A stretch of 64,000 nt of DNA from an uncultured Gemmatimonadaceae bacterium (lineage in GTDB: Bacteria > Gemmatimonadota > Gemmatimonadetes > Gemmatimonadales > Gemmatimonadaceae), in contig CAVUDW010000003.1 of the NCBI GenBank assembly GCA_963740355.1, forward strand, positions 1,600,001-1,664,000, in the 5' to 3' direction. The notes under the pieces are model-generated. The model searched no databases, was not told where the DNA came from, and saw only the letters and a program-made list of their open reading frames with translations. A program made the translations under genes and the position numbers. How positions within the stretch are numbered: position 1 is the stretch's first letter; each line of letters opens with the position of its first letter. Below are positions 1 to 64,000 of the stretch, piece after piece.

Positions 1-2
1 TC

Positions 3-2642
3 GTCAGCACACCGGCAGGCATCGACTGCATACTGAATGGCACGGCCGCTGGCACGGGAGCGTGCAGCGCCAGCTTTCCGCTTGGCACTGAAGTGTCGCT
101 CGTTCAGGAAGCGTCGGGCGGGGCAATCTTCCACGGCTGGAGCGCCAACTGCACGGGCGATCCGTGCGTGGTGACGATGAATGGTCAGCGCACCGTCGAC
201 GCGACGTTTCGTACGCCGCAGGCCGCTGGTACACTCGCCGTGGGCGGCTTCGGGACCGGCGCCGGCACCGTAACGAGTGTGCCGGAAGGAATCAATTGCA
301 GCATCTCGGCGGGAGTCGCCACTGGTAGCTGCTCGGCGGTGTTCCCAGGCGGCATGGCAGTCGCGTTGAATGCGGCGAGCAGTGGCAGCAGTTCGTTCAG
401 CGGTTTCACCGGTGCCTGTGCCGGCATGGCGTGCAGCGCTGTCGTCGCACCGGGCACGACGACCACTGTCGCCGCAGGCTTTGCCGGCGCATCGATGCCA
501 GCCACACTCGTCATCGCACCGACGGCAGGCTCGCGCGGTGGTGGTGTGATCACGAGTTCACCAGCGGGCATCAACTGCACCGTCAACGATGGCGTGACGA
601 CCGGTGTCTGCAGCGTGACCTTCGCAACCAACACCGCGGTCGTGCTGACGCAGACCGCATCCGGCAGCGCCGTGTTTCAGGGATGGAGTGGTGACTGCAT
701 CGGCAACCCATGCCAGGTCACCGTGACGCAGAATCATGTGGCCGAGGTGACGTATCGGTTGCCGCCTGGCGGGATCGTATCGGTGAGTGCCGTCGGCACC
801 GGCTCGGGCACTGTCACCAGCACACCGGCCGGGATCGCGTGCACGATCACCAACGGAGTGGCAGGTGGTGGGTGCAGCGCATCGTTCGATGCCGGTGTGG
901 CCGTCACCTTGAGCGCAGTCAGCGCAGGAACGACCGCGTTCTCCGGATTCTCCGGCGCCTGCAGTGGCAGTAGCTGCACCGTGATCGCAGCCACCGGTGC
1001 CACCACTGCGGTTGGCGCCAGCTTCACCGCGTCGATCCCGGCCACGCTGACAGTCCGGGCTTCGCCGGCATCACGCGGCACCGGCACGATCACCAGCTCG
1101 CCGGCGGGCCTCAATTGCACCGTCACCGACGGCGTGGCGTCCGGGGTCTGCAGCGGCGCGTTTGCCAGCAATACCATCGTCACGCTGACACAACTCCCTG
1201 GTGGTGCCAGCATCTTCCAGGGATGGAGCGGAGACTGCGTCGGCAACCCCTGCCAGATCTCGATGACGGCTCCACGCGTCGGTGAGATCACCTACCGCGT
1301 CCCACCGCCCGGTATCGTGATGGTGTCCGGCACGGGCACCGGCAACGGTAGCGTGACCAGTTCACCCTCAGGCATCACCTGCACCGTGACGGCGGGCGTC
1401 ACCAGCGGAATCTGCAGTGCGACCTTCGACGCCGGCAGCACGGTGACACTCATCGGCGGCAGCTCGAACAACGGCAGCTTCGATGGCTTCACCGGCGCAT
1501 GCACCGGTTCCAGCTGCGCCATCGCGGTCGTGAGCAACACCACCGCCGCCGTGAGTGCCGCGTTCAATGCAGCGCCGCAGCGCCTGACGGTCACCGCAGG
1601 TCCTGGTTCGGCAGGCGGTGGGGTCATCACCAGTTCGCCGGCGGGCATCAACTGCATTCTCAGCGGCACGACCACCAGCGGCACCTGCACGGCGTTCTTC
1701 GCCTACGGCAGTGTGGTCACGTTGCAGCAGACCACGACCGGCAACGCCGTGTTCGCGAGCTGGGCCGGTGATTGTGTATCGGATCCCTGTCAGGTAGCCA
1801 TGTCGCAGGGCCGCACCGCGCTAGCGATCTTCCAGACGCAGGTGGTCACCGTCGCAGGTGGCGGCACCGGCAGCGGCGTGGTGACCAGCGTGCCATCCGG
1901 AATCAGCTGCACGATCACGAATGGCGTCACCGGCGGCACCTGCAGCACGTCGTTCCCACCGAACACCGTCGTCTCGCTGACGGCCACACCATCCGGGCTG
2001 GCGTCGTTCTCCGGCTACTCCGGTGCCTGTACCGCGTCGACGTGCACGATGACGATGGCGCCCGGTGTCACCAACAGCGTCACGGCGCAATTCACCGCAC
2101 CGCCGCAACTCTCGCTCTCAGCCGGCACTGGCTCCCAGGGCGGCGGTACCCTCACCAGCGCACCGTCCGGCCTGTCCTGCACGTTGAGCAACGCGGCCAG
2201 CAGCGGGTCGTGCACCTTCGCCTATGCGCTCAATACCGTCGTGACAGTGACGCAGACGCCCACCAATGGCAGCGTCTTCCTCAACTGGGCTGGCGCGTGC
2301 AGCGGCAGTGGCGCGTGCACCGTGCCGCTGACGGCATCACGATCGGTGCAAGCCGTGTATCGCCTGGCCGTTCCCGGCTCGGTGACCGTGAATTCCGGTG
2401 CGGGGAGCGGCAATGGCTCGGTTTCGAGTTCGCCCGGTGGCATCGCCTGCGCGATCGCCAACGGTGTGAAGTCAGGGATCTGTCGTGCCATCTTCCCCGT
2501 TGGCTCCACGGTGACCCTGCTCCCGATCGCGAACTCGGGCTACACCTTCACTGGCTTCAGCGGGTCGTGCACCGGCATGACGTGTACCCTGACGGTGCCG
2601 GAGAATGGCGACCTCACGGTGACGGCGAATTTCACGCCCTGA
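3..2642 (+). CDS. Cys-rich repeat surface protein (divergent InlB B-repeat-like domains), 5' truncated by window edge
   Basis: Frame open from position 3 (VSTPAGIDCILNG...). About ten ~88-aa repeats GxGxGxVTSxPxGIxC...CSAxF...VTL...FxG(W/F)SGxCxGxxCxV. Confidence 0.8.
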   Translation, partial: VSTPAGIDCILNGTAAGTGACSASFPLGTEVSLVQEASGGAIFHGWSANCTGDPCVVTMNGQRTVDATFRTPQAAGTLAVGGFGTGAGTVTSVPEGINCSISAGVATGSCSAVFPGGMAVALNAASSGSSSFSGFTGACAGMACSAVVAPGTTTTVAAGFAGASMPATLVIAPTAGSRGGGVITSSPAGINCTVNDGVTTGVCSVTFATNTAVVLTQTASGSAVFQGWSGDCIGNPCQVTVTQNHVAEVTYRLPPGGIVSVSAVGTGSGTVTSTPAGIACTITNGVAGGGCSASFDAGVAVTLSAVSAGTTAFSGFSGACSGSSCTVIAATGATTAVGASFTASIPATLTVRASPASRGTGTITSSPAGLNCTVTDGVASGVCSGAFASNTIVTLTQLPGGASIFQGWSGDCVGNPCQISMTAPRVGEITYRVPPPGIVMVSGTGTGNGSVTSSPSGITCTVTAGVTSGICSATFDAGSTVTLIGGSSNNGSFDGFTGACTGSSCAIAVVSNTTAAVSAAFNAAPQRLTVTAGPGSAGGGVITSSPAGINCILSGTTTSGTCTAFFAYGSVVTLQQTTTGNAVFASWAGDCVSDPCQVAMSQGRTALAIFQTQVVTVAGGGTGSGVVTSVPSGISCTITNGVTGGTCSTSFPPNTVVSLTATPSGLASFSGYSGACTASTCTMTMAPGVTNSVTAQFTAPPQLSLSAGTGSQGGGTLTSAPSGLSCTLSNAASSGSCTFAYALNTVVTVTQTPTNGSVFLNWAGACSGSGACTVPLTASRSVQAVYRLAVPGSVTVNSGAGSGNGSVSSSPGGIACAIANGVKSGICRAIFPVGSTVTLLPIANSGYTFTGFSGSCTGMTCTLTVPENGDLTVTANFTP

Positions 2643-2797
2643 TAGCGATGGGCGGCGTGACGCGGTTCGAGGGCAGCAGGAATAGTGACCGCAGTGCGTC
2701 GTGGCGGTGACGGTCCCGTGGCCGCGCACCGATAGCTTGCAGCATCCAGTGAGTCAGGGAGTTCGTTCCTCGATCGCTGCCCCCTGACCACGTCCTG

Positions 2798-4795
2798 ATG
2801 CTCCCGCCCGCGTCTCTGCCGACCGACTCCAGTTCAACTGATGCGCGACGTGCGGGTCACCGTGTCGCAGCGCCGCTGCGGCTCGTCGGTGGCGCTGTCC
2901 GCGTTTTCGTCATGGCGTTGGTCTCGGTGCTCGTGCTGCCGTATGTCGTCGTGCCCGTGTACGAATCGCGCGCCTCGGTGCCGTTTCACGGCCCCTCGCT
3001 CTACAACCCGTACCACGATGCCGGCGCCGCATGGCAGCGGGCGAACTTCCATGCACACAGCAAGGCCTGGGGTGGCATCACGTCGGGCAAGCAGTCACCC
3101 GCCGAGGTCCGCGCGGCGTACGTCAGCCGCGGGTACGACGTGATCGGGCTCTCCAATTATCACCAGATCGCGCGCGTCGCTGGCGACACGAGTTTCCTCC
3201 CGATCTACGAGCACGGGTTCAGCATCAAGAAGACGCACCAGCTCGTGATTGGCGCACGTCATGTCACGGCCATCGACTTCCCGATCTGGCAGACGACCAA
3301 CGCCAAGCAGTACCTGCTGGCGGCACTACACGACTCGCTCTCACTCACCGCCATTGCGCACCCATATCTGCGCATGGGGTACGACACGGCGCAGTTGGCG
3401 CAGCTGGGCGGGTTCGACCTGCTCGAGGTGCGCAGCCACTGGAACGACGCATCCCCGTGGTGGGACGCGGCACTTACGACCGGCAATGCCGTGTGGGCGA
3501 TCGGCAATGATGATGTGCACGACATCACCAAGCCGCGCGAGACCGGTGTGGTCTGGACGATGGTGAATGCTCCGGACAATCGGGCGAACTCGATCCTCGC
3601 CGCCTTGCGGCAGGGCCGGATGTACGTCGTTGCCGCCGCAGCAGGCGCCGCAGTGGGCGCACCGCCACCGCGACTGTCACGCGTCGTCGTGCGCGGTGAC
3701 ACCGTGACAACGACCTTCAGTGAGCCGATGCAGCAGCTCCGCGTGATCGTTGACCGCGGGGTGGTTCGCGCCGACACAACCAACAGCACCGAAATGCGCT
3801 ACGTGATGCAGGCGAGTGACACATATGCCCGGGTCGTTGCCACGTCCAGCGCAGGCACCATCTACGTGAACCCCGTGATTCGTGCGTCCGTCGAGCCGCG
3901 GCCCGCTGCGGTACCACCGATCCGGCCGCTGGCCAGCCTGTTCAGTCGCGCGGCGGCGGCGATCGTCTGGCTGTTGGCGATGGTGTTGCTCATGCCAGGC
4001 CGCCTGGCGCGGCGCATGCGTGCGAGCGTTCGGCCGACACCGGTGCCCTCGCTACGCGCTGCGGTGTTGCTGGCGGGAGTGCTCGCATTGCCCGAGCCCG
4101 CCCACGCGCAGGGGTTGCACACCCCCGCGGCGTCCCTGCCCTTCCGCATCGGCGAGTATCACGAGTACGACCTCAAGTTCGGCGCCTTGACGGTCGGCAG
4201 CGGGTCGTTGTCCGTAACGGGACCGGACACGCTACGGGGGCGTGAAGTGCTACGCCTGCGGTACGAGATCAATGGCGGTATTCCGTTCTTCCGTGTACAC
4301 GACGTGATGGAGAGCTGGTTCGATCCGGTCAACCTGCTCAGCATGCGATTCACGCAGGACCTGAACGAAGGCCCGAAGCACTACAATCGCTTCTACGACT
4401 TCTATCCGGCCGAGTCGATCGTGCTGGAGCGAGGGAAGCCCCGCGCCGCCACGGTGGCCGCGCCGCTCGACGATGCCGCCTTCATCTTCTTCGTTCGCAC
4501 ACTCGACCTTCAGGTCGGGCAGACGCTGAGTTTTTCGCGCTATTTCCGGCCCAGCGCCAACCCGGTCACGATCCAGGTGCTGCGAAAGGAGAGCATCACG
4601 GTGCCAGCCGGCACATTCAACACGATCGTCGTGAAGCCGATCATCCGGACGTCCGGCATCTTTTCCGAGGGCGGCCAGGCCGAGCTCTGGTTCACCGATG
4701 ACGCGGCCCACACGCTGGTGCAGATGAAGGCGAAGCTGTCGTTCGGGTCACTGAACCTCTACCTCCGGCCGTCGAGACGAAAGCCGCCGGCCTAG
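2798..4795 (+). CDS. PHP-like metallohydrolase domain fused to C-terminal DUF3108-like domain
   Basis: N-terminal half has NFHAHS, GLSNYH, IAHP and GNDDVH metal motifs. C-terminal half has GEYHEYDLKFG, ESITVPAGTFNT and ELWFTDD...LVQMK. Confidence 0.7.
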   Translation: MLPPASLPTDSSSTDARRAGHRVAAPLRLVGGAVRVFVMALVSVLVLPYVVVPVYESRASVPFHGPSLYNPYHDAGAAWQRANFHAHSKAWGGITSGKQSPAEVRAAYVSRGYDVIGLSNYHQIARVAGDTSFLPIYEHGFSIKKTHQLVIGARHVTAIDFPIWQTTNAKQYLLAALHDSLSLTAIAHPYLRMGYDTAQLAQLGGFDLLEVRSHWNDASPWWDAALTTGNAVWAIGNDDVHDITKPRETGVVWTMVNAPDNRANSILAALRQGRMYVVAAAAGAAVGAPPPRLSRVVVRGDTVTTTFSEPMQQLRVIVDRGVVRADTTNSTEMRYVMQASDTYARVVATSSAGTIYVNPVIRASVEPRPAAVPPIRPLASLFSRAAAAIVWLLAMVLLMPGRLARRMRASVRPTPVPSLRAAVLLAGVLALPEPAHAQGLHTPAASLPFRIGEYHEYDLKFGALTVGSGSLSVTGPDTLRGREVLRLRYEINGGIPFFRVHDVMESWFDPVNLLSMRFTQDLNEGPKHYNRFYDFYPAESIVLERGKPRAATVAAPLDDAAFIFFVRTLDLQVGQTLSFSRYFRPSANPVTIQVLRKESITVPAGTFNTIVVKPIIRTSGIFSEGGQAELWFTDDAAHTLVQMKAKLSFGSLNLYLRPSRRKPPA

Positions 4796-6414
4796 TGCTT
4801 CATGTCCGGCAAGTGCATCGGCATCGTCATCGGTACCGGTTGCGATGACGGGAGCTCCTTCACACGTTCGCTCCACGGACGTCGCAGGTGCGAGGTGGCG
4901 AACAGTGCCACCGTGAGTGCGGTGTCAGCGCCACGAAGCACCGGCACGGTGCGCACCAATCGCACGGTGTCGAACACCGCGAGGAACGGCTCGGCGGTAA
5001 TCCAGAGTTCGGGATTCGTGACCGGCGTTGGGATCTTCAACACCAGCACACCGTCCGTGCCGATCAGGGACCTGATGTCCGACGCAAACTGAAAGTGTCG
5101 TGCGTCGTCATTCAACACCACGGTGGGGAGAGCGCCGCCGAGCGCGTACCCGATCTTCGCGCCCCGGATCCAGTCGGCCGTAGCCACATAACGCGCGTTG
5201 GTGAGCATCCCGCTGCTGTCGAGCGCCGCACGAATGGATCGATACTCGAGCAACTCGAAGGCGGGGTCTCGATGGCGGAGCGACGGGACGAATCGCGCGA
5301 GCCAGCCGGTGGCGGCGTGACTGACGACGATTGCCAGCAGGAACGCAAAGACGCCGCCGGCTGCCTTCATGCGAGCTGGCGCAACGGTTGGTGCGCGCTG
5401 CTCCCAGCGTGCGATGGCGGCGCCGAGCAGCGGGAGGAGCAGGAAGAATCCGGGGGCCGGCCAATGCGGGAGGCCCGCCCGTCCGCCAAGCGAGGCCAGT
5501 GTGAACACGATCACCGGTGCCGCACCGAGGCACACGCAGAACCAGGTCGCGCGATCGCGCGGGCCGCTTCGCACACCCTTGTACAGCAGCACCACAAGCG
5601 GCACCCAGAACCACGGGAAGAGATAACCCGCCTGACCGGCGATGTTTTGGAGCAGTGCCGTCAGCGCGTTGCCGTGGCCGGCGGCACGTCCCGCCTGAAA
5701 GCGGAACGAGATCCAGTCGTGCTGCGCATTCCAGATAAAGACTGGCAGGACGCAGAGTGCCGCCACGGCAACCGCGGCGTATGGCTGCGGGCGTGTGAAC
5801 CAGCGCCGCGCCGTGCCGTCCGTGACCATGAAGACCGCAACGCCCGCACCGAGCAATGCCGCGTGGTACTTCGACAGGCCTGCGCAGCCGAGCGCGATAC
5901 CTAGCGCGAGCCACGGCATCCACGTCGAATCAGCATCAGCGGCCGCAGGGTCGCTCGCGGTAGCCGGCGCGTGTGGTGCGACCGGCACCGCGTACGACAG
6001 GGCCAGCGCGGCAGCGATGCTGGCACAAAGCAACGGGCCATCGGGCAATACCCAGCTCCCGCTGCTGAGGCTGAACACCGGGATGCACTGCGCTGCAGCG
6101 GTGGCCCACAACCCGGCGCGCTCGCCGAACAATCGTGACGTGAGCCGGAAGAGCAGCCAGGACGTCAGCGCAAACAGCAGCACGAACGGCCATCGCAGGG
6201 CCAACGGTGATTCGCCGCCGAGCGCCGAGGCGGCGTGTGCGAGCCAGAAGACTGCGGGTGGATGATCGAAGTAGCTGAGCGCCAGGCGTCGCGAGACGAC
6301 TACCGCGTAGGACTCATCGATACCCAGCGGGAGTAGCGCGGCAACGAGGAGGCGGAGAGCTGTGGATGCAGCGATCAGCCATTGGGTGCGGCGGGTGTCG
6401 GCGGTGGCGGCCAT
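4792..6414 (-). CDS. Glycosyltransferase family 39/83 (PMT/ArnT-like) membrane protein
   Basis: DESY...LSYFDHPP, LPDGPL, GLSKY and PVFIWNAQHDWISFRFQ motifs; many TM segments. Start could be 6429. Confidence 0.85.
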   Translation of the reverse strand: MAATADTRRTQWLIAASTALRLLVAALLPLGIDESYAVVVSRRLALSYFDHPPAVFWLAHAASALGGESPLALRWPFVLLFALTSWLLFRLTSRLFGERAGLWATAAAQCIPVFSLSSGSWVLPDGPLLCASIAAALALSYAVPVAPHAPATASDPAAADADSTWMPWLALGIALGCAGLSKYHAALLGAGVAVFMVTDGTARRWFTRPQPYAAVAVAALCVLPVFIWNAQHDWISFRFQAGRAAGHGNALTALLQNIAGQAGYLFPWFWVPLVVLLYKGVRSGPRDRATWFCVCLGAAPVIVFTLASLGGRAGLPHWPAPGFFLLLPLLGAAIARWEQRAPTVAPARMKAAGGVFAFLLAIVVSHAATGWLARFVPSLRHRDPAFELLEYRSIRAALDSSGMLTNARYVATADWIRGAKIGYALGGALPTVVLNDDARHFQFASDIRSLIGTDGVLVLKIPTPVTNPELWITAEPFLAVFDTVRLVRTVPVLRGADTALTVALFATSHLRRPWSERVKELPSSQPVPMTMPMHLPDMKH

Positions 6415-6610
6415 CACTCGCCTGCACACCAGCGCACGTGCATCATGCGGCGTTCAATCATCATCGCGAGAAGGATAGCCAGGTCTCTACAGCGCCTTGC
6501 GAGAAGAGAGCAAGCCGCTGCATTTCTGTCTCTTGCACTGAGTCTCTCCCGCGCTCCATCGGAATGCGGGAAGGTGCCACGAAGTTCGCCAGCGGCGTGG
6601 TCCGCATCGA

Positions 6611-7087
6611 TCAGGACGGGCGCGCCGTCAGTTCGATCCCGTCATCCCTCGCGTTGGAGACGATCCGCTCGAGGGTGCTGCGCAGTGCTGCTGCGTTCGC
6701 GGCGCCTACCTGGGTCGTCAGCTGCGCTTCGAAGTCCGCGTGGAATCGACGTGCCGCCTGCAGGGCTTTTCGACCACGGGTCGTGAGCGCCACCGTGCGC
6801 ACGCGCGCGTCGTCAGGATCATCGCGCCGCTCGACATAGCCCTTTGCCTCCATCTCGGCCACGATCTTGAGGGCGCCCTGCGACGTGATCTGCAGGCGCG
6901 TCGCGAGCGAAACGAGGCTTGCGGGCCCTGCATCGAGCAGCCGGAAGACATAGCCGAACGACCGGCCCAGATCCTGGAATCCGGCCTTCGCCATGGCTGC
7001 GTGCAGGCGGGCAACGAAGGCGCCATAGGCGAGGTTGAACAGCACGCCGAGGTCGACGTCAGACTGGGGGGTTGTCATATCATTCAC
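6611..7087 (-). CDS. MarR family transcriptional regulator
   Basis: Winged-helix motif GYVERRDDPDDARVRTVALTTRG; divergent from cupin gene. Confidence 0.9.
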   Translation of the reverse strand: MNDMTTPQSDVDLGVLFNLAYGAFVARLHAAMAKAGFQDLGRSFGYVFRLLDAGPASLVSLATRLQITSQGALKIVAEMEAKGYVERRDDPDDARVRTVALTTRGRKALQAARRFHADFEAQLTTQVGAANAAALRSTLERIVSNARDDGIELTARPS

Positions 7088-7132
7088 TAAGGTTTATAAT
7101 CTGCAGTGAACAATAACCTCATGGAGGCTTTT

Positions 7133-7507
7133 ATGCCACTGCTTCACCCTGCTGACCACCGCTCCTTCGATGTTGCTGGTACCACCTTCACAAGCCTCGC
7201 GGCGCCCAGTCGAGGCGCGTCAGAAAATGCGGCCTGGCGACTGCACGTCGTGCCGGGGACCGTGGGGACTCCCCACCGTGTCACTCGCGAGGAGATCGTC
7301 ATCGCCCTTTCCGGGCGCGCGCAGGCCACGGTGAACGGCGAGGTACTGGAGATCGAGAACGGCGGCGCCTTGGTCGTTCCGGCGTCAAGCACGTTCGCAC
7401 TCGGGAATCCGTACGACGCCTCGTTCGAGGCCATTGCCATTTATCCCGTCGGCGGCGAGGTCGTTGTCGGGGACGCTGCGCCCTTTACGCCACCGTGGGC
7501 GCGATGA
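7133..7507 (+). CDS. Cupin domain protein
   Basis: TPHRVTREEIVIALSG...GGALVVPA cupin motifs; GGAGG RBS before ATG 7133. Confidence 0.85.
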   Translation: MPLLHPADHRSFDVAGTTFTSLAAPSRGASENAAWRLHVVPGTVGTPHRVTREEIVIALSGRAQATVNGEVLEIENGGALVVPASSTFALGNPYDASFEAIAIYPVGGEVVVGDAAPFTPPWAR

Positions 7508-7588
7508 CGCATGACTGTCTCTCCGGTGCCAGGTGGTGTCGGAGAGACAGACGTCGTCGGCGCGCCGTGGCTCCGGTCACGACGAGCA

Positions 7589-7978
7589 TCAATTCGAAGC
7601 ATTACGCCACTCCGAGAATGGAATCACCAGCGGCAGCAGCAGTATCCAGATGAGGAAGAACGTTGCGATGCCGCTTGGCACCGGCCTTCCGTCACGAGCC
7701 ATGATCGCCGGTACTGCGACGATTGCCAGCCACAGGCCCTTGTAGACCAGTTGCAGCACGAGCACCGGTGCCATCGCGACGGGCCACCGAATCCCCGCGA
7801 CAGAGAGGATCGCGATTGCGGTCCAGAGCGCACCGGTCACCCTGATCGCCGCATCGTTCGGCATCGCGCTCTGCTGCCACACCGTCCTCGCCGCCGTCAC
7901 GGGCGCGAGCAGTGACGTGAGTCCGACCGCGCCTGCGACGATCACGTTGGCGGCGTACACAAGACGGAGGAGTGTCAC
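7589..7978 (-). CDS. Small integral membrane protein
   Basis: Four hydrophobic segments and LQLVYKGLWL; start overlaps the upstream stop. Confidence 0.7.
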   Translation of the reverse strand: MTLLRLVYAANVIVAGAVGLTSLLAPVTAARTVWQQSAMPNDAAIRVTGALWTAIAILSVAGIRWPVAMAPVLVLQLVYKGLWLAIVAVPAIMARDGRPVPSGIATFFLIWILLLPLVIPFSEWRNASN

Positions 7979-8520
7979 GGCTCTCGTGCCTGTGCCGCGA
8001 GGCGTTGCATCGCCTGCGGCAGCGCTCGACGAAATGAAGGTCCGAAGCGTGACGCGAAGATCCGGCCCAGCGGCCCGTGGAAGCTCACGTCGTGCGTAAA
8101 TCGGCTACCGCGCTCGGTTGCGATGACGCTGCGCACGATGCGGAGAGTGGCGCCCGGCAGCAGTGTCTCGAACGTGTAGCTGACACCCGGTTCGAGAGTC
8201 GTCACCCGAAAGCGCGATGCACGCCCGCGCACCGGCACGAGGCGTCCCTCGACTCCGACAGCAAGCGGCGCGGGTGCGGACGCCTCACGAAGTTCGGTGT
8301 CCCACGATGGCCAACGCGACACATCCATCCAGAGCGCCCAGATGCGCGCGGCTGGGGCGTCAACGGCAATGGTATGCGTGAAGTGGCGATTGTCTCCAGC
8401 TGCCAACATCGGAGATTCCGTCGATTCGACCCGCGTGGGTCTCGCGGCGCATCCGGTCGACGACAGGAAGAGCATCGCGAGCAGCGCGAGCGTGCGTGAT
8501 TGGGCCAACAGACTCTCCAT
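7975..8520 (-). CDS. SRPBCC (polyketide cyclase/dehydrase-like) protein, possible lipoprotein
   Basis: HTIAVDAPAARIWALWMDVSRWPSWD and FTHDVSFHGPL. Confidence 0.8.
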   Translation of the reverse strand: MESLLAQSRTLALLAMLFLSSTGCAARPTRVESTESPMLAAGDNRHFTHTIAVDAPAARIWALWMDVSRWPSWDTELREASAPAPLAVGVEGRLVPVRGRASRFRVTTLEPGVSYTFETLLPGATLRIVRSVIATERGSRFTHDVSFHGPLGRIFASRFGPSFRRALPQAMQRLAAQAREP

Positions 8521-8554
8521 AACAGTGTTATTGAAGGTATAATAACGTCGTTAT
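8519..8554. promoter_or_regulatory. Divergent promoter with two ATAAC-N3-GTTAT palindromes (probable TetR operators)
   Basis: ATAACAGTGTTAT at 8519-8531 and ATAACGTCGTTAT at 8542-8554; TATAAT at 8538-8543. Confidence 0.7.
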
Positions 8555-9182
8555 GACTGATGCAAGCCTGCCCCACGGATCGGATCTCCGACGAGCTGTC
8601 CTCGACGCCGCTCGCGCGCTCTTCACCGCGCATGGTGTGGAGGGTCTCGCCGTGCGACGCGTCGCCGAGCAGGCGGGCTGCACCACGATGGCGCTCTACA
8701 CGCATTTCGCTGGCAAGGACGGCCTGCTCGGCGCCCTGTTCGATGAAGGGTTTGCTGAGCTGGCGCGGGCGCAACGCGAGGTGCCCCGAACGTCCGACGC
8801 CGTCGCGTACGTGCGCGCACTCTGCCTCGCCTATCGCGAGACGGCGCATCGATTTCCGCATCACTACGCACTCATGCTTGGTCGCTTCAGCGGGGCACAC
8901 ACCCCGTCCGCAGCCAGTGCAGCGGCGGCGCGCCAGACCCTCGACGTCCTGGTGCATGCCATCGAGTCAACGCGTCCACGCACGCGTGACCGTCGCGCGC
9001 GCGCCGCTGAGTCGGCGCAAGCGATCTTTGCGTTCTGTCACGGCTGGGTGTCGCTCGAGGCACTGCAGTTCATCCAGCCGGCGGCGGCGACGGAACGCCA
9101 GTTCCTGAATGCCGTCAGCGCCTTGCTGCATGCAGACGCGTTGCCCGCGCCGTCACCGTCGCGCGCACCCATCCCTCGATGA
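8553..9182 (+). CDS. TetR/AcrR family regulator (WHG-type C-terminus)
   Basis: VLDAARALF...VRRVAEQAGCTTMALYTHFAGKDGL; FCHGWVSLE. Confidence 0.9.
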   Translation: MTDASLPHGSDLRRAVLDAARALFTAHGVEGLAVRRVAEQAGCTTMALYTHFAGKDGLLGALFDEGFAELARAQREVPRTSDAVAYVRALCLAYRETAHRFPHHYALMLGRFSGAHTPSAASAAAARQTLDVLVHAIESTRPRTRDRRARAAESAQAIFAFCHGWVSLEALQFIQPAAATERQFLNAVSALLHADALPAPSPSRAPIPR

Positions 9183-9279
9183 CAGCGGTCGCCTCGGTCC
9201 CGCGGACTGTGACGAGTGGTAACCACAGTCGCGAACGGAGCCGGCTGAGTGCTGGGGCCCAGGCGACTAGCTTCAGGTT

Positions 9280-9684
9280 ATGTCTTCGGCTGCCATGATC
9301 TGGCTCCTCCTGCTGCACCTGTTCGCGCCGACGCGGGAACAGCCCGCGGCGTGGGGTGCGGCCGTCACAGGGCAGTCGCGATCGGCCGGTGTGCATGCGT
9401 CCATGCAGCCGACGAGTTCGCTGGATAGGGCGCACGAAAGGACGCCGGAGGAATTCGTTCGCGCGTCCGCACGGGTCGCGGCCGCGACGGGTCTGCGCCA
9501 ATCGTGGCCCGTGCCATTCGCAGGGCGGACAGGTGGTGGCCTCAAAGCGAGCGCTGCAGGACTCCAGCATCTCGCAGGAACAGCACGTCAAGTTCTGCTG
9601 ACCCACGGCACCGAGACCCACCGCCTCGCATCCCGCGGTTCCGTACTGCCGTACTTCCCGACGGCCCCGCCCCGACAGGCCTAG
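9280..9684 (+). CDS. Hypothetical protein, possible leader/uORF ending LPYFPTAPP
   Basis: Hydrophobic N-terminus, low-complexity middle, Pro-rich C-terminus. Confidence 0.4.
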   Translation: MSSAAMIWLLLLHLFAPTREQPAAWGAAVTGQSRSAGVHASMQPTSSLDRAHERTPEEFVRASARVAAATGLRQSWPVPFAGRTGGGLKASAAGLQHLAGTARQVLLTHGTETHRLASRGSVLPYFPTAPPRQA

Positions 9685-9873
9685 TCGATCCGCCCTGCTC
9701 CTGACGCGCCATGCGCGCCTCAGCGGTCCAAACATCGGGCGGTCGCCCCCAATGCTCCTCTCACTGCCCCGAGCCACGCTGCACGGGGCCCTTCGGCATC
9801 GCCTCCGCCCGCGGTCAGGCTGGTGCGCCTATGCGCCCACGAACCGCCTGCTCGGGCTCCACGTGGAGTACCC

Positions 9874-10137
9874 ATGACTCATTCAATACCGCCACGCACG
9901 AACGAACTCGCCGCGCCTTGGTACCGTCGAGAGATGTGGCTCGCCGTCTGTCTCGCGTCATTCGTTCCCGTCTGCATCGCGATCGTCGCCCCGCCTGAAT
10001 GGAAGGTGCCGCTGATCGGGCTCGCCGGCGCAGTGATGATGGCCAGCATCGTGATGCTCATTCGGCAGTACCGGCAGGCTGGCGAGCAGCAGACTCGCGA
10101 GGGTGTGCGGTCGGATCAGACGACAGCAGCCGGCTGA
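9874..10137 (+). CDS. Small two-TM membrane protein
   Basis: GGAG RBS before ATG 9874; two hydrophobic helices. Confidence 0.65.
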   Translation: MTHSIPPRTNELAAPWYRREMWLAVCLASFVPVCIAIVAPPEWKVPLIGLAGAVMMASIVMLIRQYRQAGEQQTREGVRSDQTTAAG

Positions 10138-10230
10138 CGGCGGGACGGACGACTTTCGCGGGTGGTGGCAGTTCCGACCGAATGGCGCCGCCACCACCCC
10201 AACTCATCAACGTCTCACCTCGCACCGCCC

Positions 10231-11021
10231 ATGCCTCACGACACGGCCCTCATTGCGACCATCGCCGCGGGACTTGGGCTGGCCTTCCTGTTCGGCCTCG
10301 TAGCGACTCGATACAAACTCCCACCCATCCTCGGCTACCTGCTGGCCGGCGTCGCAGTGGGCCCCTTTACACCAGGCTTCGTCGCCGACTCCGGACTGTC
10401 GTCGCAGCTTGCCGAGATCGGCGTCATTCTGCTGATGTTCGGCGTCGGCCTGCACTTCTCGATCAGCGATCTGCTGGCGGTGCGCCGGATCGCGGTTCCC
10501 GGCGCGATCGGACTGATGGTGATCGCGACGGCCTGCGGCGCGGTGCTCACGCAATTCTGGGGATGGTCGTGGGGGTCCGGAATCGTGTTCGGCCTCTGTC
10601 TGTCCGTCGCCAGCACGGTGGTGCTGCTGCGCGCCTTCGAGGATCGTGGCATCCTTGATTCAGCCGATGGCCGCCTCGCAGTTGGGTGGCTGATCGTGGA
10701 AGACCTGGTCACCGTGCTCGCCCTCGTGCTGTTGCCGGCACTCTCGCCGGCGCTTGGCGCGCCCACCTCGAGCACACGCGGCTCGTGATCGTGGCTGCCC
10801 CCGACGCATTTCAGGCGCGCGCGATTTTGGCCCTCTGCTTCCAGCTCAACCCCGGCGTCGAGGTGCTGGTGCGGACGCACAGCGACGAGGAGCGCGAGTT
10901 CCTCGAGTCGATGGGGGCGGCCAAGGCGCTGGTCGGCGAGCGCGAGCTGGCCATCAGCCTCACCCGCGAGGCGCTGCGCCGCTACGGCGTGGCGCCAGAC
11001 ATGGAAGCCGAATTCCGGTGA
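10231..11021 (+). pseudogene. ybaL: Kef-type cation:proton antiporter (YbaL/RosB-like) with internal deletion and frameshift
   Basis: 10231-10788 encodes the CPA2 N-terminus (GYLLAGVAVGPFTPGFVAD, LAEIGVILLMFGVGLHFS, LSVASTVVLL, GWLIVEDL). A different frame from ~10761 encodes the TrkA-N tail (AHLEHTRLVIVAAPD...VRTHSDEE...VGERELA). Confidence 0.85.
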
Positions 11022-11149
11022 CAGTGCACGGAATTCCCGAAATCCGGTGACAGTGCACGGAATTCGAATTCGATGACGCGGCACGAAATCGCGTCAGTAG
11101 CGGTGGCAGCGCACGAGCTCGATGGGAATGCGTGCACTGTCACCGGATT
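11014..11149. repeat. REP-like cluster: two direct and one inverted copy of TCCGGTGACAGTGCACG
   Basis: TCCGGTGACAGTGCACGGAATTC at 11014-11036 and 11043-11065; inverted CGTGCACTGTCACCGGATT at 11131-11149. Confidence 0.85.
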
Positions 11150-11231
11150 GGCGGCGGTATCATCGTCCTGTGCACGCTGCCACCTTTCGGCCACTAACTC
11201 GCAGATCCACGCGCCTCAGGAGCCTCACCCG

Positions 11232-12149
11232 ATGAAGTCGTCCGTTGTCGTGAAATTGCCGCTCGCCGGCGCACTGATCCTTGCGATCGCCGCTTGCGGC
11301 GGCTCGCCCAAGCCCGCAGCTGATTCGACGGCGGCCAGCGCCGCGCCGGCTGCAACGGCGGCCGGCGACTTCCGCGCGCCGCTCGGAGTCCAGCTGTGGA
11401 GCTTTCGCACGCTCTCGAAGGATGTCCCGGCGATGCTGTCCACGGTCAGTGGCATGGGCTTCACACACGTCGAGACTGCAGGCCTCTATGGCAAGTCGCG
11501 CACGGAGTTCGCCGAGGCGCTGCGCACAGCCGGGCTGAAGGCCACGTCGATGCATGTGGGCTATGAGGACCTGAAGAACCATCCCGACAGCGTGATCGCC
11601 GACGCCAAGGCGCTCGGTGCGGAGTACGTCGGCATTGCCTGGTACCCGCATGACTCGACCGGCTTCACACCCGCCAATGCCAAGCAAGCGGTGCAGGACT
11701 TCAACGCGTTCGGGAAGACATTGAAGGCGGCGGGGCTCAAGTTCTTCTATCACAACCACGGCTACGAGCCGGTGCCGTTTGGTGACGGCACGTTGCTCGA
11801 CGTGATCATCAAGGAGACCGACCCGGCGCTGGTCAGCTTCGAGATGGATGTGCTGTGGACGTGGCTCCCCGGCCAGGACCCCGTGGGCCTGATCGCCAAG
11901 TATCCAGGTCGCTTCAAGCTGATGCACATCAAGGACATGAAGCCCGGCGTGCCGCGCGGCTCACTCGCCGGCGGCGTTGCTGACTCGCTCAAGGCGCCGA
12001 TCGGTGCTGGACAGGTGGACTGGCCTGCACTGCTGCAGGCTGCAGAGAAGGACGGGTTCGTGGAGTTCTACGTCGAGGACGAGACCACCGATCCGGTCAA
12101 GAATGCGCCGCAGAGCATCGCGTATCTGCGGGGCTTGAAGTACAAGTAG
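11232..12149 (+). CDS. Sugar phosphate isomerase/epimerase (xylose-isomerase-like TIM barrel), lipoprotein
   Basis: Lipobox IAAC; GVQLWSFR, FYHNHGYE, FEMDVLW, HIKD, YVEDE. Confidence 0.9.
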   Translation: MKSSVVVKLPLAGALILAIAACGGSPKPAADSTAASAAPAATAAGDFRAPLGVQLWSFRTLSKDVPAMLSTVSGMGFTHVETAGLYGKSRTEFAEALRTAGLKATSMHVGYEDLKNHPDSVIADAKALGAEYVGIAWYPHDSTGFTPANAKQAVQDFNAFGKTLKAAGLKFFYHNHGYEPVPFGDGTLLDVIIKETDPALVSFEMDVLWTWLPGQDPVGLIAKYPGRFKLMHIKDMKPGVPRGSLAGGVADSLKAPIGAGQVDWPALLQAAEKDGFVEFYVEDETTDPVKNAPQSIAYLRGLKYK

Positions 12150-12250
12150 TGCGTTCCGCCGCGAGCCGCTTCGGCGTTCCGCGGCGCGGTCGGATCACGC
12201 GGTCCGAGCTGCTGTCGCGCTTACAGTCCTGACGCAGCCACGCACGCACG

Positions 12251-12304
12251 AAACGACGAACGGCGCCCGCAAACTCGGGCGCCGTTCGCATTTCTCCGTA
12301 TTGC
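12251..12304 (-). terminator. Terminator hairpin preceded (minus strand) by GCAATACGGA, a degenerate tRNA-Gln 3'-end junction
   Basis: Stem CGAACGGCGCCCG/CGGGCGCCGTTCG at 12257-12288. TCCGTATTGC at 12295-12304 is identical to 22692-22701. Confidence 0.65.
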
Positions 12305-12373
12305 TACGTCCAGCCGGTCGCGCACGGTCGTGCGCGTGGCGTGTGCGTCGCGAGCCGTTCCCCTACGTCTAGG

Positions 12374-12928
12374 CTAGAGCGCAGCCGCAAGCGCCGTCAT
12401 GCCGCGTTCAAAGCCGTCATGCGGACCACTCGCTCCAAACATGCCGGACTGTTCGAGCACCACGTAGCCGTGCAGGAACGCCCACACGGCGACGGCGCCG
12501 GCGGTGTCATCGACTTTCGCGGTGCAGTCACCAACCAGTTGCAGGAGCTGATTCCACAGTGCCTTGCGCGCATCCAGATGACCCGCTGCGTATGGCGCCA
12601 CAAGCATGCTGTATCGTGCTGGCGAGGTACGCGCGAAGCTGAGGTAGGCGTCTGCTGCCGTGCGAAGATCGTCACGCGCGCCACGAGCCACGTCCTTTCG
12701 CCGGGCGACTGCGGCTTCAATCGACGAGCGGAGCGACTCAGCGACCTGTTCCGCGATCATCGCCTCCAACGTCGCCAGATCGCCGACGTGTTTGTACAGC
12801 GAGGCCGGGCGCACGCTCAGTGACTCAGCGAGTGCACGCATGCCCAATGAGTCGCGCCCCTGTGTGTCGAGGATGGAGAGCGCCGCGTCGATGATCGCCG
12901 GCGTGGAGAGTTTGGAGGGGTAGGCCAT
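12374..12928 (-). CDS. TetR family regulator
   Basis: IIDAALSIL...LGMRALAESLSVRPASLYKHV; VWAFLHGYVVLE. Confidence 0.9.
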   Translation of the reverse strand: MAYPSKLSTPAIIDAALSILDTQGRDSLGMRALAESLSVRPASLYKHVGDLATLEAMIAEQVAESLRSSIEAAVARRKDVARGARDDLRTAADAYLSFARTSPARYSMLVAPYAAGHLDARKALWNQLLQLVGDCTAKVDDTAGAVAVWAFLHGYVVLEQSGMFGASGPHDGFERGMTALAAAL

Positions 12929-12931
12929 AGA

Positions 12932-13001
12932 GAACACTGTACGTCTTGACATGATCCAAGGCAAGGAGTACAGTGTTCGCCATACAAGGCGTACAGTGTT
13001 C
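12932..13001. promoter_or_regulatory. Divergent promoter with three GTACAGTGTTC boxes
   Basis: GAACACTGTAC at 12932-12942; GTACAGTGTTC at 12968-12978 and 12991-13001; TTGACA(12946)-17 bp-TACAGT(12969). Confidence 0.75.
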
Positions 13002-13022
13002 ACCTTACCAAGGAGCGTGCAT

Positions 13023-13481
13023 ATGAGCACTCCAGATCGCGTTCACGACACCGCGCCACGCAGCGCATTCACTGGCGCCGCAGAGTCCGACCGGGCGTCC
13101 ACGCCAAGCGCTGCGACCGGCGGCGTCCGACTCGTGCTTCAGGCTGAAGGGTTCGCGGTACTTCTGCTGGCCGCCGTGCTGTACCGTCAGGGCGGGCACG
13201 GCTGGGGACTGTTCGCTGCACTGTTCCTGGCACCGGACGTCAGCTTCGTCGCGTACCTCGCAGGACCGCGGGCGGGGGCCACCGCCTACAATGCCTTCCA
13301 CAGCTACGTCGGTCCGATCGCGTTGCTACTCGTCGCGCTCACTGTTCCCAGCGCCGGCGTCATTCCGTTTGTGCACATCTGGGCTGCGCACATCGGTTTC
13401 GACCGCCTGATGCGATACGGCCTGAAGTATCCTGGCGATTTCCATCACACGCATCTGGGCTCGAAGCGGCGGACAGTGTGA
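13023..13481 (+). CDS. DUF4260-like membrane protein
   Basis: FLAPDVSFVAYLAGPRAGATAYNAFHSY; WAAHIGFDRLMRYGLKY...FHHTHLG; AAGGAG RBS. Confidence 0.85.
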   Translation: MSTPDRVHDTAPRSAFTGAAESDRASTPSAATGGVRLVLQAEGFAVLLLAAVLYRQGGHGWGLFAALFLAPDVSFVAYLAGPRAGATAYNAFHSYVGPIALLLVALTVPSAGVIPFVHIWAAHIGFDRLMRYGLKYPGDFHHTHLGSKRRTV

Positions 13482-13653
13482 CATCGTGTCCCTCGGTCGA
13501 ACGCAGTCGCAAGCGCACAACCCGTAGGCGGCCATGGCCGTACTTTCACTGACTAAGCGGGAGTCAGAAAGAGCATGATAAACTTTGCAAATCGGAGTTG
13601 TTTGTGCAGTCTATCAACTGCCTAGCTTGCCAATTGCTGGCTTTACTATGCTC

Positions 13654-13685
13654 TTGACTGAAGAATATGCATGGTATACCATGCA
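13654..13685 (+). promoter_or_regulatory. Sigma70-like promoter overlapped by a perfect 18-bp palindrome (probable autoregulatory operator)
   Basis: TTGACT(13654)-17 bp-TACCAT(13677); TGCATGGTATACCATGCA at 13668-13685. Confidence 0.7.
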
Positions 13686-13741
13686 GACAGCTCTAACCTC
13701 TGACCCGTCCGCTCCGCACCCTCGCACCACCCATCGCTGCC

Positions 13742-14263
13742 ATGCCCGCCCGCGCCGACACACAGTGGCTCCGACTCCGGCAGGCCATCGCCCTCCTTGA
13801 GCCGTGGGAGGGACTACAAACGGCCCGCGCCCCGATTCAGGGGTGGGTGTCGACGATCCGTCGGGCGCTCGGGATGAGCAGCGCGCAGCTCGCGGCGCGG
13901 ATGCGAATCAGTCGGCAGTCGCTCGAGGCGCTCGAGGCACGGGAAGTCACCGGCACAGCGACCGTCGATGCACTTCGCCGCGCCGCTGACGCGCTCGATT
14001 GCGACCTGGTGTACGCACTGGTTCCACGGCACGGGTCGCTCGAGTCTGTGGTCACCGCAAAGGCTCGCCGGGTCGCCGAGCGGCTCGTCGGTCGCGCGGG
14101 ACACACGATGACCCTCGAGCAGCAGACCGTGCCCGTGCGTGAGGCGGAGCACCAGATCGCAGTCCTCACCCGTCGCCTTCTGGCCGAGTGGCCGCGCGGC
14201 CTCTGGGATGAGATCGACGATCCGCCCCCCCGCGACGAACGCGCGACAGGCGACGTGGCGTGA
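13742..14263 (+). CDS. Mobile mystery protein A (XRE-HTH)
   Basis: GWVSTIRRALGMSSAQLAARM...ALDCDLVYALVP...HTMTLEQQ...LWD; coupled to the next gene. Confidence 0.9.
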   Translation: MPARADTQWLRLRQAIALLEPWEGLQTARAPIQGWVSTIRRALGMSSAQLAARMRISRQSLEALEAREVTGTATVDALRRAADALDCDLVYALVPRHGSLESVVTAKARRVAERLVGRAGHTMTLEQQTVPVREAEHQIAVLTRRLLAEWPRGLWDEIDDPPPRDERATGDVA

Positions 14264-14904
14264 CGGCGCCGGACGGGCCGGCGACGCCGCCACAGAGGCG
14301 GGGCGCCTTCGCCGTCGGCGCTCACATCGCCGGCGCCACGCCGGTTGATCCCGACGAGGCGGCGGACCTCATTCCCCCCGGCATCGAGACGGTCGAGCAA
14401 CTCAATGCCTTGGAGCAGACGAACATCTTGTCTGCGACGGAGTGGGCGCTGCGTCATCGGCGGCGTCACACGCCAGCGGCGGTGCTCAGCGAAGCGTTCC
14501 TGTTCGACCTGCATCGTCGCATGTTCGACGAAACCTGGCGATGGGCGGGTAAGACTCGCCGCACCGACAAGAACATCGGCGTCCACTGGCCGACCATTCG
14601 CGTCGCGCTGCGCGAGCGCGTCAGGGATGCGCAGTTGTGGCTGACCGAATCGGTATTCTCGCTCGACGAGGTGGCCGTGCGTCTACACCACGGCATCGTG
14701 CTGGTCCATCCCTTCCCGAATGGGAACGGCCGGTGGAGCCGGTTGGTGGCTGACACCTTCATGCATGCACACCGACGTGCACCGTTCGACTGGGGCGCGA
14801 GGAACCTCACGAGCGCAGGCGAGGCACGTGCGGCGTACCTCGCCGCTCTCCGGGCAGCAGATCACGGCGACTTTGCGCCGATCCTGAAATTCGCGCGATC
14901 GTAA
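14260..14904 (+). CDS. Mobile mystery protein B (Fic family)
   Basis: GATPVDPDE, LNALEQTNI, LHRRMFDETWRWAG; Fic motif HPFPNGNGRWSR. Confidence 0.92.
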   Translation: MTAPDGPATPPQRRGAFAVGAHIAGATPVDPDEAADLIPPGIETVEQLNALEQTNILSATEWALRHRRRHTPAAVLSEAFLFDLHRRMFDETWRWAGKTRRTDKNIGVHWPTIRVALRERVRDAQLWLTESVFSLDEVAVRLHHGIVLVHPFPNGNGRWSRLVADTFMHAHRRAPFDWGARNLTSAGEARAAYLAALRAADHGDFAPILKFARS

Positions 14905-15062
14905 CTGCTGCGGACCGAGCGCGCTGCTCGAAGCTCAGGTGCGTGGCCGACCGCGCGCGGCAACAACGCGGACCAGGACACTGGCATTGCCCGTTCGTGG
15001 TTAGAGGCTGATCGGCCGAGGGCATCGCGCGCTCGCGCGTCGATCAGTGCCGAGGGTAGCTC

Positions 15063-15106
15063 AAAACCAAACGACCGCCAGCGCCTCTTCGGCACCGACG
15101 GTCGTT
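15063..15106 (-). terminator. Intrinsic terminator following tRNA-Gln 3' fragment
   Basis: Minus strand AACGACCGTCGGTGCC-gaaga-GGCGCTGGCGGTCGTT-TGGTTTT. Confidence 0.7.
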
Positions 15107-15110
15107 CAGC

Positions 15111-15152
15111 TATTGCCCCTCCTGGGCTCGAACCAGGACTCTTCTGATCCAG
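15111..15152 (-). repeat. tRNA-Gln 3'-half duplicate (att-like direct repeat, copy 3)
   Basis: 42-bp TATTGCCCCTCCTGGGCTCGAACCAGGACTCTTCTGATCCAG identical to 22696-22737. Confidence 0.95.
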
Positions 15153-15332
15153 GAGGTGGCTAAACGGAAGACATGTGTGCCTGCTGCATCGGCTCCCAAT
15201 GCGATCTCGCTTCGGTGCGCAAGATAAGCCAGACGAGCAGAGTGCATTCCGTGGCGCGCGAGCGGCACGAGTCAACAATCCAGTTCTTCGGGACCTCTCA
15301 GGTTCACACGCTGTCACCCAATGCTGCGTGAT

Positions 15333-16748
15333 TCACGGCGCGAGCCGCACCGTGTCCAGGCTGATGACGTCGGGAATTGAGCGGTCGCCGCCGGCGATCA
15401 CCCGCGCGCAGACTACGACTTCGCGCACGCCACAGGTCACGCGATGACCTACCGCGATCCCATCGAGGTGAACGCGGCCAAGACGGCCCCCGGACGTGAC
15501 ACTGCGCCATGCACCGCCATCAGCAGACTCTCCGTCGAGCGAGGGTACTCTGGAGCGCACCTCGGACGTCGTACCGGGCAACGTGGCGTCCGGCGTCACC
15601 GCGCCGTACATCGACCCATTGCTTGCCTGCGTGATCACGACACGCGCGCCGGTACCGTCCGGAGCACGGAGCGTTACGACGTTCGTGTCACTGGAGTACG
15701 AGGCGTTCGAACCCGTCACGCTCGTATAGCCGCCAACGGCGCGAAGCACGCTGCTGTCGGCGGCGTTCCGCAACAGCTGGTACGGCGTGACCGTGAACGG
15801 CACTCCGGGGAAGATCGGCGTGACGCGCCTCCCTGTGGAGCACATTACGACGCCGCTCGCGGTGAGGCCGCAGGTCACCAGTCCGTTTTCGTCGTTGAGC
15901 AGGCGCACGATGTTTGAATCACTCGGTATCGGCAACCACGTGCGGTTTGCGAAAACGTACCCGCCACCGGTCTCACTCCCGAGCACACCCTTCCAGAGCG
16001 CGCCGCCCGCAGTGCGCCCCACTGAGCCACGGAACTCCACGAACGGTGGGTGCGTGATGTCGTTTGGCACAGTCGAGTCGGGACCGAAGCCCGTCCAGAA
16101 TGCATCGGGGCCGACTCCATTCCAGCACGCAGTGTTGCCATCGGTGAGCAGGGCGCACGCGCCCACGAGGCTAGCCGACAGCGACCGTACGGGTGCCGAG
16201 AACCGCAACCAGCGCGGCGTGGGCTGGAACTGCCCCGGACCGACGCAGGCGACGCGACCGCCCTGCTGGAAACACACTGACTCGGCGCCTGACGTCACGA
16301 CCGTGTCGGCCACCAGCGGTATGCCGCGACGAGCGAGCGTGAATCGACGCGTGAATTCCACCAGGCCGTCACCCCAGTATGTGCCGAGCGACAACACCTG
16401 CGCTGGCGAATCACTCGGCAGCCAGAGCACGCGTACGAGGCCCGTTGCCGTGTCGGCAGCAATCGATAGCGCGCGCCGTTCCCAGTCGCGCGATCGGAGC
16501 CAGCCGGTTGTCGCACTGCTGCGTGAGAGCCGCCAGAACTCTCGCACGCGCTGCCCCGACGCATCCAGCAACTCGAACAGCAACGTGTCAGGCACCGGCG
16601 TGAGGGGCTCCGCCACGCGGATCGTCCCAGGGGAGACGAGGCGCAACGTGTACGCGGAGTTGCCAGTCTGCGGCTCGCTCGCGGTTTCGCCGCATGCGGT
16701 GAATGCGACAATCGCTGCGGCCAGAACCATACGGGCTGAATAGCGCAT
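15333..16748 (-). CDS. Hypothetical lipoprotein with RCC1-like C-x-L-x-x-x-G-x-x-x-C repeats
   Basis: Lipobox FTAC; ACALLTDGNTACW, TCGLTASGVVMC. Confidence 0.6.
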   Translation of the reverse strand: MRYSARMVLAAAIVAFTACGETASEPQTGNSAYTLRLVSPGTIRVAEPLTPVPDTLLFELLDASGQRVREFWRLSRSSATTGWLRSRDWERRALSIAADTATGLVRVLWLPSDSPAQVLSLGTYWGDGLVEFTRRFTLARRGIPLVADTVVTSGAESVCFQQGGRVACVGPGQFQPTPRWLRFSAPVRSLSASLVGACALLTDGNTACWNGVGPDAFWTGFGPDSTVPNDITHPPFVEFRGSVGRTAGGALWKGVLGSETGGGYVFANRTWLPIPSDSNIVRLLNDENGLVTCGLTASGVVMCSTGRRVTPIFPGVPFTVTPYQLLRNAADSSVLRAVGGYTSVTGSNASYSSDTNVVTLRAPDGTGARVVITQASNGSMYGAVTPDATLPGTTSEVRSRVPSLDGESADGGAWRSVTSGGRLGRVHLDGIAVGHRVTCGVREVVVCARVIAGGDRSIPDVISLDTVRLAP

Positions 16749-16967
16749 GATGATAATATACCGTCGCACTGGCCTCGAGGTCACGCCAGCCGCGCTACGG
16801 CCCGGCTCAAGAACAACACGCTTCCCCGTGCGCTGTGATATGTCGAGCGAGATGCTTCAACGAGGCCCTTGTCACGAAAGAGCCAGAAAGCGAGTTGCCC
16901 TCCTTGCACGCGCTCAGGCTCGCCGAGCAGACCTGCAGAGTTTCGCGCCGCGCTGCACATTGACCCG

Positions 16968-18371
16968 ATGATCGTCTTTCCAAATCTCTTCCCGTCGCGC
17001 GATCGCCGACGGGCACACTGGGCGCTGGCGATTGCGATCGTCACCGCGATGTCCCCTGCCCCGCCGGCCGGCGCGCAGACGGGCAGCGATAGCGGGCGGC
17101 TGGACCAACGCATCGATGTCGTGACGCCACTCGCGCCTGAACTGGCCGCCTTCGGCAGCCATTCCGTCGGCGTCCGCACCATCACCGTCACCGACCGCAA
17201 TCGCCCCGACGTCGTTCACACCAGACCCGGCGAAGCCACGGCGCGCAGCGACCGATCGCTCACACTCGAGGTGTGGTATCCAGCGCAGCCCGCGCGCGCG
17301 CCGGTCCTCGGCACGTACCGCGCCATCATGCGTGATCCCACGGTCACCGTGACGCTGATTGGCCGCGCGCAACGAGACGCGATGCCAGTTGCGGCGGGCG
17401 GCCCGTTTCCGCTGGTGATCATCTCGCACGGCTACCCCGGCAACCGGTTCCTGCTCAGTCACCTGGGAGAGAACCTGGCCAGCAAAGGGTACGTCGTTGT
17501 GTCGATCGATCACACCGGAAGCACGTACGACGATCTGCAGGCGTTCGGCAGCACGCTCTATCATCGCCCGTACGATCAGTTGTTCGTGCTGAATGAGATG
17601 GCGCGGCTGGGTGCCGCGCAGTCCGGCAGCTTCCTGGCCGGGCACGTCGACGCCGGTCGCACCGGCATCATCGGCTATTCGATGGGTGGATACGGCGCGG
17701 TGAACGTGATCGGCGGCGGATTCCGCGCGGCAGCGGCCACGATGCCCGGTGCACCGCCCAATCGCCTGCTGCTGGAGCGCAGCGCCGACAACGCGGCCTA
17801 TCGTGAACGCGGCGGTGATGCGCGTATCAAGGCCGCGGTGGCCATCGGCCCGTGGGGCCTGCCGGCCGGTGTCTGGGATTCCGCCGGGCTGGCCGGCATT
17901 CGAACGCCTACCCTGTTCGTTGCCGGCAGCGCCGACGAGGTCTCAGGCTACGAGTCCGGGACCCGCGCCATCTTCCGCGGTGCCGTGAATGCCGATCGCT
18001 ACCTGCTGACATTTCTCGGCGCGGGCCACAACGCGGGTGCGCCGATTCCCGCGCCCGCGGAGAGCTACTCGTGGTCCGACTCACTGAAGTCGTATCCCTT
18101 CACGCACTATGCCGACCCAGTCTGGGACACCCGGCGCATGAACAACATCCTTGCACACTTCGTGACCGCGCATTTCGACGTGCAACTGAAGGGAGACAGC
18201 ACGCGACTGCCGTACATGCAGGTGGTACCGGCCGGGAAGGATGCCGTGTGGGCCATCGATCGCGCGGGCACGCCGCAACCCACGCATACGTACTGGAAAG
18301 GGTTCAAGCGAGGCACGGCGACGGGATTGATGCTGGAACACGAGGCCTCCGGAGAGCGTGCACGCCGGTAG
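16968..18371 (+). CDS. Secreted alpha/beta hydrolase (dienelactone hydrolase/PAF-acetylhydrolase-like)
   Basis: PLVIISHGYPG, GYVVVSIDH, nucleophile GYSMGG, AGSADEV, GHN. Confidence 0.88.
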   Translation: MIVFPNLFPSRDRRRAHWALAIAIVTAMSPAPPAGAQTGSDSGRLDQRIDVVTPLAPELAAFGSHSVGVRTITVTDRNRPDVVHTRPGEATARSDRSLTLEVWYPAQPARAPVLGTYRAIMRDPTVTVTLIGRAQRDAMPVAAGGPFPLVIISHGYPGNRFLLSHLGENLASKGYVVVSIDHTGSTYDDLQAFGSTLYHRPYDQLFVLNEMARLGAAQSGSFLAGHVDAGRTGIIGYSMGGYGAVNVIGGGFRAAAATMPGAPPNRLLLERSADNAAYRERGGDARIKAAVAIGPWGLPAGVWDSAGLAGIRTPTLFVAGSADEVSGYESGTRAIFRGAVNADRYLLTFLGAGHNAGAPIPAPAESYSWSDSLKSYPFTHYADPVWDTRRMNNILAHFVTAHFDVQLKGDSTRLPYMQVVPAGKDAVWAIDRAGTPQPTHTYWKGFKRGTATGLMLEHEASGERARR

Positions 18372-18584
18372 GTGCGTCACTCGCTGACAGGTTGGCCTGG
18401 TGGTGACGGTAGAGCCGTGCGACGCCGACCGAGACCGATGCGACGAGCGGCGAACACGCGGCGAAGCGAGCGATGACGCGGCCATCGAAGCGGTCTGCCC
18501 TGCTGGCGCAGGCGTAGGGTTGGCGGTTATGCCTCGCCTATGACGCTGGCCATGCATCGCATGACCAGCTGAGACCAGAGTCAT

Positions 18585-18630
18585 AAAACAAAAAGGCTGG
18601 CGGCGCGAAGTGCTTGCGCCACCAGTCTTT
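18585..18630 (-). terminator. Intrinsic terminator following tRNA-Gln 3' fragment
   Basis: Minus strand AAAGACTGGTGGCGCAA-gcactt-CGCGCCGCCAGCCTTTTTGTTTT. Confidence 0.75.
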
Positions 18631-18676
18631 CCGTATTGCCCCTCCTGGGCTCGAACCAGGACTCTTCTGATCCAGA
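18627..18676 (-). repeat. tRNA-Gln 3'-half duplicate (att-like direct repeat, copy 2)
   Basis: 50 bp identical to 22689-22738. Confidence 0.95.
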
Positions 18677-19128
18677 GCGTGGCTGAACAGAAAAGGTGTG
18701 TGACTGGCTTCGGCTCCCGATGCTATCGGACGGAGGTGAGCAGGCGAGCCAAATCGGCCCATCCCCGCCAGCGCGCAGACTTCGCCGTCGACGTCCAAGC
18801 GGGATCGCTGTACACTGGTCATTCTCGACTTGGCGGAGACACAAGCACAGCGAGAACGCAATCGTCAGCGTTTCGGTCTCATTCTTGGGCTCTGTGAACC
18901 ACCAGAAGCCCCAGTGGTTCGTGAGCGCGCTGCTCCGCCGCTGGGACGCTCGCCCCAATCTGCAGGTCCGGCAACACGACGGCACAACCCGTCTCCGACA
19001 CAATCCGATGCATCGGGTCAGATCACGGCGAACTCGCACCGTCACCCCCACGGACGATCTCGCGGCTGGGTCCACCTCGGTCCGGCAGCGCGAGACTAGA
19101 ATTCGCGCATGTCCCGCGATCTCGTCGC

Positions 19129-20310
19129 ATGCTGATCCACGTCGACCTCGTCGTCGTGTACATGATCATCTGTATCGTGCAGGGCGCCACCGCTGCCGGC
19201 ATGCTGCTCGCGCACGGCCGGACACGCCCTTCCGCGCGCTGGACGGCGCTCTGGCTTCTGGCCGTGACACTGCAGGTCATCGACTACACCCTGAGCCGAA
19301 GTGGGACGTACTATCGTCACCACGAGCTGTACTTCCTGCCTCTTTTCTACACGCTGGCGCTGGGCCCCCTGCTGTTCGGTTCCGTTCGCAGCGCACGGAC
19401 GACGGAGGCTTCGCTGGGACCCGTGCACTTCATCCCAGTGGTCGTCCAGGCGGCGTTCTACGTGATCATGTGCGTGCAGCCGGTCGAGACGAAGGCGCAG
19501 GTGTGGATGTCGCTGCACAAGCCCGTCACGCGGTGGCTGGAGTATTACGGCGCGCTGGTGTCCCTCGGCCTCTACCTGGCCGCAGCGTGGCGACTAGTCG
19601 GTGGCGACGAACCGGCTGCGCGGCGCCTGCGGCAGGGTGGCAGCGTGACCGCTGTCTTTCTCGGCGCGTCCGCCATCGACCCGCTCGTGAACGCGCACTA
19701 CCTGCCCGTCGGCGCGCCGCGCTTCTGGCTGTTTTCCCTCGGGCTGCCGCTGCTCGGCGGCGCGGTGGCACTCTGGGCGATGTTCGGTGCCCAGGTCCAG
19801 CAGGCCGCCGGACTGCTCGGGCTCCGTGAGCCGTCGATGCCGTCGGATCCGGACCCCGTCGCACCCGCTGCCGCCGGAATCAATGAAGCCCGCCGGGCAC
19901 CCGATCCAGCGCTGGTGGCGCGTCTCCGTACGGCGCTCGAGCGCGACCGAGTGTACCGCGATTCCGAACTCACCCTCGATGCCTTGGCGGCGCGCGTCGG
20001 GGTGTCAGCGAACGTCGCCTCGCAGGCACTGAATGCGGGGCTGGGCGGGTCATTCAGCGAACTGATCAACCGGTTTCGCCTCGCCGATGTCATGACGGCG
20101 CTGGATCGGCAGGATGTTCGGTCACACAGTGTGCTCGCGGTGGCGTTTGCGGCGGGCTTCAACTCGAAGTCCACCTTCAATCGCGTCTTCAGGGCGCACA
20201 CGGGGATGACGCCGCGCGAGTACCGGAACCGACCGCCGGCAGGGCGCGACGCCGGCCCCGGCGACACGGCACGTCCCGCGACAGGTCCCGACTTCCACGC
20301 GAGCGCGTGA
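19129..20310 (+). CDS. Membrane-anchored AraC family regulator
   Basis: Several N-terminal TM helices; C-terminal YRDSELTLDALA...AGFNSKSTFNRVFRAHTGMTPREYR. Confidence 0.9.
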   Translation: MLIHVDLVVVYMIICIVQGATAAGMLLAHGRTRPSARWTALWLLAVTLQVIDYTLSRSGTYYRHHELYFLPLFYTLALGPLLFGSVRSARTTEASLGPVHFIPVVVQAAFYVIMCVQPVETKAQVWMSLHKPVTRWLEYYGALVSLGLYLAAAWRLVGGDEPAARRLRQGGSVTAVFLGASAIDPLVNAHYLPVGAPRFWLFSLGLPLLGGAVALWAMFGAQVQQAAGLLGLREPSMPSDPDPVAPAAAGINEARRAPDPALVARLRTALERDRVYRDSELTLDALAARVGVSANVASQALNAGLGGSFSELINRFRLADVMTALDRQDVRSHSVLAVAFAAGFNSKSTFNRVFRAHTGMTPREYRNRPPAGRDAGPGDTARPATGPDFHASA

Positions 20311-20388
20311 GCACGTCCCACCCTACACATTGGGGCGCAAACGCCGCAGCACACGCGCACTGTTGGGCATGACCCCTCCACCGCCACC

Positions 20389-22299
20389 ATGCCCATGCTC
20401 CAAATGATGCACCCATGTCGCCGGACGATCACGCTCCTGACCGCCGGCACAGCCATTGTCGCCAGCGGTAGTGCCACGCCGCTCGCCGCGCAGCGAGCTG
20501 ACCTCGCGGCGGACATCCGCCGCGTCGAAACCAGCCTCGCCCCGAACGTCCCCGTGGCCAGCATGCCGGGCTGGCGACTCGAAGACCGCATGCGCGTGCA
20601 TGGGGTGCCGGGCGTCAGCATCGCCGTGATCCGGAACTATCGGGTCGTGTGGGCCAAGGGCTACGGTGTGGCCGATTCGGCCACGAAGCGTCGTGTGACA
20701 CCGTTCACCGTGTTTTCGGCCGGGTCGATCTCGAAGTTCGCCACGGCCATCGTTGCACTGCGCTTGGCGGCGGAACGCCGCGTCTCGCTCGACGCCCCGA
20801 TCAACACGATCCTCACGCACTGGAAACTGCCCGAGTCGGAGCGCACGGCCGCGCGCCCCGTCACCCTCGCGCTGCTGTTGAGTCATCGGGGTGGCACGAG
20901 CCAGTCGTCCTACTTCGGGTTTGCGCCACGCTCTGCGGGTGACCGGACGCCGTACCCGTCCGTAGTAGACGTTCTGCAGGGGGCGCCGGGCACGGAGAGC
21001 CGACCCGTCGTGGTGAACCAGCCGGTCGGGGAAGGGTTTGCGTACTCCGGCGGCGGGTACATGGTGGCTCAGCTGGCGCTCACTGACGCCACCGGCCGCG
21101 CGCCCGACGCGTACGCCGCGCTGGCGGCTGAAACGGTATTCACGCCACTCGGCATGCGTTCGAGCACCTTCGCGCAGCCGCTGCCGCCGTCGTTCGCGTC
21201 GCGCGCGGCGTGGGCCTACTCCGACGCGCCGTGGTTCCTCGGCATGCCGTACGTCTACCCGCAGCAGGCGCCGGCCGGCCTGTACGCGACCCCCACCGAT
21301 CTCGCGCAACTCGTCATCGAGGTGCAGCAGGCGTATCGCGGCCGGGGACGGCTCCTCGATTCGAGCGACGTGCATCGCATGCTGACGCCGCAGGCGGATG
21401 TCTCGCTCGGCGCGTACCGGGAGCAGATCGGCCTCGGCGCATTCCTGTTCCAGCGGGCCGACCGTTCAGGCGATGCGACGCGCTACTTCGAGCACATGGG
21501 CGTCAACGCCGGGTTCATCGCCTACGCCATGGGCAGCGTCACCGGTGGGAACGGCGTCGTCATCATGATGAACAACGACGGGGGCGCGGCGGAACTCGGA
21601 CGTGAGATCCGGCGCGCTGTCGCCAAGGCGTACGGCTGGCCGGGGTTCCTGCTGGATCCGCTGCGGCCTGTGCGCGGCGCATCGACCCTACTCGCGGACA
21701 TAGAGGGCCGCTACCAGCGAGGCCCGGACGCGGTGCTGCAGTTTCGTCGGGGACGTGGCGAGTTCGCGGCATACCTCGAGGAAGTTATCTCGGAGGGCCT
21801 CGGCGTCGGCGCGCCGATTCTTGCCGTGCCCATCGGGCATGATTCCATCGGCTTCACTGACTTTCCCGGCACCGCAGTCGTGCAGCGCGACAGCGTCGGG
21901 CGCGTCATCGGCCTGCGCATCCCGTATGCAGACCGTCCGATCCCGAAGCTGACGCCGGACCACCAGCTGCCGGGCGAGCTGTTGCGCGCGGGGCGATGGC
22001 CGGAGGCGGAGGCGGCCTACCGCGAACTCGCGCTGGACGAGTCCCGCATCACCTACATGGCGTACACACTGCTACGACGCCGACCGGCGAAGGACCATGA
22101 CCTGCAGTCGGCGCGCGTGTTGCTCACCGTGGCCGATGCGCAGCACCCCGCGTCAGCCGTCGTCCAGGTGCGCTGGGCCGAGTATCACCTGCTGCGGCAT
22201 GACACGACGTCGGCCATTGCCGCGTATCGCGTCGCACAGGCCCGTGACTCGAGCGACGCGAGCATCCGCGACGCGATCCATCGGCTCGGCAAACGCTGA
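20389..22299 (+). CDS. Serine hydrolase, beta-lactamase class C-like family, with TPR-like C-terminus
   Basis: VPGVSIAV, SISK (SxxK), LLSHRGG, FAYSGGGY, HMG. Confidence 0.9.
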   Translation: MPMLQMMHPCRRTITLLTAGTAIVASGSATPLAAQRADLAADIRRVETSLAPNVPVASMPGWRLEDRMRVHGVPGVSIAVIRNYRVVWAKGYGVADSATKRRVTPFTVFSAGSISKFATAIVALRLAAERRVSLDAPINTILTHWKLPESERTAARPVTLALLLSHRGGTSQSSYFGFAPRSAGDRTPYPSVVDVLQGAPGTESRPVVVNQPVGEGFAYSGGGYMVAQLALTDATGRAPDAYAALAAETVFTPLGMRSSTFAQPLPPSFASRAAWAYSDAPWFLGMPYVYPQQAPAGLYATPTDLAQLVIEVQQAYRGRGRLLDSSDVHRMLTPQADVSLGAYREQIGLGAFLFQRADRSGDATRYFEHMGVNAGFIAYAMGSVTGGNGVVIMMNNDGGAAELGREIRRAVAKAYGWPGFLLDPLRPVRGASTLLADIEGRYQRGPDAVLQFRRGRGEFAAYLEEVISEGLGVGAPILAVPIGHDSIGFTDFPGTAVVQRDSVGRVIGLRIPYADRPIPKLTPDHQLPGELLRAGRWPEAEAAYRELALDESRITYMAYTLLRRRPAKDHDLQSARVLLTVADAQHPASAVVQVRWAEYHLLRHDTTSAIAAYRVAQARDSSDASIRDAIHRLGKR

Positions 22300-22646
22300 G
22301 ACGAGCGCGACGCAGTTCCGACCCCATCAGCGCTTGGAGCACCGCTGAAAGATCTCCAACGCCTGCGGCGTCCCGGGGGCATCGATCTACCAATGGGCCC
22401 AGTGCAGGACAGGCACCGCCGTCGATCTGCTGTCAGAACACTTTCGATGTCCCTTTGTCAGAGAACTTCGTGATCGACCATGCGACACTCCAGGGTCACG
22501 GCGGCGGGAACGCCATGACGGAGCACACGACGATTCGACGACCCGAGCCCGTTCCTGCCGTGCGGTGCTGCAGCAGGCGAATAAGCTGACGCACGGTGGC
22601 GACGACTGCGGTCACACAGGTTGTGACTCTTCATGATCGCAGCCGC

Positions 22647-22692
22647 AAACAGAAACCCCGGCGGCGCCTAAGTGCAGGCACCGCCGGGCTTT
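22647..22692 (-). terminator. Intrinsic terminator of tRNA-Gln
   Basis: Minus strand AAAGCCCGGCGGTGCCT-gcactt-AGGCGCCGCCGGGGTTTCTGTTT. Confidence 0.8.
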
Positions 22693-22697
22693 CCGTA

Positions 22698-22770
22698 TTG
22701 CCCCTCCTGGGCTCGAACCAGGACTCTTCTGATCCAGAATCAGACATGTTGCCAGTTACACCAAGGGGCA
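22698..22770 (-). tRNA. tRNA-Gln (CTG), CCA not encoded
   Basis: Acceptor stem TGCCCCT...AGGGGCA; anticodon arm TCTGA-TTCTGGA-TCAGA; T arm CCTGG-TTCGAGC-CCAGG. Confidence 0.97.
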
Positions 22771-22807
22771 CCACAACCCGACCACCTCGCGGCCGCCGGA
22801 TTCATCA

Positions 22808-22836
22808 AAACTAGACCCCACAACACCCGGCTTCAA
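22808..22836 (-). promoter_or_regulatory. Probable tRNA-Gln promoter
   Basis: Minus strand TTGAAG-17 bp-TAGTTT. Confidence 0.55.
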
Positions 22837-22930
22837 GGGGACACGACAGTTCCACCACAATCCACTGCGATCCGTCACAATCCCGGCCTGCTGAGTCGGA
22901 CACCCGCCCTGCCCGGCTAACTTGCGAGCA

Positions 22931-24268
22931 GTGACCCGTCTTCTCCGATACACCCGACCCGCCGCCTTCCTCCTCCTCGGCGCTTTCCTCACTACCGCCT
23001 GCCGGCCCGGATGGGACGCCCTCGGCGCTTCCCCACCGCAGGCACAGGCCAACGGCGTCACCTTTGCCGAAGCCCTGCACCGCCGCTACCTCGGCGTCGA
23101 GCGGGCACCGTTCTACGCCGCGGCCCGCGTCAAACTCGGCAAACGCGCCCTCTCGCCATCCGGTGTGTTCGATGACACCACCGCGTGGACGTCGCGACCG
23201 GATGCGAAGAACCGCTTCCTGATGGCGGAAGGGGTCTCGACCTCGGATGGCCGCTACCGCTTCACGCCTCGCGCCAACGCACCGTTCCCTGATCGACTCG
23301 CCGATGCACGACATCTCACGCAACTCACCAAGCTCGCCAACGACGGCGAATACGAGTGGCGGACGACCGTGGACTTCGCGCTCGGCACACTGACACCAAC
23401 CGATTGGGGCAACGGCTTTCGCGCGCTGCTCGGGAGCGCCGAAGGACGCAGCGATGGTGACCTGCGCGCCGATGTGCGCAGCACGATGCCGCGCACGACT
23501 GCCGCACTCGGCCGCATGTTTTCGCTCGACACGCTGCATGCGCAACGGCTTTCCGACGGATCGACGGCAGTGACGATCGTGACTGACGTCCACCCGGAAT
23601 GGCTGAAGAAGGAATTCCCGCTGTACTCGAAGTTCATCGAGAAATACGTCGGCCCCGCGGCGTACCACATCGTGTTGCGCGATGCACGCGGCTCGCGATG
23701 GGTCGACGTCAACGCGACCGATCGCGGGCTGACGCTGAAGCTGCGTGTGCTGCACGGCGGCCTGGTGCCGCTGGACGGCACCACACAGCCGATGCCCGAC
23801 ACGCTGCGGCTGACGATGGACGCGAGCACGAAGTATTCGATCTTCACGATCGGCATGCGCGGCATGCAGGGCACGGTGGTGTTCCTGCGCAGCGCGAATG
23901 AGCGGGGCTGGGCGCTCCGGTTCGACAAGGCACCCGAATGGCAGCTACCGCTCTTCACCGGATCGATGCTGCGCACGCCATTGCGACGGCCCTTCGATCA
24001 GGGTGGCATCGTGGGCAAGGTGTCGTTCCGGCTCGGTGCGGGCGGCCAGACCTACATCACGCGAGACTTTCGCGTTGCGGTGCAGGAGTCGGCCGTCACC
24101 CGCTTTCTGGGCGGGTTGAGCGGGTCGGCCTTCAGCGAGTTCGATGGGCCAGCGGAGAAGGAAGAAAATCGCTTCAATGCCGAGCTATTCCAGGCGATGC
24201 GCGATGACCTGCGCGGGCTGCGCTACGGCGCGGGATCTCTGGTCAGTCCGTTGCGCGTAGGACCGTGA
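22931..24268 (+). CDS. Hypothetical lipoprotein
   Basis: Lipobox TTAC; long ORF with host-like codon usage; no family recognised. Confidence 0.75.
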   Translation: MTRLLRYTRPAAFLLLGAFLTTACRPGWDALGASPPQAQANGVTFAEALHRRYLGVERAPFYAAARVKLGKRALSPSGVFDDTTAWTSRPDAKNRFLMAEGVSTSDGRYRFTPRANAPFPDRLADARHLTQLTKLANDGEYEWRTTVDFALGTLTPTDWGNGFRALLGSAEGRSDGDLRADVRSTMPRTTAALGRMFSLDTLHAQRLSDGSTAVTIVTDVHPEWLKKEFPLYSKFIEKYVGPAAYHIVLRDARGSRWVDVNATDRGLTLKLRVLHGGLVPLDGTTQPMPDTLRLTMDASTKYSIFTIGMRGMQGTVVFLRSANERGWALRFDKAPEWQLPLFTGSMLRTPLRRPFDQGGIVGKVSFRLGAGGQTYITRDFRVAVQESAVTRFLGGLSGSAFSEFDGPAEKEENRFNAELFQAMRDDLRGLRYGAGSLVSPLRVGP

Positions 24269-24300
24269 CGTGGACGCCGGCGACACGACCGGATACGACG

Positions 24301-24333
24301 AGGGGCGACAAATCCATTGGATTCATCGCCCCT
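24301..24333. terminator. Hairpin between convergent lipoprotein gene and tRNA-Ala
   Basis: AGGGGCGA...TCGCCCCT outer stem with AATCCA/TGGATT inner stem. Confidence 0.5.
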
Positions 24334-24421
24334 GCAATCAGCTGGGCCACGCGCGCTGTCATTGGAACTCTCCGTCCTACCGAACAGCGGCGGGCATATT
24401 TGCTCTGTCAATCACACAATG

Positions 24422-24494
24422 TGGAGCTGAGGGGAATCGAACCCCTGACCTCTGCAGTGCGATTGCAGCGCTCTACCAACTGAGCTACAGCCCC
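24422..24494 (-). tRNA. tRNA-Ala (CGC)
   Basis: GGGGCTGTAGCTCAGTTGGTAGAGCG-CTGCA-ATCGCAC-TGCAG-AGGTCAGGGGTTCGATTCCCCTCAGCTCCA. Confidence 0.97.
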
Positions 24495-24681
24495 GACTCT
24501 GTAGGCGCCTGACCGAAACATTGTATCGGCACCTCGCACAGTCAAGTGAAGCTATCCACCCAGGCCCATCCGGTCAACTGTCCCGGGTCGCTGGGGGAAC
24601 TTCAGCTGTTGCACGAACATCTGTACCCCAGACGCTCCAAGAGTTCCAAAGGAAACATCCTTTTCCCGCACGCCGGCCTCA

Positions 24682-26091
24682 ATGCACCAACTCGACTCCC
24701 AGTTCGTCCAGGATCAGCTGGCCCTCCGTACGGTCCCGATCAACGGCCTCCGGCTGGTACCCGAGGCAGAGTACGTCCTCTACTGGATGCAGAGCACGCA
24801 GCGGCTGGAGGAGAACTGGGCCCTGCGCCAGGCGACGCTCGAGGCGGACCGACTGGGCAAGCCGCTCGTGATCTACCAAGGGCTGAATCCGCACTACGAG
24901 TTTGCCAGCGACCGCACCCACGCGATGATCGTGGGCAATGCAGTGGAGCTTGAACGCCGCGCCAAGGAGCTGGGGTATACCTATCTCTTCCACCTGCGTC
25001 ACACCGTGGTGGGCGACAATCGCGTCGTGGACCGGCTAGCTGCTCGGGCCGTGATGGTCGTGACGGACGCCTTCCCGACCGCTGGAATCGACGCGCGATC
25101 GGGGCGTGTCGCCGCCCGGCTTCCCTGCCGGATGTTGGCGGTGGAGTCACATGCGGTGGTGCCCGCTGCAGCCTTCCAGAAGGAGGAATACGCGGCGCGC
25201 ACCATTCGCCCCAAGATCGCGAAGCTGCGCGACCTGTCGCTGGAGCCGGTGCAGGATCAGCCGCCGAAAAAGGCAGTCAGCGCCAAGCTGCGCGCGTCAC
25301 TGGATGTCGACGCGCTGGCCCTCTCGAAGATCGACGTCGCGAGCGAGATCGCCCGCTGTGCGATCGATCATTCGGTCGGCGCGGTAGAGGGCACAAAACC
25401 CGGCTACGCAGCGGCCCGGGCTCGCCTCGACGCCTTCTGTGGCGATGCGCTTCAGGACTACGCCGAACGCCGCAACGATCCCGGCGATACCGACGGGTCG
25501 AGCCGACTCTCGCCGTACCTGCATTTCGGTCAGATCAGCGCTGCTGAAGTCGCGCGGACCGTGCGCGATCGCGGGGCACCAGAGCAGGTGGAGAAGTTCT
25601 ACGACGAACTGCTCACGTGGCGAGAACTGTCGCTGAATTTCTGCGTTCGCAATCGTGCCTTTGCTTCGCTGGACGGGCTGCCGAACTGGGTCCGTGAGAA
25701 CATGGCACGGCACGCCGGGGACAAGCGCGACTTCGTGTATGACCTAGCCACCTTCGAGGCTGCGGCGACGCACCATCCGCTCTGGAATGCGGCACAGCGC
25801 GAGCTGATGGCGACGGGATCCATCCACAACGTGATGCGGATGTACTGGGGCAAGTACATCGTGCTCTGGAGCGCCAGCTTCGAGGAGGCGTTGTCGATCA
25901 TGATCACGCTCAACAACAAGTACGGGCTCGATGGGCGCGATCCCAGCAGCTACGGCGGGATCCAGTGGTGCCTTGGCAAGTTCGATCGGCCGTGGACGCG
26001 ACGACCGGTGCTGGGCACGATCCGTTACATGTCGATCGACCTCGCCTACAAGAAGTTCGATGCGAGGACGTACGAGCGGCGCTGGAGCTGA
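24682..26091 (+). CDS. phr: Class II CPD photolyase
   Basis: YVLYWMQ..QR, SRLSPYLHFGQIS, WRELSLNF, MRMYWGK, LDGRDPSSYGGIQWCLGKFDRPW. Confidence 0.93.
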   Translation: MHQLDSQFVQDQLALRTVPINGLRLVPEAEYVLYWMQSTQRLEENWALRQATLEADRLGKPLVIYQGLNPHYEFASDRTHAMIVGNAVELERRAKELGYTYLFHLRHTVVGDNRVVDRLAARAVMVVTDAFPTAGIDARSGRVAARLPCRMLAVESHAVVPAAAFQKEEYAARTIRPKIAKLRDLSLEPVQDQPPKKAVSAKLRASLDVDALALSKIDVASEIARCAIDHSVGAVEGTKPGYAAARARLDAFCGDALQDYAERRNDPGDTDGSSRLSPYLHFGQISAAEVARTVRDRGAPEQVEKFYDELLTWRELSLNFCVRNRAFASLDGLPNWVRENMARHAGDKRDFVYDLATFEAAATHHPLWNAAQRELMATGSIHNVMRMYWGKYIVLWSASFEEALSIMITLNNKYGLDGRDPSSYGGIQWCLGKFDRPWTRRPVLGTIRYMSIDLAYKKFDARTYERRWS

Positions 26092-26116
26092 GCGCGGGGC
26101 TTGGTCATGGGTATGA

Positions 26117-26153
26117 CAAAGGGCGCTCCGTCACCGAGTCGGAGCACCCTTTG
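26117..26153. terminator. Bidirectional terminator hairpin
   Basis: CAAAGGGCGCTCCG...CGGAGCACCCTTTG between convergent genes. Confidence 0.65.
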
Positions 26154-26234
26154 CAGTAGTTTCGTTCGAGACCATCGACGTCAACCTGTGGCAGTGCTGT
26201 GCGCGCAGGGTGGGTCGAGGATCATTCCAGCGAA

Positions 26235-26534
26235 CTAGCGCCGTGTCTCGTCGGTACCACCGCGACGGTTGCGGCTACGTGCGCCGCCGCCTTCCCGGCC
26301 GATCGAGGCCATGTGAGCGCGATCGCGACTGACGATCTCGCCACCCTTTTTGCCGGCATTGCGGGCTTCGTCGCGGGACCACTCGTGCGCGGTACCCTTG
26401 GCATGTGCCGCCCGACCGCCCTTGGAGGCGATTTCCTTCTGTCGGTTCGGATCCATGCTGGCGAACCCTCGCGTGCTCTTTCGCGGCTTTTCGTCGCCCA
26501 TAGGCGACGAGCCGCGGTCCATCGTCTCTGCCAT
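26235..26534 (-). CDS. KGG-repeat general stress protein
   Basis: RGFASMDPNRQKEIASKGG, EARNAGKKGG, IGREGG; AGGAGG RBS. Confidence 0.9.
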   Translation of the reverse strand: MAETMDRGSSPMGDEKPRKSTRGFASMDPNRQKEIASKGGRAAHAKGTAHEWSRDEARNAGKKGGEIVSRDRAHMASIGREGGGARSRNRRGGTDETRR

Positions 26535-26910
26535 GCAGCGTCCTCCTGCCCCGTGAAAGGTTGCCACTCGTGGCGCCTGGCTGGAGTCAGTCGTGTCACG
26601 CGCCTCCTGCGAGCCCCCTCCGCTTCCAGCTGGGGTGCAGCCGAGCCGTGCACAACCGAAAACCGCCCTGTCAGCTCCGGCGACGATGGCTGTTACACCG
26701 TCTCCAAGCTCCATGAGTGCGACTGCCAAACGCCGACCCCGACGTCTGTACAGCGTCCTACGGGGCTCATCCCATGCAGGTTGCGGGCCGCTGGCCGAGC
26801 CCGCTCACCAGTTGAGGTCGTGTCCCCTGACCAAACCGACAGATTGGCCGTTTTGCCGTCCAAATCACTTACAGCCCAGTCTGGTAGAAGCGGGGAAGTA
26901 TATTCTGCCC

Positions 26911-27852
26911 ATGTCGCTCGCCATCCGCTTCCTCGGTACCTCTGCCGCACGCCCCACGGTGGAGCGGAACGTCACATCGATTGCGCTCTCCCGTGAAGGA
27001 GAAACGCTGCTCTTCGACTGTGGCGAGGGGACCCAGCGACAGATGATGCGGTACGGCGTTGGCTTCACCACCAACGAGATCTTTTTCACGCACTTCCACA
27101 CCGACCACCTCCTTGGCCTGGTCGGCCTGACGCGCACCATGGCCCTGCAGGGCCGCACCGAGGTTTTGCGCCTCTACGGCCCGGTCGGTGGGCACAAGGC
27201 GTTGCGGGCGTGCATCGCGTTTGGGGGCGAGCGCCTCACATTCCCGGTAGAAATTGCCGAGCTGGACGGCGGCGCAGTCCTCGACCGGAAGGACTACGCC
27301 ATCCATGCCATCGAAGCCGACCATCGAGGCGCGATCGCACTGGGATACGCGCTGGTCGAAAAGACGAGATTAGGACGATTCAATCCTGAATTGGCGCGGG
27401 CCATCGGCATACCCGAAGGTCCGTTGTGGGGACAACTGCATCGCGGCCTGACCGTGACCCTGCCGGATGGCCGTGAAATCGCGGCACAGACGCTGGTCGG
27501 ACAGCCACGCGCTGGGCGCAAGATCGTGATTTCTGGCGACACGCGACCAACTCGAGCGCTGCAAATAATGGCGGAACGCGCTGATATATTGGTCCATGAA
27601 GCGACCTTTGGCGATGACGAAGCGGCGCGTGCCATCGAGACCGGGCACAGCACCGCCCGTGAGGCGGCAACGCTGGCCCGTGACGCCGATGTACGCCGCC
27701 TGCTACTGACGCATTTCTCGGCGCGCTACTCGCGTGATCCCGGCGAGCTGGTGACGCAGGCGCACGAAATCTTCGGCGCCACCGTGGCCGCCCGCGACGG
27801 CCTCGAGATCGAAGTCCCGTTCGAGGCCGAGCTCTCGACACCCGTCGGCTGA
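26911..27852 (+). CDS. rnz: Ribonuclease Z
   Basis: FLGTSAARPT, LFDCGEGTQRQ, THFHTDH, GP exosite, SGDTRP, HEATF, HST, THFSARY. Confidence 0.95.
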   Translation: MSLAIRFLGTSAARPTVERNVTSIALSREGETLLFDCGEGTQRQMMRYGVGFTTNEIFFTHFHTDHLLGLVGLTRTMALQGRTEVLRLYGPVGGHKALRACIAFGGERLTFPVEIAELDGGAVLDRKDYAIHAIEADHRGAIALGYALVEKTRLGRFNPELARAIGIPEGPLWGQLHRGLTVTLPDGREIAAQTLVGQPRAGRKIVISGDTRPTRALQIMAERADILVHEATFGDDEAARAIETGHSTAREAATLARDADVRRLLLTHFSARYSRDPGELVTQAHEIFGATVAARDGLEIEVPFEAELSTPVG

Positions 27853-27876
27853 CGGGCGTCATCGCCCCTCAGGAGA

Positions 27877-28356
27877 CTAGGATCGCGAGGGATCGTCCTC
27901 GTCGGACTCCTCGATATCCAGCACGACCTCGGCGTCACGCCCTTCCCAACGCGTCACACGCTCTTCGCCCGGCTGCCACAACAGCCGCGCCGGAATGCCG
28001 TCGACGACCGCCAGCCATTCCACCTTCCCGGAACGCGGCGAGCGGCAGGTTGCACCCAGTGGGGTCAGCTCGAGGCGCAAGGCCTCGACGTCGGCGGCAC
28101 GCGTTTTCACTTCGCGCCGGGCCGTGCGTGCCAGTGCCGAATCCATATCGACATCAAATGCGGCCAATACGGTGTCGTAGCGGGTGACGGCTGCGCGCCA
28201 CGCCTCCCATGCCACGCGAAGGTCGGCCACGATGCGCGTGACCAGTGGGAGCATCTGGGTCGCCAGCTCCATCGTCATCGGTGCGGCGTCAGGACGCGGA
28301 CCGATGGCCACGGGCAGTGGACGTGCACCCGAGCTCGAATCTCCGCCGATCGTCAT
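27877..28356 (-). CDS. DUF2203-like protein
   Basis: ATQMLPLVTRIV...LGATCRSPRSGKVEW...LLWQPGE; start overlaps upstream stop. Confidence 0.6.
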   Translation of the reverse strand: MTIGGDSSSGARPLPVAIGPRPDAAPMTMELATQMLPLVTRIVADLRVAWEAWRAAVTRYDTVLAAFDVDMDSALARTARREVKTRAADVEALRLELTPLGATCRSPRSGKVEWLAVVDGIPARLLWQPGEERVTRWEGRDAEVVLDIEESDEDDPSRS

Positions 28357-29522
28357 AGTGCCGCCTGCCTGGCTGCGGTGGGGCGCGCACGGCCACGCAG
28401 CGACGCTGCACGAACCGTTTCGGAATAATAGCCGGATTCCGTGAAGGCGCGCTCGAGCGCCCGCCGCCACGTCCCCTGCGGCTGCACCAGCGAATCACCG
28501 AGCGCGATGACTCGACGCAGGGGACCACGCATCCGCGTCACGGCACGCGCGCCCGATGGCGTACGCACCGACACCGACGCGACCTCGGCGCTGTCGTACT
28601 GCACGTCCAGCGCCAGAGTGCCGACCTCGAATCGCGAACTGGAATCCGGCATCTGCCGCGGTAGCGCCCGACGCGCGAGCGACCACCACGACGGTGTCGC
28701 GATGGCGATCGGCTCGAGGGTGAATCGGTGCGTGTCACGCGCCTCGTCGATCACCTGCTCGTCATGCACGAGGAACGCCACCGCCAGCGAATCGCCAGCG
28801 CGCGTGAGCGAGAAGCTGAGTGAGTCGACGATCAACTGCGAGAGCGCACGACTGGCAGCCTTGCCGACTGGGCCCGCGCGCCGACCGGCAAGTGCCACCG
28901 CCGCCGCGAAGTTCTGGTGCACCATCGCAAGTGTGCCTGCCGCTTGCGGTGCCGAGATCACCTGCGCCAGGGAGAGCCGGCGCGCCGTCAGCAGGTCGAC
29001 CGTCGCGCGATAGGTGTCGTGTGTGCCAAGCTCGCCAACCATGCGATCGAGGTGCACATCCATGCCGATCGTGGATCCGATCACTGCCAGCGGCGTGATG
29101 CTCGATTCACTGGACCGTGCACCTTCCTGTGGCGGCTCGTCTTCGTCGAGGCGTTCGGCCTCAGGGTGTGCCCGCACGTAGGTCATCAACTGCCGAATGA
29201 CCGACGAGTCCGCGAACACGAGCGTGCTGTCGCCGGTGACGAGGTCGCGCCGGAAGACACGGCTGACGAGAAAGGTCGCGTCCTCGAAATTGACTGGCTC
29301 CTCGGCGACGTACACCTCGATCAGCCGACCGGCGAGCGTCGCCACGAGCAGGGGCGCCCGCTGGACGATCACCGTGTCCGCAGAGGTCCGCACCCACGCC
29401 GTGGAATCATCGGATACGAGCAGGAATTCCGCCTCCGGCCGCGCACCGGTTCGCGGCGTGGGAGAGCATGCGGTCAACAACAGCCCGACGATGGCGCATC
29501 CCGCCCGCCAGAACAGACTCAC
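28353..29522 (-). CDS. Hypothetical lipoprotein
   Basis: Lipobox LTAC; coupled to both neighbours. Confidence 0.75.
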   Translation of the reverse strand: MSLFWRAGCAIVGLLLTACSPTPRTGARPEAEFLLVSDDSTAWVRTSADTVIVQRAPLLVATLAGRLIEVYVAEEPVNFEDATFLVSRVFRRDLVTGDSTLVFADSSVIRQLMTYVRAHPEAERLDEDEPPQEGARSSESSITPLAVIGSTIGMDVHLDRMVGELGTHDTYRATVDLLTARRLSLAQVISAPQAAGTLAMVHQNFAAAVALAGRRAGPVGKAASRALSQLIVDSLSFSLTRAGDSLAVAFLVHDEQVIDEARDTHRFTLEPIAIATPSWWSLARRALPRQMPDSSSRFEVGTLALDVQYDSAEVASVSVRTPSGARAVTRMRGPLRRVIALGDSLVQPQGTWRRALERAFTESGYYSETVRAASLRGRARPTAARQAAL

Positions 29523-30421
29523 GATCGGAGCTCGACCCCGGCCCAGCGCTCGACGAGCTTCACCGCTTCGACGTGATCGACTTCGTCGCCAAGCTCCAGA
29601 TGCGCGATCCGCATCAGGTCAGCGGCCAATTGCAGCGTCGGTGCGGGCGTCTTCTGGCTGCGCGCCATGGCGGCGGCGATGCCCGCGTCCTTGTCCAGCA
29701 GCGCCAGTCGGAAGGTGCGCGGGAAGGCTCCCGTCAGCACCCGCTCGGGAAAGAGATTCATCGAGGCGTTGGAGCGCCCCGACGAGGCATTGATCACATC
29801 GAGCGCGACCTCTGGCTTGACGCCGGCCTTCATGGCGGCGACCAGCCCTTCGGCGGTGGACCAGATGTGCAGGGCGAGCAGCGCGTTGTTCACCGCCTTC
29901 AGCGCATGACCAGCACCGACCTCGCCGCAATGCACGATCTTGCCGGCGAAACTGTCGAGGGCCGGACGCGCACGCTCCAGCGCCTCAGCTGCGCCGCCCA
30001 CCATCACCGTCAACTTGCCCGCCTCGGCACCGACCACACCGCCACTCACGGGGGCATCGATGAATGCGATGCCGCGCGTGGCGAGATCGGCAGCGATGCG
30101 ACGACTGCTGTCGGGATCGCCCGACGTACAATCCACGAACAGCATGCCGGGCTTCAGCGCGTCTCGCATGGCGTAGTCGTTCGCGGCCAGAAGCGCGTCG
30201 ACATCAGCTGATTCCGGCAAGCAGGTGATGACGATGTCTGCGCCACGGACCGCGTCGGCAGCCGACGTCGCGACACGCGCACCGCCGATGGCCGCGGCAC
30301 TGCCGCTGGCCTTCTCGATGGTGCGATTCCAGATGGTGAGCGAGTGCCCGACGCGTGCCAGATGGCCCGCCATGGGGGCGCCAATGGCGCCGAGTCCGAG
30401 AAACGCAACAGAAAGTGGCAT
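29519..30421 (-). CDS. NAD(P)-dependent beta-hydroxyacid dehydrogenase (3-hydroxyisobutyrate dehydrogenase family)
   Basis: FLGLGAIGAPMA, DAPVSGG, LTVMVGG, KAVNN. Confidence 0.93.
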   Translation of the reverse strand: MPLSVAFLGLGAIGAPMAGHLARVGHSLTIWNRTIEKASGSAAAIGGARVATSAADAVRGADIVITCLPESADVDALLAANDYAMRDALKPGMLFVDCTSGDPDSSRRIAADLATRGIAFIDAPVSGGVVGAEAGKLTVMVGGAAEALERARPALDSFAGKIVHCGEVGAGHALKAVNNALLALHIWSTAEGLVAAMKAGVKPEVALDVINASSGRSNASMNLFPERVLTGAFPRTFRLALLDKDAGIAAAMARSQKTPAPTLQLAADLMRIAHLELGDEVDHVEAVKLVERWAGVELRS

Positions 30422-30457
30422 GACCAAAGCTAGCCTCCTCGTGGAATAGCTTTGGTC

Positions 30458-30694
30458 ATGCGAACCATCGTGACTGTGGAAGGGATGCGAGCCGTGCACT
30501 GTGTGCGGGCGGTCCAGACGGCCCTGGCGATGGTCCCCGGCATTACCTGGTGCGATGTCACGATGGGCCGCGTCGAGGTGGAACACGACGGTCAGGCGAG
30601 CGACGCGGCATTCCGCGAGGCGATCGGTGTGGCGGGGTTCGCGGTGCGTGAGGTCCGGGCCGAGCGCCGCCTGCCGATCGTCGGCGAGCCGTGA
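30458..30694 (+). CDS. Heavy-metal-associated (HMA/CopZ-like) domain protein, atypical motif
   Basis: VEGMRAVHCVRAVQTAL...PGI...AIGVAGF. Confidence 0.8.
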   Translation: MRTIVTVEGMRAVHCVRAVQTALAMVPGITWCDVTMGRVEVEHDGQASDAAFREAIGVAGFAVREVRAERRLPIVGEP

Positions 30695-30860
30695 CGGGCG
30701 CCGGGGTTACCCCACGTGGCAGGCCGGCCTAACTTGGCCCAACGCCGCTGCACCTCCGGTGCGATGGCGTTGGCTCACGGCGACCGGACGGTCGTCTTCC
30801 CTTCCGTGACGTCGGTTGTCTCGCCCCCGTTGGCCGAGCGACTGCCCGAATGACCGGCAC

Positions 30861-32279
30861 ATGATTGCCAAGAAGCGACGCGACGACGATCTGCCGATCG
30901 CCGCTCTGCTTGCACCGGACATTCTGGCGCTCCTCGACGAGGCGCCGGAAGCGGTAGCCGCGGAGACGGAGGAGATGCATCCGGCCGACCTGGCGGATGT
31001 CGCCGAGGCGATCCCGCGCGACAAGGTCGTCCCCCTCCTGAACGCACTCGGCGCCGAACGCGCGGCAGATGTGCTGGAGTACCTGGACGAGGATCTCCGC
31101 AGCGACGTCCTCGAGACGATGACGACGCGCCAGGCGGCGCAGCTCATCACCGAGATGACGCCGGACGATCGCGCCGCCGCCCTCGACGAGCTCGAGGAGG
31201 AGGTCGCCGACGAGATCCTCTCCGCCCTGCCGCCAGAGCAACAGCGCGAGACCGAGCAGCTGTTGGCGTACGACGAGGACACGGCCGGCGGCTTGATGAC
31301 GACCGAATTCGTCTCGGTGCCAAGCTCGCAGCGGGTCGAGGATGCCCTCGCCAGCGTGCGTGCCATCGCGCGCATCGGTCGCAAGGAAGCGATGTACACG
31401 ATCTACAGCACCGACGACGTGGGCCGGGTGAACGGCGTGATGTCGTTGCGCGAGTTGCTGGCCGCACCGGACGGCGCCGTTGTCTCGGAAATCGCCTGGT
31501 CCGAAGTTGTGACGGTGACCGTGCACGCCGGTCGCGAGGAGATCGTCGAACGCACCTCGAAGTACGATCTCGTGGCGGTACCGGTGGTGGACGAGAACAT
31601 GCGACTCGTGGGTGTGGTCACGGTCGACGACGTCATCGACATCGTGCAGGAAGACGCCACCGAAGACGTGCAGAAGCTCGGTGGTATGGAAGCGCTCGAT
31701 GATCCGTACATCGACACCGGCTTCTTCACGCTGCTGCGCAAGCGCGCCAGCTGGCTGACGATCCTGTTCATCGGCGAGATGTTCACCGCGGTGGCGATGG
31801 GCCGATTCGAAGGCGAGATCCAGCGCGCTGCGGTGCTCGCGCTGTTCGTGCCACTGATCATCAGTTCCGGCGGCAACTCCGGCTCGCAGGCCACCTCGCT
31901 GCTGATTCGTGCGCTGGCGCTTCGTGAAGTCCGACTTCGCGACTGGTGGCGGGTCGCCATGCGCGAGTTGCCCAGCGGCCTGCTGCTGGGCGCACTGCTT
32001 GGCCTGATTGGCTTCTCGCGCATCGAACTCTGGCAGGCCCTCGGCCTCACCAACTACGGCGCTGGCCATATCCTGCTGGCACTGACGGTGGCGATCTCGC
32101 TCATCGGCGTCGTGACGTTCGGGACGCTGGTTGGCGCAATGTTGCCGTTCATGCTGAAGCGGGTTGGCCTCGACCCAGCCAGCGCATCGGCGCCGCTGGT
32201 GGCGACGCTGGTCGACGTGACGGGGCTGGTGATCTACTTCACCGTGGCCCTTCTCATGCTCCGCGGCACGTACCTGTGA
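30861..32279 (+). CDS. mgtE: Magnesium transporter MgtE
   Basis: HPADLA, TAGGLMTTE, CBS pair, SSGGNSGSQA, DPASASAPLVATLVDVTG. Confidence 0.96.
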   Translation: MIAKKRRDDDLPIAALLAPDILALLDEAPEAVAAETEEMHPADLADVAEAIPRDKVVPLLNALGAERAADVLEYLDEDLRSDVLETMTTRQAAQLITEMTPDDRAAALDELEEEVADEILSALPPEQQRETEQLLAYDEDTAGGLMTTEFVSVPSSQRVEDALASVRAIARIGRKEAMYTIYSTDDVGRVNGVMSLRELLAAPDGAVVSEIAWSEVVTVTVHAGREEIVERTSKYDLVAVPVVDENMRLVGVVTVDDVIDIVQEDATEDVQKLGGMEALDDPYIDTGFFTLLRKRASWLTILFIGEMFTAVAMGRFEGEIQRAAVLALFVPLIISSGGNSGSQATSLLIRALALREVRLRDWWRVAMRELPSGLLLGALLGLIGFSRIELWQALGLTNYGAGHILLALTVAISLIGVVTFGTLVGAMLPFMLKRVGLDPASASAPLVATLVDVTGLVIYFTVALLMLRGTYL

Positions 32280-33181
32280 CATCGCCAGAGGCAGCAGCGG
32301 ACACGCCGGCACATCCGCTGCGCGGCACGATCCTGGTCTTGATCAGTGCCGCCTGTTTCGGCACGACGCTGATCTTCACGCAGCGTGGGCTCGACAGCGG
32401 CGCCACGCTGACGCAGCTGCTGGCATTCCGCTACGTGTTCGGCTCGATCATGCTCTGCATCGTCGCTGGCGGGTTCGGTGCGGCGATGGCGGTCGGTGAG
32501 CGTAAGTGGAAGCTGCTCACCTATGGTGGCCTGGCGCAGACCGCGGTGGCGGGTCTCTCGGTTGCATCGATCCAGTTCATTCCGGCGGCCAGCGTCGCGT
32601 TCTTGTTCTACACCTATCCGACGTGGGTGGCGGTCCTGGCCATCGTTCGCCGAACCGAACATGTCGACGCGACGAAGATTGCGGCATTGGCTTTGTCACT
32701 GGCGGGCATCGTGACGATCGTCGGCAATCCGCTGGCCACGAAGCTCGATCCACGCGGCATCGCGCTCGCGCTGTCAGCGGCAGTGGTCTATGCGGTGCTG
32801 ATTCCCTGGCTGGGAAAGATTCAGCATGGCCTGAAGCCAGCGGCCGCCATGACGTGGATTGCACTCGGTGCAGCGATCTGCTTCCTGATCGGTGCACTCG
32901 TCACGCGGACGCCACTCTTTCCGCTGACACAGTCACTGCTGCTGACCGCTGGCGCGCTGGCGCTGATTCCCACCACGCTGGCCTTCACGACTTTCCTTGC
33001 CGGCCTGGCCGCCCTGGGCCCCGTGCGCACCTCGATCGTGAGCACCGTCGAGCCGTTCTGGACCGCGCTACTCGCTGGCCTGGTGCTCGGACAGGATGTC
33101 GGGCCACGCACCTGGATTGGCGGGGCGATGATCGCGGCGGCGATGGTGGTGTTGCAGCGGAAACCAAAGCCCGCTGGCTGA
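32276..33181 (+). CDS. DMT/EamA family transporter
   Basis: About ten TM helices; FLFYTYP, STVEPFW; GTG overlaps mgtE stop. Confidence 0.9.
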   Translation: MTSPEAAADTPAHPLRGTILVLISAACFGTTLIFTQRGLDSGATLTQLLAFRYVFGSIMLCIVAGGFGAAMAVGERKWKLLTYGGLAQTAVAGLSVASIQFIPAASVAFLFYTYPTWVAVLAIVRRTEHVDATKIAALALSLAGIVTIVGNPLATKLDPRGIALALSAAVVYAVLIPWLGKIQHGLKPAAAMTWIALGAAICFLIGALVTRTPLFPLTQSLLLTAGALALIPTTLAFTTFLAGLAALGPVRTSIVSTVEPFWTALLAGLVLGQDVGPRTWIGGAMIAAAMVVLQRKPKPAG

Positions 33182-33199
33182 CGCGTTCGCCACGGCGCG

Positions 33200-33955
33200 T
33201 CAGGTGTTATCGACGCGCGGCTTGTTCCGGTTGCGATCGTTGTACGCGAAGATGCCGGCACCGAAGAGTGCGATCGTCGCGAAGCTGAACCACTGCACCG
33301 CGTAACTCTTGTGCGGGCCCTCATCCGGCGCCGGCGGCAGCAGGCGCGGCGGGATGTTGGCCTTCGGCGATGTGTCGCCGAGTTGCACGAGCTGCACGCG
33401 GGCGATCGGGTACGGCATTCCCTTCTGCACTGCGTCGAAGTCCAGGGTGCGCATCATCTTCGCGCTGACCACACCAGCGGCATTGGCAATCGGCGTGCTG
33501 GCGGGCAGTGCGAACGCGAGCACGCTGGCGGTGTCGGGCTCCCGCCACTTCGCCTGATCGACATCCTTGCCATCAGGCGAGTACACCCAGCCACGGTTGA
33601 CGAGGTACGCGGTGTCGCGGCCGGCGATGCGCAGCGGCGTGAGCAGGTTCACCCCTGGTGAGCCACCGCGAATGCGCTGCGTGATGACGACTTCGTTGGC
33701 ATAGTCGAACACGCCGGTGAGCTGGACACGCCGGTATCGCATCGCCGCACTGTCGCGGGGTAGCGACTCGATCGGCACCGGTGGGGCCGAGTAGTGCGCC
33801 GCGACTTCGGCATTCAGCGCGCGGCGCCATGCGAGGCGATCGAGTTGCCAGAAGCCAAGGCGGATGAAAAGCGCTGCCAGCGCCACTGCGATCACCACGA
33901 ACACGATCACCCGCGGTCGTACCCCGGCGGCTGCAGGTACTGCGTCGTCAGCCAC
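33200..33955 (-). CDS. SURF1 family protein
   Basis: LGFWQLDRLAW, LVNRGWV, HKSYAVQWF. Confidence 0.93.
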   Translation of the reverse strand: MADDAVPAAAGVRPRVIVFVVIAVALAALFIRLGFWQLDRLAWRRALNAEVAAHYSAPPVPIESLPRDSAAMRYRRVQLTGVFDYANEVVITQRIRGGSPGVNLLTPLRIAGRDTAYLVNRGWVYSPDGKDVDQAKWREPDTASVLAFALPASTPIANAAGVVSAKMMRTLDFDAVQKGMPYPIARVQLVQLGDTSPKANIPPRLLPPAPDEGPHKSYAVQWFSFATIALFGAGIFAYNDRNRNKPRVDNT

Positions 33956-33962
33956 GGAGGAT

Positions 33963-34775
33963 CTAGAAGAGTGTCATCTGTTCGCCCAGCTGGTCCGGTG
34001 TCACCGGGACCTGGCCGAGCAGGCGCTGCAGCTGTCGCACACTTTCCGGGCTATGACCGGAGAAGTGGTTGTTCACGAATCCGTAGATGGTCTTCACCCG
34101 CGTCTGGAGCCCCTTGATCGCGGTGGCCCACGCATTGAGCTCACGGGTCCGATCGACCTGGATGTGGCTGTAGTCGGTGAAGTCCCGGTTCGGCCCCATC
34201 CAGCGGAGGTACGCCGTGGGTGACGTCGGCGACTCGGCCAGCGCGAGCATCTGCTTTCGGGGGATCCAGCGTGCGTCGGTGAGCGTGAGGGCGACCTTGT
34301 ACTCCTTGAGGAGTGCGAGGACGCCGTCGTGGATCCAGCCGCGCTGGCGGAACTCGATCGCGAATGGGATTTCCTTGGTCGGCAGCGTCGGCAGGAATGC
34401 GGCCAGCGCAGGAAGTTCAGTGGGCGAAAAATCCGGCCCGAGCTGAATCAGGATGATGCCCAGCTTGTTCTCGAGTTCACGGGCGCGGTCGAGGAACAGG
34501 TTGGTGAGGTCACCCGATTCACGCAGTCGGTTGTCGTGCGTGATCTCTTGCGGGAGCTTGAGGGCGAACTTGAAGCCCTCGGGGACCTTGTTGGCCCAAC
34601 CGCGCACGCTGCGGACTGACGGAATGGCGTAAAAGGTCGAGTCGATCTCAACCGTGGAGAACGCGCGGGAATACACGCCGAGGTAGTCGGGCGCTTTCGT
34701 ACCGAGCGGATAGAACGCGCCGACCCATGCGTCGTAATTCCAGCCCTGTGTGCCGAGCCGGATCGTGGCTGCCAT
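33963..34775 (-). CDS. DUF72 domain protein
   Basis: LGTQGWNY..W...FYP, TVEIDSTFYAIP, AIEFR, YGFVNNH. Confidence 0.93.
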   Translation of the reverse strand: MAATIRLGTQGWNYDAWVGAFYPLGTKAPDYLGVYSRAFSTVEIDSTFYAIPSVRSVRGWANKVPEGFKFALKLPQEITHDNRLRESGDLTNLFLDRARELENKLGIILIQLGPDFSPTELPALAAFLPTLPTKEIPFAIEFRQRGWIHDGVLALLKEYKVALTLTDARWIPRKQMLALAESPTSPTAYLRWMGPNRDFTDYSHIQVDRTRELNAWATAIKGLQTRVKTIYGFVNNHFSGHSPESVRQLQRLLGQVPVTPDQLGEQMTLF

Positions 34776-34887
34776 CCTCCAAAGGTCGCAGGCGGGGGAA
34801 GAGGGGCCAAGGGGCGACGGCGATCGAGTCTCAAGCTCCGTGAGGTTGCTCGATTTCTTGCGCCATCATAGAGCCACCAACTAATCA

Positions 34888-36381
34888 CTATCTGTACGTT
34901 TCGAAGAACCCGACCCCGTCGCCACCAATCGCACGGCCCGAAATCCGGCCCCCCAGGTGAGCCCGGCCTTTCATCTGCAGGAACCAGGGCGTGGCGAGCT
35001 GCCGAGCATAGACCCCTTCGCCGCGCTCGATCAGCCCGGAGCGGGTGTCGGAAGCCACCGCGTCATCGATCGTCAGCCGAAGATCGAGCGTGTCGGTGCC
35101 ACGGACGTCGAACAGCCGCGCCGTCGACGGGCCGCGACCCGGACCTGCGACGCGACGCGCGTCATCGTAGAGGATCTCGCGCGGACGAAACACGGCGCGA
35201 AAGCCAAGTGAATCAACGACATACACAAACAACGGGGCTTCCGTGGCACCGGATGATGCCGGCGGACGCACTCGCCCGTACAGAATGGTGTAGCTGCCCG
35301 CGCGCGCCGCTCCCCAGTCCCAAGTCACACCCTGCCATGTGCCCCAATTGTGGTCATGGTAGGCCTGTGCTGCCGCGAACTGTTCACATCGTGTCGCGAT
35401 GCAGATCGAGCCAGTCGCCGCCGCGCGCAGTCCGAGCACAGCGTAGCCCGATGGTGTGTCACCGGACATCAGGTTCGCACCCGGGAAATACGCGCGCGCT
35501 GCCGGCGTGATCGCGAGCGTGAGGCGAAGCATCTCTCCGCTCCCGTCTTCCGCCTTCGCCATTCCGCTGATCGCGTAGTGCCCGTCGCTTTCCACCTGCA
35601 CGCGACCCACGTCACCGAACTGCAGGTTGGCGTCGCGGGTGCTGAACCTGACCTGCTGTTTCGGCACGGACATCGAGAAGCGCCGCGCCGGCCGCCCGGT
35701 TTCGTGCGCCGTCACGAGCACCTGAGCGCCCCACTGCCCCGCCGGCACCGCGCCACCAACGATGTAGGTGATGAAGAACCACCGGTTCGCGTCGGGCGAC
35801 AACACGTTGAAGTAGTGCCATTCGCCCCAGCTTTCCGGTGTGACCGCATCCGACGGCAAGAGGTGGAAGTGGTCCGCGTCATGGCGCAGTGCGACCAGCG
35901 ATGGGTTCGCCCAGCGTCGATCGCCGGCATCGTCGACCCAGGCGCCGGCCGCGAGGGGAGCGGGCGCGCCGACATTTCGCGTCGCACCGGGAATTTCTCC
36001 CGCTGCGCGCACCGGCACTTCGCGCCCATCGCCCAGCGTGACATAGAGGAGTTTCGACTCGATCTGTGGCGCCACGGCGCTGACCACACCGGCCTGACGC
36101 GGCGACGCCAGCAGCTGCTGGTAGAGGAATCGTGCGTTCGCAATCGAGAAGAACATCCCGCCGACACCGCCAGTCTTCATCACTTCGACGTCGAGCCCTT
36201 CCGGCAATACCGTCACGTCGCCGCCACCGACGAGCTTTTCGTCGCTGGCCTGCGCAATCATCGCATCACCCACCGAGAGCAGCACGATCATCACGGCCAC
36301 GCCCAGTCCGTACCCGGCCAACAGGAACAGCGTCCGCAATTTCCGGAAACCGAGATTGCGCAGCGCCAGCCGCCAGATCAC
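34888..36381 (-). CDS. MacB/FtsX-like permease N-terminal half fused to AttH/lipocalin-like domain
   Basis: LALRNL..RKLRT plus TM1; then WGEWHYFN, YHDHNWG..WDWG and terminal GFFETYR; no C-terminal TMs. Confidence 0.7.
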   Translation of the reverse strand: MIWRLALRNLGFRKLRTLFLLAGYGLGVAVMIVLLSVGDAMIAQASDEKLVGGGDVTVLPEGLDVEVMKTGGVGGMFFSIANARFLYQQLLASPRQAGVVSAVAPQIESKLLYVTLGDGREVPVRAAGEIPGATRNVGAPAPLAAGAWVDDAGDRRWANPSLVALRHDADHFHLLPSDAVTPESWGEWHYFNVLSPDANRWFFITYIVGGAVPAGQWGAQVLVTAHETGRPARRFSMSVPKQQVRFSTRDANLQFGDVGRVQVESDGHYAISGMAKAEDGSGEMLRLTLAITPAARAYFPGANLMSGDTPSGYAVLGLRAAATGSICIATRCEQFAAAQAYHDHNWGTWQGVTWDWGAARAGSYTILYGRVRPPASSGATEAPLFVYVVDSLGFRAVFRPREILYDDARRVAGPGRGPSTARLFDVRGTDTLDLRLTIDDAVASDTRSGLIERGEGVYARQLATPWFLQMKGRAHLGGRISGRAIGGDGVGFFETYR

Positions 36382-37061
36382 GCCGTCACCTCGGCCACGA
36401 TCGCGCCATCGCGCATCTGGATCCTGCGACCGGCCGCCGCCGCCATCTGCGCGTCGTGTGTCACCACGATGATCGTCGTGCCATCGCGATTGAGTCGGCG
36501 AAAGAGGTCGATCATCTCGGTGCCGGTGGCGGCGTCGAGCTCACCGGTGGGCTCGTCCGCCAGCAGCAGCGCGGGCCGGTTCGCCAGTGCGCGTGCAATC
36601 GCGACTCGCTGCTGCTCACCGCCGCTCAACTGTGATGGGCGATGGTCGGCGCGTCCCGCCAATCCCACATACCCAAGCAGTTCCTTCACGCGCGCGCGGC
36701 GTTCCTCTCGCGGCACCTTCGCCTCGGCCATCGGCAGTTCGACATTCTCGGCCGCGTTCAGCGCCGGCATCAGGTAGAAGCGCTGGAATACGAACCCGAT
36801 GCGGCGGAGACGAAACGCGGTGGCGGACGCATCACTCAGCCGGTCGATCCGTTCGCCGGCGATGGTGAGTGAGCCGGCGTCGGGCGTGTCGACGGCACCG
36901 AGCAGATTGAGGAGGGTGCTCTTGCCGCACCCGGATGGCCCGACGATCGCCACCCATTCGCCGTCCTCGATGTCGAAACTGACGCCACGCAAGGCATGCA
37001 CTGCCCCGCTGCCCATGGTGTAATCACGAGCGAGCTCACGCACCTGCACGAGGGCGGTCAC
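36378..37061 (-). CDS. ABC transporter ATP-binding protein (LolD/MacB type)
   Basis: GPSGCGKS, LSGGEQQRV, LLADEPTG, VTHD. Confidence 0.96.
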   Translation of the reverse strand: MTALVQVRELARDYTMGSGAVHALRGVSFDIEDGEWVAIVGPSGCGKSTLLNLLGAVDTPDAGSLTIAGERIDRLSDASATAFRLRRIGFVFQRFYLMPALNAAENVELPMAEAKVPREERRARVKELLGYVGLAGRADHRPSQLSGGEQQRVAIARALANRPALLLADEPTGELDAATGTEMIDLFRRLNRDGTTIIVVTHDAQMAAAAGRRIQMRDGAIVAEVTA

Positions 37062-38246
37062 GCGACCGCCTCGCGTCGAAGGGTGCCGGCGATCGGCAGC
37101 GAGGCTGCCCGCCACGCGGGATAGATCCCGGCCAGGACACCGGCCATCGCGAGCATGCCGAGCGCGATGCCGGCGTCTCGTGGCTGAAAGACAAAGAATC
37201 GGAAAGTCGCGGGCATGCCAGGAAAGTCAGCGAGAATACGTTCGAGCCACTGGGCCGTCACGAGGCCGATCAGGAGACCGGAGACTGCGCCAATCCCACT
37301 CAGCACCAGTCCTTCCGTCACCACTTGAAGAATGATGCTGCGCTTGGCGATGCCGATCGCACGCAACACCGCGATTTCACCAGCACGCTCGTTGACACCG
37401 ATCGTGATCAAGGTCGTGACCAGCAAAATGCCGACTGCAAGCGAGATGCTGCCCAGAACCAAGGCCAGTTGACGGAAGTAGGCGAGACGCTGCTCCACCT
37501 GTGCGGTCGCCCCCTCGAGTGAAATCGCCGATACACGCGCGCTGACTTTCTGGATGCGACTGCGCACGTCCTCCGCGTCAACCCCCGGTGCAGCCTTCAC
37601 CATCAGGAGCGAGATACGATCGCGGCGCGCCGTGCCGCCCATCGCCTGCAAGACCGGCAGCTTCATGGCGATCGTGGGCTGCGTGGTGGCGGTGTAAAAG
37701 AACCGACCGACGCCACTGATGATGAACGTCCGCTGGCCCAGCACGGTGCGCAGTTGTGGATCGTACCCGACCGCGAGCGTGACGCTGTCACCGATCACAT
37801 GCGCCGTGGCTGCAAGCCAACGTTCATTGACGACGATGTTCGTGCTGTCAGTCAGGTCACGACCGCGCAGTAGTTCGTAGTCGCCCTGCACTGCCGGATT
37901 GATGCCAAGTGTGAAGGCGGTGATCGTCGTGTCACGCACCGTCGTCTGCGCCTGCGCGCCCAGCACCGGGCTGATCGCGCTCACCCCCTGCAAGGTCGCG
38001 AATCGACTGCATCAGCGCACTGGCACTGTCGATGGTCGCATCACTGTCGAAGGGCAGCGTGCCCTTCGGCGCCACGCGCAACTGGTATCCCCGGACCAGC
38101 AGGAATCCCTGAAAATTCTCTCGCATACCCGAGGCGAGCATCACCATGTCGAGCAATAGCGCCGCCGACACCGCGATGCCCAGCAGTGCCAGCATGGTGC
38201 GCGCTGGATGCCGAAAGAGTGCGAGGACGGCGAGACGGAATGGCAT
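37058..38246 (-). pseudogene. ABC transporter permease (FtsX/MacB family) interrupted by a frameshift near 37985-37989
   Basis: MPFRLAVLALFRHPART...MQSIRDL continues in another frame as GVSAISPVLG; G5 run on the coding strand at the junction. Confidence 0.8.
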
Positions 38247-39118
38247 CAGCGTCCCAGCAGCGCGAGCGGCGGCACACCAACGAGGCGGCGCGCCGCCAGC
38301 CATCCGACCACGACACCCAGCACCACCGAGAGGCCACAGGCGAAGAGCACTGTTTCGGTGGTAACAAGCGTGAAGGCCAGCGTGGTGCGATGCACGCCCT
38401 GAAAATGCCAGTTCACCAGGCGCGCCACGATGATGCCGAACACCACACCGGCCATCGATCCAAGCAACGCGATGATGCCCGCTTCCAGTACCACGGAACG
38501 AACGATGGTGCTGGCCGAGATCCCCATCATGCGCAACGCCGCCACATCCCGACGGCGTTCATCGATCTTGAGCAGCAGGATGCAGAGCAGGAAGGCGGCG
38601 CTGGCGACGATCGTGATCACGCCGATCGCGCGGTGGAATCGGCGGACGACCTGGAAGGTGCTGCTGGTGCGCACTGCGATGTCTGCGCTGGGCCAGGCAC
38701 GAAAGCCGAACGCCGCATCGTTGATCGTGGCGAGCAACGAGGCGCGCGCCGAGTCGCCGGTGGTGCGAATTGCAAAGCGATCGACCCGATCGCCGTAGCC
38801 GATCAGGCGTTGCAACTGGTCGAGATGGACGCGTGCACGATACTCCGACCGCGCGATCTCGCTGGGATCGGCGCGCCGCGCCAGCAATGCCGACACGACC
38901 GCGCGCTCGGCGCCAGTGTCACCAGGGACGGCAGATATTCGCACCGTGTCCCCGATCCGCAGTCCAGCATCCGACGCCAGTCGGGCATCGAGCGCGATGC
39001 TGCGGACCTCCGTCGGCCGGGTCGGCGCAGAGTCAATCGTCTGGGCGAGCAGTGAATCCGGGGACGTCATGCCAAACAACAGCAACGCGCCAGCACCGGC
39101 GCCGAACCATGCGCGCAT
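38246..39118 (-). CDS. FtsX-like permease C-terminal half with N-terminal signal-like segment
   Basis: ERRRDVAALRMMGIS...VVLEA plus three TMs; lacks the canonical N-terminal MacB segment. Confidence 0.8.
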   Translation of the reverse strand: MRAWFGAGAGALLLFGMTSPDSLLAQTIDSAPTRPTEVRSIALDARLASDAGLRIGDTVRISAVPGDTGAERAVVSALLARRADPSEIARSEYRARVHLDQLQRLIGYGDRVDRFAIRTTGDSARASLLATINDAAFGFRAWPSADIAVRTSSTFQVVRRFHRAIGVITIVASAAFLLCILLLKIDERRRDVAALRMMGISASTIVRSVVLEAGIIALLGSMAGVVFGIIVARLVNWHFQGVHRTTLAFTLVTTETVLFACGLSVVLGVVVGWLAARRLVGVPPLALLGR

Positions 39119-39828
39119 CAGGCGCTGAGAGCGATTCGGACAGCGCGCGCGGCGGTGGGACCGATCTGGCGCATCGACGTCCCGACCATCACATCGATCG
39201 GGCCATCGTATGGCGCACGCGTGTGGACTTGTACCATGGCACCAGGTCGCAATTCGAGGTCACCGAGATAACGCAGCATGACAGGATCCTTGTCGCTAAC
39301 GCTCATCACGGTGCCGCGGGTGCCAAGCGGCCAGTCGGCGAGGGTCATGTGGCGCGTTTCGTCGACGACGCCGTCGCGCGTCGGGATCGGTGCGCCATGT
39401 GGATCGAACCGTGGATCACCGAGTGCGTGCGCCATCCGGTCGATCAGCGCGTCGGAAGCCGCATGTTCGAGTTGTTCAGCTTCCGCGTGCACATCGTCCC
39501 ATGGCACGCCGAGCACCGTGGCGAGATAACTCTCGAGCACGCGATGACGGCGCAGGGTGCGCAGCGCGGCGATGCGGCCCGCCGCCGTGAGACGGGCACC
39601 GCGATACGGCTCGTGCTCCAGCAATCCCTGCGCGGCCAGTCGTCGCACCATGCCGCTCACGCTGGCGGGAGCCAACTCGAGCCGTTCAGCGAGCGCATTC
39701 GTGGTGGCCGCGTCTCCGCCCTGCTGGATGTCGTAAATCGCCTTCAGGTAGTCCTCGACCGGCGCCGTCAGCGTCAGCGCGGGTGAGTCCATCGGTGCAT
39801 CCACCGGCGTGCGACGCGGCGCACTCAC
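39118..39828 (-). CDS. mntR: DtxR/MntR family metal-dependent repressor with FeoA domain
   Basis: EDYLKAIY, ASVSGMVRRL, RRHRVLE, EAEQLEH, DPHGAPIP. Confidence 0.92.
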   Translation of the reverse strand: MSAPRRTPVDAPMDSPALTLTAPVEDYLKAIYDIQQGGDAATTNALAERLELAPASVSGMVRRLAAQGLLEHEPYRGARLTAAGRIAALRTLRRHRVLESYLATVLGVPWDDVHAEAEQLEHAASDALIDRMAHALGDPRFDPHGAPIPTRDGVVDETRHMTLADWPLGTRGTVMSVSDKDPVMLRYLGDLELRPGAMVQVHTRAPYDGPIDVMVGTSMRQIGPTAARAVRIALSA

Positions 39829-40313
39829 TTGGTGGTCTCCGGGCCACGCGGTTGTGGCGTGGCCGAGCGGGATGCCGGTGTGCCGGCCGTCCCACGGACC
39901 AGCAGCACCGGAACCAGGCAGCGATGACGCACCTGGTTGGCGACGCTGCCGCGAACGACATCGTTGAGAAAGCCATGACCGTGCGTTGCCATCGCGATCA
40001 GGTCGCAGGCTTCGCGTTCGGCTGCAGCGCAGATCTCCGCCGCAGGATCGCCTGAGGCCAGGACAGCGTCCACATCGAGCACCGTGGTTGCGAGATCGGC
40101 CGCACAGCGGTCGAGGTAGGCCCGGTCGGCGCGCATCTCATCGGACTCCCGCAGCTTCAGCGCGTGCAGGTTGCGGGCGGCAAAACCGTCGGCCACATGA
40201 ATCAGTGTCACCTTCGACTGACACAGCGTGGCCAGCGTCCGCACATGACGCAGGATCGCCTCGTCATACGGCGAATTCTCGAGTGGCACGAGCACGTGGC
40301 GATACATGGTCAT
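39825..40313 (-). CDS. Universal stress protein
   Basis: [19 protein letters not shown]...GSVANQV...PVLLV. Confidence 0.92.
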
Positions 40314-41710
40314 CGCATCCATTGGCGAGCCACCTGAAACAGCAACCAGGCGTTGAGCGATGCGATCACCACGGCGATGCTCCAGGCAAGCACAGTCAAC
40401 CAGCGGGCATTCACGAACTCGCCCATCTTGGCGCGATCCGACGTGAACGACACCAGCGGAAAGACTGCGAAGGAAAGCTGCAGGCTGAGGATCACCTGAC
40501 TGAGGACGAGGAGCTGCGCCGTACCACTGGCGCCGTACAAGATACTGACCACGACCGCCGGGACAATCGCAATCGCGCGAGTGATCAGGCGGCGCACCCA
40601 CGGTTGCAGGCGCAGGTTGAGGAACCCTTCCATGACGATCTGGCCAGCCAGCGTGCCCGTCAACGTCGAGTTCTGGCCCGAGGCGAGCAGGGCCAGCGCG
40701 AAGACCGTGCTGGCGCCAGCGCCCAGCAGCGGCGTGAGCAGCTTCCACGCATCCTGGATTTCAGCGACCCCCGTGTTGCCGGAGGTGTGGAAGGTCGCTG
40801 CCGCCACGATCAGGATCGCTGCATTGATGCAGAGCGCGAAGGTGAGGGCGATGGTCGAATCGGCAAACGCATATTTCACGGCTTCGCGCTTGCCCTCGGC
40901 CGTTTCCTCGTACTTCCGCGTCTGCACGATGCTCGAGTGCAGGTAGAGGTTGTGCGGCATGACCGTCGCACCGAGAATGCCGATCGCGATGTAGAGCATG
41001 TTCGGATTGCTCGCGATCTCTGGCCCCGGGATAAATCCGCGCAGCACACCACCGATGTCGGGGCGGGCGATGATCAGCTCGAACAGGAAGCAGACGCCAA
41101 CCACCGCCACCAGCGCGATCACCATCGCTTCCAGCAGCCGGAATCCCTTCCCCTGCAGCCAGAGCACGACCAGCACGTCGAGTGCGGTGAGCGTGACGCC
41201 GAGCGGAAGCGGGATGTTGAAGAGCAGTTGCAGGGCGATGGCGGTGCCGATCACCTCGGCGAGATCGCAGGCGGCGATTGCCAGTTCCGCGATGATCCAG
41301 AGCGCGAACGACATGCGCTTCGGGTAGGCGTCGCGGCACGCCTGTGCGAGATCGCGCCCCGTGACGATGCCGAGTTTCGAGGCGAGCCCCTGCAGGAGCA
41401 CCGCCATCAGGTTGCTGATCAGGATGACGTAGAGCAGCGTGTAGCCGAACTGCGCGCCGCCGGCGAGGTCGGTGGCCCAGTTGCCCGGGTCCATGTAGCC
41501 GACCGCGACCAGGTAGCCAGGTCCACCGAAGGAGAGGAGCTTCCGGAACCAGTTGCCTCGGCTGACCGGCACCGACCGGTACGCTTCGGCGAGGGACGGC
41601 GCCTCACGGGTCCGCCGCCAGCCGGGGATACTGCCCGCAACGGGGTTTCCCTCCTCAGGATCAGGGGGGATGAACGGCGGCTCGGTCGGGGTACGGCTGG
41701 GCAGGGTCAT
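40310..41710 (-). CDS. mntH: Nramp family Mn2+ transporter
   Basis: [39 protein letters not shown]. Confidence 0.97.
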
Positions 41711-41726
41711 GGCTGGCCGAATAGGA

Positions 41727-41774
41727 AATTTCGTCTCTCCGAAATTATATCGGCAGGTCGGGAGGACAAGTCAA
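41727..41774 (-). promoter_or_regulatory. mntH promoter with palindromic operator (probable MntR box)
   Basis: AATTTCG-N6-CGAAATT at 41727-41746 overlaps minus-strand TATAAT (41749-41744); TTGACT at 41774-41769 (19-bp spacer). Confidence 0.7.
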
Positions 41775-41942
41775 GCCGGCGCCGATCGGGGCCATCCGTT
41801 TGCGGGACGGCATCGCGATGTTCCTGATATGCCACAGCTCGGCTTAACGTCGAGACTGGCACGGAGTCTGCCTTGTGTCTCCCCGACGCGACCACGGTCG
41901 CGCCTCGATCATGACCAACTCCGCTGACACAGGACCTGACCA

Positions 41943-42791
41943 ATGTCAAAGCACACCCTGCTGCGCGCTGTCACTGCGCTGACCGTCGCCGCCCTCTTCA
42001 CCGCCTGCGGTGATTCGAACGGCCCGACCGACAGTGGCGTCTCCGCCTCCGTTTCTGCCGCCACGACCCTCGATGTCGCCACCGTCGCTGGCGACGCCGC
42101 ACAGGAAGACGTCGAGACCTTCAAGGTCAACCGCGGCGCCTTCGGCCTCGCCACGATCGACTTCGAACGCTTCGGCCGCTGGGACTCCTGCCCGTACGAC
42201 GCCGCCTCGAGCCGCTTCGTCTGCGTCGAAAGGACCCGCGGGCCGTTCACCTCCAGCCGCAGCTACGCCTATCTCGATGCCGCCGGCGCAGGCCAGAGTG
42301 CGTACAGCAGCACCACCACGGCCGCCGCGAACTTCAAGTGGTCGCTCAGTGGCACGATCACGCGCGAACGCTGGAGCGGCAGCATGTCACGCAACCGCGA
42401 CATCACGATGTCCGGCCTGCTCGGCACCAACACGACGGTCACCGTCAATGGTACCGGCTCCGCTGAAAAGCAGCGCACGAAGTTCCTGCGTGACAGCGCC
42501 GGCCCGAACGGCCTGACGCGTGAGTACAACATGGAATCGTCGCTCGCGATCGTGAACGTGGTCACCCCCGCGATCCGCATGCCAGACGCCTGGCCGGTGA
42601 GCGGCACGATCACGCGCAACTATCAGGTCACGCGCACCGATGCCACCAACGGCACGATCGTCACCACCCGCAACTCGGTGGTCACCTTCAACGGTACGCA
42701 GTTCGCCGACCTGGTGGTGAATGGCAAGGCCTTCACGCTCGACCTGGCCACGGGCAAGGTGACGGTCAAGGCAACGGTCACCGCTGGCTGA
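41943..42791 (+). CDS. Hypothetical lipoprotein
   Basis: Lipobox FTAC; AGGA RBS; strong codon bias. Confidence 0.8.
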   Translation: MSKHTLLRAVTALTVAALFTACGDSNGPTDSGVSASVSAATTLDVATVAGDAAQEDVETFKVNRGAFGLATIDFERFGRWDSCPYDAASSRFVCVERTRGPFTSSRSYAYLDAAGAGQSAYSSTTTAAANFKWSLSGTITRERWSGSMSRNRDITMSGLLGTNTTVTVNGTGSAEKQRTKFLRDSAGPNGLTREYNMESSLAIVNVVTPAIRMPDAWPVSGTITRNYQVTRTDATNGTIVTTRNSVVTFNGTQFADLVVNGKAFTLDLATGKVTVKATVTAG

Positions 42792-42803
42792 TCGACACGC
42801 ATC

Positions 42804-42852
42804 AAAAACAAAGCGCCCCGCATCGATGCTGATGCGGGGCGCTTTGTATTTT
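42804..42852. terminator. Bidirectional intrinsic terminator
   Basis: ACAAAGCGCCCCGCATC...GATGCGGGGCGCTTTGT with A- and T-rich flanks. Confidence 0.85.
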
Positions 42853-42874
42853 GTTGCCGGCACCAATCCCAGTC

Positions 42875-42918
42875 CAACGCGACACCGCACAACGCGACAC
42901 CGCACAACGCGACACCGC
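42875..42918. repeat. 15-bp tandem repeat x3
   Basis: CAACGCGACACCGCA at 42875, 42890 and 42905 (last copy 14 bp). Confidence 0.9.
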
Positions 42919-42928
42919 GCACCACCCG

Positions 42929-43507
42929 CTACCCCGCCGGCTGCGCCAACGCCAATAACTGCGTCACGATCCGCTCGGTCAGCCCCCACACGAGATCGTC
43001 GCCACGCCGATACGCCGGAAAACGCAGGCGCGCGCCACCACGATCGAATACATGCTCAGCAGCTGACGCGGGATCCCGCAACTCCGAGATGGGCATCCAG
43101 AAGGTCGAGTGGACCTCGTCATTCGGCACCAGCTCAACCGGCCGCTCGAGCGCAAACACAAATGGCCGCACGGCAATCGATGGCAGCGCCGCAGACCGCG
43201 GCCGAATGTCATCCAGCACACCGAGCAGCCGCGCGTCGACATCAAGATCCAGCGCAAGCTCCTCACGCGTCTCACGTCGAGCCGTGGCCTCCAGCGACGC
43301 ATCGACCACATCGCGCCGACCGCCCGGAAATGCCACATGCCCGCTCCACGGATCGCCAACACGCTCAGCCCGCCGGATGAACAACAGCTCTGCATCGGTC
43401 AACGACGTCCCACGCAACACGAGCGCCACCGCCGCCCAGCGCAATCCCTCCTCGTCACCTTCCTCCCGACGAGCATGCGCCCGCAGCGCAGCAAGCAACG
43501 CGTCCAT
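42929..43507 (-). CDS. NUDIX hydrolase, CoA pyrophosphatase family
   Basis: AAVALVL, WSGHVAFPGG, TARRETREEL, VWGLT. Confidence 0.92.
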   Translation of the reverse strand: MDALLAALRAHARREEGDEEGLRWAAVALVLRGTSLTDAELLFIRRAERVGDPWSGHVAFPGGRRDVVDASLEATARRETREELALDLDVDARLLGVLDDIRPRSAALPSIAVRPFVFALERPVELVPNDEVHSTFWMPISELRDPASAAEHVFDRGGARLRFPAYRRGDDLVWGLTERIVTQLLALAQPAG

Positions 43508-43538
43508 CAGCAGTCAACGCACGAAGACAACAGGCGAA

Positions 43539-43904
43539 TCATCCCTCGACGTCACCGTTCGCATCAACCCACCCGCGAAAGCCACCAGCCATCGACGCGA
43601 CATTCGTATACCCCATCTGCTTCAGCGACTCCGCCGACAGCGCTGACCGGTTCCCGCTCGCACAGTACAGGACGACCGTGGCGTCACGCGGCACGACTGC
43701 ATCAATCTTGCTCTCCAACGTGCCACGCGACATATGCACGGCACCTGCCGCATGGCCGAGGTTCCACTCGCGATCCTCACGCACATCGATCAACACGACT
43801 GACGGATCGGTGGCCCGCTTCGCAATGGTCTCCGCGGCCGACACTTCGACGATCCGCGTCTTTGCATCGGCGAACATCTCTGCTGCACTCTTCATCTGCA
43901 CCAC
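43539..43904 (-). CDS. Rhodanese-like protein
   Basis: LIDVRE..EW..GH, LYCASGNRS, MAGGFRGW. Confidence 0.93.
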   Translation of the reverse strand: MVQMKSAAEMFADAKTRIVEVSAAETIAKRATDPSVVLIDVREDREWNLGHAAGAVHMSRGTLESKIDAVVPRDATVVLYCASGNRSALSAESLKQMGYTNVASMAGGFRGWVDANGDVEG

Positions 43905-43943
43905 GCTCCGTTCGGTGTCTGGGAGTTCACGACTGCTCGACGA

Positions 43944-44876
43944 CTAGCTCACGTCCGACCACGGCCCAGCAACCGCCAGCGACACGGCATCGACATCCAG
44001 CGTCGCCCGCGCCCCAAGTGGCACGGTCCACTGATCGTCAATATGCCCAATCGGCAGGTTGGCAAGACAGGGCACCCGCAACCGTCCAGCCAACTCCGCC
44101 ACCAGGTCTTCAACACTCGATGCGCCGACGTTCTCGTCCTCCGGCACCTTCGTGAACTGCCCCACGGCAAGACCCACACAGCCGTCGAACGCGCCCGACT
44201 GCTCCAACTGCCGCAACAGCCGATCCACACGATACGCCGCCTCGTTCACATCCTCGAGCACGACGATCGCCCCGTCGCCTCGCAGCGCATCCGGCGTCCC
44301 ACTCAACGCCGCCAGCAACGACAAGTTGCCACCCGCCAACCGCCCGGTCACTCGCCCCGCCCGCACCGGCACCGCGCTCGGCCACACCCCACACGGCTCG
44401 CTCCGCTGCGTCACCGCGACCTGCAACGACTCGACGCTCATCGCCGGCATCGGCGCCCGCGCAGTATGCGTGTGAAAAGTCACCGCACCAACTCGCGCCG
44501 CAATCGCACAATGCAACACGGTCACATCCGAGAACCCGATCACCGGCTTCGGCCGCGCCGCAAACGCCTCGAACGACAACGCCGACACAATCCGCGACAG
44601 GCCAAATCCACCGCGCACACACCACACAGCATCGATCCCGGGATCGTCCAACGCCCACTGCACATCGCGCAACCGCTCAGCGTCACTCCCGGCGAGATAC
44701 CCATCACTCCGCAACACACTCGCACCACGCACTGGCTCCCACCCATACGCACGCACGGTCGCCTCGGCCCGCGCCACGTCGGCCTCGCCACGCAATGGCC
44801 CGGATCCACACACGAGCGCCACCCGCGCGCCAACATCCAATGCGCCAGGCCACCACGATTTCGATGATATCTGCAT
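43944..44876 (-). CDS. LD-carboxypeptidase (peptidase S66)
   Basis: YLAGSDAER, RGGFG, GFSDVT, GGNLSLL, LEDVNE, PIGH. Confidence 0.93.
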   Translation of the reverse strand: MQISSKSWWPGALDVGARVALVCGSGPLRGEADVARAEATVRAYGWEPVRGASVLRSDGYLAGSDAERLRDVQWALDDPGIDAVWCVRGGFGLSRIVSALSFEAFAARPKPVIGFSDVTVLHCAIAARVGAVTFHTHTARAPMPAMSVESLQVAVTQRSEPCGVWPSAVPVRAGRVTGRLAGGNLSLLAALSGTPDALRGDGAIVVLEDVNEAAYRVDRLLRQLEQSGAFDGCVGLAVGQFTKVPEDENVGASSVEDLVAELAGRLRVPCLANLPIGHIDDQWTVPLGARATLDVDAVSLAVAGPWSDVS

Positions 44877-44921
44877 GGAACGGATGCTAAGGGATCGCCC
44901 CTCCGATGCTACCGTCGCGCC

Positions 44922-47900
44922 ATGCCCTCCCCACTCTCCTCCCGCGCAGCCCGCTCCCTCCTCGCCAACGCACACTCAGCCACTGGCCTGCGCCTCCTCG
45001 TGCGCGCCCTTGGCTTCACCAGCGCCGAACATCGACTCGCCCCCCGCCCACTCACAGTCCTCGGCCTCGCCACCAATCCTGCCATACGTGCGTCCCGATT
45101 CACCCGCAACGATGACATCGCCCTGCTCCTCGTCGAACAGGTTGACGCAACACACTGGCGCGACACTCTCCGACGCCTCGCCACCCGCCTCGATCGCCTC
45201 ACGGATCACCGCCGCTGGCTGGTGATCCTGCACTGCACACACGCCCACGAGACCACGCTCGCCATCGCCTGCTGGCTCAGCTCCACGCGCGGACCACGCC
45301 TCGCCGTCCTCACCACCGCACCAACCCACGTCCTCGACTCCGACGCACAGACGATCGCCGCCCTCGCCGCCGCCTGGCACCCAGACCCCACCCTCACCTG
45401 CCTCCGCTGGCACGACCTGCTCGGCAGACACGCGATCGGACGCCGCTTCTTCCGCGAACTGGATGCCCACGTCGCCGCCATCGCCGACAACTGGCCCGCA
45501 CGCGTCCATGCCGACGACCGACGCACGCTCGCACTGATCCACGTCGCACGCCTGCTATTCCTCAAGTTCCTCGAAACGAAAGGATGGCTCGACAACGATC
45601 GCGCCTTCCTCGCACGCCACGCCGAAGACACACTCGCATCCGGCGGCCGCCTCTGGCACCGCCTCATCGCACCACTCACCTTCGGCACACTCAACACCCC
45701 GCGCCGCCACCGCGCACCAACGGCACGCGCCTTCGGCGACATCCCGTTCCTCAACGGCGGCCTCTTCGCCTGCTCGGCCACCGAACGTCGCGCTCGACAC
45801 CCCTCCATCAGCGACGAGCTCCTCGCCCCGCTGCTCCTCGATACGCTGGCCCGCTTCCGGTTCACAGCCCGCGAAGAAGCGCAAACCTGGCAGGAAGCAG
45901 CCATCGACCCAGACCTGCTGGGCAAAACGTTCGAATCGCTGATGGACGAGAGCCAACGTCGAGGCTCCGGCACGTTCTATACACCGGCCGCACTGGTCTC
46001 GTCGCTGGTCGACGACGCGCTCCGCCACGCCCTCCACCCGCCACTGACTCTGGCCGCGCTCGACGACTTCCGCGTCCTCGACCCGGCCTGCGGCTCGGGC
46101 AGCCTCCTCGTCGCCACCCTCGAGCACCTCACGACGCTCCGCCAACAACTCGGCGATACACGCCCAGTCGCGACTATCCGCAGACACGTCCTCACCCACT
46201 CGATCTTCGGCGTCGACATCGCCCCAATGGCGGTCTGGCTCTGCGAGCTCCGACTCTGGCTCTCCATCGTCATCGACGACGAAACAACGACCATCCCGAC
46301 GATCGCCCCACTCCCCAACCTGGATCACCATATCCGCATCGGCGATTCACTCGGCCAGTCCTCCTTCGAGAACACGCCATCACCGAAATCACTCGGCATC
46401 GCCGCTATCCGCGAACGCTATGCGCACAGCACTGGCGCCCGGAAACGCACCTGCGCCGCACGCATCGAAACGGTCGAACGCAACTCCGCCCACCTCATCG
46501 CGACACGCACCATCACCGCCCTCCGCACCGAACGCACGGAACTGCTCCAACTAGCCCGCCAACACACGCTCTTCGGCACGCGCCACGGCCTCTCCACCAC
46601 ACAACGCCGCCGACTCACCACCCTCCGCACACTCATCACCGAACAACGACGCACACTCCGACGCATCGACGACGGGGGCACGATCGACTTCGACTTCCGC
46701 ACCCACTTCAGCGATGCCGCCACCGCCGGCGGCTTCGACCTCGTCATCGGCAACCCACCGTGGGTGCGCTCCCAACACCTCGACTCCAACACCCGCCTCC
46801 ACCTCCGCACACGCTTCGCTGATGTCACCCGCCACGCCAACGGCAACTCGGCTTTCGGCGTGCAAACCGACATCGCGATCCCGTTCACACACCGCGCGCT
46901 CGATCTCACACGACCAGGAGGAATCCTCGCATTCCTCCTCCCCGCAAAACTCTGGCGATCCGTCGCCGCCGGCGCACTCCGACACCACCTGCTCCAACAC
47001 GCCACACCCAAACACCTGCGCGACTACTCCGCCGATGCCGGTGGATTCTCCGCCGCCGTCTACCCATCCACCATCGTGCTCCAACGCACCCTGCCGACCC
47101 CGGACATGACGAATCCACACACCGGATCGGTGGACTGCCACGCAACCGACGCCGCGGGACACACACACGATTTCCGCATCGCAACACACGCGCTCGCTGC
47201 CTCCCCCGAACCCGGCGCACCGTGGCGCATCGTTCCGGACACCGTCCGACACGCCGCCAACCTGCTCAACGCCTCCGGATCACGCTGGCTGGACACGGTC
47301 CTCCCCTCGCCAACACTCGGCGTCAAAACGGGGTGCAACGACGCATTCCTGATCGACGATTCTGCGATTCCCGACGCACTCCGCCCATGGACTCGCCCCG
47401 TCCTCCGCGGCGATCACGTGCAGGCCTGGCACTGCAGAGAACTGCAGACCTCGATCGTCATCCCCCACGACGACAACGGACTGATTCTCAAGCGGCTGCC
47501 CGCGCCACTCGCACGACACTTCGCACCACACGAACGCGCGCTCGTCGCGCGAACAGACCTGCGCCCGCGCGAACCCTGGTGGACGCTCTTCCGCACGGAC
47601 TTGATCGCGAATGCAGGCTGGCGCGTCGTCTGGGCCGACATCGGCCGCACCCTCCGAGCCACCGTGCTCCCACCACACACGACCACCGTCCCGCTCAACA
47701 CCTGCTACGGCGTCCGACTCCACGACCCCGTCGACGCCCACACCCTCGCCGCGCTGCTCAACGCCCCAACAACGACGGCCTTCCTCTCCCTCATCGCCGA
47801 ACCGGCCCGCGGCGGATACCACCGATTCCTCGGCTGGACAGTTCAGGCACTGCCAATTCCACCCTGGCACCGCGCCCGAGAAGTCCTCGCCCCCATCGCG

Positions 47901-48056
47901 GCCCGCGCACGACGCGGCGAGACGGTCAACGCCGACACCCTCCACCACAGCACCCTCGACGCCTACGGCATCACCCACACACAAGTCGCACCACTCCTCG
48001 ACTGGACCGCCGTCACCCTCGCCGACGATCGCACCTCAACACCACGCTCCGCGTGA
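44922..48056 (+). CDS. Large N6-adenine DNA methyltransferase (Eco57I/type IIG-like architecture)
   Basis: FLKFLE.KGWL, IPFLNGGLF, GTFYTP, motif I VLDPACGSG, IFGVDI, PLPNLD...GDSL, motif IV FDLVIGNPPW; TRD-like C-terminus. Confidence 0.88.
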   Translation: MPSPLSSRAARSLLANAHSATGLRLLVRALGFTSAEHRLAPRPLTVLGLATNPAIRASRFTRNDDIALLLVEQVDATHWRDTLRRLATRLDRLTDHRRWLVILHCTHAHETTLAIACWLSSTRGPRLAVLTTAPTHVLDSDAQTIAALAAAWHPDPTLTCLRWHDLLGRHAIGRRFFRELDAHVAAIADNWPARVHADDRRTLALIHVARLLFLKFLETKGWLDNDRAFLARHAEDTLASGGRLWHRLIAPLTFGTLNTPRRHRAPTARAFGDIPFLNGGLFACSATERRARHPSISDELLAPLLLDTLARFRFTAREEAQTWQEAAIDPDLLGKTFESLMDESQRRGSGTFYTPAALVSSLVDDALRHALHPPLTLAALDDFRVLDPACGSGSLLVATLEHLTTLRQQLGDTRPVATIRRHVLTHSIFGVDIAPMAVWLCELRLWLSIVIDDETTTIPTIAPLPNLDHHIRIGDSLGQSSFENTPSPKSLGIAAIRERYAHSTGARKRTCAARIETVERNSAHLIATRTITALRTERTELLQLARQHTLFGTRHGLSTTQRRRLTTLRTLITEQRRTLRRIDDGGTIDFDFRTHFSDAATAGGFDLVIGNPPWVRSQHLDSNTRLHLRTRFADVTRHANGNSAFGVQTDIAIPFTHRALDLTRPGGILAFLLPAKLWRSVAAGALRHHLLQHATPKHLRDYSADAGGFSAAVYPSTIVLQRTLPTPDMTNPHTGSVDCHATDAAGHTHDFRIATHALAASPEPGAPWRIVPDTVRHAANLLNASGSRWLDTVLPSPTLGVKTGCNDAFLIDDSAIPDALRPWTRPVLRGDHVQAWHCRELQTSIVIPHDDNGLILKRLPAPLARHFAPHERALVARTDLRPREPWWTLFRTDLIANAGWRVVWADIGRTLRATVLPPHTTTVPLNTCYGVRLHDPVDAHTLAALLNAPTTTAFLSLIAEPARGGYHRFLGWTVQALPIPPWHRAREVLAPIAARARRGETVNADTLHHSTLDAYGITHTQVAPLLDWTAVTLADDRTSTPRSA

Positions 48057-48061
48057 AAACG

Positions 48062-50203
48062 ATGACAGATCGTGATGCGAGCGAGACGACTCGAACCGTG
48101 CATCCTCTCGTGCAACGCCTCGCCCGCGCTGCACTGCGCACACGCGCACTCGAGCTGGATCTCCCCCCGACCACAATCGGCAAGGTCACGCTCTGGCCAC
48201 ACCAGGTCGACGCAGTCCGATGGCTGCAGGCACGTATCCGTCGCTACCACGGCGCGCTCCTCGCCGATCCGCCAGGACTCGGCAAGACCTATGTCGCACT
48301 CGCCGTCGCCGCAAAACTCGGCGGCCACCCCCTGGTCGTCGCGCCAGCCGCGCTCCGCCAACGCTGGTTCGACGCCGCCGAGGAGACCGACATGCGCATC
48401 TCGTTCGTCAGCACCGAACGACTCAGCGCCCCAGCCGACTACCTGACACACAGTGCTCGCTTCATCATCATCGACGAAGCACATCACCTCCGCACACGCA
48501 CGACACGACGACACCAGCGCACCGCAGCCCTCTGCGCCAATGCGCAAGTCCTCCTCCTCTCCGCCACTCCCGTCCAGAATCGGACACGCGATCTCGAGAG
48601 CATCACGTCACTCTTCCACCTCCCACCCAACCCAGAATCCGCAGCCCTCCTCCGCCGCAGACTCACCCTCCGACGCTCCCTCTCACAGATCAACGCGGCC
48701 AGCCACGTCAATACAGGCGTCGCGGTCTTGCCCACACTCCGCACCCGCACCCCTCCACGCCTCGCGATCCAACACGAGAGGCTGCCTGCGGAACTGCTCG
48801 CAATTCCATCGCTTGACGATCACGGCCCCGAAAGCCACGCGCTGTTTCAGCTCGGACTGCTGCACGCACTCCGCTCCAGCGATGCTGCCGCACGCCTGCG
48901 CATCCAACACCGGATCGCAGCCACCATCGCGATCGAACACGCGACCGCCGCCTGCATCCAACCAACCGCCGCCGTCAAGCGAGCCTGGTCATGCACCGAC
49001 GGCGACATCCAGCTCGCCATGCCGCAACTCCTCGGCTTCCCGCAATCGCAAGATGCGGACACCCGAATCGCCTCTCGCGCACAGATGCAGCGAAGATCGC
49101 TCGAGGCGCTCTTGCCTCAGCTCACCGGTGCCAGTGACAAACAGCGTGCGCATGTGCTCAGGCGACTCGCGCGATGGTCCGCGACGCCCGTCGTCGCATT
49201 CACGCAATTCAGCGCGACGGCCGATGCAATTTACCGGACCCTCAAGCGAGAAACCGGCATTGCAATGTTGACCGGCGATTCCGCACAGATCTGCACCGGC
49301 ATCATCAGCCGATCGGAGGTGCTCGAGCGACTCCTGTCGCCGAAGTTTCGTACGCGCCAGGACGCCGTCCGGCTGCTCATCACGACCGATGTCCTGAGCG
49401 AAGGACTATCCCTTGCCGGTGTCGGTACCGTCGTGCACCTCGACCTGCCCTGGACGGCAGCGCGACTCGACCAACGCGTTGGCCGCGCAGCGCGCGTCGG
49501 CTCACCAGTGCGCGAGGTGCGCGTTCTCACACTCGGCGCACCACTGCCTGCAACCACGCAAACCGCCATCGAAAAGCTGCTCGCACGCAAGCGTCGATGG
49601 ATGACCCGGTACGTCTCGTTTTCAGATGACGAGACCTCGCTCATCACCACCCTTGTCCAACTCCGAGGCCCGCGCGCGATCGCGGCTGACGACACGCAGT
49701 GGCTCGAGGTCGAGTCGGATCGCGTTTCGGCTGACCTCATCCTCGCAATCGTCCGCTGGGGTGGCAGGCGAACCCTGATCGTGATGCAGGCCGACCAGTT
49801 GCGTGCGCCGACCGAGACCGATTGGAGGGCCCTGGCCGCGGCACGGGAAGGTACAGGAGAGTCTTCAGGTCGGCCCTCGCGGCGAGGTGCTGACATGCGT
49901 CGTCGATTGCGCCGAGCATTACTGTCGCGTGAGGCGAATCTCGCGCTCAGCAGTCTCGTCGCGGATCGACAGGACCAACGCCTCATTCGTCGTCAGCAGG
50001 CCGACGAGCAGCTACTGCAGGGCAACCGGAGTGCGCGGGCCGCGAGTGCTGCCACAGTCTCCATCGCACGGCGACACGTCATGACCACACGAGCAGGTCG
50101 GATGCCCGACCTCTTCGAGGACGACGCACCCGGCGCATCAGGAAGCTGTCGGGCGAGAATTCTCGCAGGTGTGCTCCTCGTGCCGTCGGCCCGCTGCACA
50201 TAG
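48062..50203 (+). CDS. SF2 (SNF2-like) helicase/ATPase
   Basis: LWPHQ, LADPPGLGKT, IIDEAH, LLSATP, TDVLSEGLSL, DLPW...LDQRVGRAAR. Confidence 0.88.
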   Translation: MTDRDASETTRTVHPLVQRLARAALRTRALELDLPPTTIGKVTLWPHQVDAVRWLQARIRRYHGALLADPPGLGKTYVALAVAAKLGGHPLVVAPAALRQRWFDAAEETDMRISFVSTERLSAPADYLTHSARFIIIDEAHHLRTRTTRRHQRTAALCANAQVLLLSATPVQNRTRDLESITSLFHLPPNPESAALLRRRLTLRRSLSQINAASHVNTGVAVLPTLRTRTPPRLAIQHERLPAELLAIPSLDDHGPESHALFQLGLLHALRSSDAAARLRIQHRIAATIAIEHATAACIQPTAAVKRAWSCTDGDIQLAMPQLLGFPQSQDADTRIASRAQMQRRSLEALLPQLTGASDKQRAHVLRRLARWSATPVVAFTQFSATADAIYRTLKRETGIAMLTGDSAQICTGIISRSEVLERLLSPKFRTRQDAVRLLITTDVLSEGLSLAGVGTVVHLDLPWTAARLDQRVGRAARVGSPVREVRVLTLGAPLPATTQTAIEKLLARKRRWMTRYVSFSDDETSLITTLVQLRGPRAIAADDTQWLEVESDRVSADLILAIVRWGGRRTLIVMQADQLRAPTETDWRALAAAREGTGESSGRPSRRGADMRRRLRRALLSREANLALSSLVADRQDQRLIRRQQADEQLLQGNRSARAASAATVSIARRHVMTTRAGRMPDLFEDDAPGASGSCRARILAGVLLVPSARCT

Positions 50204-50227
50204 CAGGCCGCGCTATATTGCGTCACG

Positions 50228-50920
50228 ATGACACACTTACCGACACGCGCGCCGCGCCCAGTGCTGTTCGATCTCGACGGCACCTTGGCAGACACCATCC
50301 CGCTTTTGTTGGCATCGATGCGCGCTGCGTACGCCGCGATCGGCGGTGAGGTGCCCGGCGAGCGCGAGTGGTTGCGTGGCATGGGCACACCGCTGCGTGC
50401 GCAGTTCATGCTGTGGGAGTCCGGCGACCTCGCGCGAGTCGAGGCGTTGATCGAGGTCTATCGCAATTTTCAGGTCGACAACCTGGCGACGTTTGTCCGT
50501 GAGTACGATGGCATCCGGAGCTTGCTCGATGCTTTGCAGGCCGCTGGGCATCCCATCGCGGTCGTGACCGGCAAGGGTGATTGGATGGCACGGATCACGC
50601 TGGAGCACGTGAACCTGCTCGATCCCTTCGAAGTCATCATCGGCGCTGATGCCACCACCAAGCACAAGCCGGACCCGGAGCCGTTGTTGCTTGGTGCGGA
50701 GCGGCTGGGAGTGGCTGTTGAAGGTGCCGTCTACGTCGGTGATGCGCCGAATGACATTCTTGCGGCGCGTGCGGCTGGCATGATTGATGTCTGGGCGGCG
50801 TGGGGACCGTTTCCCTACAGCGAACTCGAGGCCTTCTCGCCCACCCATCGCGTGGATACACCCATGGGTATGCTCGACCTCATTCGCCGCATCGATGAGG
50901 CGCAGCTCGCCGCCTCTTGA
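50228..50920 (+). CDS. HAD-superfamily hydrolase (PpaX/phosphoglycolate phosphatase-like)
   Basis: FDLDGTLADT, KPDPEP, YVGDAPND. Confidence 0.93.
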   Translation: MTHLPTRAPRPVLFDLDGTLADTIPLLLASMRAAYAAIGGEVPGEREWLRGMGTPLRAQFMLWESGDLARVEALIEVYRNFQVDNLATFVREYDGIRSLLDALQAAGHPIAVVTGKGDWMARITLEHVNLLDPFEVIIGADATTKHKPDPEPLLLGAERLGVAVEGAVYVGDAPNDILAARAAGMIDVWAAWGPFPYSELEAFSPTHRVDTPMGMLDLIRRIDEAQLAAS

Positions 50921-51013
50921 GCGCTGGCGATGCCACGCACCAGAGCCGAGTACGAAACATCCTTCATGGCGCAGGCGTAGGTTCGGACAGACCCAACAAC
51001 TGGAGTAGTCGTA

Positions 51014-51817
51014 ATGTGGAACCGGACCCCGGCCATGCTTTCGTTTGTCCTTGTCGCGGCCCTCACGGGTTGTGTGCGCGGCAAGCCGACCACTGAGACG
51101 TTCAGTTGGAAGGGTCCGGTGAAGGCCGACACCTGGCTTCGGCTGCGCAACGTCTCTGGAGATTTCGAGATTCGGCAGGGCACGGGTGACAGCGCTGAGA
51201 TCCAGTTCGTGATCGAACGCTCGAACTCCTTTGCGCCGACGGCGGAAGTGAAGGTGCTGCAGCAGGGCGACGGCGTGCTTGCCTGTGTCCTCTACGGCGA
51301 AGGCACCAACTGCAGCGCCGCTGACTACAAGGGTGGCAACACCGAGAACTACAAGAGTCCGTCGTTCCTGCGAGGGTCGACGAATGTGCATGGCACGGTG
51401 ACGTTGCCTCGCGGCGTGAAGCTCGACGCCGAGTCGGTGAATGGCGACATCAGCATCTCGTCGGTGGCTTCGGAGATGGTCATTGCCACCACCAATGGGG
51501 ACATCGAGGTGCGCGGTGCCACGCAGGCGGTGAAGGTCACCACCACCAACGGTGACATCGACCTTGGCATGGATGCGGTGGGCAGCGGATTGCAGGTCGA
51601 GACGACGAATGGCACGGTCAAGGTCGAGTTGCCGGCGACGCTCAATGCGGTGCTCAACATGCGCACCACGAACGGTGAGCTCGACCTTGGATTCCCCGGC
51701 AATATCACCACGAAGACCGCAAAGCAGATCCTTGCCACGCTTGGGTCGGGTGGCTCGCCCATCGACATCAGCACCACCAATGGCGACGTGATGCTTCGGC
51801 AGCGGGGACAGCCCTGA
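51014..51817 (+). CDS. DUF4097 beta-strand repeat lipoprotein
   Basis: Lipobox LTGC; repeated TTNGD(I/V). Confidence 0.85.
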   Translation: MWNRTPAMLSFVLVAALTGCVRGKPTTETFSWKGPVKADTWLRLRNVSGDFEIRQGTGDSAEIQFVIERSNSFAPTAEVKVLQQGDGVLACVLYGEGTNCSAADYKGGNTENYKSPSFLRGSTNVHGTVTLPRGVKLDAESVNGDISISSVASEMVIATTNGDIEVRGATQAVKVTTTNGDIDLGMDAVGSGLQVETTNGTVKVELPATLNAVLNMRTTNGELDLGFPGNITTKTAKQILATLGSGGSPIDISTTNGDVMLRQRGQP

Positions 51818-51880
51818 ATTGGCGTCGGTGACTCGTTGTCCGCGAGGCGAGCAGGACGTGGATGCAACGGCGTCGTTGAC

Positions 51881-51917
51881 GAAGGGCCCGGTGCGCAGCG
51901 ATGCGACCGGGCCCTTT
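51881..51917. terminator. Terminator hairpin between convergent genes
   Basis: AAGGGCCCGGT...ACCGGGCCCTTT. Confidence 0.75.
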
Positions 51918-51948
51918 CTGCGTTCGCGTTGTCGAGTCGCGCGCTGCG

Positions 51949-52239
51949 TCAGCCAGCGGCCAGGCCTTCGATCACGTTGGCGAGGTCGATGTCCTTCTGT
52001 GTCAGGCCGCCGGAGTCGTGTGTACTGAGCGCGATGGCGATCTTGGTGTAGCGGATGTCGATGTCCGGATGATGCTGGGCCGATTCAGCGGCATCGGCGA
52101 TCCGGTTCACGAAGGCGATCCCAGCCGGGAAGCTTGGCATCGTGAAGGTCTTGCTGATCACGTTCGTGCGGCGGCTCCAGCCTGAAAGCTGGTTCAGGGC
52201 ACGCTGGATCTCGATATCGGACAGGACGGGCGCTGCCAT
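51949..52239 (-). CDS. phhB: Pterin-4-alpha-carbinolamine dehydratase
   Basis: AESAQHHPDI, LSTHDSGGLTQKD. Confidence 0.93.
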   Translation of the reverse strand: MAAPVLSDIEIQRALNQLSGWSRRTNVISKTFTMPSFPAGIAFVNRIADAAESAQHHPDIDIRYTKIAIALSTHDSGGLTQKDIDLANVIEGLAAG

Positions 52240-52441
52240 GCGGAGTGGCTCGATGCGGCTGAAGGGCGGACTAGGCCGGCTGGTGACCGACCGGCGATGT
52301 CTGATCCTCGTACCCCAATGGGTTCGGCACAAGGGCTGTGGCGAAGCCGTCGACCTCGTATTCGTGAACGTCAGCGGCGCCGTTGTGTTTCATCAGCTGT
52401 GCGAGTCGACGCACTGCCTCTTCATCGCCTAGCCTTCTCGC

Positions 52442-53542
52442 ATGCTTCGTGTCACTGATTCCGGCCTCTACTGTGAGGCCGGCGACTTCTTTATCGATCC
52501 GTGGCGGCCTGTGCCGCGTGCGGTCGTCACGCATGCGCACAGCGACCACCTCACCTGGGGATGCGGCCACTACCTCGTATCGGAACGTGGTGTGGGGGTG
52601 TCGCGCGAACGCCTTGGGCAGTGGCAGGATCGTGTCGAGGGTATTCCGTTCGGCGAAGTGCGCACCATCAACGGTGTGCGCGTCTCCCTCCATCCCGCCG
52701 GCCACATCCTCGGCTCTGCGCAGGTACGACTGGAGCTCGGTGGCGAAGTCTGGGTGGCGTCGGGTGATTACAAGACCGACCCCGACCCCACCTGTGATGC
52801 GTGGGAGCCGGTCCGCTGCCACACCTTCATTACCGAGAGCACGTTCGGCTTGCCGATCTACCGCTGGCCTGCGCCACGCGCGGTGTTTGCTGACATCAAC
52901 GCCTGGTGGCGCGACAATGTCGCGGCGGGTCGCACATCGCTCCTCTTCGGCTACGGCCTTGGGAAGGCGCAGCGGCTGTTGGCCGGCCTCGATCCGACGA
53001 TCGGGCCGATCCTCGTGCACGGTGCCGTCGATCGCATGACCGAGCTGTATCGAGAGGCTGGCGTCTCGATGCCTGACACGAGTTATGCCACGACGGCGCG
53101 CAACGAAGCAAAGGGTGCGATGGTCGTGGCTCCGCCGAGTGCGGATGGCAGCACCTGGGCACGCAAGTTCGGGGCACAATCCACGGCCTTTGCCAGCGGC
53201 TGGATGCTGGTGCGTGGTGCGCGTCGGCGTCGGAGTGTGGATCGCGGGTTCACCCTGTCCGATCACGTCGACTGGCCGCAGCTGTTGGGCGCCATCGACG
53301 CGACCGGCGCCGAGCGTGTGCTGGTGACGCATGGCTTCACCGGGCCCGTGGTACGGTGGTTGCGGGAGCGTGGGTTGGCGGCCGATGCGTTGTCCACACG
53401 GTACGAGGGCGAGCGTGACGACGCACCGGATGCAACCAGCGCACCGGAATCGGGCGACGGCGCTGACGCCACTCTGACAGGCGCGCAGCTGCCCAATGCA
53501 GCGTCATCGGGAAACACGCCGGGCGCCGAGTCGGCCGAATGA
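52442..53542 (+). CDS. Ligase-associated DNA damage response exonuclease (MBL fold)
   Basis: FIDPWRPV.RAVVTHAHSDH, AGHILGSAQ, ITESTFGLP, LSDHVDW. Confidence 0.93.
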   Translation: MLRVTDSGLYCEAGDFFIDPWRPVPRAVVTHAHSDHLTWGCGHYLVSERGVGVSRERLGQWQDRVEGIPFGEVRTINGVRVSLHPAGHILGSAQVRLELGGEVWVASGDYKTDPDPTCDAWEPVRCHTFITESTFGLPIYRWPAPRAVFADINAWWRDNVAAGRTSLLFGYGLGKAQRLLAGLDPTIGPILVHGAVDRMTELYREAGVSMPDTSYATTARNEAKGAMVVAPPSADGSTWARKFGAQSTAFASGWMLVRGARRRRSVDRGFTLSDHVDWPQLLGAIDATGAERVLVTHGFTGPVVRWLRERGLAADALSTRYEGERDDAPDATSAPESGDGADATLTGAQLPNAASSGNTPGAESAE

Positions 53543-55146
53543 AGGCATTCGCCGAGTTGTACGACGCGATCGATCGCACCACTGCGACGCAGGGTAAGGT
53601 TGCGGCGTTGGTCGAGTATTTCGGTACAGCGTCATCCGCAGATGCGGCTTGGGCGGTGTCATTCCTCGTTGGCCGCCGGCCGAAGCGGTTGATCAGGTCG
53701 GGCGACTTGCGCGCGTGGGCGGCGGCGGCGGCTGATGTACCGGATTGGTTGTTCGAGGAATCGTATGCGCAGGCTGGCGACCTGGCCGAGACCATCTCGT
53801 TGCTCGTGCCGGAGTCTGAGGAGGAGCCGGCCGAGTCATCACTCGCATACTGGGTCGAGCAACAACTGTTGCCACTCGGGCAGATGGATCCGGCGGCGCA
53901 GCGTGATGCGTTGCTCACGATCTGGCGCACGTTGCGTGGTGGAGCGCGTTTCGTGTTCAACAAGTTGATCACCGGCTCATTCCGTATGGGTGTGTCGGAT
54001 GGCTTGCTGGTGCGCGCGCTGGCGCAGGTGAGCGGTGTCAGTGGTGACGCGATCAGTCATCGCCTGATGGGCAAGTGGGAGCCTAGTGGCGATTGGTATG
54101 CGCGACTGATGCATCCCGACACCGATGACGCTGATTGGAGTCGGCCCTATCCGTTCTATCTCGCGTATCCGCTGGAGCAGGATGTCGAGTCGCTTGGTGG
54201 CGTGGACGAGTGGCAGGTCGAGTGGAAGTGGGACGGGATTCGAGCCCAGCTCGTGCGGCGTCGGGGCAAGACGTTGATCTGGAGTCGTGGCGAGGAGTTG
54301 CTTGCGGGCCGATTTCCGGAGGTCGAACAGACCGCGGAATTCCTGCCAGACGGCACCGTGATCGACGGTGAACTGGTGGCGTGGCGCGATGGCACGCCCC
54401 TTCCCTTCACCGAGTTGCAGCGTCGTATCAACCGCAAGACTGTCGGCAAGAAGCTGCTCTCCGACGTGCCCTGTGCGATGATCACGTACGATCTGCTGGA
54501 ACTCGGAGGTCATGACATGCGCATGGCCACGATGGTGGAGCGCCGCTCGGGTCTTCACGCACTCGTGCGAAACCTGCCCACTGGTGGCACCATGCACATG
54601 TCGCCGATCATCACCGCTGCCAGCTGGGACGAGATCCACGCGGCGCGGGCCGACTCGCGCAACCAGCGCGCAGAGGGACTGATGCTGAAGCGTCGCGTCT
54701 CGCCGTATGGTGTGGGGCGGCGTGTTGGCGACTGGTGGAAGTGGAAGGTCACGCCACTCACTGTTGACGCCGTGCTCGTGTACGCGCAGTCCGGGCACGG
54801 GCGTCGCGCCGGCCTCTATACCGACTACACCTTTGCCGTGTGGGACAACGAGACGCTGGTACCATTCGCGAAGGCGTACTCCGGGTTGACCGACGTAGAG
54901 ATTCGGAAGGTGGACCAGTACGTGCGGCAGAATACGCTCGAGAAGTTCGGTCCCGTGCGCACGGTCACACCGGGCCTCGTGTTCGAGCTGGCGTTCGAAG
55001 GGATCCAGGAGAGCACGCGCCACAAGAGTGGCATCGCCGTGCGGTTTCCACGCATCAGCCGGTGGCGGACAGACAAGTTGCCGAAGGACGCTGACTCGTT
55101 GGCCACGATCAAGGCAATGTTGCGCGCCGAGTGTGGGGAGTCGTGA
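53539..55146 (+). CDS. ATP-dependent DNA ligase
   Basis: EWKWDGIR, IDGE, EGLMLK, WWKWK, AVRFPRI..WR.DK. Confidence 0.95.
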   Translation: MKAFAELYDAIDRTTATQGKVAALVEYFGTASSADAAWAVSFLVGRRPKRLIRSGDLRAWAAAAADVPDWLFEESYAQAGDLAETISLLVPESEEEPAESSLAYWVEQQLLPLGQMDPAAQRDALLTIWRTLRGGARFVFNKLITGSFRMGVSDGLLVRALAQVSGVSGDAISHRLMGKWEPSGDWYARLMHPDTDDADWSRPYPFYLAYPLEQDVESLGGVDEWQVEWKWDGIRAQLVRRRGKTLIWSRGEELLAGRFPEVEQTAEFLPDGTVIDGELVAWRDGTPLPFTELQRRINRKTVGKKLLSDVPCAMITYDLLELGGHDMRMATMVERRSGLHALVRNLPTGGTMHMSPIITAASWDEIHAARADSRNQRAEGLMLKRRVSPYGVGRRVGDWWKWKVTPLTVDAVLVYAQSGHGRRAGLYTDYTFAVWDNETLVPFAKAYSGLTDVEIRKVDQYVRQNTLEKFGPVRTVTPGLVFELAFEGIQESTRHKSGIAVRFPRISRWRTDKLPKDADSLATIKAMLRAECGES

Positions 55147-57614
55147 GCGAAGGATTCAATGCGGCGATCGACGGGTGGTTTGCGGGGAATGGGTGGGAGC
55201 CATTCGCGTTCCAGCGCGACGTGTGGCGCGCCTATGCCGCGGGCTCATCCGGCCTGATTCATGCCGCGACCGGCACTGGCAAGACATACGCCGCCTGGCT
55301 GGGGCCACTCGCCGCCTGGCTCGAGGCAAATCCTGCGGCCACAAAGCAGAAGAAGCGCAGCGCGCATGCGCCGCTGCAGGTGTTGTGGATCACGCCTCTG
55401 CGTGCCTTGGCGGCCGATACCGAGCAGGCGTTGCGTGCACCGATCGACGCGCTGGGTGTGCCGTGGACCATCGAGTCCCGCACTGGCGACACCGCGGAGA
55501 AAGTGCGTCGGGTGCAGCGTGAGCGCTTGCCGAGTGCGTTGATTACGACGCCCGAGTCGCTGGAGTTGCTGCTCTGTCGAGAGGATCAGGAGGCGTTGTT
55601 CGAGACGCTGCAGTGCGTGATCGTCGACGAGTGGCACGAGTTGATGGCCACCAAGCGCGGCGTGCAGGTGGAGCTCGCGCTGGCGCGGTTGCGTGCACTC
55701 TGCCCCACTCTGCGGACGTGGGGACTGTCCGCGACGCTCGGCAATCTCGACATCGCATGTGAGACACTGCTTGGGCGTGATGCCAGTGGCGCCGCGAACG
55801 ACGGGGTGCTGGTGCGCGGCATCGTGCCGAAGGAGATCATCGTCGAGTCGCTGATTCCCGAGTCGATGGAGCGGTTCCCGTGGGCCGGGCACCTGAACAC
55901 GAAGCTGTTGCCACAGGTGATCGAACGGATCGAGTCGGCGCAATCGGCGATCATCTTCACCAATACCCGATCGCAGTGCGAGATCTGGTACCAGTCGATC
56001 GTGGCTGCACGTCCGGAGTGGTTCGAGACCATCGCCATTCACCACGGATCCCTCGACAAGCAGCAGCGTCAGTCCGTGGAAGATGGGCTGAAGAGCGGCC
56101 GATTCCGTGCCGTCGTCGCCACCTCCTCGCTCGACCTCGGCGTGGACTTTGCGCCGGTTGACCTTGTGATGCAGATCGGCAGCCCCAAGGGTGTTGCCCG
56201 GTTGCTGCAGCGCGCGGGGCGCTCAGGGCATTCACCCGGTCGTGTGTCGCAGATCGTCTGCGTGCCGACACATGCCTTCGAGCTGGTGGAGGTGGCCGCC
56301 GCGCGCGACGCGATTCGTGAGGGCAAGATCGAGAGCCGCGACCCCGTCGATCGGCCACTCGACCTTCTGGCCCAGCATCTCGTGACGCGCGCCATCGGCG
56401 GCGGCTTCACTCGGCCCGAGATCATGGCCGAGTTGAAGACCACGCGCGCGTATGGCGCGTTGACCGATGCGGAGCTGGACTGGGTGCTCGACTTCATCAC
56501 GCACGGCGGGGCGGCGTTGCGGGCCTACCCCGAGTACTCGCGCGTGACGAACGAGTATGGGCACTACTTCGTCAGCGACACACGCGTCATCCAGCGCCAC
56601 AAGATGAGCATCGGTACGATCGTCGGCGATACGGCGCTGGCGGTGCGGTTCCTCACCGGCGGCAGGCTCGGCACCGTAGAGGAGAGTTTCGTCGCCCGCC
56701 TGAAGCCGAAGGACCGCTTCATCTTTGCCGGGCGTGCGCTGGAGTTCGTGCGAGTGAAGGACATGACGGCGTGGGTACGGAAGGCGCGCAGTTCGTCCGG
56801 CGCCGTGCCCAGTTGGCAGGGCTCGCGGATGCCACTTTCCACCGAGTTGTCGATTGCGGTGCGCGACAAGCTGGAGGAAGCGCGTGTGGGCGAGTACCGC
56901 AGTCCGGAGATGGTCGCGGTACGTGGCATCCTGCAGCTTCAAGCCGAGCGTTCACTGATTCCATCGCCGGCGGAGCTGCTGATCGAGCGTGTCGATACGA
57001 AGGAGGGGCATCATCTCTTCATCTATCCATTCGACGGCCGCCTAGTGCACGAAGGCCTGGCGGCGCTCTGTGCCTATCGCATTTCGCAGCTGGCGCCGAT
57101 CACCTTCAGCTTCGCGTGCAACGACTATGGATTCGAACTCCTGTCACCGGAGCCGATTCCGATCGAGGAGGCGCTCGAGTCGGGGCTGTTTGCGACCACC
57201 CACCTGTTGCACGACATCAAGCAGTCGCTGAACGCCGCCGAACTCGCTCGGCGGCAGTTCCGCGAGATCGCGCGAGTGGCGGGCCTGATCTTTCAGGGGT
57301 TCCCCGGCCAGGCCAAGTCAGTGAAGCAGGTGCAGGCATCGAGCGGGTTGCTGTACGATGTCTTTGCGAAGTACGACCCCGAGAACCTCTTGCTCCTGCA
57401 GGCGGAACGTGAGGTGCTGGAGCGGCAGCTCGAAGCCAGCCGGATCGGCGCCACGCTGAAACGTCTCGAGCAGAGCACCGTACGCTTGATGGACGTGGCG
57501 CGACCGACGCCGTTGGCGTTCCCGCTGTTGGTGGACCGCACACGCGCCAAGTTGAGTTCCGAGAAGTTGGTCGATCGCGTGAAGCGCATGACGGCACAAT
57601 TCGAGAGAGGGTAA
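55143..57614 (+). CDS. Ligase-associated DEXH-box helicase (Lhr-core)
   Basis: TGTGKT, ITPLRAL, DEWHE, LSAT, LDLGVD, LQRAGRSGH. Confidence 0.94.
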   Translation: MSEGFNAAIDGWFAGNGWEPFAFQRDVWRAYAAGSSGLIHAATGTGKTYAAWLGPLAAWLEANPAATKQKKRSAHAPLQVLWITPLRALAADTEQALRAPIDALGVPWTIESRTGDTAEKVRRVQRERLPSALITTPESLELLLCREDQEALFETLQCVIVDEWHELMATKRGVQVELALARLRALCPTLRTWGLSATLGNLDIACETLLGRDASGAANDGVLVRGIVPKEIIVESLIPESMERFPWAGHLNTKLLPQVIERIESAQSAIIFTNTRSQCEIWYQSIVAARPEWFETIAIHHGSLDKQQRQSVEDGLKSGRFRAVVATSSLDLGVDFAPVDLVMQIGSPKGVARLLQRAGRSGHSPGRVSQIVCVPTHAFELVEVAAARDAIREGKIESRDPVDRPLDLLAQHLVTRAIGGGFTRPEIMAELKTTRAYGALTDAELDWVLDFITHGGAALRAYPEYSRVTNEYGHYFVSDTRVIQRHKMSIGTIVGDTALAVRFLTGGRLGTVEESFVARLKPKDRFIFAGRALEFVRVKDMTAWVRKARSSSGAVPSWQGSRMPLSTELSIAVRDKLEEARVGEYRSPEMVAVRGILQLQAERSLIPSPAELLIERVDTKEGHHLFIYPFDGRLVHEGLAALCAYRISQLAPITFSFACNDYGFELLSPEPIPIEEALESGLFATTHLLHDIKQSLNAAELARRQFREIARVAGLIFQGFPGQAKSVKQVQASSGLLYDVFAKYDPENLLLLQAEREVLERQLEASRIGATLKRLEQSTVRLMDVARPTPLAFPLLVDRTRAKLSSEKLVDRVKRMTAQFERG

Positions 57615-59185
57615 TGATGAGCGTACGGGTCGACATGGTTGAAGACGGAGCGTCCATGCCGCCCGCACCTCCGCTCTCGTATGTCCTGATTGCCGCGCTG
57701 GTCGTGGTGCGGTTGCTGCTCCCCGTGCTGACGGTGAACGACACTTGGGGGTTCAATCGCGATGAGTTCCTCTACTTCGCGATGGCTGATCATTTCGACC
57801 TCTTCCGGATGCAGTTTCCACCGCTGATTGCGATGGTGGCGGCGGCGGGGCGGGCGGTGTTCGGCGAATCAGTGCTGGCCGCGCGCGTGCCAGCCGCGAT
57901 GGCGGGTGCTGCCATCGTGGCCGTTGTGATGTTGACCGTGCGGCGGCTCGGCGGCGGTACACGGGCCGGTGTGTTCGCCTGGCTGGCGATGTTGGCGGCG
58001 CCGGTGTTCATCCGTCCCTCGGTTCTGATGCATCCCGTGGTGTTCGATCAGTTGTGGGCGACGGTCGCCCTGGCCGCGCTGACACTGGCGGCGCACGAGC
58101 GCGAGCCACGGTGGTGGTTGCTGGTCGGTGCTGCGCTGGGCCTCGGTGCGCTGACGAAGTTCTCCGTCGCCTTCATCGGTGTCAGCGTGGTCGTGACGAT
58201 GCTGGTGGTGCGTGATCTCCGTCTGCAGCTTGCAACGCGCTGGCCCTGGATCGCCGTGATGGTGGCGCTGCTGATCGCCAGTCCGAGCATCAGCGGGCAG
58301 GTCATGCACGACTGGCCCTTTCTGCAGCAGATGAAGGCCCTGCGCGCGACGCAACTCGATCGGGTGTCACCGCTGGAATTTCTTTCGGGCCAGCTGACGT
58401 TGCTCTGCGCCGCGTGGATCTGTGCCGCGGCCGCGCTGGTCGGGGCGTTGCGCGGGCCGAGTCGTGATCGTGCGCCGGTCGTGGCGGCGGCGGTGATGGT
58501 GCTGCTGATGCTGGTGTTGCATGGCAAGGACTACTATGCCGCACCGGTGTATCCGATGCTGATGGTGGTTGGTGCGCTGCAGCTGGAACGCTGGGCGCGT
58601 TCGTCCCGATCGACGACCGTCGCGGTGGCGGGTGCGATGCTCGCCGGCGCGCTGGTAGTCTGGCCGATCGGTGTCCCAGCCTTCGACGCCGCAGGGATGA
58701 TCCGTTATGCGGAAGCGATCGGCATCGGACGTGCGGTGAAGACGAACAGAGGTGACGTGCTACAGCTGCCACAGGACTACGCCGACATGCTCGGCTGGCG
58801 CGAGCTCGCTGACAGCGTTGGCGCGGTTGTCAGGCGTCTACCGGCCGACGCCCGCGCCGACCTGACAGTCGTCGGCGCGAACTACGGTCGTGCTGGTGCG
58901 CTCGCGTTCTTTCGAAAGCGGGCCGGGATTCCCTACCCCATCAGTACCGCCGGCGACTTCTGGGCATGGGGTCCGGGTACCGCGACTGGGGCACACGCAA
59001 TCGTCGTTGCCGATTCCGTGACCGTCGATCAACTGAAGCAGCTGTATCAGTCTGTCGACGTGGCACGCATCGTGGAGAACCCGCTTGGCGTGACCGAAGA
59101 GCAGCGTGTGTGGATCTTCTACGCGACCAAGCCCAACGCGTCGCTGGTCAGCCTCTGGCCGAAGCTAGGGCCGAACTGGGATTGA
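57614..59185 (+). CDS. Glycosyltransferase family 39/83-like membrane protein
   Basis: RDEFLY, PPL, GALTK, GKDYY, ADMLGW, NYG.AGAL. Confidence 0.85.
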   Translation: MMSVRVDMVEDGASMPPAPPLSYVLIAALVVVRLLLPVLTVNDTWGFNRDEFLYFAMADHFDLFRMQFPPLIAMVAAAGRAVFGESVLAARVPAAMAGAAIVAVVMLTVRRLGGGTRAGVFAWLAMLAAPVFIRPSVLMHPVVFDQLWATVALAALTLAAHEREPRWWLLVGAALGLGALTKFSVAFIGVSVVVTMLVVRDLRLQLATRWPWIAVMVALLIASPSISGQVMHDWPFLQQMKALRATQLDRVSPLEFLSGQLTLLCAAWICAAAALVGALRGPSRDRAPVVAAAVMVLLMLVLHGKDYYAAPVYPMLMVVGALQLERWARSSRSTTVAVAGAMLAGALVVWPIGVPAFDAAGMIRYAEAIGIGRAVKTNRGDVLQLPQDYADMLGWRELADSVGAVVRRLPADARADLTVVGANYGRAGALAFFRKRAGIPYPISTAGDFWAWGPGTATGAHAIVVADSVTVDQLKQLYQSVDVARIVENPLGVTEEQRVWIFYATKPNASLVSLWPKLGPNWD

Positions 59186-59221
59186 GTACGACCGGTCGCA
59201 GAGTCGTCCCACGGCGAGCGG

Positions 59222-60058
59222 CTACGGCTGTCGTGTGGTCGCAGTTGATGCCGTGCCGGATAGACGTGCCGTCACAGCGGCGGGAGCAAGATCTGCGGCG
59301 ACGATCATCCGAGCCCGAAACTGCGCCACGGACGCATCGATGTCGAAGCCAACCGTGCGGGCCCCGGATCGACCGAGTGGCTTGATCTCGGATTCGAACG
59401 CCTCCCAGCGGAAGCAATCGCTGGTGCTGGCTTGTGCGCACTCTGCATCATTGAAGAAGCTGTACGGCGCACCACTCCCAGCGTCGCCTGTGCCATTGAA
59501 ATCGATGGATGGTGTCACATTGCCGAAGCGAGGTTGCGTCACCACCACACTGTTCCCGTCGCTGCCCGCGACACCGCCTGGCGCCACCGTCACGACGTAG
59601 TCGAGTGGAAAGAGGATCACCCCTCGCGCAGGCGGCAGGGGCCATGTAGGGGACACGAGCCGAATGCCGGGAAGACGGTTTTCGATCACGACATCGAAAC
59701 TGACACGAACCTTGTTCGGCGCGAATGCACCGACCGCCGATTCGCGGTAGTTCGTCGTCAGCATGCGCACGGCATCGCTGCCAAGCAGGGATAGGTCGGG
59801 GCCAGCGATACCGGCGATCGCGAGCGTCGGTGCTGCCGCGGTCGCAGCCGTGGGCGGTGTGAGCGTGATCCGGTTCGAGCGTGTGTCCACGGTCACTGTG
59901 AACGCCAGCGACGAGTACTGGTCTGTGATACCCTGGCCGGCGATTGCTGGTGCGGTGGCGCTGTCAGCGGCACAGGCGCTGCCGCCGAGCAGCGTCAGTG
60001 CGAAGCGCGCAGCGGCGCGCGACAGGCGTGCCGCTGCGACGTGCAGTCTGTGGGACAT
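59222..60058 (-). CDS. Hypothetical lipoprotein
   Basis: Signal peptide with GSAC; PYSFFND..C....DCFRWE. Confidence 0.7.
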   Translation of the reverse strand: MSHRLHVAAARLSRAAARFALTLLGGSACAADSATAPAIAGQGITDQYSSLAFTVTVDTRSNRITLTPPTAATAAAPTLAIAGIAGPDLSLLGSDAVRMLTTNYRESAVGAFAPNKVRVSFDVVIENRLPGIRLVSPTWPLPPARGVILFPLDYVVTVAPGGVAGSDGNSVVVTQPRFGNVTPSIDFNGTGDAGSGAPYSFFNDAECAQASTSDCFRWEAFESEIKPLGRSGARTVGFDIDASVAQFRARMIVAADLAPAAVTARLSGTASTATTRQP

Positions 60059-60240
60059 GGTGGTGAATGACGGAAGATCGGCTTGGCCGATCTGCAGTCG
60101 TCACTATCGCCAAGGAGCGTGTGACGCCTGCATCGGCGACACTCCCGAGTCTCGGAGTGCGCCGATTTTCATTCACCGAGTTTGTGTAACAGTAAGACCG
60201 CTGGCGCGACTGTTACGAACGTGCGAGCAGGACTGCCAAC

Positions 60241-61989
60241 TCAGGGCATCCGGACGACGGATACCTGCGCGGCGCTGGCTGCAGGAAACGGCGTACCATC
60301 GACTGCGAGCAAGCGAAGGACTGCGCTCGAGGATCCGGCGCTCGTGCGCAGGCGGTACGTCAGGAACGTACCGGGCCGCATCGTCCCGGTGACACTGCTC
60401 CCGCTGGAGAGTGGCAGTGGCTCGATCGGGAATGGTCGGCCCACGCCACCCAGTATTCCGTACCCGTCGAACAGTGACTTGTAGAGCCGCCGAAGGTTGC
60501 GACTCGAGAAGCGCAGGGCGGCTGGTGTCGTACTGCGCGCGACACCAACGACGCTGTCAGTGGAAACGGCCACTGCAAAGTCACCCAGCAATGCGCCCGT
60601 GGATTTTCCGAGCACGGCTTCCAGGTTCGCACGCCCCGTGAGGTTCGTCTCGACCACGCGGCGGAACACCGTCTGGCCTTCGTGATCTGCGATCCAGCGA
60701 AGGAACAACCACGTACCGCCACGTTCCGCCAGAGAGCAGAATGTGCCGGGCGCGCAGGATGTGATCGAGTATTGCGCACTGGAGAAGAGGTACCGGTACG
60801 AGTAGAGCAGGTTCGGGTTGATGTACGGCGTCGCGGAGTCAGGGAAGATCGACGCTGGATTGGTGCGACCACTCGGCGCTGGAAAACGGGTCTCGTAGGT
60901 CAGTGAGCCGAGTTCTTCTGCGATGTGGCTCAACCCTTCGTTGAGCCAGGTCTCTTCGGATGTGCCGCCGCGCTCCACCGCATGTTCGCCAAACGAGATC
61001 AGGTGTTGCAGCTCGTGCACGAAGGTTGGGGGCAGGTTCGCGAGCACGTCCGCCTTGGTGTGGCTGCAACTCCAACGTCCGCTTTCGTCTGGGACGTAGG
61101 CGTAAAACACTTCGCCGCGATTGGAGGTGCTGGCGACGCTGCTCAGGTCATGATTGTAGAAGAAGCCGCGCACGAACCCACTCGTCGCGCATGCCGATGC
61201 CGTCACCATCGAATTCACGGTTGGCGTGAGCAAGAAAATCAGCTTGCCGTTGGCGTCGATATCCGACCCGTCGCCGAACGCCGTCATGACGGCAGGGGCC
61301 AGTCGCTCGTCGTAGAGGGCACCCATGCCCGTCAGCTCGACATCGGTGAATGCGGAAGCCGCCAGGGTGTCGACGTACAACAGGACCCGCGCACCAGAGA
61401 ACCGAAGCCGCGCGCCAACGGTGTTGTACTTCGGCGTGGCGTCGAGTGTGTTGAGCACGCTGAAGTTGCGCGTTGAATCGACCTGCGCGCCCGACTGCAG
61501 CGCGCGCAGCTGTACGCCGCCGGCCGCTGGAACGGCGCCCCCGCGCCACGCCTCGTCACGGTGGCGCATCAGCGCATCGAGGCGTGACTGCGCATCTGGA
61601 GCGGCGTCTGGCGAAGCCGTGCCTTGCGCGACTCGCAACCAGGCCGGCACATCGAAGTCGCTCGGTTCCACGCGCGCCACCACCGCCGACGGATCACCGA
61701 GTCGGAACCCATAGCCGCCATAGGGCAGCGTGGCCCCCGTGATCTGCGGTACGACCAGATACTCACGGTCACCACCTTCGAGGGCGAAACACGCGGCGTC
61801 ACTGCCCGAGAGCACCACCCGCTCAAGCGGGGCAAGGGCGCGAACACTGATGGTTGCACCGTTGCATTTCGTTTCGGTCGGTTGCACCTTCGCCGCCGGC
61901 CCGTCGCCGCCGCACGCCACGAGCAGCAACGGCAGCGCGACTCCGAGGATCCCCGCGCGGCAGCGTGCGTGCCTACTTGAAGATGTCAT
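60241..61989 (-). CDS. Secreted zinc metallopeptidase-like lipoprotein (M30-like)
   Basis: Lipobox LVAC; HELQH followed by WLNEGLSHIAE. Confidence 0.75.
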   Translation of the reverse strand: MTSSSRHARCRAGILGVALPLLLVACGGDGPAAKVQPTETKCNGATISVRALAPLERVVLSGSDAACFALEGGDREYLVVPQITGATLPYGGYGFRLGDPSAVVARVEPSDFDVPAWLRVAQGTASPDAAPDAQSRLDALMRHRDEAWRGGAVPAAGGVQLRALQSGAQVDSTRNFSVLNTLDATPKYNTVGARLRFSGARVLLYVDTLAASAFTDVELTGMGALYDERLAPAVMTAFGDGSDIDANGKLIFLLTPTVNSMVTASACATSGFVRGFFYNHDLSSVASTSNRGEVFYAYVPDESGRWSCSHTKADVLANLPPTFVHELQHLISFGEHAVERGGTSEETWLNEGLSHIAEELGSLTYETRFPAPSGRTNPASIFPDSATPYINPNLLYSYRYLFSSAQYSITSCAPGTFCSLAERGGTWLFLRWIADHEGQTVFRRVVETNLTGRANLEAVLGKSTGALLGDFAVAVSTDSVVGVARSTTPAALRFSSRNLRRLYKSLFDGYGILGGVGRPFPIEPLPLSSGSSVTGTMRPGTFLTYRLRTSAGSSSAVLRLLAVDGTPFPAASAAQVSVVRMP

Positions 61990-63316
61990 CGTCCTCGACC
62001 CTCGCCACGTTGCCCTTGGCGTCGATGATGTACACGATCACCGAGTAGACGTCGTCCCATTTGATGCGTCCAGTGGTGGGGATGTTGGGTACGTCGAGGC
62101 CGAGGTAGCCCAAGGCGTCCATCGATCCGAGGTCGGGTACGCCATCTGATGGTGCCAGCACGCCGTCCCGCAATCGCACGAGCACGAAATGCCCGACGAT
62201 GTCAGCGTCCGGGTCGCTCGCCTCGAGGATGCTGCTCACGTACGCCTGCCCTTGCAGGGTGGCGTTGAAGAAGCGCACCGACGGTGGCGAGCCGGTGGCG
62301 GAACCGATGCGGTGGGTGGCGATGGTGCTCACGTTGCCCTCCGCGTCAAAGACGCGAATTTCCGTGCACCGACCTGCGAACACCGAATTGTCGATGCCGA
62401 GCTCGAACGCACCGACGACTGTCAGTGTGTCGTTGGTCGCCCCGCGGCCAGCACGGAGGTTGAGACGTACCCGCTCACGCTTGTCAGGCAACACACTGTT
62501 GCCTTCGCAGTCGGTGATGTCCCAGTAGTAGCCGATCAGGTCTGCGTCGGGATCGAAGACACGGAACTGGAAGACGCTGGCACCTTGTGTGTAGCCGCTG
62601 GTGAAGCCGAACAGCTTCGGCTGATGGGCGACATCGGAGCACTGCACGCGAAACGTCACGGCAGCGCCGCCGGTGGGGTCGATCTTCACGCGCTGCCGCG
62701 AGCCACCATCGGTAGCGATGATGCAGTTCGCGGCTACGCCACCCAGATCCACCTCGATGTCGCCCGGCCCGACATCCTCGATCGTGATCGTATCGTTGCC
62801 AGCGGTCAGCCCCGTTCGTTCGAGGCCGTTGTCCTTTCGCCGCACTCGATAGACGAAGTCATCGTCGACGTTCCAGCCATCGGCGATGACCGATATGCTG
62901 AGGAGCCCGCGACATTCGATCTGGTATCGAATGATGCCGGTGTTGTCGCTCTCGGTGAGCGTGATGCCTTGCTGGTTGGTGCCCCGCGGCAGCACGCATC
63001 GCGCCGGCAGGTCATTCGCCTCGACGATGTACGTACCGGGGCTCAGCGGGAGGATGATCGTATCGCTCGGCGCCACAGTCAGCGACTTGTCGAACGACAC
63101 CACACCAGCCGTGCTTTCGCGAATCCGATAGGTCACGGTGGGCGGCGCGGACGCGCCTGGCCAGGTGGTGAGCTTGGTGACGACTGCCAGATACGGCGGC
63201 CCAGGTGGCGCGGTCGCACTATCGCAACCCGCCATCACACAAGGCACGAGCGCCGCCGCGCAAAATTGCGCGGCGGCGATCGCGGATCGTACGGACTTCG
63301 GTATTCGACTTCGCAT
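61973..63316 (-). CDS. Hypothetical lipoprotein with tandem Ig-like beta domains
   Basis: Lipobox MAGC; repeated ...C...(Y/F)x(I/V)xC units; two DPDAD motifs. Confidence 0.7.
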   Translation of the reverse strand: MRSRIPKSVRSAIAAAQFCAAALVPCVMAGCDSATAPPGPPYLAVVTKLTTWPGASAPPTVTYRIRESTAGVVSFDKSLTVAPSDTIILPLSPGTYIVEANDLPARCVLPRGTNQQGITLTESDNTGIIRYQIECRGLLSISVIADGWNVDDDFVYRVRRKDNGLERTGLTAGNDTITIEDVGPGDIEVDLGGVAANCIIATDGGSRQRVKIDPTGGAAVTFRVQCSDVAHQPKLFGFTSGYTQGASVFQFRVFDPDADLIGYYWDITDCEGNSVLPDKRERVRLNLRAGRGATNDTLTVVGAFELGIDNSVFAGRCTEIRVFDAEGNVSTIATHRIGSATGSPPSVRFFNATLQGQAYVSSILEASDPDADIVGHFVLVRLRDGVLAPSDGVPDLGSMDALGYLGLDVPNIPTTGRIKWDDVYSVIVYIIDAKGNVARVEDDDIFK

Positions 63317-63345
63317 ACGATCACTGCACCTTCAAAGGTGGATCA

Positions 63346-63999
63346 TTACGGTGTGGTCGCGGTCGTGAAGGCACGCGTCCAGCCGGAGTACCACGGGATC
63401 TGGCCAGCGCTCAGCACGCCGACTGCTCCGCGATAGTTCGTCTGCACCATGCCAGCAGGAACCGTTTCCGTACCGGCTTCGGTCGGCGTCGAGCCACCCG
63501 CTGCGGTCGCACGCATGCGCCAGTCGGGCAGCAGGGTGTTGCGGCCGTCGAGCAGGACCTGATCGATGCCGAGCACACCACCCGACGTGTTGCGGACGCG
63601 GTAGCCGGCCTGACCGGTCAGGAACTCGGATTCGGCGGCATTGCCCGTCGCGAGATCGGTGGCCACGGTCGTTGCTGGCGCACAGGTCGGCGGCAGGTTC
63701 GAGCCGGAGTTGTCCACCGGGCTCGAAACCGACGTCACTTCCATGAACGTCGTGCTCAGCACCTGCGGATTGCCGGTGCCGAAGCCCGAGCAGGTGAAGG
63801 CGTCGCGGAGTGACACCGCTGCCGGCCAGCCATCGATGATCGAGTTCGCGAGGCGCGGGCCCGTGCCGCGACGGAACATCATCGCTGCGGTCGAGGCGCG
63901 GTTCACGAGGTTGCCGATGATCGTGAAGTTGTACATCAACGGCTGGGTGCGCGGGAGGTTCTGGTTCGAGGAGTCCCAGTTGTCCATTTCGATCGCACG
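63346..63999 (-). CDS. C-terminal part of a secreted beta-helix-like protein (5' end outside window)
   Basis: Frame open to window edge; IEMDN, NFTIIG, FRRGTG, YRGAV, WYSGWT. Confidence 0.7.
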   Translation of the reverse strand, partial: RAIEMDNWDSSNQNLPRTQPLMYNFTIIGNLVNRASTAAMMFRRGTGPRLANSIIDGWPAAVSLRDAFTCSGFGTGNPQVLSTTFMEVTSVSSPVDNSGSNLPPTCAPATTVATDLATGNAAESEFLTGQAGYRVRNTSGGVLGIDQVLLDGRNTLLPDWRMRATAAGGSTPTEAGTETVPAGMVQTNYRGAVGVLSAGQIPWYSGWTRAFTTATTP

Positions 64000-64000
64000 T

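Follow-up and report, generated by a model that had tools for sequence, protein, structure and literature searches.

Integrase-less modules stacked at a tRNA-Gln gene in a Gemmatimonadaceae genus, and a candidate island integrase that may move them

The closest described counterparts of the array reported here are CIMEs, which are defined by the lack of recombination genes and of conjugation or mobilisation genes between retained attL and attR sites, and which derive by deletion from an ICE or IME and are transferred in cis (PMC5704250, PMC7563491). In the portions of these papers on which we draw, streptococcal CIMEs resemble the array in that they hold neither integrase nor transfer genes, keep both att sites, are stacked at one target, contain cargo (1.2-13 kb in S. 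salivarius) and travel in cis when another element arrives, as we propose for the array units (PMC5704250, PMC7563491). The same portions describe S. salivarius composites of two or three elements with the CIME always farthest from the target, and a survey in which CIMEs were detectable solely beside an ICE or IME; the array, in contrast, comprises up to eight units, usually with an integrase-less one adjacent to the tRNA, and differs further in having units as small as 0.7 kb, ranks that change between species and a putative helper without a visible conjugation module. The ssrA islands of Dehalococcoides, as far as the sections of their description used here go, share with the array the accumulation of many tandem islands at one stable-RNA gene and a conserved non-target motif directly before each direct repeat; 15 of them lack an integration module and have been proposed to be CIMEs, and 16 retain it (PMC3146451). 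That system uses a serine recombinase and the T-loop region and its cargo is one gene family, whereas the array appears to use a tyrosine integrase and the anticodon loop, carries unrelated small cargo genes and has one autonomous unit among 57 closed ones (PMC3146451). Tycheposons of Prochlorococcus, in the passages considered, are likewise tyrosine-integrase elements at tRNAs, with partial tRNAs between neighbours and newcomers pushing older elements outward, but they carry their own integrase and leave remnants without clear boundaries, whereas the array units are sharply delimited by conserved ends and encode no integrase (10.1101/2020.12.28.424599). An integrase of its own, by which an autonomous tRNA island (tycheposon, PICI or IME) is recognised, is absent from every unit of the window, by which we mean the whole 64,000-nucleotide stretch analysed.

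Integrons offer a second comparison. A chromosomal integron is a row of units of one to three genes, rich in toxin-antitoxin pairs, whose order among relatives is changed by a single tyrosine recombinase; its genes point the same way and are expressed from a promoter ahead of the row, and its attC sites combine RYYYAAC...GTTRRRY ends with a single-strand hairpin. The array is integron-like in being a row of small units with toxin-antitoxin-like pairs that are shared and reordered. Unlike an integron it has no adjacent IntI (the window encodes no tyrosine recombinase, and the candidate enzyme is lambda-like and transient), its genes lie on both strands and every unit has a terminator at its head. 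The attC pattern was found in none of 85 junctions, where folding z-scores were -1.0 to -1.8. The array is thus not an integron, and of the functional likeness to integrons first suggested for it the sharing and reordering of modules stands, while IntI, attC sites and co-orientation do not.

The features of the locus are as follows.

22698..22770, minus strand: intact tRNA-Gln(CTG) (ARAGORN)
22604..22697, minus strand: unit 1 left end, terminator (hairpin z -5.9) and degenerate arm-type repeat array (arm motifs)
20389..22299, plus strand: unit 1, serine hydrolase of beta-lactamase/PBP fold (PF00144, E 4e-43)
19129..20310, plus strand: unit 1, AraC-family regulator, hydrophobic in its N-terminal half (PF12833, PF00165)
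18678..18705, minus strand: unit 1 right-end motif, RGTCA, 14 nt, TCAGCCAC
18636..18677, minus strand: junction 2, overlap deviating from the tRNA loop in its first base, and exact tRNA 3' half
18525..18635, minus strand: unit 2 left end, terminator (hairpin z -4.4) and degenerate arm-repeat array
16968..18371, plus strand: unit 2, alpha/beta hydrolase, PF12740/PF03403-like (start from the codon-usage caller)
15333..16748, minus strand: unit 2, 471-aa protein, possibly secreted (no family match)
15155..15182, minus strand: unit 2 right-end motif (leave-one-out score 31.9)
15113..15154, minus strand: junction 3, overlap deviating from the tRNA loop in its second base, and exact tRNA 3' half
15063..15110, minus strand: unit 3 left end, terminator of a second end class (z -6.8), without arm array
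13723..14904, plus strand: unit 3, mobile mystery A (13742-14263, HTH) and B (14260-14904, Fic) (TIGR02612 and TIGR02613, above curated cut-offs)
13026..13481, plus strand: unit 3, DUF4260 gene, in divergent orientation to the TetR gene (PF14079)
12374..12928, minus strand: unit 3, TetR-family regulator (PF13305, PF00440)
12250..12304, minus strand: probable eroded last junction, 10-nt tRNA-end remnant and terminator hairpin (z -5.8), with no right-end motif or tRNA half remaining
11232..12149, plus strand: sugar-phosphate isomerase, conserved chromosomal flank outside the array (PF01261)

The 3' part of the tRNA recurs without mismatch at 18676-18636 (41 nt) and at 15152-15113 (40 nt), giving spacings of 4062 and 3523, and both copies begin within the 7-nt anticodon loop at 22739-22733; BLAST found no further tRNA 3'-half copies in the 5.45-Mb genome. 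Each copy is preceded by a conserved non-tRNA motif of about 28 nt and followed by a terminator, and the four hairpins are strong (z -5.9, -4.4, -6.8 and -5.8, against 200 shuffles each), the first alone being reported by a consensus terminator scan. Two tRNAs were the sole Rfam matches to pass. Parts of units 1 and 3 and of the two flanks reappear, with 0-1 differences, in contigs of run X1, which is possibly not independent of the assembly. The original prediction of a tandem array on the tRNA-Gln 3' end, with duplicates starting in the anticodon loop, a terminator at each junction, homologous ends on two units and no integrase, is thus borne out, as are its cargo labels (serine hydrolase with AraC, alpha/beta hydrolase, mobile mystery B/A, DUF4260 and TetR) by family matches. 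We infer that the anticodon loop is the crossover (overlap) region and that the tRNA junction serves as attL of the array.

Upstream of the repeat, units 1 and 2 are alike for about 50 nt, and with the repeat counted they are 84% identical over 106 nt; both keep arm repeats at either end. The unit 1 right-end motif scores 33.1 on a leave-one-out matrix against a background maximum of 4.9, and we read this motif as a putative arm site plus a core-type half-site. The left end of unit 1 is 83.7% identical over 92 nt to that of an integrase-bearing island (L012) and 82.6% to L015 and L019; the unit 2 left end is 73-81% identical to those of L060, L058 and L011, and the unit 3 left end 98% over 48 nt to those of L002 and L005. 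By sequence, units 1 and 2 retain both attL and attR, with one base changed in each distal overlap, and unit 3 has lost its far att site. At that boundary GCAATACGGA, present three times in the window (tRNA end, 18630-18639 and 12295-12304; 0.05 expected) and eight times genome-wide, lies about 150 nt away from where the sugar-phosphate isomerase gene ends. In G016 and G017 the same gene stands behind the last junction, and the flank is 84-86% identical to that of G009, G016 and G017. An att-site profile built from 70+ junctions had no match here; the remnant and terminator earlier proposed for unit 3 are supported by the excess of GCAATACGGA and by the hairpin but not by this profile, and the boundary is plausibly a remnant rather than a demonstrated att site.

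The serine hydrolase falls far under every class C beta-lactamase cut-off, the 471-aa protein, first labelled a lipoprotein, has no Pfam or NCBIfam match and the DUF4260 gene was not found in the locus of any relative retrieved. The mobile mystery A/B pair is a recurrent cassette, found in modules of 77-85% identity in L001, L002, L005, L008, L042, L062 and L065; a hidden junction between this pair and the DUF4260 gene was sought with the profile and had no match, and a T-arm-like word at the end of the latter was dismissed as coding sequence. The eight called window genes match other families or none, include no conjugation or mobilisation gene and have no Pfam recombinase match, and a six-frame HMM and tblastn search of 12150-22697 found no integrase remnant (best E 0.14). 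The window units thus lack recombination and transfer genes as CIMEs do.

The array belongs to a family. Extra tRNA 3'-half copies occur in 15 of 20 genus genomes, with up to eight units in a row, and units are present in every genome whose locus is assembled. In 72 distinct junctions identity of the distal copy to the tRNA starts at the loop, the overlap being unchanged in 61 of them, and the right-end motif exceeds the background maximum in 64 of 71 distinct right ends (leave-one-out). This motif consists of two fixed words at fixed spacing around a variable 14-nt middle, and conservation ends abruptly about 27 nt from the loop; a pattern search with a 15-nt spacer reached 2 of 20 genomes only, the spacer mostly being 14. 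The arm motif averages 0.74 over all 88 left ends (0.06 in control windows), and right ends are retained in 50 of 53 units, left arm arrays in 10, with 41 keeping a right end and no left arm array. These alignments show the layout of a module to be the tRNA 3' half and terminator, then cargo, then the 28-nt right-end motif, with neighbouring modules joined at the 7-nt loop. The predicted family of non-autonomous modules that have their ends in common is therefore seen across the genus, and the units behind tRNA-Gln vary and change rank among relatives instead of keeping a fixed order. Units at different ranks are 92-99% identical between species whose host flanks are 73-86% identical, and a three-unit block is common to G005 and G010 at 93-99%. 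L044 and L052 share the same tRNA flank and differ by the presence or absence of a 4830-bp unit at the anticodon loop, the following unit being 99.5% identical from the loop onward. Of the 17 loci whose first unit is closed (two pairs being redundant), 16 have a unit without integrase next to the tRNA. ORFs in 52 units run mostly with the tRNA (78, with 30 against), and 6 of the 8 window genes run against it. Units farther from the tRNA were not more decayed (rho -0.10, p 0.53, n 39).

Four genes in the genome of the window pass the PF00589 cut-off, and from sequence and context we take them to be XerD, XerC, an IntI-like gene that adjoins a row of small genes about 720 kb from the array, and a P4-like integrase at tRNA-Arg(CCT). 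None is close to the integrase found at tRNA-Gln in relatives, so we rejected host recombinases as the mover; a clade profile of that integrase matched two of the four no better than at E 3e-7 and 6e-7, and tblastn with the island integrase found nothing at E<1 in this 94.5% complete genome. A recombinase-like gene at tRNA-Pro is invisible to Pfam, and very divergent recombinases could thus be missed. The integrase adjoins tRNA-Gln in G009, G014 and G018 (3 of 20 genus genomes). Of the trans-acting recombinase first proposed there is consequently a candidate tyrosine integrase on an island that shares the ends and sits at the same tRNA in relatives, but no resident gene in the host.

This candidate, P0001, has R499, K529, H605, R608, W631 and Y641 invariant in 4 sequences, a model with pLDDT 89.6 and an N-terminal beta-sheet domain, and lambda integrase as best fold match (E 5e-10); its PF00589 score of 26.9 is slightly below the 27.1 cut-off, and the integrase profile, run against the sequences of solved structures, had no match. 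These features are those of a predicted lambda-type tyrosine integrase with arm-binding, core-binding and catalytic domains. An intact integrase of this type is present in one of 57 closed units, a 70.8-kb metal-resistance island; of the 56 small closed units, 4 contain fragments of it and 52 show no trace, and two open units also have fragments. The modules are linked to the integrase-bearing island by these fragments and by their ends: the 70.8-kb island has the left end seen in modules, its right end follows their pattern, and three island left ends carry the arm motif in 6 copies. In the two island right ends known from genomes the spacer is 15 nt long, against 14 in most modules, which is why the G009 end scores -1.4 on the ungapped matrix; a metagenome contig with the island's terminal gene (L041) has 14. 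No relaxase, conjugation or phage genes were recognised among the 57 called ORFs of the island, which is at most a putative ICE or IME. Two island proteins tried as relaxases found no family, one of them giving a weak integrase lead (15% of cluster members). Several left-end terminator classes have no known parent island. Phage was rejected as helper, since viral contigs matched neither the junction pattern nor the integrase.

We think it probable that the array is a stack of integrase-less CIMEs moved by the integrase of a large visiting island at the same tRNA. The island would integrate at the tRNA loop ahead of resident modules, and its integrase would cut out the DNA reaching from the tRNA junction as far as any downstream module's right end, taking one or several modules into a new host. 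Were the island to depart alone, the 3' half and terminator of the first module would complete the tRNA; these parts would thus be selected and the left arm array, being unselected, mostly lost. Modules may originate by internal deletion of islands, junction deletion may fuse them, and toxin-antitoxin-like cargo may slow their loss. The integrase fragments suggest that some of the family, at least, goes back to deletions in islands, the published CIME route. The model has no vehicle for the transfer step, as the island has no recognisable relaxase, conjugation or phage genes, and other observations run against it: neither an excised circle nor an integrase-dependent event was seen among the joints listed, the spacer of the genome-derived island right ends differs from that of most modules, several terminator classes have no known parent island, the rise of decay with rank that strict front-only insertion predicts is absent, and a cross-species exchange of 2240 bp at 99.7% between L043 and L044 starts inside a unit's cargo and not at a junction. 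The window array itself is probably resting or frozen, because the island integrase is absent from its genome and each of the two distal overlaps differs from the tRNA loop by one base.

Modules might instead, as in the trans-acting model first proposed and in the manner of integron cassettes, excise singly as small circles, be acted on by an integrase from elsewhere and insert singly. Full-length single modules of about 1-4 kb do recur at ranks 1 and 8, 1 and 6, and 1 and 4, one-unit presence/absence is clean, L058/L066 have an extra front unit relative to G003 (flank identity 97%), no rank-decay gradient exists and window units 1 and 2 have arm repeats at both ends; the blocks shared between species speak against it, as does the absence of any common interior sequence resembling a transfer origin. 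Lambda-type integrases need a complete phage-type site, which the 41 of 53 units without a left arm array could presumably not make on their own circles, and no excised circle was seen among the 15 joints listed out of 57, in contigs of four runs, which drop rare variants. We consider this route unlikely, and the asymmetry of the ends appears to fit movement in cis with an island better than independent movement in trans.

It is quite improbable that no recombinase is needed and that homologous recombination over the islands' old 45-70-nt repeats on incoming DNA swaps modules. The L043/L044 exchange, a junction deleted in G010 relative to G005, the mutated window overlaps and the lack of the island integrase in this genome would all suit such swapping, but most shared units have breakpoints at the junction, and fixed words with a variable 14-nt middle and a sharp end to conservation fit protein binding and not homology length. 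Successive autonomous islands that decayed in place and are now immobile would explain the integrase fragments, the eroded last junction and mutated overlaps of the window and, in the part of that study used here, the degenerate partial tRNAs common in such islands (10.1101/2020.12.28.424599). For the family this is very improbable, being largely refuted by unit identities far above those of host flanks and by clean presence/absence; most small units have no integrase trace, and the last 400 nt of islands match modules in the motif only. It may nevertheless describe the window's own copy today.

CIMEs are usually regarded as decayed leftovers next to an active element. Under the island-driven reading that we prefer, they are here the main population, with sharp bounds and up to 99% identity between species, and the helper is rare; the literature covered, mostly open-access main texts, describes neither an all-CIME reshuffled tRNA array nor this locus. 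A bolder reading, possible though doubtful, is a self-sustaining integron-like cassette pool on a tRNA, in which minimal units of 3' half, terminator and 28-nt end would gain cargo without a full island and would be excised, reordered and exchanged genus-wide by an integrase the host never keeps. The case offers testable parts (a candidate integrase, a 7-nt overlap and an arm motif) and predicts that the right end is required and the left arm dispensable. If the model holds, tRNA hotspots could be standing gene-exchange arrays that integrase-centred island finders have overlooked.

The array on the minus strand behind tRNA-Gln(CTG) is a real feature of this 5.45-Mb, five-contig genome, in which the window occupies G000:C3:1600001-1664000. 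The original prediction had duplicates of the tRNA 3' half, each followed by a terminator, recurring behind the intact gene, and this is what we find:

22698-22770, minus strand: intact tRNA-Gln(CTG) gene
18676-18636, minus strand: exact copy of the tRNA 3' part, at the predicted spacing of 4062
15152-15113, minus strand: exact copy of the tRNA 3' part, at the predicted spacing of 3523
12304-12295, minus strand: proposed fourth junction, a 10-mer with a hairpin behind it

A strong hairpin stands behind every junction (z -4.4 to -6.8), family searches of the window genes return the predicted cargo, and no further exact copy of the tRNA-Gln 3' part occurs elsewhere in the 5.45-Mb genome. The GC content of the units (65-68%) is near the genome value of 65%. 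The fourth junction fares less evenly: its 10-mer occurs in the window solely at three junction positions (0.05 expected) and the adjoining isomerase gene also flanks the array in two other genomes, G016 and G017, but the junction profile gives it no score; we count it as a probable remnant of the last junction.

We also note several other features of the window. A 23-nt tandem repeat (87%) at 12962-13007 overlaps a promoter-like site in the region from which the TetR and DUF4260 genes diverge and is likely an operator. An internally deleted Kef-type gene at 10162-11065 is left as a Na/H-exchanger-family gene plus a TrkA-N fragment in another frame, closed by a 29-nt tandem duplication (11008-11065) containing the word GGTGACAGTGCAC, which recurs in several relatives' units. 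Over about 7 kb at 42000-49000, where GC skew is strongly negative (down to -0.35) and AT skew positive, there is perhaps one long repetitive gene.

A repeat search of 61 genomes, 20 of them from the genus, gave at least two matches in 15 of the 20, none in three, and a single match in two, where the tRNA sits at a contig end; G005 carries the tRNA and eight copies on a single contig, and G003 the tRNA and six. A 25-nt junction pattern brought in 28 further loci from metagenomes. After removal of 12 loci from other genera, a locus overlapping another and one assembly-gap duplicate, the set comprises 57 closed units, with redundancy partly remaining, and 108 junctions, of which 22 are tRNA genes. 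One of these units is 70.8 kb long; the other 56 range from 720 to 5392 bp, with a median near 1.9 kb. Every copy is preceded by a non-tRNA motif, RGTCA-14 nt-TCAGCCACA, the conservation of which is somewhat inflated since the 25-nt pattern favours junctions with an intact motif. With leave-one-out scoring, 64 of 71 right (tRNA-distal) ends exceed the top of 15,780 background windows, and the two in the window reach 33.1 and 31.9. Identity with the tRNA begins at the anticodon loop, whose 7 nt are unaltered in 61 of 72 distinct junctions, and the copies carry two T-stem alleles differing by a compensatory pair (67 versus 12, 7 mixed, n=86), as expected if each copy once worked as a tRNA half. 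Among closed units of relatives, roughly one in three (11/34, counted by Pfam hits or DNA homology) carries a RelE/HTH, nucleotidyltransferase/HepT or mobile mystery pair.

The predicted variation among relatives is borne out. Counting rank outward from the tRNA, the full-length unit at rank 1 in G003 is rank 8 in G005 (92%, tRNA flanks 75.5%), that of G019 is rank 6 in G005 (93%, flanks 86%), and that of G001 is rank 4 in G010 (95%, flanks 73%). G005 and G010 have a three-unit block in common at 93-99% despite a 77% flank, with one junction deleted in G010. Two further loci, L044 and L052, match over the 123 nt that lead to the end of the tRNA; a 4830-bp unit then present in L044 is absent from L052, and from the loop onward the unit that follows shows 99.5% identity. 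Similarly, L058 has an additional unit ahead of G003's first, with 97% identity upstream, and the window's mobile mystery module recurs at 77-85% in seven loci. We consider it very improbable that the units of this family are dead remnants. Decay does not rise with rank (rho -0.10, p 0.53, n 39), a pattern that speaks for block additions or reordering rather than a simple conveyor. Two loci with 73% flank identity, L043 and L044, have 2240 bp in common at 99.7%, beginning within a unit, which counts against a purely site-specific picture and favours homologous exchange, although we think it improbable that this is how modules are generally swapped. A contig of the X6 run joins the window's alpha/beta hydrolase gene to a right-end junction without the neighbouring gene (18687 to 16896, the shorter side covered by 38 letters, the letters between the joined ends not known), a hint that window unit 2 is a fusion.

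A direct protein search restricts a tRNA-Gln integrase to G009, G014 and G018 (3/20 genus genomes), where weak PF00589 hits immediately adjoin the tRNA; Gemmatimonadaceae loci carry copies 91-94% identical. Its catalytic residues are retained, and the predicted structure (pLDDT 89.6) has an N-terminal beta-sheet domain and folds like lambda integrase (E 5e-10). In G009 the integrase gene stands at the head of a 70.8-kb metal-resistance island. The far end of this island bears the same right-end motif with a 15-nt spacer, and its left end carries six copies of a 7-nt motif, also making up the RGTCA word of the right end, that we read as candidate arm sites. The island is itself mobile, because the integrase is 94% identical between G009 and G018 and the flanks 69%. 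Its 57 called ORFs gave no recognisable relaxase, conjugation or phage family. A 576-aa gene adjoins the island's right end (L021:1370-3100; likewise in L041); its Atlas look-alikes are mostly without a name, a minority bearing an Upx-like anti-phage label (17% of one cluster). The first 92 nt of window unit 1 are 84% identical to the island's left end. The window units are integrase-less as predicted, with no fragment in them and no homologue in their genome, but fragments do persist elsewhere: two open units have one, and so do four of the 56 small closed units, which represent two distinct cassettes.

The right-end motif is kept in 50 of 53 distinct closed units, at least two left arm motifs in 10 of 53 (control 2/53), by a matrix that was not leave-one-out. 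We think it probable that modules are mobilised in cis by the integrase of a visiting island. Excision would run from the island's own left end to the right end of a module, which would thus need its right end alone; once the island departs, the tRNA would have to be completed by the 3' half and terminator of the first module. These steps, drawn from anatomy and the CIME (cis-mobilizable element) literature rather than observed, would explain both the kept parts and block transfer. That modules are instead independent cassettes acted on in trans is unlikely overall, while the minority of units that have both arms, window units 1 and 2 among them, may form independent circles. Against this for the window, both of its distal overlaps are one base off the tRNA loop. 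Overlap mismatch hinders strand exchange in lambda-type systems, and the window's copy of the array may therefore be frozen.

Other loci offer further observations. A 626-aa gene without a Pfam hit, tyrosine-recombinase-like at its C-terminus by eye, lies beside tRNA-Pro (G000:C3:565533-567414; L078:10534-12414), with tRNA-Pro(GGG) 3' halves at G000:C3:466875-466916 and 429731-429772; it stands at the head of what look like two islands in tandem (~100 kb and ~37 kb), which have a motif of their own in common at their right ends. Flanked by tRNA-Phe and a degenerate copy of that gene's 3' half, a 3.8-kb unit (G000:C3:2554386-2558305, L075) gives no PF00589 hit and may be a second case without an integrase, at a tRNA other than tRNA-Gln. 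At tRNA-Arg(CCT), an island of ~16 kb (G000:C2:2356822-2372836) carries a P4-like integrase and a primase-like gene. In G053, of another family, tRNA-Gln(CTG) has a parallel array (L017, L018, L032, L033) whose right-end motifs are different and longer, and which holds the C-terminus of another integrase-like gene; the arrangement seems to have arisen there independently. At G000:C3:2337000-2344166 small genes stand in a co-oriented row behind an IntI-like integrase; this is probably a true integron, and most genus genomes have a similar, long PF00589 match.

A literature search, with supplementary files outside its scope, found no published description of the arrangement or locus. As far as sequence can tell, the units fit the definition of CIMEs (PMC5704250, PMC7563491). 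The Dehalococcoides ssrA islands already form deep tandems in which a motif precedes every repeat, and 15 of those islands lack an integrase (PMC3146451); tycheposon islands stack alike but are autonomous (10.1101/2020.12.28.424599). Among conjugation-linked islands of six species, a survey found only 6% without integrase vestiges and nearly none below 4 kb, under a method imposing a 2-kb floor (10.64898/2026.01.13.699239). What sets the present arrays apart is their depth, small size, near-total non-autonomy, integrase-less rank 1 and cross-species reordering. The proposed likeness to an integron holds in part: the array fails on IntI, attC and orientation, but it functions like the cassette store of an integron.
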